A stretch of DNA of 64,000 nt, from NCBI GenBank assembly GCA_964016885.1, contig OZ024753.1:23746001-23810000 (forward strand). The letters run 5' to 3'. How positions within the stretch are numbered: position 1 is the first letter of the stretch; each line of letters opens with the position of its first letter. The notes below the pieces were generated by a model that made no database searches, was not told the DNA's origin, and saw only the letters and a list, made by a program, of their open reading frames with translations. This document shows positions 1 to 64,000 of this stretch, piece by piece. A program made the position numbers and the translations under genes. The stretch is from Eledone cirrhosa. Taxonomy: Eukaryota.

Positions 1-635
1 ATGGTCACGGTTGGAATTTCATTCAACAGCAGAGCTCAACAGAAACCAGGGCTCTCACAGTAATATAATCCGAAAAAGGGAATTCTAAAACTGGCTAGTT
101 CGCCTTCATGTGTATTTATGAAAAAGCACATGAAGAAAAAACGGGGCTAGTGATGTCAGGATGGAAGTGAATGTTTATTTACAAGAAATAGCAGTCAAAT
201 ACATTCTGAAAAAAAACTCTACAAAGGAGTTCAGCAAAATAGCAATAATTATCACAGTTTTTATGAAAAAAACCGGGATTAGTCACAGATAGTTTAAGCA
301 CTCTAGGAAAAGAATCCGAGTATAAATATAAATGAGAGGTATAGAGATTGTTTTAGCAAGAAGCTAACGGCATTCTATAACATATATGCGACTATATATA
401 TATATATATATATTTCGTTTCTGAATTTGTTTAGCAAGATTCTTTATCTGAAATCGTGTGTTGAAACCGATATTGTTATACTTTGGGAGGGTCATGTTGC
501 CAATAAGAAACACACGTCCCAGTTGCTTTCACTTCAATTTATTATATATTTATAAATTTATAAATTTACAAATCTACAAACTTATAAATTTCTGGTTGCT
601 TGGTTGGTTCCACAACCAGATAGTTGTTTATATAT

Positions 636-680
636 AGTCATAGTCCTTTCGTCACACACTCTGTGACATCTTCAGTGACT
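636..680 (-). ncRNA. Minimal type I hammerhead ribozyme, PLE family A
   Basis: Minus strand AGTCA-CTGAAGA-T-GTCAC(agagtgt)GTGAC-GAAA-GGAC-TA^TGACT. Stems I and II pair and the core is intact. Confidence 0.8.
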
Positions 681-961
681 GGGGATTCCTTTTTTTTGTT
701 TCTGTGCCTTTCCTTTCTTCTGTCCTACGCCATTTTGTTTCTGTGTGTGTGTTGTGTGCTCAGTTTGCGCATGCGCCACATCCGGGTGTCTGTGTGTGTT
801 TGTGTTCATTTATCTATTTGTTTATTTATTTATTTATTTATTGTTGGTTGGTTGTTTGTTCTATGTGGCGCATGCGCAAACTGAGCACACAACACACACA
901 CAGAAACAAAATGGCGTAGGACAGAAGAAAGGAAAGGCACAGAAACAAAGAAGGAATCCCC

Positions 962-1006
962 AGTCACTGAAGAGGTCACAGAGTGTGTGACGAAAGGACT
1001 ATGACT
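962..1006 (+). ncRNA. Minimal type I hammerhead ribozyme, PLE family A
   Basis: AGTCA-CTGAAGA-G-GTCAC(agagtgt)GTGAC-GAAA-GGAC-TA^TGACT. Confidence 0.8.
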
Positions 1007-1174
1007 ATATATAAACAACTATCTGGTTGTGGAACCAACCAACCAACCAACCAGAAATTTATAAGTTTGTGGATTTGTAAATTTATAAATTTATAAATAT
1101 ATAATAAATTGAAGAGAAAGCAACTGGTGCGTGTGTTTCTTATTGACAACATGACCCTCGCAAAGTATAACAAT

Positions 1175-3583
<2,409 letters not shown>

Positions 3584-3640
3584 ATATATATATACATATA
3601 TATATATATACACATATATATAGATATATAGATATATATC

Positions 3641-3969
3641 CTCCACTGATTCGGGGCAACTCCTTTCTCCAGTGCCCCGTTACAGAACCCCAGGATGATA
3701 TTATCCCAAAAGTCAGCTCAAAAGTGACACGGAGAAGACTGAGGTTGGCTGGACATGCTCACCGACATCCAGAGTTGACATTGCACTCAGTGCTCCTTTG
3801 GGAGCCCCTACATGGACACACTAGAAGAAGAAGACCAAGGTTAACATATGTTGATGCCCTAAGGACAGACACTGGTCTGTTGGAGATGCAGGATATGGCA
3901 GCGATAATGAGGGACAGAGACCGCTGGAGAGAACTCGTCCATGGATCTCGGGAATTTTACCCGCCTTAG
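3641..3969 (+). mobile_element. RTE-like LINE 3' fragment with short inverted 5' piece
   Basis: 3704-3969 encodes RRRLRLAGHAHRH...LLWEP...RPRLTYVD...RDRWR and is homologous to 26375-26608. 3641-3704 read on minus gives NIILGFCNGALEKGVAPNQW, resembling the pre-RT region of such LINEs. Confidence 0.75.
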
Positions 3970-3971
3970 AT

Positions 3972-4017
<46 letters not shown>

Positions 4018-4031
4018 GTATATATATATAT

Positions 4032-4097
<66 letters not shown>

Positions 4098-4117
4098 GTA
4101 TATATATATATACACAC

Positions 4118-4150
<33 letters not shown>

Positions 4151-4225
4151 TATATATATATATACACACATATATATATATATATATATACACACACATA
4201 TATATATATATATATATACACACAC

Positions 4226-4295
<70 letters not shown>
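3970..4295. repeat. (AT)n microsatellite
   Basis: Directly visible. Confidence 0.95.
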
Positions 4296-4301
<6 letters not shown>

Positions 4302-5260
4302 ATACTTGGGGAGGGTCATATTTGTGTAATATTGTCAGAATTAATAACAGAACACACTCACTGTTTGGTTGGTTTTCGCTTCTCGCTGTCTTTTATATCG
4401 GTAATCTAATTTATTCGGTCCTCAATGTTGCCATTGACTGACCAACGGTCAAAAATAATACAGATACAATATAGACACAAACACATATATATAGTTTATC
4501 AAAGCTCTTTCGGTGCACATCTGCAACAACGTCAGTGGTGCTATTGTTTCCTCCCGTTACCTTCTATGTCTAAGCCATCTTTATTTAGTCTGTTTAGATA
4601 TTTATTTATTTATTTGTTTGTTTGTTTATTTTATTTTGTCTTCTTTGCTCATGCGTTTGCGTGTTTTGTATAGTGTTTTGTTTGATGTGTGTTCGTGATT
4701 GGTAGACTGTATATCGGTTAATGTATTCTATTTTTACTAGTGTGTGTTTATATGTGTTTGTTGTTATTGTGCTTGTGTATGTATTTATTTATTTAATTAT
4801 CTATTTATTTATTTATTTATCTATTTATTTATTTATTTATACTTCTCTTAGGTCAGTGTTGTTTCTTTGGGTGTTGTTGTTATTCCATTCATTCTTTCTG
4901 TTTAGTCTTGGCCTTCTAGGCTTTCACTGGCCTCTCTGATTTGCCTATCTACTGGGTCATTTCTATGTTTAGATATTATTCTAACTTCTACCCGTTTTTT
5001 CGTCCTTTTAGTTCCCCCAAGTGTTGGTCTATCCTTTCACCTATGCTACGAGCTGTCTCGCCTATGTATGTTGTTGTCATGTTTCTGCAAGTACCCTCTG
5101 TACATCTTATGCTATAGACTACGTTTCTAGTTTTACAGTTTATCCGGAGGTTTACCTTACATATGATACATTTGCTATTAGTACAGTGGGTTTTCTTAAA
5201 AGGGTAGGTTTTGCTGATCAGGGATTTTATGGTTGTTCCTGGCTTTTCTACCACCTTAAT
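4296..5260 (-). mobile_element. PLE family A' (sister of A), degenerate 3' fragment: Cys linker + GIY-YIG + pLTR
   Basis: ORF 4988-5254 (CTNSKCIIC...[12 protein letters not shown]...[16 protein letters not shown]) aligns with the C-terminus of ORF 61438-63318. Terminus ATGACCCTCCCCAAGTATAACAAT matches the family A end. Confidence 0.85.
4497..4540 (-). ncRNA. Decayed hammerhead motif, PLE family A'
   Basis: Minus CACCA-CTGACGT-T-GTTGCA(gatg)TGCACC-GAAA-GAGC-TT^TGATA. Same pLTR position as the family A HHR, but A9 and the stems carry mismatches. Confidence 0.5.
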
Positions 5261-5262
5261 CG

Positions 5263-5752
<490 letters not shown>

Positions 5753-5757
<5 letters not shown>

Positions 5758-6340
5758 AAATGTGTGTAATCCTTGGTACAGTTAGGTATATTAAGACAGG
5801 GGGAAAGAAAAAATGGCTTCACTTATGCTTTCAACAAATTTATTTTCTTCACAAAATCCAAAAAGATTTTTTTCCGGATTAGAAAAAAAAATGTTTTTCT
5901 TAAAAAAACTATTTTATAAATTAAGTTAGGTCTTAGGAGTTCTTGGTTAACGTAGGGGATATTGTTTCGTTTTTAGAACGACCTTTCACGCTGAGGTGCG
6001 CTTGTAAAACTGATGTGTATGTGGTGTGTTGTTCTATATATAGGGATTTAACATGTCTGTGGTGTGGTGGGGGGTTTTTTCTCCCCCTTTTAATAAGTGT
6101 ATGGGTGTAGGTGTGTTGAAAAAGTGTTAATAGCAGTAATGAGTTGAGACGGTGAGTAGGGTTGGGTGGGGAGAAATGTAGCAAGTGCAGCCTGCCCCGG
6201 TCATTCTCGAAAAATTCCTTTATTCAGGGGATTCCTTTGTGTTGAGAATGGTCACAGGCAAATCGCACCTGCCAAGTTTGTAAACAATTATTTTTTTCTG
6301 AAGAAGTTTTCTACATCCATCCCAAAATTAGTCCTTTGTT
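5753..6340 (-). mobile_element. Distal pLTR/3' region of the Neptune-like PLE whose ORF is at 9128-10265
   Basis: 5788-6141 is the reverse complement of 10265-10595, which is fused to the 5' break of the PLE ORF. Confidence 0.7.
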
Positions 6341-6615
6341 CAACACACACATATGTGCGTATATACGTACATACACACACGGGCATATGTAGGAATATAT
6401 AGCCACACACCATCAATTACACACCCATGTACATATACATCCACATACATACACAAAAACATATAAAGACACATATAAAAACACATATACACATACGTAC
6501 ACACACGAATATGTACTCATACCTCCACATGGGTATATATATATACATACATACATATACATACATATACACACATAAAGATACATAACTAAATATACAT
6601 ATATACCCATAAACG

Positions 6616-6655
<40 letters not shown>

Positions 6656-6752
6656 TATGTCCGTATATATACCTCCGTTCACACATACATGCATACACAC
6701 ACACACATACACACATACATATATATATACATATATATATAGAGAGAGAGGC

Positions 6753-6804
<52 letters not shown>

Positions 6805-6885
6805 TGCCCCCCTCGTTATCGAGTATGGCCATTGCACGAGAAGAAAAAAAAAATTTTTTAAATAAATAAATACATAAATAAATAA

Positions 6886-6927
<42 letters not shown>

Positions 6928-7050
6928 TAAATAAATAAATAAATAAAAAGAAATATATATATATATACATACATACATATATACATATACATACACATAC
7001 ACACACACACGCACGCACATAAGCATATCTACACACACACACGATAGCAA

Positions 7051-8624
7051 CTAACAGTGCTGCGATCGAATGTGCCTTTTTAGCCCAGCCAATGATCTAA
7101 AATGTCTTGCACAGAGTCGGCAACCAAAACATTCACTGGGAATAGTCGGCTGTGGTTGGAGTTCGTGTACTTTTGCATGTCGCTTGAGCCCTCCTGCTGA
7201 TTTACATTCTCTACCACATGTTTGGCAAGCATGATGAGTAGCATCTCCAACAGCAGCCTGGTAGTCAACTACTGGTCTTACTTTATGACTGCGAAGATGA
7301 CTTTCGAGTCCAGCTTTGCTTAGGCAGAGTCCCGCACAGACGCTGCATGTCAGCACCATAGGAGGACCCTCGCCGTCTGGAAGTGCAACAGCAATGCCCT
7401 TCCTCACATCCCGCTTTACTTTCTCGTGTGCGATTCGAGATGCCTCAGAGGCAACTTTTCCCTCATATACAGTCTTTCTCCATTTATTACGATCAGCAGC
7501 AACATTTTCCCATGTATCAGCAGAGATGTTAGCGTCTTTCAGAGAGGCTTTCAAGGAATCCTTATAAACTCTTTTTTGGTTTATGTGGCGGTCGTTTTCC
7601 TTTAACCAACTCTCCATAGAAGAGTTGTTTTGGTATTCTAGAATCCTTCATCCTGGCAAGGTGACCACTCCAACGGAGTCGTTGCTTAAGCACAAGAGCT
7701 TCTATATAGAGCTTTCCAAAATCTCGACATCACTGATGTGGTCCCTCCAGTGAACGCCATGGATCCGTCTGAGACACATCTGATGGAAACGTTCCAATTG
7801 CCTAAGGTGGTGTCGATATGTGACCCAGGTCTCGCAGGCATAAAGAAGACAAGAGAGTACACATGCCCTGTACACCCTTACCTTTGTCCTCCTGCATATG
7901 TCTCGCCGACCCCAGAGCCGCCTTTCTAGCTTTCCGAAAGCATCACTTGCTTTCCTAATCCTGAGTGAGATTTCACCGTCAAGGATGCCGTATCGATTGA
8001 CAGTGCTTCCCAGGTAGACAAACTAATCAACCACTCCAAGTCGTTTGCCATATCTTTGGTTCAGTGTACTGCTTACCAGTGGCAGGTTGGTACATGACGA
8101 CGGTTTTCTTGAGACTGACAGTCAATCCTATGGCAGTGCAAGGGTAAGAAAATGCATTCAAAATGTGCTGCATATCACTCTCTGTGTGCGCTACAAGATC
8201 GCAATCATCTGCATACAAGAGGTCTCTTATGATTGATGTAAATACTTTTGTCTTCGCAGCAAAGCGCCTGATGTTAAATATGCTGCCTGAGGTTCGATAT
8301 CGGATGTAAACACCATGCTCGCAATTCCTGAATGCAATACAGAAAACCATTGCAAAGTATATGGCAAACAGGGTCGGTGCTGGAATATCCCCCTGTTCCA
8401 CTCCATTTTTTACTGAGATAGGCTCCGACATGTTACCTCCGACATTAACCCAAGTCTTCATGTCGTCATGGAAAGACCTAACTAAAGCAAGGAACTTATC
8501 AAGGCAACCAAGTTTCTGGAGAACCTTCCATAATGCATCTCTGTTAACAGTATCGAAAGCCTTTGTCAGATCGACAAAAACCTGATACAGGTCCAAGCCT
8601 TGTTCAATGCACTTCTCCTGGAGC

Positions 8625-8625
<1 letters not shown>
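7051..8625 (-). mobile_element. RTE-clade LINE, 5'-truncated and frameshifted RT with three C-terminal C2H2 zinc fingers
   Basis: QLQEKCIEQ...FVDLTKAFDTVNR...GVEQGD...DLLYADDC (8027-8625). C-terminus has CSVC..H..H, CQTC..H..H and CRLC..H..H (7051-7617). Confidence 0.92.
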
Positions 8626-8658
<33 letters not shown>

Positions 8659-8845
8659 CATACATATATACATACATATATGTACACATAAACACATACA
8701 GACACATATACATACATATACACATATATACATATATGCACATACATACACACACACATATATATAGATACATACATATACATACACACACATATAAACA
8801 TATATCTATATATATATATACATATATATATATACACAAACATAC

Positions 8846-8876
<31 letters not shown>

Positions 8877-9127
8877 CATATATATACACACATACACACA
8901 CATATATATATATATACACACACACACAAACATACACACATCCATACATATATATACACACACACACATACACACACCCACATACATATATACCCACACG
9001 TACATACATCCATACATACCTACACACATATATGTGTGTGTCTCACCGTTCACTCAGATATTCATGTGTATACATAAGAAGAGGGGGGGGGGGGTAGTGA
9101 AATGGAATTTTACCTCCGAGTGTTAAT

Positions 9128-10265
9128 TCATTTTTTCGTGTTCAGTAGTGGTTTAAATTTTTCAATGAAGAGTTCTTCTTTATATCTGCGGAAATGTTCG
9201 TTATCCGACCATATCTTGAAGAAAGGGAAGATTGTGAATTTTCCCTTCCCGCATGATGCAAAGTGTGCACTACATGTGGTATTTCTGACTGTGGGGTCTT
9301 TAATCTGTTGTTTATGTACCCGGACTCTATCATGTAATCCCGTTCCGGTTTCCCCAATGTAATACTCTTTACACTGTGGACATGTTGCGCAATATATTAG
9401 GTTTTTCGTTTTGCAGTTCATGTTTGCATTGACCTTGAAATTATCATGGTTTTTGAAGGACAACTGTTTGCCCTCTTCGATGAGTTCACAGGTTCCACAT
9501 CTAGGGTCCCCGCATTTCGTCACTTGCATTGATTCCATGTTGGTCGTAAATTTTGCCTTGGTAATTAGTTTTTTAAGGTTGGGTGCTTGGCGTTTGCTAT
9601 AAATTATCTGTGTGTTTTTTAAGAGTGCATTCATTTTGGTAGATTGCTGTAGAATCGGGAGATACTGCTTAGCAGTTTTCACAATGTTGATGTTCCCTGG
9701 GTTGTGAGTGATGACAAAAGAGATAGCAGGGTTTTCTTTTTTATGTTGTGGGTTTGGTTTTCTCAGTGTTGTTATTGGGATGTTCTTAGCCTTGGAGATG
9801 GCTGCGTTGATGAGTTTCCTCGGGTATTCTTGTTTTTTAAGGATTTTTTTCAGGTCACATAATCTTTTTTCTTGTAGTACGGGGTGTGTTGCTATAGTGC
9901 AGATGCGCCTTGCCATGTTGAAGGGAATGTTCCTTTTCGTATGTGAGGGGTGTGCTGACCGGAAATTTAAGTATTGGTGTGTGTCAGTGGGTTTGCAAAA
10001 TAGGTCCGTTATGATATTTTCCCCTTCTTTAATGATGAGGATATCTAGAAAGGGCAGTTCCTTTTCGTTACATTCCATAGTGAATTGCATAGCTTCATGA
10101 AGCCTGTTTAAGATCGAATAAAATGTTTGTAGGTCTGTTTGGCTTCTGTTCCAGAAGATGAAGCAGTCATCTAGGTAACGTTTCCAGTTTTTATTAATGT
10201 AGAAGGCGAAGTCGTGACTGAATGTTATCTGTAGTTGGGAATATAATTTTGCCTCTAAGCGACCC
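9128..10265 (-). mobile_element. Neptune-like PLE ORF 3' half (RT C-terminus, thumb, Cys linker, GIY-YIG)
   Basis: WKRYLDDCF, LPFLDI, KPTDTHQYL, SAHPSHTK, KCGDPRCGTC, NLIYCATC..C..YYIGET, RVRVH. Confidence 0.93.
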
Positions 10266-11330
<1,065 letters not shown>

Positions 11331-14300
11331 CTCAAGAAAATCAACACCAACCTATCTTTGCTGGTCGACAAACTTGACTCCACAAATAAGGAAACCGCCA
11401 CCGGATACAAACCCTCCGAAATCGGCGACAAACTCCAAAACCTTTGCGATACTATCCAAACTATGTTCACTACTACCAACCCAGGAAAAACCAACGAAGA
11501 ACCATGTGAGATTGATTCACACAAAATGAAAATTCGAACAATTCCAAAATGGAACAAATCCCTCAGAGACAGAAAGTTCTCATTCTGGAAGATGATACAA
11601 AATCACAACAAAGCAGAGATATATGAAAAATGGCTTAACTCAACCCCTCTAACTCTCCCCCGTAAACTACAAATAAAGTCCATTCCAAATGAACCCGAAC
11701 CTCAAAGACACCTTAGGGAAAGAATGGCATTGGAAAAAATGAAGACAGAAATTGAACTTCTTAAACTGAGGGCCCAGACAAATGAGGAAAAAATCAAAAC
11801 CATCGATGAAGAGATCCTCCTGGAAATCAACAACAAAACTGAAGGCCCCAAGGTAGAGAAGATCTCCAAATTGTGGAAAGGGGACTGCAACAGAGAAGAA
11901 CTGAAATCCCTTCAACGCTGGGAAAAAAGTGCCGCTTGGTTCCTACACTATGAATCGACTTTTCAAACGGATTACACCTCCAATAACCCGTTCATAAAAA
12001 TAGGAAAACCCATAACTGAACCGCACAACAACTTCTCAAACCCCCAAGCCTCAAACAAACGAAGAAGGAAGCACCACACCGAAGATGAACTTCCCAATCT
12101 CGCTACCATAAGAAGGAACAAAAACCCAAGAAATCATCTCCCCAGAATGACATTTACAACTTTCCCCCTTCAAGGAGACACCATACCAAATCACTCAACT
12201 ACTACGCGGATTCCTCATCGTCAAACATAGGGAAAAGATACCACCGCCATGATAGATGCAACAACTTCCCCGCTTCAAGGGGACAGCAAGGTAATTACCA
12301 TTTTCTCAACTCTCACTTCCACAATACACAACAAACCCACACCACACGATACAACCAGCAACGTAGGCCACTTATAACACCACAATACAACATGGCACAT
12401 AGAAACACACACCCATACTCGCAGTACAGGAACACCCCATTCAATCTACAACCACCAACCCGAACCACATTTTACAACAACAAGGAATATAACAAACACA
12501 GGAGACCACTTAACATCAGCAGACAACTCCTCTACCCCAACCATTTTTTAGACACAGCACACAGATACAGGCAAACAAAATAACACAAGACAGGGAGGAG
12601 AAACCGATAGTAATAAAAATTATCAATCTTACTAGTGCAGAACCAACACCCAACCTTATCAACTTACTCTCCAAAGGTCTTAAATTCACACCGACCCCAC
12701 TACGTCCTAACTACTATGAAATGAAGGAAGACATCACAGACTTCTGTAGAAAGTTACGACTTAGTGAACAACTATTCGACCAGTACAATGAGGATGAATC
12801 ATTAGCCAGAAATAGAAGCAATTACACCCCTTCAAAAGGTAGAAATAAAATCCTGGACGAATTCTGTGAACACATCACAAACTTCCCTTACCAACACTTG
12901 CACAGACAAAAACACAAGCCAAACCTCAACAAGAAAGAATGGGAAGAATTAAATAGATTAAAAACCGACAGAACCATTACAATTAAAGAGGGTGATAAAG
13001 GGAGTACAGTAGTCCTAATGGAGACAGAATTCTATATCAACTTAGCGCTCTCCACTTTGGAAAACGAAACATACTACGAAAAGGCTGAACACAGAAAATT
13101 ATGAGAAACCTAAAAACTCTAATCAACCAATACAAAGAAGGACTCACTAACAAGGAATTCAGCTTCATCACAGACTTCACAAGTAAATCCAGCCTTTTCT
13201 ACGGTATCCCTAAAGTACATAAAAGCGAATCAATCAGTAAGGCATGCAAGGAAGCCACAGACATAGTCATCAATGTCCCCTCACCCAATGATCTCAAATT
13301 AAGACCTATAATAGCAGGCCCCGCTTGCGAAACGCACCGTCTTAGCAACTTCATTGATACCCTTCTCAAACCCTTCCTCAAGCACATCAAAAGCTATATA
13401 AGGGACGACCTAGATATGCTCAATCACCTCCCTAATATGCCACTTTCTGAACAAACCCTACTAGTGACGTTCGATGTAGTCAACCTATACTCCAACATCC
13501 TCCACTACCTAGGAATAGAAGCTATCCAATTCTGGCTGGATAATTTCCACAATGAACTCCCACAACGCATCAAAAAAGAATTCGTGATAGAGGGACTCAA
13601 ATTTATCTTGGAGAACAATTACTTCGTTTTCAATAACAAACCCTACAGGCAGAAATCTGGGACCGCTATGGGAACGAAAACAGCCCCTACTTATGCCAAC
13701 CTAGTCATGGGATACCTGGAAATCACCCTCTACACTAAAGTCCTAAACAAATATGGAAACACCCTCCACTTACACATTGAAAGGAACTGGAAGCGATATC
13801 TAGATGACTGCTTCATCCTTTGGCACGAAAACATCGAACAACTTAAAGAATTTCACACCCTTATAAATGGGCTCAACACAAATATTAACTTCACGATGGA
13901 ATACAGCCATCAACAACTCCCCTTCCTCGACATCCTCATTAAGATCCATAACAAAAAAATAGAAACAGACATATACTACAAGCCCACAGACTCCAAGCAA
14001 TATCTCCCCTTCAACTCTTGCCACCCTAGACACGTTAAAATCAATATTCCCTACAACTTAGCTAAGAGAATCTGTACTATAGTCTCCAATAAAAACATCT
14101 GCTACTTACGGCTACAAGAACTAAAGGACACACTCATAGGCAGGGACTACCCTGCATCACTAATTGACAATGGAATCCAACGTGCCCTAAAACTCAGTAC
14201 CCAGGACCTTAGACACCCTAAAGTAAATCAACCAGAACTAAAAGCTCTTCCATACATCTCCACACACAACCCCCTCAACAATGAGGCCTTTGACACCATC

Positions 14301-14859
14301 CTCCAGAACATCCCTGTATTGAAAAAGGACTATAGAATGAACCAAATTCTACGAACACACGATATCATAAAGAGCAAAAGACAATCCAAGTCAATGAAAA
14401 ACATCTTAACACATGCCAAAGTACTGCCAACCACAACAACGAAACCCACAGTAAAAAAAATGCGATAGACCCAACTGTGGCATTTGCATCAACCTAATAG
14501 AGGGTTCGGAATTCTATTTCAAAGATGGACAACGTTTTATAGTAAAACACAATTTCACATGTGCATCGGAAAATCTAATATATGTATTAACTTGTTCAGG
14601 TTGTCGAGAACAATAAATAGGCCAGACCAAAAACAGCCTCCGCCAACGCATGACTGTCCATAGATCCCAAATTAAAATACGGGAATACAGGAAAATACCA
14701 CTGAGTGAACACATTGATACCTGTGCCGCCTAAAATCATCCCAACTTCAGAATCTTTCCCCTCTACAAATTTAAAGATAATGCCACCCACACCCAGCGCA
14801 TCAGCAAGGAATCTTACTTCATTAACAAATACGGACCCAGTCTAAACACTTCTCCCTAA
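11331..14859 (+). mobile_element. Near full-length Neptune-like PLE ORF, disrupted (N-terminal region, RT, GIY-YIG)
   Basis: IINL...LLSKGLKFTPTP, IKEGDKGSTVV, FYGIPKVHK, LRPII, TFDVVNLYSNI, GTAMGT, WKRYLDDCF, linker CDRPNCGIC, NLIYVLTC..C..Q*IGQT. Frameshifts near 13100 and 14460, plus internal stops. Confidence 0.93.
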
Positions 14860-15422
14860 GACGAACCCACAACATACACACGTCAACATACATACCTACA
14901 TCAGCACACATCTCTACCCACATATAAACACAATGACACACGTAAACACACATGCTCTATGGTGCAATACAAAAAAATATATATGCATATATATGTATGT
15001 ATATATGTATATATATATATATATGTAGTGAATATATGTATGTGTGTATATATAGTGAATATCATTTCACACCTTTTATTGTTAAGATTTTTGATGTTCT
15101 ATTAAGAGAACCGATTTTACTGAAAAAATCGAATAATGTACACCATTTTACCAGGGGGAAAAAATACTGGTCCACCCACACACACACACACACATATATA
15201 CACAAACACATACACACGCGTACATCAACATACAAAGAGACTTATACACACACACACACACGCACTTCTCCGTATAAGACAAAAGCTGAAAAATATCTTT
15301 TGACCTTCGAATGACTCTCCTATATACACACACACACACACACACACACTTATCTTAATAGCCATTTGACACACATCGCTGCTGGCCATTGTCGCAGCAT
15401 CGAACACCTTACTACTACTACT

Positions 15423-15455
<33 letters not shown>

Positions 15456-15503
15456 CATACACACACACACACACATATTTGTTGTGAAAGAGTCATTTCT
15501 CAA

Positions 15504-15731
15504 TCTTGGCGCAAAACCAATTTTTTATCCACATGACCTCTACCGACCAATCAAAATTGTTTTGACCAAGAATTTTTGCTGGAGCCACTTTTTTAACATA
15601 AAAACAGTCTTGGCGCAAAATCAACTTTTTACATTCACATGACCTCTACCGACCAATCAAAATTGTTTTGACCACAAGCATTTTTGCAACACAAAAATAA
15701 CGCTGGAGCCACTTTTTTAACATAAAAACAG
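15504..15731. repeat. Tandem duplication, units of ~104 and ~124 bp
   Basis: TCTTGGCGCAAAA...CACATGACCTCTACCGACCAATCAAAATTGTTTTGACCA...GCTGGAGCCACTTTTTTAACATAAAAACAG occurs twice. Confidence 0.9.
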
Positions 15732-15895
15732 GTAGAATTCCCAAAACTAATCAGATCAGAGCAAACAGCACGGACACTCTATCTCAAAATTATTTTTGAA
15801 AAGCATTTAGAAATGCGCAACCGGTAAAAACTTAAAAACTTAAAACCACAACTGAATACTAACCCATACAATCACTAATACTCTTTTATTCCTAA

Positions 15896-16896
15896 CTAGC
15901 AGTAAAGCCCGGCGTTGCTCGGGGTCGCTCAGTAGCTGTGTTAAAGTTACAATGTTAAGTTTCTTTTTTGGCTTAAAAACTGTAATGTCTACTGTGCAGA
16001 CTTGCATGTGGTGTTTTTGATTAATATTCCCTCAACCAACAATATGCCTTATGAAGTTAAGAAAACATAACGATAACCCGAATGTTATAACAAAAGAGGA
16101 TGCTGGGGATAGAAACTGCACTGGTTATTTATTAACAAAGATCGAAAATGTAAACACTGCAACGCAGAGAAAAACATTAGCGTAACCAAATTATCAGTTA
16201 TGTCTGTCTGCACGCCTATATCACCTCTCTGCACGACTGTCTGTCTGCACGCCTATATCACCTCTCTGCACGACTGTCTGTCTGCACGCCTATATCACCT
16301 CTCTGCACGACTGTCTGTCTGCACGCCTATATCACCTCTCTGAACGACTGTCTGTCTGCACGCGTATATCACCTCTCTGCACGACTGTCTGTCGGCACGA
16401 CTGTCTGTCTGCACGACTGTCTGTCTGCACGCCTAACGACGAAATATTTGCTTGTTTTACGTAGTCTTTAAATAGACTTGTTTTCAAGTAAAAATATTGT
16501 TTTAAAATGCTTTTAAATGGAAATTAAGCAAAACGGAAGCTTAGTGTTCGAACTGATGAATTTTGCAGGTCAATATTTTGCTGGCTCGACAACTGTTCAT
16601 GTATTGTGTTAATGTCATTTTAAACGCTGAGAAAGACAGCGTAATTTTTTACGTAAGATGCTCAATGTAAACAGAACAAAGGGAAATAACTGATAACTTA
16701 CGCTCAAAAATCGATACATTATATTCGATTTCGTCACATAGGGTGGGTCAATTTGAAATATTTTTTTTCCGATGTCTTCGCTAGGGCTCAATGTACAAGT
16801 ATAGCAATTTCGGTGCAATTCCGTGAGAGATTCTAAGAGGAGATGTGTGCCAAAAATCGATAGACAGACAGACAACCACAGTTTTATATATATAGA
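15896..16896 (-). mobile_element. Non-autonomous Helitron (~1.0 kb)
   Basis: Minus strand begins TC(TATATATATAAAA) and ends with hairpin CCCGAGCAACGCCGGG, 8 nt, then CTAG. It sits between A and T with no TSD. Confidence 0.85.
16201..16436. repeat. 37-bp minisatellite inside the Helitron (5 copies plus shorter units)
   Basis: TGTCTGTCTGCACGCCTATATCACCTCTCTGCACGAC repeated head-to-tail with no spacers. Confidence 0.95.
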
Positions 16897-16950
16897 TTAA
16901 ACCATTTTTCAACTGTGAACACTTTGTCAGCATTTTCTATTCGGTTTACC

Positions 16951-17345
<395 letters not shown>

Positions 17346-17385
17346 AATATTAAATAAATGGAAACTATATTTATAAAACCATATT

Positions 17386-17451
17386 TATTTCATTATATAT
17401 ATTTCAGGGATATCATATTAACAATATGCTATGCCTTCCTCAGACAAAATA
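17386..17451 (-). ncRNA. Type I hammerhead ribozyme family B, in a PLE-type terminus starting at ~17346
   Basis: Minus TATTTTGT-CTGAGGA-AGG..CATATT(gtt)AATATG..CCT-GAAA-TATATA-TA^ATGAAATA. Stem I is 8 bp and stem III is palindromic. A second copy at 63692-63757 has CTGAAGA. Confidence 0.78.
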
Positions 17452-18371
17452 CAATATAAACAGTTTTATAGATAAATAGATTCGACATACCGTAACAACA
17501 TCGACTTGCATTTGAAGAGGTTGATTTGGCAGTGAAAAAATTCTACACAGAGAGAAAGAAAGAGAGAAAAAAGAAAGAAAGACAGAAAACGAAGAAAAGG
17601 AAGAAAAAGAAGAAATGCATTGAACAAAATAGAGAGATGGAAAGATAGATAAAGAGAAGAACTTCATGTAAAGAAACAGAAAGAGATATATATATAGAGA
17701 GAGAGAGGAAATAGAGATAGATACATATATATATAGAAAATTAGGTAGTGGGAGGTCTGTTGAGTAAATGTATCAATGATACATTTATTTATTTATTTAT
17801 TTATTTAGCTCTAGTATTAATGTAAGGGAGATATATATATAGAGAAAAAAATATAGAGAGAGAAAAAATATAGCGAGAGAAAAAATTTAAAAATAACCAG
17901 ATATATGCGAGGCGTAAAAACCCTATGTTTTAACGTAGAGGTATTAGTATTTATAAAACATCCACTATATTGTAAATATCAGTATTCCTGAATGAGACAA
18001 GTATCCATAGTGTGTGAAAATTAATGATCTTATGTTTAGTTTTTTTAAAAATTCATATGTTTATGTGATAGCTACAAACATCCATGTTAATCTACATGAT
18101 CAACTCTGCAAACCTTAAGTTCACGGAAAACATTCTCAATGTGGTATAAAAATTTGAGTATACATATATGTGTATTATTATTCCTGTCTTTACTCTACAA
18201 GATTATCTATCAAGCAGAAATAGAGAGCAGGTTTCAATATACTAATAAAAATATATATCAGAAACAAAACTAAAAAATAACAATAATAATAATAAGTAAT
18301 AATAAAATAGAAAACTAAAAAAATATTACGAAAGAATATTACATATTAAAAATATTACATATTAAAAAATT

Positions 18372-19690
<1,319 letters not shown>

Positions 19691-19792
19691 GTAATAATAA
19701 TAAAATTGAAGACTAAAATCCAGAGAGGGCTCGATAAGGAAAATATATATCAAATATATAAGAACCGAAGACCAAATATTTATTAAAATAAC

Positions 19793-19864
19793 AGATTAAA
19801 GTTTAAGCAAAGAATCGCTGCTTTCACCCTTAACGGGATCTTCTGAAACTAACAAAGTCAATCT
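19793..19864 (-). ncRNA. Core-variant hammerhead-like motif, family C
   Basis: Reverse complement of 21069-21140. Confidence 0.6.
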
Positions 19865-21068
19865 GTAAACGCAGAACTGGATATTTCAAAAAACGTTGCA
19901 ACCGGAGGAAGACAGGAAGACGATACTTTGGTTCATGGTGACGTTCGCTGGCAAAGAACGGGAAAAAACGAATAATACGTCATTAATAGGAGCGGTGAAA
20001 GACAATTACGTGCAAGGACAGAACCACGTTTATGGTATAAAGGTCGTAGACTAATGTTCTCTAAGTGGTGCATAGAGACGTTCTATGGCAATGAACGAAA
20101 AAAACGAAGATAATAAGTCATATGTGGAGCGTGGAGAACAATAGCGTCCAAAGACAAAACCACGTAAATGGTATAGCAGAAGTCGTAGACTAAAATTCTA
20201 ACTAGGAGACCGAATGAATCTCCGCTACAGAGTTAAGAACAAAGTAAATAAATACAATACAGAAGTAATAGGAACAAAAAATACATACACGCAAACAGAT
20301 ACGTACATACACAAGCATACGCAAAACCTTACCATAGGTATACAAAACCACGCACATATAAATATGTGTATGTGTGTATGCTTGTGTACAAATAAATAAA
20401 TAATTATATAAACGTATATAAGTAAATAAATACGTATATAACAAGCGCACACACATACCTACAAATAAATACATGAAGGTTCGAAGACGTAAGTCAACTA
20501 AAACAAGAAGTACACATATACACACACCCACCATACGCACGAACCTGCATACTCACGCAGACGCAAAACTCCCATATACACATAACCAAGCCCTAAATAC
20601 CAGAATATGTAAAAATTATACGCCAAAACAGTCAAATATACGTACGAGAAGGTATACATACCTTCACAATCATACGGGTAATATATACTTACCTATGCAA
20701 ATAAGTAAAGGAATAAACAAAACATATACTTAGCTCCTACATCAAGACGTAAATATCCACGTATAGATCGTGCTCTCCGTTAGGGTATAACGTAGGGCTG
20801 TAATACAGGAAAGTTTTGTGCAATTTATGTTTACAAGCCGAAATTGCCTCAGATTTTTTGTATAAGATGTGGTCTGTGGCGTAGAGTATTTCCAGGGCCT
20901 CAGCGGCGCAGAGGTCACATGGTCTTTTATTTCCGTTATACGATCTAGCCCTAACTAGGATCTCCCAGTGTAACTTATATTGGGTGTGGTTGTCTTTTAG
21001 ACCAAAGTATCGTCTTCCTGTCTTCCTCCGGTCGCAACGTTTTTTGAAATATCCAGTTCTGCGTTTAC

Positions 21069-21140
21069 AGATTGACTTTGTTAGTTTCAGAAGATCCCGT
21101 TAAGGGTGAAAGCAGCGATTCTTTGCTTAAACTTTAATCT
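21069..21140 (+). ncRNA. Core-variant hammerhead-like motif, family C
   Basis: AGATTGA(bulge)AGTTT-CAGAAGA-T-CCC(gttaa)GGG-T-GAAA-GCAG(cgattct)TTGC-TT^AAACT-TTAATCT. All three helices pair; the core has U4A and U10.1-U11.1. Confidence 0.6.
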
Positions 21141-21149
21141 GTTATTTTA

Positions 21150-21232
<83 letters not shown>

Positions 21233-21466
21233 TAAGAGTTTTGTAGCTTGCTTGAAGCAGTGTTGAATAGGAAACACAAATTTAAATAAATTTGAAAACC
21301 AAACAATGCATTAGAAAGAATTTTAAATCGCTAAGATAGCAAAAGAATCTTACCTTAGCAAATTTCGGGTTTAAAGACCCATTATCAAAGGAGTATCCCT
21401 AGAAGAGACTTAAAGGTGCGTTCGGAGTTGATCCGGGTCACGTCTACAGCTCAGATGATGTCATCT

Positions 21467-21935
21467 AGTGACTCAACAAACCAGAACTTGCACCCTCAAA
21501 TCCAACAGGTACGCCGTCAGTCTAGATGTAGTATTCCTCTACACACCGGTACCTCTATTCCCGGCTGTGTACATACTCACTGAATGTGTCGGTTTCAGCG
21601 ACCTGGATCGTTTCAGCCTCACCAACACCGTGATCCACCAGCACCTATCCATCATTGTAAACAACGCCTTTTTCAACTTCCTGGGACAACCCTACCAACA
21701 GACCTCTGGACTACCCATGGGATTCAGCCTCTCATGTTTACTGGCCATTTCTTAGATGAACAGGCTTGAATGCCGAGTACTCAGCTCCGGCGACACTGCG
21801 CTTTCTTCAATAGATATGTGGATGATGTACTTATCCTCACATCCACCAAGGAGAGTGCCAACAAGATTTTCCAATCTTTCAACAACGCTGACAATAACAT
21901 CACGTTCAGCATCGAACATCCACCGACTGAACATC
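21467..21935 (+). mobile_element. Degenerate PLE RT fragment
   Basis: SLDVVFLYTPVP...YQQTSGLPMGFSLS, then after disruption RYVDDVLIL...ITFSIEH. Confidence 0.8.
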
Positions 21936-21959
21936 TCTGATAGCGGTGAAATACACAGC

Positions 21960-22330
21960 GATTTTTCTTTCTGCTCGTTGGGAAATAGGTCATTTGTTAT
22001 CAGGTGGTCATATGTATATTCAGTTAGGACTGATGTTAAGATTTTATACATTGTGGTCAAGCAAGTTATCGGTCTGTTATTTTTTGGATATTTGTCTTAT
22101 CTTCGGAAGCAGGAATGTAATGCCGTTAACTAGCCATGATGGTATCTTTTCTGGCTCCTTAACCATTTCATTGTAAAGTTAGGCTAACAGTTCATGAGAC
22201 TCTGTGAAGGTATTTATCCAAAAATTTGGTATTTGTCTTTCCCTGGGGATTTCCATTTGTTGGATTTTCTATGAGCAAAACGCAGATGCTCAACTGTTAT
22301 ATTTTCCCATGTTTGTTCCTCAAGGTGAGC
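21960..22330 (-). mobile_element. Degenerate non-LTR RT fragment (R4/Dong-like)
   Basis: Minus strand WKSPG...PSWLVNGITFLLPK...NRPITCLTTMYKILTSV...LFPNEQK. Confidence 0.7.
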
Positions 22331-22464
22331 TGTATCATTCATTTGTCCGTTGGCAGGTGAACAGTGAACTGTACTGATGAACGGTAATCTAAAGCCTGGC
22401 GGAGTCCATCCCTTTTCAGATTTGAGTATAGTGAATTTCTTCCAGATAAATATACAAAATGTGA

Positions 22465-22590
22465 TATATATTATTTTTATCTACCTCGAAAGGATGAAAG
22501 GCAAAGTTGACCCCCGGCGGGATTTGAACTCAGAGAGCTGAATCAAGCAATCTATCCGACGTTCTGTCTTCTCTGTCAATTCACCGCCTT
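22465..22590 (-). mobile_element. tRNA-derived SINE remnant
   Basis: GAAAGGATGAAAGGCAAAGTTGACCCCGGCGGGATTTGAACTCAG; B-box GAGTTCAAATCCC on minus; the same motif recurs at 27.6-28.5 kb and 30.0 kb. Confidence 0.75.
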
Positions 22591-22741
22591 ATACATATGT
22601 ATATATATCTTGAACAAGACACTTTATTTCACGTTGCTCCTTCTACCTGGAGTTGCGACCGATAGATAGTATTAGCAATTGGAAAGACCAATGGAAACAC
22701 TGTTTCCTCGGTCCGATTTGACGAAAGTCGATCGTCCAAAA

Positions 22742-22779
<38 letters not shown>

Positions 22780-23937
22780 GTGCGTGTGTGTGTGTGTGTG
22801 TTTATGGCTAATGCAGAAAATCAGCATGGAAAAATCTTTAAAAGCTCACACTATGGTAGGGTTCTGCTTTATTTTCTCATGCTGTGGTTGGAATTACAGT
22901 AAATCCATGGCATATCTCCACAGCTATTGGAAATGGACTTCATTCTGCTTCGTTAACTAAAGTCGGAAACTGCAGTGAATTGTTTCATTGAGAAACTGCA
23001 ATTCTCAATAATCCGCAGGAAAAAAGCACATATATATATTCCTACCAAGCTTATCAAATTACTTATTGGAAAATATAACCATCAATTATACTGTGTTGTC
23101 TGACATATATGGATTTCAGAGATACCTTGATTCTTACAAATTTAAACATGTATACAAATACACAGACATACATGCATACAAACACACATACACATACATA
23201 CATGCATACAAGCATACACACACACATACATACATCTATAACTATATATATATAGAGAGAGAGAGAGAGTGATTCATTTTATTAAGACAACATACTTAGA
23301 CTCATTATATAGCCTTAATAAAATATTTAAATTCTACTTCGGTATTGAGTACTCTCTGCCGTCAACCATATATATAGTGAAAGAATGAAGTGTAACATCG
23401 TTGGCTGTACAATAAGGGGCTTTTTTTCAGGTATTGACAATTGTTTCATTGATCAGGTGAGTCTAGAGTCGCTAATCGCTTGAAGTTGCGTCACTCGATC
23501 TACATTACATTATTTACCTCTAACCAATTCCTCAGAATTCTAAAACAATTCACTCAAGGCAAGATATATATAGAGAAATAGCGTATAATCAAAACAATAA
23601 CATCAATAATAAAATATATATGATAAATAGGTAGAGAAGTTACAGATGTAAAAAGTAAAAGATAAGAAAAAAGATACAGTAAAAAAGTAAGAAAATGGAA
23701 AAATATAAAGAAATAAGGATAAGTGAGAACATATAAGTACAGAATATGATAGTGGTGGTGGTGAGTAAGTGTTCGTATAAGGATTCTGTGGTGGATTTAG
23801 TGCTAACATGAAAGTCATATTCGAAACATACATAGATACGTGTAGAGAGTCTGATGTAGTGACAGATAAAAGAAAAAGCAATAAATTAGAGATTAATTGG
23901 GGGATAGTGAATTAAAAGGGTGGATGGTGAATTGAGG

Positions 23938-24067
23938 TTGACAAATGTGTGTGGTAAATGTTTTGCTGATTGACTTGTCTTAATGGGGTTGATGCTGTTT
24001 CAGGGAGGCTTGACAAATGTGTGTGGTAAATGTTTTGCTGATTGTCTTGTCTGAATGGAGTTGATGC
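23938..24067. repeat. 72-bp tandem duplication with a partial inverted copy at ~24360-24405
   Basis: TTGACAAATGTGTGTGGTAAATGTTTTGCTGATTG...GTTGATGCT occurs at 23938 and 24010. Confidence 0.85.
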
Positions 24068-24830
24068 TCCGCAACGGAGAACCTGCACACAGAAAAGCCT
24101 CCAACTGTAATTGCATATCTTAAGGTAGGATAAGATGCTGCTTAACAGCAAAATAGAAAGATCAATTTTCTGTAGGCATAAAATAGCTACCAAGTTCACA
24201 AATTTCAAACCACCGTGATTCGAACCAGAAATCTCAAAATTAGAACTGAACCACCTGGATTTTAACGTATGGAATACACACCATCACACCGCTATTAGCT
24301 GTCAAACGGCCAACTGGTCACTAGATCATACATCTCTTAGCATCTCTTTCACCTTCTTTCCCTGAAACAGCATCAACCCCATTAAGACAAGACAATCAGC
24401 AAAACCGAAGGGACGATTGCTTTCTAGTTTCAATTTCTGCTTCAACTTCTCTGGTATTTTCTCATACAGCCCCTCTCCTACACTTCATTTAAAACAACAA
24501 ACTTTGTAAGGCCATAAATTTGTGAACGTTTCCAGACTATCACAGCCACATCATCAGAAATGTTGGTTTATTTTAACTACCGTCAACAAAAGGATCTCTG
24601 TTACAAACTAACTCAAATGGCCTAATAAACAAATTGAAACTGGAATGTAGTAATGACTTTAACAACACATGTATGATTAAAACGCTGTTCCTCGTATATT
24701 TGAATGCACACACATACACACACACACACACATACATTATACAGACACGCACATATATATATATACACATACATATATATATATATATACACACACACAT
24801 ACATATATACATACACATACATATATACAT

Positions 24831-24908
<78 letters not shown>

Positions 24909-24959
24909 AATATTATGGAATACTGTTAGCTTCTCGCTACAACAATTTCTATACTTTTC

Positions 24960-24999
<40 letters not shown>

Positions 25000-25316
25000 T
25001 CTTTGTTGGTTTTATTCAATGAACAAATATAATTATTTCTGAGGTCAGCATATGACCTATTTTCATCCCTAAAATAATCTTTAATTCATAATATTCTTTC
25101 CATCCAAAACTGAAATCTACCTTCCTCTACACATAAATTAAGGTTGTTCTTTTACTACTATCTTACCATCTTGACCCCTCTGATAGTTTGTAAAAACTTT
25201 ACATAGATCTATAGGATATGCATACCAACACTAACATATATATCCTAGAAACGATCGTAAAATGATGAATTTTTTAATATAAGGAACTGTTTCTTTGTTT
25301 ATTCGTTACTTTATTA

Positions 25317-25391
<75 letters not shown>

Positions 25392-25393
<2 letters not shown>

Positions 25394-26608
25394 CATATGT
25401 ATTACGTCACTTGTGGCAAAGACCCTGAACAGGATGATTTTTGACTGGATCCAGCCCGAGATGTAGAAGCTCAAGGACAACCAGAACGGTTTCAGAGAGA
25501 GAAGATCAACCACCAGTCACATCCTGATGCTGAGGGGGATATTAGAGGGAGCTAGAGCAAAGAGCCTTCCTGTTGTTATGGTTTTCATTGATTTACGAAG
25601 GCCTTTGATTCTGTGGACCGTCACTGCGTGATGAAGATCTTACAGGCTTATGGAATCCCCAAGAAGATAGTGGACCTGATATCACTGTTCTACACCAACA
25701 CCAAAGCCCAAGTCATTATACCTGATGGGATGACGGACTTCTTTGAATACTGGCTGGAGTGCTCCAGGGAGATACATTGGCTCCCTACCTTTTTACCATC
25801 ACAGTGGGCTATTGTATGCGTCTTGCACTGGAGAAACACCAGGACTCTGGCTTTACTGTAACACCAGCTCAGAACAGGAGAGTTAAGGCGAAAAGGAGAT
25901 CAGATGCTGAATTTGCCGACGACATAGTTCTGGTGAGAAATACAGTGAAGGAGGCAGAGGAGTTGATGCAGGGGGTGGAGACTGTGTCGATGAGTGTGAG
26001 GCTGAGAATGAATGAGACGAAGTATCTGGTAGAGAACATTAAGAAGCCAGAGAAGATAATGAATGTAGGCGGGAAGCCGCTAGAGTTGGTTGAGGACTTC
26101 CTGTATCTGGTAGCAAAGATTGGGAATACAGAGGATGATGTGGTCGAGAGGAAGAGCAAAGCCTAGGCGGCATGCTACAGTTTGAGATCAGTGTGGAAGT
26201 CAGACCTTTTCAAAGACCTGAAGATTTGTCTTTTCCTTGCTACATTGGAGTCTGTGCTACTGTACGGGTCTGAGACTTGGACACTGACCAAGAAACTCAC
26301 CCAGATGATGAGGATGGCTCTGAACATTAATCAGTAAACATTGAGGATGAAGAACTCAGAGCTGTACAAGAGACTCCCAAAAGTCAGCTCGAAAGTAACA
26401 CAGAGGAGACTGAGATTAACTGGACATGTTCACCGACATTCAGAATTGACACTACAGACAGGGCTCCTGTGGGAGCACCTGCATGGACACACTAGAAGAG
26501 GGAGACCGAGGTTGACATGTGTTGGAGACTCAGGACATGGCGGCGATGATGAAGGAGAGAGACCGCTGGAAAGAACTCCTCCATCGATCTCGGGAATTTT
26601 ACCCACCC
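25392..26608 (+). mobile_element. RTE-like LINE RT region, degenerate, flanked by (AT)n
   Basis: QNGFR..RST, KAFDSV, LQGDTLAPYLF, EFADDIVL, DFLYL, ESVLLYGSETWTLT, RRLRLTGH; multiple frameshifts. Confidence 0.88.
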
Positions 26609-26625
26609 TATATATATATATATAT

Positions 26626-26700
<75 letters not shown>

Positions 26701-27589
26701 CACACACACATACACACACACACACTTATGTAATGTGTGTCTGCGAATGGGGGCATATACACATACTGAAGGAAGAGAGAGGTGCTGTAACATTGCATTT
26801 GTTTTAAATTTAATACTTTCAGTTTGAGTGTGTCTGTCTGTATGTGTGTGTGTCTGTCTGTCCATATCGCAATTAATTTAGATTATGGCAATTTATTCTG
26901 AAGCTAACGATAATTATTTTTATATCTCCCTATTAATGTTAACATCTTAGAATATCTCCCATTGTACATAACTCGTGTCAGTGTTGGAAAAGCTAAATGG
27001 GAGAAACAGTCTTTTGTAGTTCCTAGAGATAACATTTTTATGACTTTAGGTTCTTATAGTTCACCAGAGATATGTAGAACTAGTCGTAATAACATAGGCT
27101 GTATGAAAAAGGTTATATTTCAAACGCTATATTTTTGGAACAATTGACCATATAATCATGCGCTAACTTGAACAATACATGTCTGAATATAAAGTTCCAG
27201 CTAGATCCTGTCATATCCATATGGCTTAAATGCACAGCAAGTCTCTGATCTCCGAATGGCTAAATGTCAGCAGAAGGTCACCCAGGAGTCATGACCTGCA
27301 TGCAGCCCGTCCCCCTTTCAACCCATAATTTCTTATGGGCTGAAACATTCACTTGAGTGGGGGTCTCTGAGGACTTTCTCCTGTCCAGTGGGCCAGAGAG
27401 TTTCTTATCACTTTTATTCTATGTTTAGAACTTTTATAAATATTCATAAAGTTATCTACATGTTGAGCATTTTTAAGAATTGTAAATAAACATTCGTTTT
27501 CATAGACTCTATTTTTAACTCAAGCACAAGGCTAGAAATTTATCTTCAGTGGGCTAGAGTGACGCTGAATTTTATCGACCTAAAGCAAA

Positions 27590-28510
27590 TGACTGGTACT
27601 TTATTTTATAAACCATGGAAATATGAAAGGCATATTTGAAGACGGTGAGATTTGTATCCAGAATGTAAAAATCAGAACGAAATACGGCCTGCTACCCACC
27701 ACTCTAAAGATTCCGTCAATTCACCAACCTGCTCCAGTCTAAAATTACAAGACTCCTCTGTTTATAGGAAGAATGGCTACACATGGCTGTTAAATACTCA
27801 GCCAATTGCACTTTACTAGTAGGTATTACTGGTAATCTAAATGTTGACTGCTCATTGTCATGGCCGACGGAGGATATCATTACTAGGTACAAGTCCAACA
27901 ATGTTTGCGGGGAAGAGAATGTCGATTAATTTAACCCCATTACATTATTGGTGCCTTATTTTATAGACTCTGCAAGGATGAAAGGCAAAGCTAACTTGTG
28001 CAGGATTTGAAATCAGAACGTAAAGGATCGTAACTCTATGCCACAAAGCATATTGTCCAAAGCTTCACCGATATTGCTTATCAACCACCTATCATATTAA
28101 TAACGATCAAACATCGTGGACGAGGGGGGGGGGACCATATATACATAGAAGATAGTCGTTGGTAATAATTGTTTCGACTTTTGGCACAAGGCCAGCAATT
28201 ACCCAGTGCATTGCTGGTACTTTATTTTATCGACCCCGTAAGGATGAAAGGCAAAGTTAACCTCGGCGGGATTTGAACTCAGAATGGCAAGGACCGTAAC
28301 TCTATGCATCAAAGCATGGCGTCCGACCCTCTACCGATACTGCCAATCCACCGCGTCCTTGCAAAGAAGACTTGAAATGTAATGAAGCGAACTTTTATCT
28401 CTCTGAACACAAACAATAATTGTTTCTACTTTTGGCACAAGGCCATCAATTACCCAGTGCATTACTGGTACTTTATTTTATCGACCCCGTAAGGATGAAA
28501 GGCAAAGTGA
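27590..28510 (-). mobile_element. Cluster of about 4 tRNA-SINE remnants
   Basis: Repeated CTGGTACTTTATTTTATCGACCCCGTAAGGATGAAAGGCAAAGT motif near 27593, 27948, 28214 and 28465. Confidence 0.75.
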
Positions 28511-29924
28511 AATAATAGACGCTAATAATTGCTGCATATGACAAACGAAGTAGCTATATAATTACATGGCTGTGAGATGAGATTAAAGATGTCCAACTTT
28601 ACCTAACATTCTATACGAGGAAATTCAAATGTGTATAGAATATCTCGCGACAGACAGCTAAACGAGAGATAGGGAGGGAGACAGAGTGAAATATAATAGA
28701 GGTTGACAGAGAAGGTGAAAAATCGCGAACTTGTAGCAAATTCTTCAATTCCTTTTAATTGTAGATGGTTACATATTAAAATTACATTTGTGAAGATCAT
28801 TATTTCGTAGTAAATTATACGTTTTTGAAATATTAATTGTACATGGCGAGAAGTTCTGTTTAGGTTCTATATTTAGTTTTTTGAACTTTCTGAACTTTCA
28901 CTGTTCACTTAATTTTCTCTTCAATATTGATTTTTCCCTTTGACGTAAGACCGGCCGCCATATTTTAGATAAGGATAATGTAGATGTAAGATCGTTTGTT
29001 TGATACAATCAGTAGAATATCAAATAAATTGCATTGTGGTGTTACGGTGCTTCTTTAATGTAGAATTGGTAGAATTGGTTCGTCTGTGTCGAATTCATTG
29101 CGGTATTTATTCTTGTTGTTTTGCTCTCTTAGTTCAAATTCCACCAAAGTTAACATATAATTCCATTCCTTCAGATTCGATAAATAAATTACCAACCCAA
29201 TCATGTTGTCGACTCTAGCCCCCACCCCCTTCTCGGTCTCTCTCGTTCTCCCTGGAGGAACTTAACTATGGCTGAATTTGGAGAGGTTATGTCCCACAAA
29301 GCTAAAGATCGCGTCGCTACAACTCCATCGAATCACTGTATATAACTGCATCATTATTTTATCGAGTGGTATCTTATCTTATGCCAAGTGTTTTTACATA
29401 GTTTCTATTTAATCTTGTTTTGCTATTTTCGGTGGGAGCCTGTTTATAGTCACTCAACCTGATAGAAATAGCAACGAAATATCTCGGATCAGAGTCTACC
29501 ACTTTAAATAGTAAAGTGACACATTAGGTTATATAGTCCAAAGATGTCATTAAAAGGATATATTTACTTTCATCAAGAACGGTTTGAAATGTTGAATAAT
29601 TTCTATTTTCCCGCCAACTTTACATATTTGGTATTGGGTTGACATAAAGATTATTATTTGCTTTTGTCTTAAAACAGACCAAGAGGTTGATAATTTGTAA
29701 CTACACACCAGCACAATATTAGAACTGTAGGTAGCCGTTACTCGAAATAGAACCGCGGTGATTTATGTCCGAAACTCTAACGATTTTATCAATTGTTTCC
29801 CGAAGTCTTGTAGTCTATCGCCAAATCAAAGCACTTGACTTGTAACAACTGGTAGCAAGTTGGGCTATTATATTGAATCCTTTTTATAGACACTTTCGTC
29901 CTTTATGCCAACGCTATTATCGGC

Positions 29925-30090
29925 GCTAAGGTGACGTATTGACAGAGTCGTTAGAGCGTCGGATAGAATGCTTTGTGACATTCGTTCCAGTTCTCTGCTC
30001 TCTGAGTTCAAATCCCACCAAAGTCAGCTTTGACTTTCATCCATTCGAGTTCAATGAAAAAAAGTATCAGTGTTGTACTGGGGTCGATTC
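29925..30090 (+). mobile_element. tRNA-derived SINE remnant
   Basis: Head ...GCGTCGGATAGAATGCTT..., B-box GAGTTCAAATCCC, then CTTTCATCC...AAGTATCAG core of the same family. Confidence 0.7.
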
Positions 30091-31240
30091 TTCTTGTATA
30101 TCTCTTTCTCACTTTTTATCCTTCTTTGGAAGAAATCTTCTGTATTCAGACCTGGAGTGAAGTTTTAAAAATTCCCTAGAAACTTAGTATGTTAATAGGG
30201 CTCCTCTACAACTCCATGAGGAGTTACGGGACTAAATAAATAAGGATTATCGGTGATAGACCTGCAATGTATTTACAGTGAGGCGGGGAGGGGCAATTAT
30301 CTTATTCGCTTCCCGTTTCGTGACTTATACACTTTACGTCTCGTCGTCATTACAACGATAAACTATGTAATATTAATCAACTAAAGCCAATATCAATTAC
30401 AGGGTAGTGGCTCAATCCGACATAAACAAAAATATCTATGAAAGGAAAAGTAGGAAGATCGTCAGAAAAGTTTCTAAGCTGAGTATGAAGGAGTGATGCT
30501 AGAGCTGTGAGATCTTGCATCCATTAACTTTAGTTTCCTTCCGAGAACTATTTTGAAAAAATAAACTTCATTTGGTCATTCCATGAGATTCTCATCCTAT
30601 GAACTGTTCAGCCGACTCACAAACTATAAACCTGCTATTTGTGAAAGATATGTTACTGGGTAGATATGTTCATCATCTAACATTCCTGACTGTAAACTGC
30701 TACCGTGATAGTAAAATCCTCAGTTGGACGTAGTAGCTGCCTGGCAAAATTGATGACTGACTGGCTGGTTGGTTGACTAACATTAATATCAGATCAGCTC
30801 ACGGCAAATCGCCCATAACTTCTGAATTTTGAGGAATAGGAAAATATGATTCTATTGATGCGGAACAATATTATATTAAAACAAGAAATGATCGACAAGA
30901 TTGCAGGCCTCGTTTACCAAGTGTGTGTGTGGGGGGGGGGGAGCTCGTCAAATCGAACCAAGGAAATAATCGAACCCGGTCATTCAAATGATCATAGTAT
31001 AATAAACCTTTCAAGGATTTACACAAGTCCAGCCTCCTGTCATTTCATTATAATATTTAACTCCGTAATAGCACCACCAACTAGAAAAACAAAGACGGTT
31101 GAACTGCCTTACGTTGAGTACTCTCTATATTATTGCATTACGATTGACCATACGGAATAGACCAGCTCTATACAGTGGTGAACTTCAAACCTGAATATAT
31201 ATTAAATATATATATATATTATATATATATATATATTAAA

Positions 31241-31272
<32 letters not shown>

Positions 31273-31355
31273 TAAATATATATTATATATATATATATAT
31301 ATATTAAATATATATATATATTATATATATATATATATATTATATATATATATAT

Positions 31356-31389
<34 letters not shown>

Positions 31390-31398
31390 ATATATTAT

Positions 31399-31615
31399 AG
31401 TAATAATAATAAATTTGAAGACTAAAATCCAAAGAGGGCTCGATAAGGATAAATATATATCAAATATATAAGAACTGTAGAGCAAATATTTATTAAAATA
31501 ACAGATTAAAGTTTAAGCAAAGAATCGCTGCTTTCACCCTTAACGGGATCTTGACCCGTTAAGGATGAAAGCAGCCATTCCTTGCTTAAACTTTAATCTG
31601 TTATTTTAATAAATA
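31399..31615. mobile_element. Family C pLTR mini fold-back
   Basis: 31399-31552 matches 19691-19842; 31555-31615 is its inverted end; flanked by AT microsatellite. Confidence 0.85.
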
Positions 31616-31654
31616 TATATATTATATATATATTAAATATATATATATATATAT

Positions 31655-31745
<91 letters not shown>

Positions 31746-31748
<3 letters not shown>

Positions 31749-32099
31749 CTGCGGTAAGAATTTTTTCTTATATCAAAGTTTAATGGGCTTCCACTGAAGA
31801 TTTATAAGTGCCCACCTAAATATATTCTTACATGAATATATGTTAGGCTTCTACATAAACTGGAAACATTCTCCCAACTTATAGAAAACTTATAATGAAA
31901 CAATTGTTTGGAAAGAGAGATATATTTTAACTTTAATTATATCTCATAAAATAATACAACTGGCTTTCCACAAAATACATATAGTTATCACCCTAAACAC
32001 TTAAATTGGGTTATACTAACATATAACCTAATGTTTGTTGAGTGAGATGGTTACCAGTCGCAGTTTAGCGTTAAGCTATCTCTGTTATTTTATTAAATA
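31746..32099 (+). mobile_element. Solo, diverged, inverted copy of the ribozyme-bearing part of the 1-kb satellite monomer
   Basis: Reverse complement of ~33690-34041 with scattered substitutions; (AT)n on both sides. Confidence 0.9.
31789..31913 (+). ncRNA. Type I hammerhead ribozyme family D (solo copy)
   Basis: TTCCA-CTGAAGA-T-TTATAAG...CTTATAA-T-GAAA-CAATTG-TT^TGGAA. Confidence 0.78.
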
Positions 32100-32115
32100 T
32101 ATTATATATATATAT

Positions 32116-32169
<54 letters not shown>

Positions 32170-32473
32170 ATATTTATTATATATATATATATTAAATATA
32201 TATATATATATTATATATATATATATATTAAATATATATATTATATATATATATATTATATTAAATATATATATTATATATAATATATATATATATATAT
32301 ATTATATATAAATATATATATTATATATATATATATTATATATATATATATATATTATATATATATATTATATATATATTATATATATATATATTATATA
32401 TATATTATATATATATATATTATATATATATATATTATATATATATATATTATATATATATATTAAATATATA

Positions 32474-33077
32474 GTAATAATAATAAAATTGAAGACTAAA
32501 ATCCAAAGAGGGCTCGATAAGGATAAACATATATCAAATATATAAGAACCGTAGAGCAAATATTTATTAAAATAACAGATTAAAGTTTAAGCAAAGAATC
32601 GCTGCTTTCACCGTTAACGGGATCTTCTGAAACAAACAAAGTCAATCTGTAAACGCAGAACTGGATATTTCAAAAAACGTTGCAACCGGAGGAAGACAGG
32701 AAGACGATACTTTGGTTCGTGGAAACGTTCGTTGGCAAAGAACGGGAAAAAACGAATAATACGTCATTAATAGGAGCGGTGAAAAACAATTACGCGCAAA
32801 GACAGAACCACGTTAATGGTATAAAAGAGGTCGTAGACTAATGTTCTCTTAGATGGTGCATAGAGACGTTCTCAGGCAATGAACGAAAACGAAGATAATA
32901 CGTTATAATTTTAGTCTACGACTTCTGCTATACCATTTACGTGGTTTTGTCTTGGCGTGCTATTGTTCTCCACGCTCCACATATGACGTATTATCTTCGT
33001 TTTTCATTCATTGCCAGAGAACGTCTCTATGCACCACCTAAGAGAACATTAGTCTACGACCTTTTTTATACCATAAA
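32474..33077. mobile_element. Family C pLTR fold-back, cut off by the satellite array; contains an HHR-C copy at 32577-32648 (minus)
   Basis: 32474-32903 matches 19691-~20118; 32903-33077 is an inverted pLTR segment ending exactly where the array starts. Confidence 0.85.
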
Positions 33078-36000
33078 ATGACCGGCAAATTTGAATTTCC
33101 AGCAGTTTTTGACTGAGGAAGTATTGTAGCGTCACTAAGCGGGAAGGGGAGACAACCAAGATCCACGAAAGGAGGAAAAAAAAATAATATACACGCGGGT
33201 TAATTAGTGTTTTCGAAAACATTATCAATCCAACGTGTTAAGAACTCAATTGAAATTTAAAAAATAAATATATGCGTGTATAAATTACACACGCATATAG
33301 ATATTTTCTTAGGCTAAAATCAGAGGTTGTACCTGAATAAGAAACCGCATCTCGTAACCGTAGTAAATACGGAAAATTATGGTTTAAAGGGCAAATGGGA
33401 ATGTAAATCTCCGGCCGAATTAAGAGTAAAATATAAAACACAAGCAGGTTAATTAGTTATTTCAAAACCAATATCAATTCCTCGTTTAAAGAACTCAATT
33501 AATTTAAAAAAATAAATGTATGCATGTAATTATATACATAGGCATATATATATATTTTCCTAGGCTAAAAAACTGAGAAGTTACAACCAATAAAAACCAC
33601 AATATCGCACAACAGTAATAAATACGGAAGGTCAAACTTATAAGGTACCTGGAAATAAACACCTCTGGCCAATCAAGAGTAAAATATTAATACAATAACA
33701 GAGATAGGTTAAAGCTAATCTCTGACTGGTAACCATCTCACTCAACAAACATTAGGTTGTATTTTAATATAAACCCAATTTAAGTGTTTGGGGTGCTAAC
33801 AATATGTATTATGTGGAAAAGCCAGTTGCATTATTTTATGAGATATAATTAAAGTTAAAATATATCTCTCTTTCCAAACAATTGTTTCATTATAAGTTTT
33901 CTAGAAATTCGGAGAATATTTCCAGTTTATGTAGAAGCCTAATATACATTCATGTAAGAATATATTTAGGTGGGCGCTTATAAATCATCAGTGGAAGCCC
34001 ATTAAACTTTGATATAAGAAAAACATTTCTTACCATAGTTAAAAATCGTGTCTGTTAATTTGCTCCCTCCCGCATCGAATGACCGGCAAATTTGAAATTC
34101 CAGCAGTTTTTGAGTGAGGAAGTATTGTAACGTCACTAAGCGGCAAGGGGAGACAACCAAGATCCACGAAAGGAGGAACAAAAATAATATACACGCGGGT
34201 TAATTAGCTGTTTCGAAAACATTATCAATCCAACGTGTTAAGAACTGAATTGAAATTAATAAAAATAAATATATGCGTGTATAAATTACACACGCATATA
34301 GATATTTTCTTAGGCTAAAATCAGAGGTTGTACCTGAATAAGAAACCGCATCTCGTAACCGTAGTAAATACGGAAAGTTATGGTTTAAAGGGCAAATGGG
34401 AATGTAAATCTCCGGCCGAATTAAGAGTAAAATATAAAACACACGCAGTTTAATTAGTTATTTCAAATCCAATATCAATTCCTCGTGTAAAGAACTCAAT
34501 TAATTTAAAAAAATAAATGTATGCATGTAATTATATACATAGGCATATATATATATTTTCCTAGGCTAAAAAACAGAGAAGTTACAACCAATATAAACCA
34601 CAATATCGCACAACAGTAATAAATACGGAAGGTCAAACTTATAAGGTACCTGGATATAAACACCTCTGGCCAATCAAGAGTAAAATATTAATACAATAAC
34701 AGAGATAGGTTAAAGCTAATCTCTGACTGGTAACCACCTCACTCAACAAACATTAGGTTGTATTTTAATATAAACCCAATTTAAGTGTTTGGGGTGCTAA
34801 CAATATGTATTATGTGGAAAAGCCAGTTGCATTATTTTATGAGATATAATTAAAGTTAAAATATATCTCTCTTTCCAAACAATTGTTTCATTATAAGTTT
34901 TCTACAAATTCGGAGAATATTTCCAGTTTATGTAGAAGCCTAATATACATTCATGTAAGAATATATTTAGGTGGGAGCTTATAAATCATCAGTGGAAGCC
35001 CATTAAACTTTGATATAAGAAAAACATTTCTTACCATAGTTAAAAATCGTGTCTGTTAATTTGCTCCCTCCCGCATCGAATGACCGGCAAATTTGAAATT
35101 CCAGCAGTTTTTGAGTGAGGAAGTATTGTAACGTCACTAAGCGGCAAGGGGAGACAACCAAGATCCACGAAAGGAGGAAAGAAAATAATATACACGCGGG
35201 TTAATTAGCTTTTTCGAAAAAATTATCAATCCAACGTGTTAAGAACTCAATTGAAATTAAAAAAATAAATATATGCGTGTATAAATTACACACGCATATA
35301 GATATTTTCTTAGGCTAAAATCAGAGGTTGTACCTGAATAAGAAACCGCATCTCGTAACCGTAGTAAATACGGAAAATTATGGTTTAAAGGGCAAATGGG
35401 AATGTAAATCTCCGGCCGAATTAAGAGTAAAATATAAAACACAAGCAGGTTAATTAGTTATTTCAAAACCAATATCAATTCCTCGTGTAAAGAACTCAAT
35501 TAATTAAAAAAAATAAATGTATGCATGTAATTATATACATAGGCATATATATATATTTTCCTAGGCTAAAAAACTGAGAAGTTACAACCAATAAAAACCA
35601 CAATATCGCACAACAGTAATAAATACGGAAGGTCAAACTTATAAGGTACCTGGAAATAAACACCTCTGGCCAATCAAGAGTAAAATATTAATACAATAAC
35701 AGAGATAGGTTAAAGCTAATCTCTGACTGGTAACCACCTCACTCAACAAACATTAGGTTGTATTTTAATATAAACCCAATTTAAGTGTTTGGGGTGCTAA
35801 CAATATGTATTATGTGGAAAAGCCAGTTGCATTATTTTATGAGATATAATTAACGTTAAAATATATCTCTCTTTCCAAACAATTGTTTCATTATAAGTTT
35901 TCTACAAATTCGGAGAATATTTCCAGTTTATGTAGAAGCCTAATATACATTCATGTAAGAATATATTTAGGTGGGAGCTTATAAATCATCAGTGGAAGCC

Positions 36001-39000
36001 CATTAAACTTTGATATAAGAAAAACATTTCTTACCATAGTTAAAAATCGTGTCTGTTAATTTGCTCCCTCCCGCATCGAATGACCGGCAAATTTGAAATT
36101 CCAGCAGTTTTTGAGTGAGGAAGTATTGTAACGTCACTAAGCGGCAAGGGGAGACAACCAAGATCCACGAAAGGAGGAAAGAAAATAATATACACGCGGG
36201 TTAATTAGCTTTTTCGAAAAAATTATCAATCCAACGTGTTAAGAACTCAATTGAAATTAAAAAAATAAATATATGCGTGTATAAATTACACACGCATATA
36301 GATATTTTCTTAGGCTAAAATCAGAGGTTGTACCTGAATAAGAAACCGCATCTCGTAACCGTAGTAAATACGGAAAATTATGGTTTAAAGGGCAAATGGG
36401 AATGTAAATCTCCGGCCGAATTAAGAGTAATATATAAAACACAAGCAGGTTAATTAGTTATTTCAAAACCAATATCAATTCCTCGTGTAAAGAACTCAAT
36501 TAATTAAAAAAAATAAATGTATGCATGTAATTATATACATAGGCATATATATATATTTTCCTAGGCTAAAAAACTGAGAAGTTACAACCAATAAAAACCA
36601 CAATATCGCACAACAGTAATAAATACGGAAGGTCAAACTTATAAGGTACCTGGAAATAAACACCTCTGGCCAATCAAGAGTAAAATATTAATACAATAAC
36701 AGAGATAGGTTAAAGCTAATCTCTGACTGGTAACCATCTCACTCAACAAACATTAGGTTGTATTTTAATATAAACCCAATTTAAGTGTTTGGGGTGCTAA
36801 CAATATATATTATGTGGAAAAGCCAGTTGCATTATTTTATGAGATATAATTAAAGTTAAAATATATCTCTCTTTCCAAACAATTGTTTCATTATAAGTTT
36901 TCTAGAAATTCGGAGAATATTTCCAGTTTATGTAGAAGCCTAATATACATTCATGTAAGAATATATTTAGGTGGGCGCTTATAAATCATCAGTGGAAGCC
37001 CATTAAACTTTGATATAAGAAAAACATTTCTTACCATAGTTAAAAATCGTGTCTGTTAATTTGCTCCATCCCGCATCGAATGACCGGCAAATTTGAAATT
37101 CCAGCAGTTTTTGAGTGAGGAAGTATTGTAACGTCACTAAGCGGCAAGGGGAGACAACCAAGATCAAAGGAAAGGAGGAAAAAAAATAATATACACGCGG
37201 GTTAATTAGCTTTTTCGAAAACATTATCAATCCAACGTGTTAAGAACTGAATTGAAATTGAAAAAAATAAATATATGCGTGTATAAATTACACACGCATA
37301 TAGATATTTTCTTAGGCTAAAATCAGAGGTTGTACCTGAATAAGAAACCGCATCTCGTAACCGTAGTAAATACGGAAAGTTATGGTTTAAAGGGCAAATG
37401 GGAATGTAAATCTCCGGCCGAATTAAGAGTAAAAAAAAAAACACACGCAGGTTAATTAGTTATTTCAAAACCAATATCAATTCCTCGTGTAAAGAACTCA
37501 ATTAATTAAAAAAAATAAATGTATGCATGTAATTATATACATAGGCATATATATATATTTTCCTAGGCTAAAAAACTGAGAAGTTACAACCAATAAAAAC
37601 CACAATATCGCACAACAGTAATAAATACGGAAGGTCAAACTTATAAGGTACCTGGAAATAAACACCTCTGGCCAATCAAGAGTAAAATATTAATACAATA
37701 ACAGAGATAGGTTAAAGCTAATCTCTGACTGGTAACCATCTCACTCAACAAACATTAGGTTGTATTTTAATATAAACCCAATTTAAGTGTTTGGGGTGCT
37801 AACAATATATATTATGTGGAAAAGCCAGTTGCATTATTTTATGAGATATAATTAAAGTTAAAATATATCTCTCTTTCCAAACAATTGTTTCATTATAAGT
37901 TTTCTAGAAATTCGGAGAATATTTCCAGTTTATGTAGAAGCCTAATATACATTCATGTAAGAATATATTTAGGTGGGCGCTTATAAATCATCAGTGGAAG
38001 CCCATTAAACTTTGATATAAGAAAAACATTTCTTACCATAGTTAAAAATCGTGTCTGTTAATTTGCTCCCTCCCGCATCGAATGACCGGCAAATTTGAAA
38101 TTCCAGCAGTTTTTGAGTGAGGAAGTATTGTAACGTCACTAAGCGGCAAGGGGAGACAACCAAGATCAAAGAAAAGGAGGAAAAAAAATAATATACACGC
38201 GGGTTAATTAGCTTTTTCGAAAACATTATCAATCCAACGTGTTAAGAACTGAATTGAAATTGAAAAAAATAAATATATGCGTGTATAAATTACACACGCA
38301 TATAGATATTTTCTTAGGCTAAAATCAGAGGTTGTACCTGAATAAGAAACCGCATCTCGTAACCGTAGTAAATACGGAAAGTTATGGTTTAAAGGGCAAA
38401 TGGGAATGTAAATCTCCGGCCGAATTAAGAGTAAAAATTAAAACACACGCAGGTTAATTAGTTATTTCAAATCCAATATCAGTTCCTCGTGTAAAGAACT
38501 CAATTAATTTAAAAAAATAAATGTATGCATGTAATTATATACATAGGCATATATATATATTTTCCTAGGCTAAAAAACAGAGAAGTTACAACCAATAAAA
38601 ACCACAATATCGCACAACAGTAATAAATACGGAAGGTCAAACTTATAAGGTAGCTGGAAATAAACACCTCTGGCCAATCACGAGTAAAATATTAATACAA
38701 TAACAGAGATAGGTTAAAGCTAATCTCTGACTGGTAACCATCTCACTCAACAAACATTAGGTTGTATTTTAATATAAACCCAATTTAAGTGTTTGGGGTG
38801 CTAACAATATGTATTATGTGGAAAAGCCAGTTGCATTATTTTATGAGATATAATTAAAGTTAAAATATATCTCTCTTTCCAAACAATTGTTTCATTATAA
38901 CTTTTCTACAAATTCGGAGAATATTTCCAGTTTATGTAGAAGCCTAATATACATTCATGTAAGAATATATTTAGGTGGGCGCTTATAAATCATCAGTGGA

Positions 39001-42000
39001 AGCCCATTAAACTTTGATATAAGAAAAACATTTATTAACATAGTTAAAAATCGTGTCTGTTAATTTGCTCCCCCCGCATCGAATGACCTGCAAATTTGAA
39101 ATTCCAGCAGTTTTTGACTGAGGAAGTATTGTAGCGTCACTAAGTGGGAAGGGGAGACAACCAAGATCCACGAAAGGAGGAAAAAAAAATAATATACACG
39201 CGGGTTAATTAGTTTTTTCGAAAACATTATCAATCTGACTGTTAACCATCTCACTCAACAAACATTAGGTTGTATTTTAATATTAACCCAATTTAAGTGT
39301 TTGGGGTGCTAACAATATATATTATGTGGAAAAGCCAGTTGCATTATTTTATGAGATATAATTAAAGTTAAAATATATCTCTCTTTCCAAACAATTGTTT
39401 CATTATAAGTTTTCTACAAATTCGGAGAATATTTCCAGTTTATGTAGAAGCCTAATATACATTCATGTGAGAATATATTTAGGTGGGCGCTTATAAATCA
39501 TCAGTGGAAGCCCATTAAACTTTGATATAAGAAAAACATTTCTTACCATAGTTAAAAATCGTGTCTGTTAATTTGCTCCCTCCCGCATCGAATGACCGGC
39601 AAATTTGAAATTCCAGCAGTTTTTGACTGAGGAAGTATTGTAGCGTCACTAAGCGGCAAGGGGAGACAACCAAGATCCATGAAAGGAGGAAAAAATATAA
39701 TATACACGCGGGTTAATTAGCTTTTTCGAAAACATTATCAATCCAACGTGTTAAGAACTCAATTGAAATTTAAAAAATAAATATATGCGTGTATAAATTA
39801 CACACGCATATAGATATTTTCTTAGGCTAAAATCAGAGGTTGTACCTGAATAAGAAACCGCATCTCGTAACCGTAGTAAATACGGAAAGTTATGGTTTAA
39901 AGGGCAAATGGGAATGTAAATCTCCGGCCGAATTAAGAGTAAAATATAAAACACACGCAGGTTAATTAGTTATTTCAAAACCAATATCAATTCCTCGTGT
40001 AAAGAACTCAATTAATTAAAAAAAATAAATGTATGCATGTAATTATATACATAGGCATATATATATTTTCCTAGGCTAAAAAACAGAGAAGTTACAACCA
40101 ATAAAAACCACAATATCGCACAACAGTAATAAATACGGAAGGTCAAACTTATAAGGTACCTGGAAATAAACACCTCTGGCCAATCAAGAGTAAAATATTA
40201 ATACAATAACAGAGATAGTTTAAACCTAATCTCTGACTGATAACCATCTCACTCAACAAACATTAGGTTGTATTTTAATATAAACCCAATTTAAGTGTTT
40301 GGTGTGCTAACAATATGTATTATGTGGAAAAGCCAGTTGCATTATTTTATGAGATATAATTAAAGTTAAAATATATCTCTCTTTTCAAACAATTGTTTCA
40401 TTATAAGTTTTCTACAAATTCGGAGAATATTTCCAGTTTATGTAGAAGCCTAATATACATTCATGTAAGAATATATTTAGGTGGGCCCTTATAAATCATC
40501 AGTGGAAGCCCATTAAACTTTGATATAAGAAAAACATTTCTTACCATAGTTAAAAATCGTGTCTGTTAATTTGCTCCCTCCCGCATCGAATGACCGGCAA
40601 ATTTGAAATTCCAGCAGTTTTTGAGTGAGGAAGTATTGTAACGTCACTAAGCGGCAAGGGGAGACAACCAAGATCCACGAAAGGAGGAAAAAAAATAATA
40701 TACACGCGGCTTAATTAGCTTTTTCGAAAACATTATCAATCCAACGTGTTAAGAACTCAATTGAAATTTTAAAAATAAATATATGCGTGTATAAATTACA
40801 CTCGCATATAGATATTTTCTTAGGCTAAAATCAGAGGTTGTACCTGAATAAGAAACCGCATCTCGTAACCGTAGTAAATACGGAAAGTTATGGTTTAAAG
40901 GGCAAACGGGAACGTAAATCTCCGGCCGAATTAGGAGTAAAATATAAAACACACGCAGGTTAATTAGTTATTTCAAAACCAATATCAATTCCTCGTGTAA
41001 AGAACTCAATTAATTTAAAAAAATAAATGTATGCATGTAATTATATACATAGGCATATATATATATTTTCCTAGGCTAAAAGACAGAGAAGTTACAACCA
41101 ATAAAAACCACAATATCGCACAACAGTAATAAATACGGAAGGTCAAACTTATGAGGTAGCTGGAAATAAACACCTCTGGCCAATCAAGAGTAAAATATTA
41201 ATACAATAACAGAGATAGTTTAAAGCTAATCTCTGACTGGTAACCATCTCACTCAACAAACATTAGGTTGTATTTTAATATAAACCCAATTTAAGTGTTT
41301 GGGGTGCTAACAATATGTATTATGTGGAAAAGCCAGTTGCATTATTTTATGAGATATAATTAAAGTTAAAATATATCTCTCTTTCCAAACAATTGTTTCA
41401 TTATAAGTTTTCTACAAATTCGGAGAATATTTCCAGTTTATGTAGAAGCCTAATATACATGCATGTAAGAATATATTTAGGTGGGCGCTTATAAATCATC
41501 AGTGGAAGCCCATTAAACTTTGATATAAGAAAAACATTTCTTACCATAGTTAAAAATCGTGTCTGTTAATTTGCTCCCTCCCGCATCGAATGACCGGCAA
41601 ATTTGAAATTCCAGCAGTTTTTGACTGAGGAAGTATTGTAGCGTCACTAAGCGGCAAGGGGAGACAACCAAGATCCACGAAAGGAGGAAAAAATATAATA
41701 TACACGCGGGTTAATTAGCTTTTTCGAAAACATTATCAATCCAACGTGTTAAGAACTCAATTGAAATTAAAAAAATAAATATATGCGTGTATAAATTACA
41801 CACGCATATAGATATTTTCTTAGGCTAAAATCAGAGGTTGTACCTGAATGAGAAACCGCATCTCGTAAACGTAGTAAATACGGAAAGTTATGGTTTAAAG
41901 GGCAAATGGGAATGTAAATCTCCGGCCGAATTAAGAGTAAAATATAAAACACACGCAGGTTAATTAGTTATTTCAAAACCAATATCAATTCCTCGTGTAA

Positions 42001-45000
42001 AGAACTCAATTAATTTAAAAAAATAAATGTATGCATGTAATTATATACATAGGCATATATATATATTTTCCTAGGCTAAAAAACAGAGAAGTTACAACCA
42101 ATAAAAACCACAATATCGCACAACAGTAATAAATACGGAAGGTCAAACTTATAAGGTACCTGGAAATAAACACCTCTGGCCAATCAGGAGTAAAATATTA
42201 ATACAATAACAGAGATAGTTTAAAGCTAATCTCTGACTGGTAACCATCTCACTCAACAAACATTAGGTTGTATTTTAATATAAACCCAATTTAAGTGTTT
42301 GGGGTGCTAACAATATGTATTATGTGGAAAAGCCAGTTGCATTATTTTATGAGATATAATTAAAGTTAAAATATATCTCTCTTTCCAAACAATTGTTTCA
42401 TTATAAGTTTTCTACAAATTCGGAGAATATTTCCAGTTTATGTAGAAGCCTAATATACATTCATGTAAGAATATATTTAGGTGGGCACTTATAAATCATC
42501 AGTGGAAGCCCATTAAACTTTGATATAAGAAAAACATTTCTTACCATAGTTAAAAATCGTGTTTGTTAATTTGCTCCCTCCCGCATCGAATGACCGGCAA
42601 ATTTGAAATTCCAGCAGTTTTTGAGTGAGGAAGTATTGTAACGTCACTAAGCGGCAAGGGGAGACAACCAAGATCCACGAAAGGAGGAAAAAAAATAATA
42701 TACACGCGGGTTAATTAGCTTTTTCGAAAACATTATCAATCCAACGTGTTAAGAACTCAATTGAAATTTTAAAAATAAATATATGCGTGTATAAATTACA
42801 CACGCATATAGATATTTTCTTAGGCTAAAATCAGAGGTTGTACCTGAATAAGAAACCGCATCTCGTAACCGTAGTAAATACGGAAAGTTATGGTTTAAAG
42901 GGCAAACGGGAACGTAAATCTCCGGCCGAATTAGGAGTAAAATATAAAACACACGCAGGTTAATTAGTTATTTCAAAACCAATATCAATTCCTCGTGTAA
43001 AGAACTCAATTAATTTAAAAAAATAAATGTATGCATGTAATTATATACATAGGCATATATATATATTTTCCTAGGCTAAAAGACAGAGAAGTTACAACCA
43101 ATAAAAACCACAATATCGCACAACAGTAATAAATACGGAAGGTCAAACTTATAAGGTAGCTGGAAATAAACACCTCTGGCCAATCAAGAGTAAAATATTA
43201 ATACAATAACAGAGATAGTTTAAAGCTAATCTCTGACTGGTAACCATCTCACTCAACAAACATTAGGTTGTATTTTAATATAAACCCAATTTAAGTGTTT
43301 GGGGTGCTAACAATATGTATTATGTGGAAAAGCCAGTTGCATTATTTTATGAGATATAATTAAAGTTAAAATATATATCTCTTTCCAAACAATTGTTTCA
43401 TTATAAGTTTTCTACAAATTCGGAGAATATTTCCAGTTTATGTAGAAGCCTAATATACATGCATGTAAGAATATATTTAGGTGGGCGCTTACAAATCATC
43501 AGTGGAAGCCCATTAAACTTTGATATAAGAAAAACATTTCTTACCATAGTTAAAAATCGTGTCTGTTAATTTGCTCCCTCCCGCATCGAATGACCGGCAA
43601 ATTTGAAATTCCAGCAGTTTTTGACTGAGGAAGTATTGTAGCGTCACTAAGCGGCAAGGGGAGACAACCAAGATCCACGAAAGGAGGAAAAAATATAATA
43701 TACACGCGGGTTAATTAGCTTTTTCGAAAACATTATCAATCCAACGTGTTAAGAACTCAATTGAAATTAAAAAAATAAATATATGCGTGTATAAATTACA
43801 CACGCATATAGATATTTTCTGAGGCTAAAATCAGAGGTTGTACCTGAATGAGAAACCGCATCTCGTAAACGTAGTAAATACGGAAAGTTATGGTTTAAAG
43901 GGGAAATGGGAATGTAAATCTCCGGCCGAATTAAGAGTAAAATATAAAACACACGCAGGTTAATTAGTTATTTCAAAACCAATATCAATTCCTCGTGTAA
44001 AGAACTCAATTAATTTAAAAAAATAAATGTATGCATGTAATTATATACATAGGCATATATATATATTTTCCTAGGCTAAAAAACAGAGAAGTTACAACCA
44101 ATAAAAACCACAATATCGCACAACAGTAATAAATACGGAAGGTCAAACTTATAAGGTACCTGGAAATAAACACCTCTGGCCAATCAGGAGTAAAATATTA
44201 ATACAATAACAGAGATAGTTTAAAGCTAATCTCTGACTGGTAACCATCTCACTCAACAAACATTAGGTTGTATTTTAATATAAACCCAATTTAAGTGTTT
44301 GGGGTGCTAACAATATGTATTATGTGGAAAAGCCAGTTGCATTATTTTATGAGATATAATTAAAGTTAAAATATATCTCTCTTTCCAAACAATTGTTTCA
44401 TTATAAGTTTTCTACAAATTCGGAGAATATTTCCAGTTTATGTAGAAGCCTAATATACATTCATGTAAGAATATATTTAGGTGGGCACTTATAAATCATC
44501 AGTGGAAGCCCATTAAACTTTGATATAAGAAAAACATTTCTTACCATAGTTAAAAATCGTGTTTGTTAATTTGCTCCCTCCCGCATCGAATGACCGGCAA
44601 ATTTGAAATTCCAGCAGTTTTTGACTGAGGAAGTATTGTAGCGTCACTAAGCGGCAAGGGGAGACAACCAAGATCCACGAAAGGAGGAAAAAATATAATA
44701 TACACGCGGGTTAATTAGCTTTTTCGAAAACATTATTAATCCAACGTGTTAAGAACTCAATTGAAATTAAAAAAATAAATATATGCGTGTATAAATTACA
44801 CACGCATATAGATATTTGCTTAGGCTAAAATCAGAGGTTGTACCTGAATAAGAAACCGCCTCTCGTAACCGTAGTAAATACGGAAAGTTATGGTTTAAAG
44901 GGCAAATGGGAATGTAAATCTCCGGCCCAATTAAGAGTAAAATATAAAACACACGCAGGTTAATTAGTTATTTCAAAACCAATATCAATTCCTCGTGTAA

Positions 45001-48000
45001 AGAACTGAATTAATTAAAAAAAATAAATGTATGCATGTAATTATATACATAGGCATATATATATATTTTCCTAGGCTAAAAAACAGAGAAGTTACAACCA
45101 ATAAAAACCACAATATCGCACAACAGTAATAAATACGGAAGGTCAAACTTATAAGATACCTGGAAATAAACACCTCTGGCCAATCAAGAGTAAAATATTA
45201 ATACAATAACAGAGATAGTTTAAAGCTAATCTCTGACTGGTAACCATCTCACTCAACAAACATTTGGTTGTATTTTAATATAAACCCAATTTAAGTGTTT
45301 GGGGTGCTAACAATATGTATTATGTGGAAAAGCCAGTTGCATTATTTTATGAGATATAATTAAAGTTAAAATATATCTCTCTTTCCAAACAATTGTTTCA
45401 TTATAAGTTTTCTACAAATTCGGAGAATATTTCCAGTTTATGTAGAAGCCTAATATACATGCATGTAAGAATATATTTAAGTGGGCGCTTATAAATCATC
45501 AGTGGAAGCCCATTAAACTTTGATATAAGAAAAACATTTCTTACCATAGTTAAAAATCGTGTCTGTTAATTTGCTCCCTCCCGCATCGAATGACCGGCAA
45601 ATTTGAAATTCCAGCAGTTTTTGAGTGAGGAAGTATTGTAGCGTCACTAAGCGGCAAGGGGAGACAACCAAGATCCACGAAAGGAGGAAAAAATATAATA
45701 TACACGCGGGTTAATTAGCTTTTTCGAAAACATTATCAATCCAACGTGTTAAGAACTCAATTGAAATTTAAAAAATAAATATATGCGTGTATAAATTACA
45801 CACGCATATAGATATTTTCTTAGGCTAAAATCAGAGGTTGTACCTGAATAAGAAACCGCATCTCGTAACCGTAGTAAATACGGAAAGTTATGGTTTAAAG
45901 GGCAAATGGGAATGTAAATCTCCGGCCGAAATAAGAGTAAAATATAAAACACACGCAGGTTAATTAGTTATTTCAAAACCAATATCAATTCCTCGTGTAA
46001 AGAACTCAATTAATTAAAAAAAATAAATGTATGCATGTAATTATATACATAGGCATATATATATTTTCCTAGGCTAAAAAACAGAGAAGTTACAACCAAT
46101 AAAAACCACAATATCGCACAACAGTAATAAATACGGAAGGTCAAACTTATAAGGTACCTGGAAATAAACACCTCTGGCCAATCAAGAGTAAAATATTAAT
46201 ACAATAACAGAGATAGTTTAAACCTAATCTCTGACTGATAACCATCTCACTCAACAAACATTAGGTTGTATTTTAATATAAACCCAATTTAAGTGTTTGG
46301 TGTGCTAACAATATGTATTATGTGGAAAAGCCAGTTGCATTATTTTATGAGATATAATTAAAGTTAAAATATATCTCTCTTTCCAAACAATTGTTTCATT
46401 ATAAGTTTTCTACAAATTCGGAGAATATTTCCAGTTTATGTAGAAGCCTAATATACATTCATGTAAGAATATATTTAGGTGGGCGCTTATAAATCATCAG
46501 TGGAAGCCCATTAAACTTTGATATAAGAAAAACATTTCTTACCATAGTTAAAAATCGTGTCTGTTAATTTGCTCCCTCCCGCATCGAATGACCGGCAAAT
46601 TTGAAATTCCAGCAGTTTTTGAGTGAGGAAGTATTGTAACGTCACTAAGCGGCAAGGGGAGACAACCAAGATCCACGAAAGGAGGAAAAAAATAATATAC
46701 ACGCGGGTTAATTAGCTTTTTCGAAAACATTATTAATCCAACGTGTTAAGAACTCAATTGAAATTAAAAAAATATATATATGCGTGTATAATTTACACAC
46801 GCATATAGATATTTGCTTAGGCTAAAATCAGAGGTTGTACCTGAATGAGAAACTGCATCTCGTAACGGTAGTAAATACGGAAAGTTATGGTTTAAAGGGC
46901 AAACGGGAACGTAAATCTCCGGCCGAATTAGGAGTAAAATATAAAACACACGCAGGTTAATTAGTTATTTCAAAACCAATATCAATTCCTCGTGTAAAGA
47001 ACTCAATTAATTTAAAAAAATAAATGTATGCATGTAATTATATACATAGGCATATATATATATTTTCCTAGGCTAAAAGACAGAGAAGTTACAACCAATA
47101 AAAACCACAATATCGCACAACATTAATAAATACGGAAGGTCAAACTTATAAGATACCTGGAAATAAACACCTCTGGCCAATCAAGAGTAAAATATTAATA
47201 CAAAAACAGAGATAGTTTAAAGCTAATCTCTGACTGGTAACCATCTCACTCAACAAACATTAGGTTGTATTTTAATATAAACCCAATTTAAGTGTTTGGG
47301 GTGCTAACAATATGTATTATGTAGAAAAGCCAGTTGCATTATTTTATGAGATATAATTAAAGTTAAAATATATCTCTCTTTCCAAACAATTGTTTCATTA
47401 TAAGTTTTCTACAAATTCGGAGAATATTTCCAGTTTATGTAGAAGCCTAATATACATTCATGTAAGAATATATTTAGGTGGGCGCTTATAAATCATCAGT
47501 GGAAGCCCATTAAACTTTGATATAAGAAAAACATTTCTTAACATAGTTAAAAATCGTGTCTGTTAATTTGCTCCCTGCCGCATCGAATGACCGGCAAATT
47601 TGAAATTCCAGCAGTTTTTGACTGAGGAAGTATTGTAGCGTCACTAAGTGGGAGGGGGAGACAACCAAGATCCACGAAAGGAGGAAAAAAAAATAATATA
47701 CACGCGGGTTAATTAGTTTTTTCGAAAACATTATCAATCTGACTGGTAACCATCTCACTCAACAAACATTAGGTTGTATTTTAATATGAACCCAATTTAA
47801 GTGTTTGGGGTGCTAACAATATGTATTATGTGGAAAAGCCAGTTGCATTATTTTATGAGATATAATTAAAGTTAAAATATATCTCTCTTTCCAAACAATT
47901 GTTTCATTATAAGTTTTCTACAAATTCGGAGAATATTTCCAGTTTATGTAGAAGCCTAATATACATTCATGTAAGAATATATTTAGGTGGGCGCCTATAA

Positions 48001-51000
48001 ATCATCAGTGGAAGCCCATTAAACTTTGATATAAGAAAAACATTTCTTAACATAGTTAAAAATCGTGTCTGTTAATTTGCTCCCTCCCGCATCGAATGAC
48101 CGGCAAATTTGAAATTCCAGCAGTTTTTGACTGAGGAAGTATTGTAGCGTCACTAAGTGGGGGGGGGGAGACAACCAAGATCCACGAAAGGAGGAAAAAA
48201 AAATAATGTACACGCGGGTTAATTAGTTTTTTCGAAAACATTATCAATCTGACTGGTAACCATCTCACTCAACAAACATTAGGTTGTATTTTAATATAAA
48301 CCCAATTTAAGTGTTTGGGGTGCTAACAATATGTATTATGTGGAAAAGCCAGTTGCATTATTTTATGAGATATAATTAAAGTTAAAATATATCTCTCTTT
48401 CCAAACAATTGTTTTATTATAAGTTTTCTACAAATTCGGAGAATATTTCCAGTTTATGTAGAAGCCTAATATACATTCATGTAAGAATATATTTAGGTGG
48501 GCGCTTATAAATCATCAGTGGAAGCCCATTAAACTTTGATATAAGAAAAACATTTCTTACCATAGTTAAAAATCGTGTCTGTTAATTTGCTCCCTCCCGC
48601 ATCGAATGACCGGCAAATTTGAAACTCCAGCAGTTTTTGTAACATCACTAAGCGGCAAGGGGAGACAACAAAGATCCTCGAAAGTAGGAACAAAAATAAT
48701 ATACACGCGGTTTAATTAGCTTTTTCGAAAACATTATCAATCCAACGTGTTAAGAACTCAATTGAAATTTAAAAAATATATATATGCGTGTATAATTTAC
48801 ACACGCATATAGATATTTTCTTAGGCTAAAATCAGAGTTTGTACCTGAATAAGAAACCGCACCTCGTAACCGTAGTAAATACGGAAAGTTATGGTTTAAA
48901 GGGCAAATGGGAATGTAAATCTCCGGCCGAATTAAGAGTAAAATATAAAACACACGCAGGTTAATTAGTTATTTCAAAACCAATATCAATTCCTCGTGTA
49001 AAGAACTCAATTAATTTAAAAAAATAAATGCATGCATGTAATTATATACATAGGCATATATATATTTTCCTAGGCTAAAAAACAGAGAAGTTACAACCAA
49101 TAAAAACCACAATATCGCACAACAGTAATAAATACGGAAGGTCAAACTTATAAGGTACCTGGAAATAAACACCTCTGGCCAATCAAGAGTAAAATATTAA
49201 TACAATAACAGAGATAGTTTAAAGCTAATCTCTGACTGGTAACCATCTCACTCAACAAACATTAGGTTGTATTTTAATATAAACCCAATTTAAGTGTTTG
49301 GGGTGCTAACAATATGTATTATGTGGAAAAGCCAGTTGCATTATTTTATGAGATATAATTAAAGTTAAAATATATCTCTCTTTCCAAACAATTGTTTCAT
49401 TATAAGTTTTCTACAAATTCGGAGAATATTTCCAGTTTATGTAGAAGCCTAATATACATTCATGTAAGAATATATTTAGGTGGGCGCTTATAAATCATCA
49501 GTGGAAGCCCATTAAACTTTGATATAAGAAAAACTTTTCTTACCATAGTTAAAAATCGTGTCTGTTAATTTGCTCCCTCCCGCATCGAATGACCGGCAAA
49601 TTTGAAATTCCAGCAGTTTTTTACTAAGGAAGTTTTGTAGCGTCACTAAGCGGCAAGGGGAGACAACCAAGATCCACGAAAGGAGGAAAAAAAAATAATA
49701 TACACGCGGGTTAATTAGCTTTTTCGAAAACATTATCAATCCAACGTGTTAAGAACTCAATTGAAATTAAAAAAATAAATATATGCGTGTATAAATTACA
49801 CACGCATATTGATATTTTCTTAGGTTAAAATCAGAGGTTGTACCTGAATAAGAAACCGCATCTCGTAACCGTAGTAAATACGGAAAGTTATGGTTTAAAG
49901 GGCAAATGGGAATGTAAATCTCCGGCCGAATTAAGAGTAAAATATAAAGCACACACAGGTTAATTAGTTATTTCAAAACCAATATCAATTCCTCGTGTAA
50001 AGAACTCAATTAATTTAAAAAAATAAATGTATGCATGTAATTATATACATAGGCATATATATATATTTTCCTAGGCTAAAAAACAGAGAAGTTACAACTA
50101 ATAAAAACCACAATATCGCACAACAGTAATAAATACGGAAGGTCAAACTTATAAGATACCTGGAAATAAACACCTCTGGCCAATCAAGAGTAAACTATTA
50201 ATACAATAACAGAGATAGTTTAAAGCTAATCTCTGACTGGTAACCATCTCACTCAACAAACATTAGGTTGTATTTTAATATAAACCCAATTTAAGTGTTT
50301 GGGGTGCTAACAATATGTATTATGTGGAAAAGCCAGTTGCATTATTTTATGAGATATAATTAAAGTTAAAATATATCTCTCTTTCCAAACAATTGTTTCA
50401 TTATAAGTTTTCTACAAATTCGGAGAATATTTCCAGTTTATGTAGAAGCCTAATATACATTCATGTAAGAATATATTTAGGTGGGCGCTTATAAATCATC
50501 AGTGGAAGCCCATTAAACTTTGATATAAGAAAAACTTTTCTTACCATAGTTAAAAATCGTGTCTGTTAATTTGCTCCCTCCCGCATCGAATGACCGGCAA
50601 ATTTGAAATTCCAGCAGTTTTTTACTAAGGAAGTATTGTAGCGTCACTAAGCGGCAAGGGGAGACAACCAAGATCCACGAAAGGAGGAAAAAAAATAATA
50701 TACACGCGGGTTAATTAGCTTTTTCGAAAACATTATCAATCCAACGTGTTAAGAACTCAATTGAAATTAAAAAAATAAATATATGCGTGTATAAATTACA
50801 CACGCATATAGATATTTTCTGAGGCTAAAATCAGAGGTTGTACCTGAATGAGAAACCGCATCTCGTAAACGTAGTAAATACGGAAAGTTATGGTTTAAAG
50901 GGGAAATGGGAATGTAAATCTCCGGCCGAATTAAGAGTAAAATATAAAACACACGCAGGTTAATTAGTTATTTCAAAACCAATATCAATTCCTCGTGTAA

Positions 51001-54000
51001 AGAACTCAATTAATTTAAAAAAATAAATGTATGCATGTAATTATATACATAGGCATATATATATATTTTCCTAGGCTAAAAAACAGAGAAGTTACAACCA
51101 ATAAAAACCATAATATCGCACAACAGTAATAAATACGGAAGGTCAAACTTATAAGGTACCTGGAAATAAACACCTCTGGCCAATCAGGAGTAAAATATTA
51201 ATACAATAACAGAGATAGTTTAAAGCTAATCTCTGACTGGTAACCATCTCACTCAACAAACATTAGGTTGTATTTTAATATAAACCCAATTTAAGTGTTT
51301 GGGGTGCTAACAATATGTATTATGTGGAAAAGCCAGTTGCATTATTTTATGAGATATAATTAAAGTTAAAATATATCTCTCTTTCCAAACAATTGTTTCA
51401 TTATAAGTTTTCTACAAATTCGGAGAATATTTCCAGTTTATGTAGAAGCCTAATATACATTCATGTAAGAATATATTTAGGTGGGCACTTATAAATCATC
51501 AGTGGAAGCCCATTAAACTTTGATATAAGAAAAACATTTCTTACCATAGTTAAAAATCGTGTTTGTTAATTTGCTCCCTCCCGCATCGAATGACCGGCAA
51601 ATTTGAAATTCCAGCAGTTTTTGACTGAGGAAGTATTGTAGCGTCACTAAGCGGCAAGGGGAGACAACCAAGATCCACGAAAGGAGGAAAAAATATAATA
51701 TACACGCGGGTTAATTAGCTTTTTCGAAAACATTATTAATCCAACGTGTTAAGAACTCAATTGAAATTAAAAAAATAAATATATGCGTGTATAAATTACA
51801 CACGCATATAGATATTTGCTTAGGCTAAAATCAGAGGTTGTACCTGAATAAGAAACCGCCTCTCGTAACCGTAGTAAATACGGAAAGTTATGGTTTAAAG
51901 GGCAAATGGGAATGTAAATCTCCGGCCCAATTAAGAGTAAAATATAAAACACACGCAGGTTAATTAGTTATTTCAAAACCAATATCAATTCCTCGTGTAA
52001 AGAACTGAATTAATTAAAAAAAATAAATGTATGCATGTAATTATATACATAGGCATATATATATATTTTCCTAGGCTAAAAAACAGAGAAGTTACAACCA
52101 ATAAAAACCACAATATCGCACAACAGTAATAAATACGGAAGGTCAAACTTATAAGATACCTGGAAATAAACACCTCTGGCCAATCAAGAGTAAAATATTA
52201 ATACAATAACAGAGATAGTTTAAAGCTAATCTCTGACTGGTAACCATCTCACTCAACAAACATTTGGTTGTATTTTAATATAAACCCAATTTAAGTGTTT
52301 GGGGTGCTAACAATATGTATTATGTGGAAAAGCCAGTTGCATTATTTTATGAGATATAATTAAAGTTAAAATATATCTCTCTTTCCAAACAATTGTTTCA
52401 TTATAAGTTTTCTACAAATTCGGAGAATATTTCCAGTTTATGTAGAAGCCTAATATACATGCATGTAAGAATATATTTAAGTGGGCGCTTATAAATCATC
52501 AGTGGAAGCCCATTAAACTTTGATATAAGAAAAACATTTCTTACCATAGTTAAAAATCGTGTCTGTTAATTTGCTCCCTCCCGCATCGAATGACCGGCAA
52601 ATTTGAAATTCCAGCAGTTTTTGAGTGAGGAAGTATTGTAGCGTCACTAAGCGGCAAGGGGAGACAACCAAGATCCACGAAAGGAGGAAAAAATATAATA
52701 TACACGCGGGTTAATTAGCTTTTTCGAAAACATTATCAATCCAACGTGTTAAGAACTCAATTGAAATTTAAAAAATAAATATATGCGTGTATAAATTACA
52801 CACGCATATAGATATTTTCTTAGGCTAAAATCAGAGGTTGTACCTGAATAAGAAACCGCATCTCGTAACCGTAGTAAATACGGAAAGTTATGGTTTAAAG
52901 GGCAAATGGGAATGTAAATCTCCGGCCGAAATAAGAGTAAAATATAAAACACACGCAGGTTAATTAGTTATTTCAAAACCAATATCAATTCCTCGTGTAA
53001 AGAACTCAATTAATTAAAAAAAATAAATGTATGCATGTAATTATATACATAGGCATATATATATTTTCCTAGGCTAAAAAACAGAGAAGTTACAACCAAT
53101 AAAAACCACAATATCGCACAACAGTAATAAATACGGAAGGTCAAACTTATAAGGTACCTGGAAATAAACACCTCTGGCCAATCAAGAGTAAAATATTAAT
53201 ACAATAACAGAGATAGTTTAAACCTAATCTCTGACTGATAACCATCTCACTCAACAAACATTAGGTTGTATTTTAATATAAACCCAATTTAAGTGTTTGG
53301 TGTGCTAACAATATGTATTATGTGGAAAAGCCAGTTGCATTATTTTATGAGATATAATTAAAGTTAAAATATATCTCTCTTTCCAAACAATTGTTTCATT
53401 ATAAGTTTTCTACAAATTCGGAGAATATTTCCAGTTTATGTAGAAGCCTAATATACATTCATGTAAGAATATATTTAGGTGGGCGCTTATAAATCATCAG
53501 TGGAAGCCCATTAAACTTTGATATAAGAAAAACATTTCTTACCATAGTTAAAAATCGTGTCTGTTAATTTGCTCCCTCCCGCATCGAATGACCGGCAAAT
53601 TTGAAATTCCAGCAGTTTTTGAGTGAGGAAGTATTGTAACGTCACTAAGCGGCAAGGGGAGACAACCAAGATCCACGAAAGGAGGAAAAAAATAATATAC
53701 ACGCGGGTTAATTAGCTTTTTCGAAAACATTATTAATCCAACGTGTTAAGAACTCAATTGAAATTAAAAAAATATATATATGCGTGTATAATTTACACAC
53801 GCATATAGATATTTGCTTAGGCTAAAATCAGAGGTTGTACCTGAATGAGAAACTGCATCTCGTAACGGTAGTAAATACGGAAAGTTATGGTTTAAAGGGC
53901 AAACGGGAACGTAAATCTCCGGCCGAATTAGGAGTAAAATATAAAACACACGCAGGTTAATTAGTTATTTCAAAACCAATATCAATTCCTCGTGTAAAGA

Positions 54001-57000
54001 ACTCAATTAATTTAAAAAAATAAATGTATGCATGTAATTATATACATAGGCATATATATATATTTTCCTAGGCTAAAAGACAGAGAAGTTACAACCAATA
54101 AAAACCACAATATCGCACAACATTAATAAATACGGAAGGTCAAACTTATAAGATACCTGGAAATAAACACCTCTGGCCAATCAAGAGTAAAATATTAATA
54201 CAAAAACAGAGATAGTTTAAAGCTAATCTCTGACTGGTAACCATCTCACTCAACAAACATTAGGTTGTATTTTAATATAAACCCAATTTAAGTGTTTGGG
54301 GTGCTAACAATATGTATTATGTAGAAAAGCCAGTTGCATTATTTTATGAGATATAATTAAAGTTAAAATATATCTCTCTTTCCAAACAATTGTTTCATTA
54401 TAAGTTTTCTACAAATTCGGAGAATATTTCCAGTTTATGTAGAAGCCTAATATACATTCATGTAAGAATATATTTAGGTGGGCGCTTATAAATCATCAGT
54501 GGAAGCCCATTAAACTTTGATATAAGAAAAACATTTCTTAACATAGTTAAAAATCGTGTCTGTTAATTTGCTCCCTGCCGCATCGAATGACCGGCAAATT
54601 TGAAATTCCAGCAGTTTTTGACTGAGGAAGTATTGTAGCGTCACTAAGTGGGAGGGGGAGACAACCAAGATCCACGAAAGGAGGAAAAAAAAATAATATA
54701 CACGCGGGTTAATTAGTTTTTTCGAAAACATTATCAATCTGACTGGTAACCATCTCACTCAACAAACATTAGGTTGTATTTTAATATGAACCCAATTTAA
54801 GTGTTTGGGGTGCTAACAATATGTATTATGTGGAAAAGCCAGTTGCATTATTTTATGAGATATAATTAAAGTTAAAATATATCTCTCTTTCCAAACAATT
54901 GTTTCATTATAAGTTTTCTACAAATTCGGAGAATATTTCCAGTTTATGTAGAAGCCTAATATACATTCATGTAAGAATATATTTAGGTGGGCGCCTATAA
55001 ATCATCAGTGGAAGCCCATTAAACTTTGATATAAGAAAAACATTTCTTAACATAGTTAAAAATCGTGTCTGTTAATTTGCTCCCTCCCGCATCGAATGAC
55101 CGGCAAATTTGAAATTCCAGCAGTTTTTGACTGAGGAAGTATTGTAGCGTCACTAAGTGGGGGGGGGGAGACAACCAAGATCCACGAAAGGAGGAAAAAA
55201 AAATAATGTACACGCGGGTTAATTAGTTTTTTCGAAAACATTATCAATCTGACTGGTAACCATCTCACTCAACAAACATTAGGTTGTATTTTAATATAAA
55301 CCCAATTTAAGTGTTTGGGGTGCTAACAATATGTATTATGTGGAAAAGCCAGTTGCATTATTTTATGAGATATAATTAAAGTTAAAATATATCTCTCTTT
55401 CCAAACAATTGTTTTATTATAAGTTTTCTACAAATTCGGAGAATATTTCCAGTTTATGTAGAAGCCTAATATACATTCATGTAAGAATATATTTAGGTGG
55501 GCGCTTATAAATCATCAGTGGAAGCCCATTAAACTTTGATATAAGAAAAACATTTCTTACCATAGTTAAAAATCGTGTCTGTTAATTTGCTCCCTCCCGC
55601 ATCGAATGACCGGCAAATTTGAAACTCCAGCAGTTTTTGTAACATCACTAAGCGGCAAGGGGAGACAACAAAGATCCTCGAAAGTAGGAACAAAAATAAT
55701 ATACACGCGGTTTAATTAGCTTTTTCGAAAACATTATCAATCCAACGTGTTAAGAACTCAATTGAAATTTAAAAAATATATATATGCGTGTATAATTTAC
55801 ACACGCATATAGATATTTTCTTAGGCTAAAATCAGAGTTTGTACCTGAATAAGAAACCGCACCTCGTAACCGTAGTAAATACGGAAAGTTATGGTTTAAA
55901 GGGCAAATGGGAATGTAAATCTCCGGCCGAATTAAGAGTAAAATATAAAACACACGCAGGTTAATTAGTTATTTCAAAACCAATATCAATTCCTCGTGTA
56001 AAGAACTCAATTAATTTAAAAAAATAAATGCATGCATGTAATTATATACATAGGCATATATATATTTTCCTAGGCTAAAAAACAGAGAAGTTACAACCAA
56101 TAAAAACCACAATATCGCACAACAGTAATAAATACGGAAGGTCAAACTTATAAGGTACCTGGAAATAAACACCTCTGGCCAATCAAGAGTAAAATATTAA
56201 TACAATAACAGAGATAGTTTAAAGCTAATCTCTGACTGGTAACCATCTCACTCAACAAACATTAGGTTGTATTTTAATATAAACCCAATTTAAGTGTTTG
56301 GGGTGCTAACAATATGTATTATGTGGAAAAGCCAGTTGCATTATTTTATGAGATATAATTAAAGTTAAAATATATCTCTCTTTCCAAACAATTGTTTCAT
56401 TATAAGTTTTCTACAAATTCGGAGAATATTTCCAGTTTATGTAGAAGCCTAATATACATTCATGTAAGAATATATTTAGGTGGGCGCTTATAAATCATCA
56501 GTGGAAGCCCATTAAACTTTGATATAAGAAAAACTTTTCTTACCATAGTTAAAAATCGTGTCTGTTAATTTGCTCCCTCCCGCATCGAATGACCGGCAAA
56601 TTTGAAATTCCAGCAGTTTTTTACTAAGGAAGTTTTGTAGCGTCACTAAGCGGCAAGGGGAGACAACCAAGATCCACGAAAGGAGGAAAAAAAAATAATA
56701 TACACGCGGGTTAATTAGCTTTTTCGAAAACATTATCAATCCAACGTGTTAAGAACTCAATTGAAATTAAAAAAATAAATATATGCGTGTATAAATTACA
56801 CACGCATATTGATATTTTCTTAGGTTAAAATCAGAGGTTGTACCTGAATAAGAAACCGCATCTCGTAACCGTAGTAAATACGGAAAGTTATGGTTTAAAG
56901 GGCAAATGGGAATGTAAATCTCCGGCCGAATTAAGAGTAAAATATAAAACACACACAGGTTAATTAGTTATTTCAAAACCAATATCAATTCCTCGTGTAA

Positions 57001-58050
57001 AGAACTCAATTAATTTTAAAAAATAAATGTATGCATGTAATTATATACATAGGCATATATATATATTTTCCTAGGCTAAAAAACAGAGAAGTTACAACTA
57101 ATAAAAACCACAATATCGCACAACAGTAATAAATACGGAAGGTCAAACTTATAAGATACCTGGAAATAAACACCTCTGGCCAATCAAGAGTAAACTATTA
57201 ATACAATAACAGAGATAGTTTAAAGCTAATCTCTGACTGGTAACCATCTCACTCAACAAACATTAGGTTGTATTTTAATATAAACCCAATTTAAGTGTTT
57301 GGGGTGCTAACAATATGTATTATGTGGAAAAGCCAGTTGCATTATTTTATGAGATATAATTAAAGTTAAAATATATCTCTCTTTCCAAACAATTGTTTCA
57401 TTATAAGTTTTCTACAAATTCGGAGAATATTTCCAGTTTATGTAGAAGCCTAATATACATTCATGTAAGAATATATTTAGGTGGGCGCTTATAAATCATC
57501 AGTGGAAGCCCATTAAACTTTGATATAAGAAAAACTTTTCTTACCATAGTTAAAAATCGTGTCTGTTAATTTGCTCCCTCCCGCATCGAATGACCGGCAA
57601 ATTTGAAATTCCAGCAGTTTTTTACTAAGGAAGTATTGTAGCGTCACTAAGCGGCAAGGGGAGACAACCAAGATCCACGAAAGGAGGAAAAAAAATAATA
57701 TACACGCGGGTTAATTAGCTTTTTCGAAAACATTATCAATCCAACGTGTTAAGAACTCAATTGAAATTAAAAAAATAAATATATGCGTGTATAAATTACA
57801 CACGCATATAGATATTTTCTTAGCTTAAAATCAGAGGTTGTACCTGAATAAGAAACCGCATCTCGTAACCGTAGTAAATACGGAAAGTTATGGTTTAAAG
57901 GGCAAATGGGAATGTAAATCTCTGGCCGAATTAAGAGTAAAATATAAAACACACGTAGGTTAATTAGTTATTTCAAAACCAATATCAATTCCTCGTGTAA
58001 AGATCTCAATTAATTAAAAAAAATAAATGTATGCATGTAATTATATACAT
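33077..58050 (-). repeat. ~25-kb tandem satellite, ~1000-bp monomer (five ~510-bp deleted monomers), each monomer carrying a hammerhead motif
   Basis: Landmarks recur at a 1000-bp period (e.g. ORF-track hits 41767, 43767, 44767, 49767-51767); monomers are nearly identical; 27 HHR copies counted. Confidence 0.97.
33872..33996 (-). ncRNA. Type I hammerhead ribozyme family D, first of 27 array copies
   Basis: Minus TTCCA-CTGATGA-T-TTATAAG-[~80-nt branched insert]-CTTATAA-T-GAAA-CAATTG-TT^TGGAA. Other copies start at about 34873, 35873, 36873, 37875, 38877, 39385, 40383-45383 (every kb), 46381, 47380, 47889, 48399, 49382, 50383-52383, 53381, 54380, 54889, 55399, 56382 and 57383. Confidence 0.8.
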
Positions 58051-58327
58051 GTAAATATATATATATAATATATATATATTTAATATATATATATATATAA
58101 TATATATATATTTAATATATATATATATAATATATATATATTTAATATATATATATAATATATATATATTAAATATATATATATATATAATATATATATG
58201 TTTAATATATATATATATATATTTAATATATATATATATATATTTAATATATATTTATATATATAATATATATATATTTAATATATATATATATATAATA
58301 TATATATATTTAATATATATATATATA

Positions 58328-58364
<37 letters not shown>

Positions 58365-58682
58365 ATATATATATATATATTTAATATATATATATATATA
58401 TTTAATATATATATATATATTTTATATATATATATTTAATATATATATATATTTAATATATATATATATATTTAATATATATATATATTTAATATATATA
58501 TATTTTTAATATATATACATATATATTTAATATATATTTATTTAATATATATATATATATATTAATATATATATATATATTTAATATATATATATATATA
58601 TATTTAATATATATATATATATTTAATATACATATATATATATTTAATATATATATATTTAATATATATATATTTAATATAT
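58051..58682. repeat. AT microsatellite with TTTAA/TAA interruptions
   Basis: Directly visible. Confidence 0.95.
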
Positions 58683-58725
58683 AAAAAAGAACAAAGGAAC
58701 TATTATGACATTATAACAAGTTTAT

Positions 58726-58772
58726 TGCCGACAGCCGTTTCGTCCGACCATATGGTGGGACTTTTCAAGGCA
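58726..58772 (-). ncRNA. Type I hammerhead ribozyme family E with U3-A8 core
   Basis: Minus TGCC-TTGAAAA-GTCC(c accatatggt c)GGAC-GAAA-CGGCTG-TC^GGCA. Confidence 0.8.
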
Positions 58773-59870
58773 TATAACATGTGATTGTAAGTTCATTATT
58801 TACATCAACGTATCACTTAAGACTAGCAGTTTGAAATTGTGCTATACATCAGCAGCTCCGCTTGTATATTTGGGGTCTATATTCTAAGGGGGCTCTTTTA
58901 TATTAGTTGTCGGAATTGTAAAAGGGATGGGTTTTGGGGAGTTAAGAGACTTTGAAAATGTCCTGAGAGTCAGGGATTGAAGGTTCAAAATTTGATAATT
59001 TATAATTTACGTATTAAAAGTGAAAGAACTTGGGATCTCGTGGAAGCACTCTAAAAAATCCCTCAATAAGTGCATAAAGCTTACAAGCCCCAATAAATTT
59101 AACAAACTAGAAGAGATTAAGAGACTAATAAAATAAAAAAATAAAGATATAAAGTTTCCCTAAAAACTATAAATTTTCCCAAGAAGTTCCCTCGAGAGAA
59201 AAAAATTTCTTTCGAAAGAAAAAAACTTTCTTCCCCAGAGATCTCGTTAAAAAATTTCAGACAATTTACGAAGTTTTGATAATCCCTACTAAGTTGAAAG
59301 AAACTAATCAATTAAAGGTTAATTCAAAAAGCCTTCAATAAACCCCTCAGAAAGGCCCCTTTAATATTTTTAATAGGAACCTCCTCCGAGAGACCCTTCG
59401 AAGAATTAAAATTTTAGAGAGCCTTTAAGGATATGTATAAACGAATTTGGAAAAATTATAAATTAAAAGTTAAAAATTATGGTATTTGGGATATCAGAGG
59501 AATTTTCAAAGGGCTGGTTCAACAGATACAACTTAGGTATAATAGATAAAATAATTTAGGTAATTTAATTAGGGAGAAATTCAAAGAGCTTATCAAGTTG
59601 GGCAAGATTAAAGAAAATTATAAGTAAGAAAATACATAAGCAAAAAGACAGTAATTATAAAATGTATTTTTGAAAAACAATAATTATAAAATGTATTTTT
59701 AAGAAGGTATAAGGTAGCTTCAATAATCTAATAATGTACTATCAAAAAATTATTATAAAATTATCACAAAATTATTATAAAATTATTATAAAATTATTAC
59801 AAAATTGTCATAAAACTATTGATACAGGATTAAAAGAACTTACTATAAAATTATTGATACAGGATTAACA

Positions 59871-60113
59871 AAGACATAATAATATATTCCTGCTTAATTA
59901 ACAAAAAAATCAATAAACAATTAACATTTAAGCAAAATTAGCTCAGGGATATCCCGCTCTCGGATACTTTACACCCATACAGCATCACATATGACTAAAA
60001 AAGACATAATGGTATACCCCTGCGTAATTAACAAACAATCAATTAACGATTGATAGTCAAGAAAATGTACTCAGGGATATCCCTCGCACGGATACTTTAT
60101 ACGCATACAGCAG
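59871..60113. repeat. Diverged 130-bp tandem duplication
   Basis: AAGACATAAT...TAATTAACAAA...CTCAGGGATATCCC...CGGATACTTTA...CATACAGCA at 59871 and 60001. Confidence 0.85.
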
Positions 60114-60933
60114 GATAAATAATACAGGTGACCTTGTGTGCGCGATATCCATTATGCGTATGTAGTCATCTGCACAGCTCTAGGCACATTTGGTCTTGTT
60201 TAAAAGTTCAGAGTTCACGAATCAACTGGGATTCACTATCAGCTGCGTGGACTCTCTGGGAAATGTACCTGTGGATCAAATAGCTAGTGGTTGCTGGGTG
60301 TGGTACGTTCGATCTTTTAGTTTCGGGGATTGTATGCTACCGATTCCAAATCAAAGGTCTCGCTGCATAGGATGTAATGGTTTACATGCTATATTGGTAA
60401 AAAAACCAGTGTGGATTTGACTGGGGTGGTATACTACGTACTCCAAGCACAAACGCGACTGGTCAAATGCGAAGGGCTGTCCCCTCTTTGTTTGTTGTAG
60501 GGGTCGGTTCCAGCTTAGATGTTGGTCGTGTTATCCATATTGCATCAGCCATGCACATTCAAGACAGGTCTGTATATATTTGCAGGTATGGTCCGGCGTC
60601 TACGCTATCCAAAGGGTCTCTCTTGTGTTATTTTCAAGTTCGTTTGTCATCTAATATTTCTGCTCTGCTTATACGCATAGAGCTTAACTAGCTACCGTCA
60701 CATATTTGGTAGGTCACACGTGATCATCGCGATTCACATACGACCTACCATACATCTTGCTTATATTTAATATATATATATTTAATATATATATATATTT
60801 AATATATATATATATTTAATATATATATATATATAATATATATATAATATATAATATATATTTAATATATATATATATATAATATATATATAATATATAA
60901 TATATATTTAATATATATATATATATAATATAT

Positions 60934-63358
60934 ATTGTTATACTTTGGGAGGGTCATGTTGCCAATAAGAAACACACGCACCAGTTGCTTTCACTTCAAT
61001 TTATTATATATTTATAAATTTATAAATTTATAAATCTACAAACTTATAAATTTCTGGTTGGTTGGTTGGTTCCACAACCAGATAGTTGTTTATATATAGT
61101 CATAGTCCTTTCGTCACACACTCTGTGACCTCTTCAGTGACTGGGGGTTCCTTTCTTTGTTTCTGTGCCTTTCCTTTCTTCTGTCCTACGCCATTTTGTT
61201 TCTGTGTGTGTGTTGTGTGCTCAGTTTGCGCATGCGCCACATCCGGGTGTCTGTGTGTGTTTGTGTTCATTTATCTATTTGTTTATTTATTTACATGTTG
61301 TTGGTTGGTTGTTTGTTCTATGTGTGTGTGTGTTTTCATTTTGTCCTTAATTGTAAGTTGTGATGTTGCTGTTCCACTCATATTTTCTATTTAATTTTGG
61401 TTGTAATTCTTTTATGCTTACTGCCTCTGTAATTTGCCTAAACATTGCATCTTTTCTGTGTGTGGATTCTATTTTTATTTCTGTTCTCTAATTTACCCTT
61501 GTGTTCTATCTTAGCATGTTGGTAGAGTACAGATGATTCTTTATTATCTTGAAGGTCTCGCCAGTGTTCATTTATCCGTTCCCCTATACTACGAGCTGTC
61601 TCACCTATGGACACTATATTTTTGTTTCTACATTGTCCTTCAGTACATCTTATGCTATACACTACATTTCTAGTTTTACAGTTAATATGGGGGCTTATTT
61701 TACAGGTTATACATTTCTTATCTATACATGAGGGTCTTTGGAACGGGTATGTCTTGCTAATAAGTGTTTTTACAGAGGTACCTGGTCTTTCTACTATCTT
61801 AATATTGAGTTTATGTTTATTTAGGGCCCTTCTAAATGTGTAGGCTAGTTCGCCTCTAGGGGTTGTATTGATGAACATTACACTCTGGTATTTATTGCTA
61901 TCATACCATGAGTTTATTCTATTGGCCTTGTTCCTAGTTCTTTCTATTCTATTCCAAAATTTGCTCCTATACAAGGGGCAGGTCCCATTTATGTCATTAT
62001 TTACCATTTTTTCCCATTTGGTTCTGGCTCCTCTATACACTCTGATTCTATCTCTCTGATTGTAGCCAGAGAACTGCATACGGTGGATGAAGTGTTGTAT
62101 GTGTCTCTCTAGTTCTTCGGGGTTGCACATGCGGGACACATTTCTCATCACCCGTACCAAATCCGCAATCAGTATGTTGATTTTGGTATGGTCCGAAATG
62201 GCCGAGTTTCGGTGGATCAGATGTTTGGAAGTCATGGGTTTGGCATAATGGGGATGGAGGATTTGTTTTTGGTTGTTAATGGTATCTAACCAGAGCTCTG
62301 TGACTAGTACAGGTAATCGATGGTTGGGGTGTCTACTTGGGTAGTCTATAGTAACTCTAATGCTCTGGTGGATGGAGTTTGCTATTTGCTGGATGCTTTC
62401 CATTGTGTTTTTCTCTAGTTCCTGACTGTTCTCTAGTGGGGGTGTCTTAACTACGATGTTTATATCATCTACGTAGCGGGAGTACATTATCAGGGTTAAG
62501 CTGTCTTCTAATTGTTCTTTAAGTTTAAGTTTAAGTCTACTGTCCCACCATACCATGAATAAGTTAGCTATGTCGCCTGCAATGCTAACACCAATGGCTG
62601 CTCCTTCCTCTTGGGCATATGTTTTTCCATTAAATTTGAACATATGTTCCTTAAGGGTTAATTTTATGCTGGCCCCTACCGCATGTGCAATCATTTTCTT
62701 CAGTTCATCGTGGTTTTCGGGTGTCCGTATGGCTCTGGTCCACCCGTTCCATCTATCTGTGTGGGTCTTCTTGGCCATTGAGGTAATGGTAAGTGGTCTG
62801 CCTCTTGCTGGTCTTGTAGGGCACAGGTTGCTAAGGTCATAAGTGTCTAGGTAACTATTACTATGGGTAAGCTTAAGTAGAAGTCCCAGCTCACTGGTAT
62901 CAATCCCACGGAACTTAACCTTGCTCTCGCTGATCATTTCTACGCATTTCTCCACAGTAAAATCCACGTCAATAGATGGATACAGGGACACAACATCCAT
63001 ACTGCCTATTATGCAGTTTGTTAGGTCCCCAGATCGGTTACTCACGCCGATTCTGCTGAGGAGGTCCTCCGTGCTGTCACATACATCTGGGGACATCTCA
63101 ATGATGGGGCGTATGATCAGGGAGAGGAAGTAGGACAGTCTGTAGTTACTAGCAATGTTAGCTCCACAGACTGGCCGTGTTGGTGGTCCCGCGACAGGGT
63201 CACAGCCCGTTTTATGGTCTTTTCGAAGCCCATACAACGCCGGCACGTCATTGTACCAGGCCTGGAAGTTGTTGGCAGTCCTTTTGTTGGGCTGCATTAT
63301 ATTCGTCCACATCACCATATGGGCATTGAGGGCTTTTTCTCTATCCTCATGCTCCTGT
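60934..63358 (-). mobile_element. PLE family A, 5'-truncated: RT + GIY-YIG (ORF 61438-63318, frameshift near the 3' end, true stop ~61347) + pLTR 60934-61346
   Basis: LYGLRKDHK, PTRPVCGA, SMDVVSLYPSI, YAQEEGAAIG, YSRYVDDI, CIDKKCITC, VVYSIRC...SIGETARS. A 2-bp deletion relative to the 2806-3093 copy shifts the frame. Confidence 0.94.
61098..61142 (-). ncRNA. Minimal type I hammerhead ribozyme, PLE family A
   Basis: Identical to 962-1006 on the minus strand; sense to the PLE ORF. Confidence 0.8.
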
Positions 63359-63383
63359 GTATAAATTATATATATATATATAT

Positions 63384-63538
<155 letters not shown>

Positions 63539-63650
63539 ATATTATATATATATATATTATATATATATTATATATATATATATATTATATAATATATATT
63601 ATATATATATATTATATATATATATATATTATATATATATATATATTATA

Positions 63651-64000
63651 CGATATTAAATAAATGGAAACTATATTTATAAAACCATATTTATTTCATT
63701 ATATATATTTCAGGGATATCATATTAAAAATATGTTATGCCTTCTTCAGACAAAATACAATATAAACAGTCTTATAAATAGATAGATTTGACATACCTTT
63801 CAACTTCAACTTCCATTTAAAAAGTTTAACATATGTTTTATATAAAAGGCATAACATATTTTTAATATGATATCCCTGCAATATATATAATGAAATAAAT
63901 ATGGTTTTATAAATATAGTTTCCATTTATTTAATATCGTAAATATACTCCAAATACTTGTTGAGTGCTTTTATATCAGTTATAAATATTTACTCGTTGTA
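63651..64000. mobile_element. Family B pLTR fold-back
   Basis: 63653-63798 matches 17347-17490; 63846-63940 is the inverted copy, followed by a tail. Confidence 0.8.
63692..63757 (-). ncRNA. Type I hammerhead ribozyme family B
   Basis: Minus TATTTTGT-CTGAAGA-AGG...CCT-GAAA-TATATA-TA^ATGAAATA. Confidence 0.78.

Follow-up and report, generated by a model that had tools for sequence, protein, structure and literature searches.

A Dispersed Repeat of Eledone cirrhosa with a Predicted Hammerhead and Its Likely Mobilization by a Hydra-Clade Penelope-Like Element

Organization of the Locus

The stretch of DNA analyzed here (the window; 64,000 nucleotides of Eledone cirrhosa contig OZ024753.1) holds a solo copy of a hammerhead-bearing repeat, family S, a long tandem array of the same repeat on the opposite strand, and several insertions of a Penelope-like element (PLE), family C. 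The relevant features, in window positions, are as follows:

19690–21000, minus strand: inverted tailed 3′ portion of family C, extending into the last part of the endonuclease-coding sequence (by comparison with the full element L061)
21001–21157, plus strand: sense piece of family C with a tailless end
21084–21132, plus strand: variant hammerhead of family C (core CAGAAGA, U.U)
31400–31615, both orientations: short family C insertion, made of an inverted tailed piece (31400–31552) and a sense tailless piece (31555–31615)
31609–31747, no strand: target (TA)n run preceding the solo copy
31746–32096, plus strand: solo copy, a 5′-truncated family S insertion (unit positions ~642–991) of a young dispersed subfamily
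31789–31913, plus strand: predicted type I hammerhead of the solo copy (sequence and fold prediction)
31789–31793 with 31909–31913, plus strand: its stem I
31794–31800, plus strand: 5′ half of its core, followed by U10.1 at 31801
31802–31808 with 31889–31895, plus strand: its stem II, enclosing a branched insert
31896, plus strand: U11.1, followed by GAAA at 31897–31900
31901–31906, plus strand: palindromic helix III, with predicted cleavage after 31908 (GUU)
32062–32099, plus strand: upstream half of the end signal common to family C (sequence comparison)
32097–32473, no strand: target (TA)n run following the solo copy
32474–33077, both orientations: family C at the 3′ side of the array, inverted and tailed at 32474–32907 and in sense at 32902–33077
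33077–58066, minus strand: family S tandem array, ~25 units of 1000 bp
48621–48643, minus strand: 15-bp deletion junction in one array unit
55621–55643, minus strand: second copy of this junction, in the 7-kb duplicate
58042–58683, no strand: (TA)n run at the 5′-truncated array end

The first-pass annotation had described the solo as a diverged copy of ~350 bp, inverted relative to the array and embedded in (AT)n, and this description is borne out: the copy lies on the plus strand between two (TA)n runs and is 90.7–92.6% identical to the array units, which lie on the minus strand. Its best genome matches (40 scored of 2,716 candidates) reach 97–98% identity and are found on many contigs, and in a tree of S modules it belongs to a young clade distinct from that of the array (97/87). 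An origin of the solo by local inversion of the array is ruled out, given its 98% identity to copies on many contigs versus 92% to the array, and its separate clade.

Dispersed Copies of Family S

Family S is a non-coding dispersed repeat of ~1 kb (unit of 991–1000 bp, GC content of 32%, longest Met-ORF of 32–60 aa). Its end 20-mer has 2,318 exact copies in the genome, and an internal 23-mer has 850. The 3′ end falls at unit position 991 in 30/30 loci picked by the internal 23-mer, which correspond to 25 places and 24 independent insertions, and is followed in them by TA-run sequence, degenerate in one case (L111). A second sample comes from contig C1, where the initial 100 matches to the end motif were merged into 85 insertions, leaving out second dimer members and one duplicated locus, and keeping four loci (L210, L230, L236, and L245) whose chains were mis-walked by the script. 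In this sample, TA repeats are present at the 3′ side of 82/85 insertions and within 30 nt of the 5′ side of 74/85; the 5′ ends range from position 1 to 957, and 19 insertions exceed one unit. All this takes place inside (TA)n, where target-site duplications cannot be told from the repeat itself. The dispersed copies show what the first-pass annotation proposed to look for, namely a constant 3′ end, 5′ truncation of variable extent, and flanking (TA)n, and the two outcomes that this annotation had set against them—random ends, or a solo that is a mere local inversion fragment—are both excluded by the fixed 3′ end and by the 98%-identical copies on many contigs.

Two sister families, S2 (~693–699 bp, 65% identity to S over 656 columns) and S3 (~712 bp), exhibit the same insertion behavior. 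The S unit owes its greater length to an internal duplication of ~250 bp (unit positions 1–262 and 249–509, 79% identity), in which the downstream half of the end signal described below is repeated. Family S has almost certainly spread by retroposition, and the data support its being a non-autonomous partner inserted into (TA)n.

A Predicted Hammerhead with a Very Long Stem II

Each S unit holds a predicted hammerhead with the core CUGA[U/A/C]GA, U10.1 and U11.1, and ~95 nt between the core halves, for which cleavage is predicted after GUU, at unit position 804. This hammerhead was not found by Rfam at the gathering threshold, and a short-loop hammerhead scan also missed it, the motif being recovered once a long stem II was allowed. 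Standard searches thus seem to overlook hammerheads whose stem II is very long. Position N7, the one free position of the hammerhead core, varies among S subfamilies (U in 56, A in 54, and C in 10). In S, S2, and S3 alike, helix III consists of a palindrome or includes one, and across seven sequences of these three families, three pairs change on both sides, with a covariation score that is reached by 0/500 shuffles and is inflated by the kinship of the seven sequences. The hammerhead fold of S lies 1.5–5.4 kcal/mol above the free minimum. The hammerhead is likely to be active in vivo.

At the position of U10.1–U11.1, S2 has an A-U pair, with a GUC triplet, and S3 a G.U, with GUA. The first-pass annotation was right in that S and C both hold U10.1–U11.1 hammerheads, but the mismatch is not diagnostic of kinship: U.U as a family marker tying S to C was rejected, given the A-U and G.U of the sister families and the presence of U.U in other repeats.

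The 5′ stops of S accumulate just after the predicted cleavage site. The bin at unit positions 805–824 receives 15 stops in 89 passes at risk versus 66/2689 in the other 20-nt bins, and the preceding bin (785–804) receives 0/74. The enrichment is also observed against the other bins containing ATATAT (15/303; Fisher p = 9e-4), and again in 43 loci fetched after the idea was formed (10/42; p = 0.011 versus the ATATAT bins). The bin overlaps an ATATAT and GAGAGA microhomology, and p is 0.004 once two GA-flanked cases are removed. The replicate in S2 is not significant (3/23, p = 0.056). This pile-up fits run-off of the reverse transcriptase (RT) from hammerhead-cut RNA, while a transcription start at 805–824 would result in the same pattern. 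For the anole PLE, reads at the hammerhead cleavage site are reported not to have been found (PMC11167929).

Family C, a Hydra-Clade PLE

In the full family C element (L061), the pLTRs lie 3.26 kb apart and hold the hammerhead, whose core, CAGAAGA, is a U4A variant with U.U. Its protein consists of an RT followed by a C-terminal GIY-YIG domain, with YRDD at residue ~349 and YIG at ~601, and bears the motifs RLRWR and DKT, a CxCX5C linker, and CDLC and CKH after YIG, with no CCHH. Intact frames of 713 aa were counted by eye in about 25/150 C matches. Pfam returned no RT or GIY-YIG match on the C pieces, and the RT core aligns to the RT of a PLE in the window (E 9e-6). Family C inserts into (TA)n and has two fixed ends ~95 nt apart; an inverted tailed piece abuts 10/28 tailless C insertions, and all 10 such pieces end at the tail.

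On these motifs, family C is a Hydra-clade PLE and not a Naiad. The assignment is based on the motifs and on a by-eye match to a published alignment rather than on a tree, and the 344 relatives returned by a homologue search, almost all of them without a name, were left out of it. According to a comparative PLE study (PMC8557442), Hydra PLEs resemble C in their single ORF, C-terminal GIY-YIG, DKT, RW motif, and CxCX5C, as well as in CxxC and CxH around conserved E and N, the (TA)n target, the hammerhead, and the tail. Family C differs from them in its tail (~95 nt versus 30–40), in the distance between its pLTRs (about 3.3 kb versus less than 3 kb), and in the U4A change of its hammerhead core. 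Naiads share with C the (TA)n target, partial tandems, inversions, and tails, but they are characterized by an N-terminal endonuclease (EN), DKA, and CCHH, all three absent in C, and they are reported to lack canonical hammerheads (PMC8557442). Consequently, the "Naiad-type" partner of the first-pass annotation is not supported, since the C-terminal GIY-YIG, the DKT, and the missing CCHH of family C are Hydra motifs.

The 5′ ends of the short C insertions (L129–L158) cluster at the 5′ edge of the C hammerhead (reference positions 429–448). In several of these insertions, the base upstream is a variant one, a possible sign of a splice junction or of a transcript start.

A Signal Common to S and C

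The end motif reported for the solo is confirmed at 32081–32099, and in family C it is located at 21138–21156 and 31597–31615 on the plus strand and at 19777, 31487, and 32561 on the minus strand; these six matches in the window compare with 0.13 expected, so that the near-identity of the solo and family C ends noticed in the first pass is real. However, the 19-mer alone overstates the match. The T that gives the solo its TTATTTTA is a private G-to-T change (G is present in 86/87 distinct S 3′ modules), which means that the typical S/C match is 17/19 and that the 18/19 of the solo counts this private T; furthermore, the final 6–7 bases are indistinguishable from the (TA)n target.

The similarity is longer than the 19-mer, continuing beyond the insertion end into the C tail and into the next S unit. 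Up to 36/44 bases are identical, straddling the insertion end and in register. S junction variants score 38–50 against C, values reached by 0–1/3000 shuffles, and none of 28,447 background windows scores 38 or more. For 42 end clusters, some of which are internal pieces of S, downstream sequence could be included in the comparison; the score is 50 for C, 49 for sister S2, and 29 for the cluster that follows them, so C is first among the non-S ends (50 versus at most 29). With the upstream half only, C scores 31 versus at most 19 for the other end clusters (63 clusters in all). The downstream half (an AU-rich stretch followed by [AG]CUC[CU]) is common to many (TA)n-targeting families of this genome, and it therefore points to the clade and not to C, while the upstream half points to C. 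The sister families are less similar to C, S2 not significantly (score 15) and S3 weakly (29–31).

The AU-rich and [AG]CTC[CT] motif occurs immediately 3′ of the fixed end in about a dozen (TA)n-targeting families and at both C ends, in many cases paired with a GAG further on, and a similar one is present in a coral Hydra consensus of a published supplement (PMC8557442). It is a candidate for a clade-wide RT start signal. The idea that S2 and S3 conserve a hairpin in their tails was rejected, as only the ACTC motif is kept.

Beyond the 44-nt signal, comparison of the S unit with the full C element returned only low-complexity matches (best E 2e-4, 59% identity). S was joined to a PLE ORF without intervening (TA)n in 0/133 loci, a profile of S and S2 over the fetched loci found only the sister S3, and no joined ORF was found for the three sister families (65–77% alike) in the loci seen. 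With a 44-base signal in register and nothing else that aligns, S gives the impression of a SINE-style mimic and not of a fragment of a pLTR. The first-pass annotation had left the choice between a pLTR-derived unit and a non-autonomous partner: the partner inserted into (TA)n stands, the pLTR origin finds nothing to align but the 44-nt signal, and the copies attached to a PLE ORF that it suggested looking for did not turn up among the 133 S loci.

Direct contacts between both families are rare, namely one clear and one ambiguous chimera in 85 S insertions and one in 28 S2 insertions. In L238, a degenerate C end is joined to S at the common motif, and in L259 an inverted C tail is joined directly to S2, both without (TA)n. 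The ambiguous case is L210 (G000:C1:90087600-90090500), where two short S units (816–991 and 823–991) and then a full unit adjoin an inverted tailed C piece. In L207, S adjoins a non-C repeat. A genome pattern search for one type of C/S junction gave 0 matches, with a pattern that would not match L210 itself. Unlike C, family S lacks a tailed end, and inversions are very scarce in it.

The anole PLE protein initiates cDNA synthesis internally, at two positions of its RNA by which the tail is defined, and this initiation requires RNA downstream of these positions (PMC11167929). By analogy, the straddling signal of S may be an RT start site, of which the solos would lack the second half. The solo of this locus, missing the downstream half of the end signal, would then be a dead-end copy.

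A Probable Transfer from Array to Dispersed Copy

The array contains three partial duplications of ~510 bp and a 7-kb higher-order duplication (99.1% identity). The 5′ halves of its hammerhead cores read CTGATGA in 26/26 cases, and the matched 3′ halves are intact in 24/25. Its 5′ end lies at unit position ~132 against (TA)n, whereas its 3′ end is cut at ~605, where family C is fused to it at 33077 without (TA)n. This fusion is likely a deletion junction; it was discarded as proof of template switching, as its orientation and 2–3 nt of microhomology fit a deletion equally well.

In the tree, the array nests inside a dispersed S subfamily. An array-type 30-mer has 20/32 of its genome matches in this array and the others in singles or a dimer. 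The array forms one clade in this tree, but when closer copies are added, two dispersed loci (L239 and L315) fall inside it, for which reason the idea of the array as a dead end was dropped. L239 is a dispersed dimer on contig C1. The 15-bp deletion junction exists in three copies genome-wide, two in the array and one in L239, whose upstream unit holds both the deletion and a linked substitution. Moreover, L239 carries all 15 array-fixed variants, its two units differ at sites that are variable within the array, and its deleted unit is free of the later private changes of the array unit. There is a strong likelihood that the array was the source of L239, the simplest reading being that a multimeric transcript of the array served as the template, although it is possible that the deletion came from an unassembled source array or from ectopic conversion. 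Except for L239, within-dimer distances do not separate circular from multimeric templates. The link between dispersed insertion and array formation envisaged in the first pass is accordingly retained through L239, with its 15-bp deletion and 15 variants, and not through the solo, which belongs to a different clade.

As for the growth of the array, only 23/104 S unit passes were completed. This makes 25 units in one event implausible—an array made in a single RT run was rejected on these grounds—and argues for growth at the DNA level from a short seed.

Proposed Mechanism and Alternative Explanations

The solo was probably inserted through target-primed reverse transcription of a hammerhead repeat by a Hydra-clade RT/GIY-YIG protein, most likely that of family C. 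That the driver of S is a Hydra-clade PLE is very likely; with more reserve, it can be narrowed down to family C itself. According to this model, tandem S copies would be transcribed, and the Hydra protein would recognize the junction-straddling signal, nick (TA)n, and start the cDNA internally, at unit position ~991. With such an internal start, only templates with downstream sequence (a tandem, a cut monomer running from 805 to 804, or a circle) would work. The cDNA would stop variably, often at the 5′ end made by the hammerhead, giving rise to solos and partial dimers. One partial tandem would have grown by unequal exchange at the DNA level into the 25-unit array, whose read-through RNA would have been copied back out at least once, into L239.

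Tentatively, and with the balance not quite in its favor, S, S2, and S3 could be regarded as a long-lived lineage of SINE-like partners of PLEs, which would hold a long-loop hammerhead of its own and mimic only the start signal of a Hydra RT. This signal would be complete only across the unit junction, hence the need of tandems for mobility, and insertions would seed satellites while satellites act as the source of insertions. If true, hammerhead cleavage in the germ line would have left its trace in the genome as the 5′-end pile-up.

Among the alternatives to a family C driver, the one that best survives is another (TA)n-targeting family, of Hydra or Neptune type, the likeness to C being then the product of a clade-wide start signal and AT-rich chance. 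It is an unlikely explanation, although several observations would agree with it: the downstream motif is common to many families, long stem II hammerheads are apparent by eye in the Hydra-like L196 (with CAATTG as helix III) and L198/L074, S2 does not match C, and S is devoid of the C tail and inversions. The preference for family C comes from the upstream half, which fits it far better (31 versus at most 19 across 63 clusters), from the C/S chimera at the common motif, and from the fact that C is abundant and has intact frames. The genome contains at least six further Hydra-like families, of which only some were sampled for comparison with S.

It is considerably less probable that an autonomous PLE, extinct or unsampled, is the parent of the S unit, which would then be its detached pLTR or 3′ UTR. 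PLE-type hammerheads combine a short helix I with a long helix II and a helix III that is palindromic (PMC4209133), retrozymes of Xenopus are described as homologous to pLTRs (bioRxiv 10.64898/2026.07.22.740005), and a remote pLTR ancestry is possible. Nevertheless, homology to C is alignable over no more than 44 nt, the profile of S and S2 recovered nothing but S3 from the fetched loci, 0/133 S loci are joined to a PLE ORF, and the three sister families, 65–77% alike and with no joined ORF in the loci seen, indicate a long independent history. Finally, a DNA-level element associated with satellites or microsatellites, spread by recombination or rolling-circle replication and with an incidental hammerhead and end motif, accounts for the duplication of the array itself (the 7-kb block at 99.1%), but it is hardly tenable for the dispersed copies, being largely refuted by their fixed 3′ end and opposed by their polar 5′ truncation, the conserved and covarying hammerhead core, and an architecture that matches PLE insertions.

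Relation to Known Retrozymes and PLE Partners

Non-LTR retrozymes with PLEs as their proposed driver have already been published (PMC7229834; bioRxiv 10.64898/2026.07.22.740005). They are, like S, non-coding, low-GC tandem units with a type I hammerhead each, dispersed as monomers and locally present as multimers, and HHR_Amex2 of the axolotl provides a known case of U.U mismatch where helix II begins, as in S. The differences concern the unit size (~1000 bp in S versus typically 150–450 bp, the largest family in the preprint having 972 bp), stem II (~95 nt and branched in S versus canonical helix sizes with a loop 1–loop 2 contact), and the link to PLEs, which in S is a 44-nt start-site signal and in the Xenopus retrozymes of the 2026 preprint a pLTR-wide homology. 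S further differs from the published non-LTR retrozymes in that a strict 3′ end, truncation from the 5′ side, and insertion into (TA)n have been established copy by copy. From its sequence, S would work like a retrozyme, but it departs from retrozymes in unit size, canonical fold, and pLTR homology. The long helix II and palindromic helix III are known from PLE hammerheads (PMC4209133).

The non-autonomous Chlamys elements, such as MRC1, provide another parallel, since they are themselves partners of PLEs, with head-to-tail insertions and 3′-end similarity to autonomous families (PMC8557442). MRC1-type elements, however, come from a green alga (Chlamydomonas) and from a clade with an N-terminal EN and mostly without hammerheads, whereas S is an animal element with a Hydra-clade partner and a hammerhead (PMC8557442). 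A literature search, which is not proof of absence, found nothing on family S or on hammerheads with a stem II of ~95 nt in PLE partners.

The movement of animal retrozymes, by PLEs and via circles, has so far been proposed rather than shown; the 2026 preprint argues for it from co-occurrence and from pLTR homology in Xenopus (bioRxiv 10.64898/2026.07.22.740005). For family S, a candidate enzyme that has intact copies can be named, a short candidate signal lies in register with the insertion end, and one event from array to dispersed copy has been traced, which makes the question of movement directly testable in vitro.

Other PLEs of the Window and the Genome

Three further pieces of PLE ORFs are located in the window at 9128–10294 (minus strand), 13089–14468 (plus), and 61438–63567 (minus), with a GIY-YIG match at E 1.6e-6, RVT_1 matches at E 1.9e-6 and 5e-4, and ends unlike those of S. 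They are accompanied by canonical hammerheads at 647–675, 967–995, 3387–3415, and 61109–61137. Another hammerhead-bearing (TA)n family is present at 17402–17443 and 63708–63749 (minus strand), and in L195 a related end comes after a Hydra-like endonuclease.

Elsewhere in the genome, the Hydra-like autonomous families L196, L198, and L074 hold what appear by eye to be hammerheads with a long stem II (~60–85 nt), and helix III of L196 (G000:C1:75480000-75483300) is CAATTG, the same as in S. A 310-bp tandem repeat found in both L063 and L068 is unrelated to S.

Follow-up and report, generated by a model that had tools for sequence, protein, structure and literature searches.

In the octopus Eledone cirrhosa, a tandem array of non-coding repeats carries a type I hammerhead motif in which an 80-nt domain with two hairpins extends helix II. 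The motif was found in all 27 units of the array and in a solo copy that lies elsewhere in the window, i.e., the whole stretch of 64,000 nucleotides that was analyzed (contig OZ024753.1, positions 23,746,001 to 23,810,000). In the best explanation, to which we give about three chances in four, the helix II of a type I hammerhead motif bears a three-way-junction domain that covaries, and the motif is located on a non-coding repeat of 0.7–1.0 kb that is likely a non-autonomous Penelope-like element (PLE) of the Hydra clade, with the cycle proposed below. This explanation draws on the sequence, the covariation, the structure of the copies, the absence of an ORF, and the presence of Hydra ORFs beside hammerheads of the same type.

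A two-hairpin arm on helix II

The core CUGANGA, the GAAA box, and an NUH site follow each other in the order of a type I hammerhead, with helix I open (Table 1). This core is intact in 25 of the 27 array copies; two copies have a G12A change, and in one copy helix I is broken. The initial annotation had described a stem II capped by a two-hairpin domain of about 80 nt, and this observation is confirmed, since every element listed was found at its place. The further hairpin reported past stem I is present, and the solo copy does have a Watson–Crick pair where the array has a wobble. Similarly, the second hairpin was said to occur in most monomers, and its lower stem is intact in 24 of 27 array copies, although a single substitution breaks it in the copy at 33889..33984 and in two others.

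Table 1. Features of the hammerhead repeat and related motifs (window positions).
Feature	Position	Strand	Remarks
First core box, CUGAUGA	33985..33991	minus	Pattern match; depending on the subfamily, U, A, or C occurs at position 7 (the scan fixed all other core letters)
Helix II domain, 96 nt (A9 to G12)	33889..33984	minus	U10.1·U11.1, helix II of 7–8 bp, three-way junction, two hairpins
U10.1 and U11.1	33984 and 33889	minus	
Helix II strands, UUAUAAG/CUUAUAA	33983–33977/33896–33890	minus	Exactly 80 nt between the strands
Hairpin 1 of insert	33938..33970	minus	Most variable sequence; double changes in 5 of 13 pairs
Hairpin 2 of insert	33899..33936	minus	7-bp stem, internal loop, 3-bp upper stem
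Junction strand GCCCA	33971..33975	minus	Unpaired in the three-way junction; complement of the UGGGC directly upstream of helix I
UGGGC, 5′ flank of helix I	33997..34001	minus	Candidate partner of GCCCA (putative pseudoknot or alternative off-fold)
Helix I	33996–33992 with 33876–33872	minus	4 bp kept; one compensatory change
GAAA; 8-nt palindromic helix III; U17 of the GUU triplet	33888–33885; 33885–33878; 33877	minus	
Predicted cut	between 33877 and 33876	minus	3′ of GUU
Hairpin after helix I	33840..33868	minus	Fold prediction
AU-rich site, ~185 nt past the cut	33680..33700	minus	Dispersed copies end here and join (TA)n; putative start of reverse transcription
Tandem array, ~1,000-nt non-coding unit	33077..58066	minus	27 hammerhead motifs, with ~510-nt deleted units among the repeats and a higher-order duplication of 7,000 nt
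Solo 5′-truncated copy, sister subfamily	31746..32104	plus	91% identical; core at 31794; (TA)n flanks, typical 3′ end
Second long-helix-II hammerhead motif	23420..23550	minus	Unrelated in sequence; 81-nt domain, same helix III, GUC site

The 181-nt region folds at z = −2.76, a value that none of 200 shuffles equaled, and the unconstrained minimum free energy (MFE) fold of the copy at 33889..33984 is without helix II. Contigs from three other public runs (one study, run type not on record) span the insert, which is therefore not an assembly artefact. Each array unit also holds an internal duplication of about 255 nt (73% identical; 34180–34690 and its equivalents in every unit), which explains why the young unit reaches about 1,000 nt compared with 730–743 nt in older subfamilies. 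Between 43900 and 58000, the array contains a 7,000-nt duplication, 99.8% identical, in which the ~510-nt deleted units recur together with the G12A copy and which results either from a recent unequal exchange or from duplication in the assembly.

The U·U at position 10.1–11.1 had also been presented as unusual. It is present, in place of the usual though not obligatory G10.1-C11.1, but it is not an unusual trait, as it has been published, varies within the family, and is found in other Hydra-type hammerheads. In the 18 aligned rows of the family, this position is U·U or another mismatch in 13, A-U in three, and G-C in two. Among 58 public Hydra-type motifs, the closing pair is G-C in 26, U·U in 22, G·U in five, and A-U in five, which makes U·U the second commonest. 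In the genome itself (8,097 short matches), a short motif that shares this helix III and is closed by U·U predominates among the matches listed. U10.1-U11.1 has been noted in hammerheads (PMC3088659), the axolotl HHR_Amex2 is closed by U·U and is reported to cleave to 22% as a monomer and better as a dimer (PMC7229834), and the Hydra magnipapillata row of a 2014 supplement already combines a U·U closing with a long helix III (PMC4209133). Together with the 22 public motifs, these reports rule out the U·U as a novelty.

The only other U·U-closed motif found by a scan of the window has a broken core, CAGAAGA (at 32629, 19845, and 21088). The 3′ end of the array is joined to an inverted piece of the (TA)n-flanked repeat that bears it (32401–33077, 19616–20202, 21001–21157, 31322–31552), and this repeat is possibly the “family C” of the initial annotation. 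In addition, several families with long inserts (L061–L157) close 10.1–11.1 with A·A, C·A, or A·G, mismatches that were absent from the 58 short motifs of public origin; this position may be less constrained on a long helix.

Long helix II domains in the genome and conservation of the insert fold

Hammerhead motifs with a long helix II recur in many other families of this genome, a point that goes beyond the initial annotation, as does the Hydra-clade affinity of the element. The core with the same helix III gave 3,046 matches with 55–80 nt between the boxes (eight in the control) and 4,586 with 81–110 nt (three in the control). These ~7,600 long matches, a count that is limited to 55–110 nt and at times includes nested cores twice, are similar in abundance to the 8,097 short ones. 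The loci that were fetched yielded 184 distinct motifs in eight multi-member families and 12 singletons, with domains of 57–104 nt and a helix I of their own in each. Family-consensus inserts fold at z values of −1.7 to −5.7, mostly as long irregular hairpins and not as three-way junctions. At least five long-insert families are located downstream of the ends of Hydra-type ORFs, and the family of the second long motif in the window is found in this position elsewhere in the genome.

Several features of these families were noted in passing. In most of them (L061–L157, families 1–7), AAUAAA occurs within about 10 nt after the cut site. In four with 78–83-nt inserts (L062, L097, L110, and L130), GUA and AGAC are kept facing each other where the hairpin of the insert begins, at its base, an arrangement that we take to resemble a loop-E or bulged-G motif. 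The longest domain found, of 104 nt, belongs to a singleton with an alternative helix III palindrome (L098, reverse strand, core at index 829).

Outside this genome, 57 of 93 public loci encoding related proteins hold this type of motif, in a scan that permitted inserts of up to 200 nt; many of the 36 loci without it are on short contigs. The 58 distinct motifs have helix II domains of only 10–31 nt. In a FastTree analysis, the long-insert ORFs of the genome group with its own 11-nt family, apart from 30 outside elements (support 0.97). The tree comprises 42 of 44 rows (two with <120 residues were dropped), several of them partial, does not include a reference Hydra sequence, and places one unlabelled row of this genome among the outside elements. 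This grouping, together with the 10–31 nt of the public motifs, suggests that on present sampling the long arm looks lineage-specific.

The pattern of the array family matched 3,205 times in the genome and never in a reversed control. In all, 113 distinct copies were collected, in clusters up to ~35–40% apart, and 18 related rows were picked by hand for the alignment. In this alignment, 92.5% of 810 cells are paired in the proposed structure, as against 35–49% with slid partners, and the proportion is 90–99% in helices I–III. Double changes affect 12 of 45 pairs, with at least one in each of helices I, II, and III. Three of five measures were never reached in 500 shuffles. The strictest covariation measure is borderline, as its 12 pairs were reached by six of the 500, and further pair types do not rise above the shuffles (439 of 500 reach the value). 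Hairpin 1 is mis-registered in the alignment by a bulge, and many of the changes fall on one deep branch.

RNAalifold, used unguided, recovers helices I–III and both hairpins. When inserts were folded singly, an identical three-way junction was obtained in 17 of the 18 selected copies (z from −2.1 to −9.4); the exception carries a mutation in helix II, and in one row the first hairpin is formed by different letters. Between two distant subfamilies (L032 and L211), eight of nine differing pairs are compensatory, a count that leaves out position 10.1–11.1 and the upper pairs of hairpin 1. The length of the insert remains at 94–97 nt over ~35% divergence, and hairpin 2 is nearly invariant in sequence. 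According to the initial annotation, a lack of structure-compatible variation among homologs would have spoken against the domain. Such variation is present, both in the 18 rows and in the L032/L211 comparison, which supports conservation of the two-hairpin domain as a structure.

Helix III, which cannot fold alone, reaches −6.4 kcal/mol as a duplex, and its palindrome is kept by a double change in eight of the 18 rows. This switch fits pairing between two copies, and helix III is predicted to form in this way.

As to the function of the insert, the initial annotation suggested a protein-binding or regulatory domain. GGGC, upstream of helix I, could pair with GCCC in the junction, and four of the five pairs are invariant in 18 of 18 rows, with no covariation in these rows. 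The duplex is worth −7.5 kcal/mol and displaces helix II in the MFE of the copy at 33889..33984. Since helix II measures 9 bp and helix I only 4–5 bp, we lean somewhat toward a competing off-fold over a pseudoknot that activates. It may be that the insert tunes cleavage by presenting GCCCA to UGGGC beside helix I, a reading that we hold tentatively and at a little below even odds. A pseudoknot common to all long families was considered and rejected: a comparable duplex between flank and insert (a 7-bp candidate) was found in one of seven other families, and the rest were unconvincing. As GGGC/GCCC does not covary and the other families have no clear equivalent, two further accounts of the insert remain live.

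The first of these, a serious possibility though not our preferred one, retains the ribozyme and the element as described and regards the insert as tolerated growth, for which any sequence that folds back and keeps helix II closed would do. Helix II points away from the core and dimeric PLE hammerheads need no loop contact, so that sequence would be free to accumulate there. It would account for the inserts of the eight families, which are mostly unrelated in sequence, 58–96 nt long, and mainly irregular hairpins, as well as for the equal abundance of the short form with the same helix III and the 10–31 nt of the public Hydra-type motifs. However, it does not readily explain the unpaired GCCC, GGGC, and UAA (the last after the hairpin-2 stem), which are the same in all 18 rows amid neighbors that vary, or a length held constant over such divergence.

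The second account, which we consider unlikely, is that the insert serves chiefly to bind the helper reverse transcriptase (RT)-endonuclease or a host protein, for copying in trans or chaperoning of the ribozyme. The near-invariance of hairpin 2 and the location of the insert within ~200–300 nt of the fixed 3′ end agree with this, and the hammerhead region of an Anolis PLE has been tied to the element's protein in vitro (PMC11167929). Yet the RNA segment required in Anolis is described as downstream of the hammerhead start (PMC11167929), and the autonomous Hydra elements of this genome carry inserts without detected similarity to this one.

A probable Hydra-clade Penelope-like element and its predicted ribozyme

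The dispersed copies of the family show PLE-like features. In loci selected by pattern, 72 of 76 terminal copies end 160–220 nt past the predicted cut and join (TA)n, and eight further copies are internal units of 696–993 nt (tandem units elsewhere measure 696–1009 nt). The 5′ ends are scattered, as expected of 5′ truncation, and some copies are longer than one unit. Insertion in (TA)n, a fixed 3′ end, and 5′ truncation are the marks of Hydra-clade PLEs, and a non-coding tandem repeat with one type I hammerhead motif per unit is that of non-LTR retrozymes. The fixed 3′ end, the scattered 5′ ends, and the copies of more than one unit are the hallmark of target-primed reverse transcription that starts internally, on a template that, at the ribozyme, is either uncut or circular; internal initiation by the RT has been seen in vitro for the Anolis PLE (PMC11167929). 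As a circle, the unit is predicted to be highly structured (MFE z = −4.6, 25 shuffles).

No match to a Hydra-protein HMM was found in five stretches of the array's hammerhead family (control E = 2e-267), and an ORF with DKT, a CxCx5C linker, and GIY-YIG at its C-terminus is absent from this family. Its hammerhead nevertheless has the 8–10-nt palindromic helix III type of the Hydra ORF elements, and helix III is identical in two other long-insert repeats, L151 and L184. DKT and CxCx5C are present in both of these, as is a ~3.0-kb unit bounded by two hammerhead motifs with 90-nt inserts; L151, a two-core locus, has a 2,986-bp unit with identical 168-bp repeats, and by motif check L184 has the features of an autonomous Hydra-type ORF, of which intact 778-aa copies exist in the genome. 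DKT, CxCx5C, and (TA)n targeting have been described as characteristic of the Hydra clade (bioRxiv 2021.04.23.441226), and the clade assignment rests on these published motifs. Pfam left both Hydra ORF pieces unrecognized.

Among the fetched loci, no autonomous element shared the array family's own hammerhead or homology to its terminal repeats. Hydra ORFs close to family copies were rejected as partners, being separate insertions with (TA)n in between. An origin from Naiad elements, which would have supplied the missing Naiad hammerheads, was also discarded: the adjoining ORFs are Hydra-type, with GIY-YIG near the C-terminus and not N-terminal. The element is most likely a non-autonomous Hydra-clade PLE (retrozyme), to which a Hydra-type helper would be supplied in trans. 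Tandem, intact, and near-identical Hydra-type elements with a period of 3,017 bp (L184, L185, and L194; contig C4, ~204.1–204.6 Mb) are candidates for currently active helpers. Hydra-type PLEs with hammerheads were also seen in contigs filed as bacterial MAGs (L338–L353), which are likely DNA of animal hosts in the bins.

In the cycle proposed for this element, tandem copies would be transcribed, and two hammerheads would pair via their palindromic helix III and cut slowly after GUU, with the insert acting as a folded module that holds helix II closed. The units might then be ligated into circles. A Hydra-type RT-endonuclease would nick (TA)n in trans and begin copying ~185 nt downstream of the cut. 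It would usually read through the site, on uncut or circular RNA, to give 5′-truncated, more-than-unit, and tandem copies, and now and then run off at the cut, leaving copies that begin there. In this scheme, the steps of cleavage, dimer formation, and circularization are inferred, as are which element acts as helper and what the insert does.

Self-cleavage 3′ of N17 is likely for the predicted ribozyme. As a genomic proxy for it, insertions were counted whose 5′ end meets (TA)n within −6..+2 of the predicted cut. There are 30 such loci, 14 at +1, one at −1, seven at −2, and eight at −5/−6 (AT microhomology). The single control, a T-before-GG site ~55 nt downstream, gave 11 loci, two of them clean and four with an extra T/A (6 of 11 if the extra T/A is permitted), so that T-before-GG is a hotspot at the control as well. 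The difference has p ~0.001 for 14 vs. 2 (where two of the 14 loci may be one duplicated locus), 22 vs. 6, and 30 vs. 11; the two anchors are equally sensitive, with 21 and 23 matches among 54 copies sampled. A wider scan showed similar peaks at microhomology sites among the matches listed. With one control and such peaks elsewhere, the excess is suggestive only, a hint of cleavage in vivo. PLE hammerheads have been described as weak cleavers in vitro, and in the Anolis experiments reported, hammerhead mutants had no effect on insertion in vitro and no RNA ends were seen at the cut (PMC11167929).

These data bear on a third alternative, an improbable one in our view, in which the motif no longer cleaves and is kept as a structural or promoter signal, the array being a satellite expanded at the DNA level. 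The array has indeed no normal 3′ end and contains the near-identical 7,000-nt duplication, deleted units, two G12A copies, and one broken helix I; most dispersed copies read through the cut site, and GUU is a weak cleavage triplet. However, changes in helix I and in the helix III palindrome are all compensated, the cut shows an excess of 5′ ends, and expansion of this one array in DNA is compatible with a ribozyme that is active in the family. Lastly, a chance match to the hammerhead consensus in AT-rich repeats, suggested by AU-rich helices, by a single-copy unconstrained MFE that beats the active-like fold by 2.5–3.9 kcal/mol, and by the absence of an Rfam match, is largely refuted by the covariation, by the excess of pattern matches over controls, and by unrelated families that keep helix I complementarity with different sequences.

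Taking the ribozyme and the PLE together, a broader hypothesis may be put forward, speculative and on balance unlikely to hold in full. One Hydra-clade lineage and its non-coding parasites would have turned helix II into a platform for folded domains of 55–110 nt (at least 7,600 copies in at least eight families) that escape standard searches. In the array family this domain would be riboswitch-like: the invariant GGGC/GCCC would gate cleavage and keep RNA uncut or circular for internal reverse transcription, with an occasional cut that leaves its record in 5′ ends.

Detection and relation to known systems

The prediction that motif searches restricted to a short helix II would miss this ribozyme was borne out. 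Rfam gave no hammerhead match at E ≤ 1 in the window or at E ≤ 10 in 33700–34200, and its matches in the window were rejected as microsatellite-driven miRNA/snoRNA noise. Rfam likewise failed to detect the short hammerheads of the window, located at 675(−), 967(+), 3387(+), and 61137(−) and at 17443(−) and 63749(−). These comprise minimal motifs near Penelope-like ORFs of other clades (e.g., 61438–63567, minus) and a motif with a 31-nt helix II domain; two more Penelope-like RT/GIY-YIG ORF fragments are present at 9128–10294(−) and 12514–14468(+). Among published descriptors, that of min-HHR allows only 3–10 nt for loop 2 (PMC4209133, Fig. S7), and Craig et al. used a spacer of 7–17 nt and reported “half cores” of 35–50 nt in Naiads (PMC8557442). 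Censuses based on a short loop 2 can therefore miss about as many motifs as they find (~7,600 long vs. 8,097 short here), and elements scored as hammerhead-free may need to be re-checked.

In the literature searched, no PLE or retrozyme hammerhead from nature had a branched domain on helix II, although one could be present in repeat databases, in Lünse et al. (2017), or in the supplements of the 2026 preprint, Perreault et al., and Craig et al. The motif is judged to be a genuine and structurally new form of a ribozyme and an element whose types are known, its U·U being ordinary. The role of hammerheads in PLEs is considered an open question (PMC8557442). For its study, the array family offers one ribozyme type in natural variants, short and long, closed by U·U or by G-C, all within a single genome, plus intact helper ORFs. 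In addition, 5′ ends at the cut site are a countable DNA footprint, which makes cleavage in vivo testable from genomes alone. Helix II is also the place where ribozyme engineers attach aptamers, and a natural regulated domain at this place, if found, would be of interest to ribozyme biochemists.

The closest known systems are the hammerheads of Hydra-clade PLEs (Cervera and de la Peña, 2014, PMC4209133; Craig et al., 2021, PMC8557442), which are likewise type I, with a short helix I and a palindromic helix III, in a repeat unit inserted in (TA)n. They differ in helix II, of 7–8 bp in the minimal motifs described and 10–31 nt in the 58 public Hydra-type motifs, whereas the domain here is branched and measures 96 nt; the array family also lacks an ORF. 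Metazoan non-LTR retrozymes (Cervera and de la Peña, 2020, PMC7229834; Li et al., 2026, bioRxiv 10.64898/2026.07.22.740005) share non-coding tandem repeats, one type I hammerhead per unit, low GC, a predicted structured unit, and a proposed PLE origin. In contrast, the present unit of 0.7–1.0 kb is at or above the reported 51–972 bp, its 3′ end is fixed in (TA)n as in PLEs, and the usual small loop 2 is missing. Naiad “HHR_half_core” motifs (PMC8557442) also have core boxes farther apart than descriptors permit (35–50 nt), but they are presented without an assigned helix II domain, and the Naiad endonuclease is N-terminal, whereas it is C-terminal in the ORFs beside long-insert motifs. Finally, a Watson–Crick helix joining the regions of stems I and II has been predicted in ~40% of hammerheads (Perreault et al., 2011, PMC3088659), to which GGGC/GCCC is a candidate likeness. 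Here, however, the partner strand would belong to a three-way junction seated on a stem II of 9 bp, longer than stem I, a geometry that makes an activating contact doubtful.
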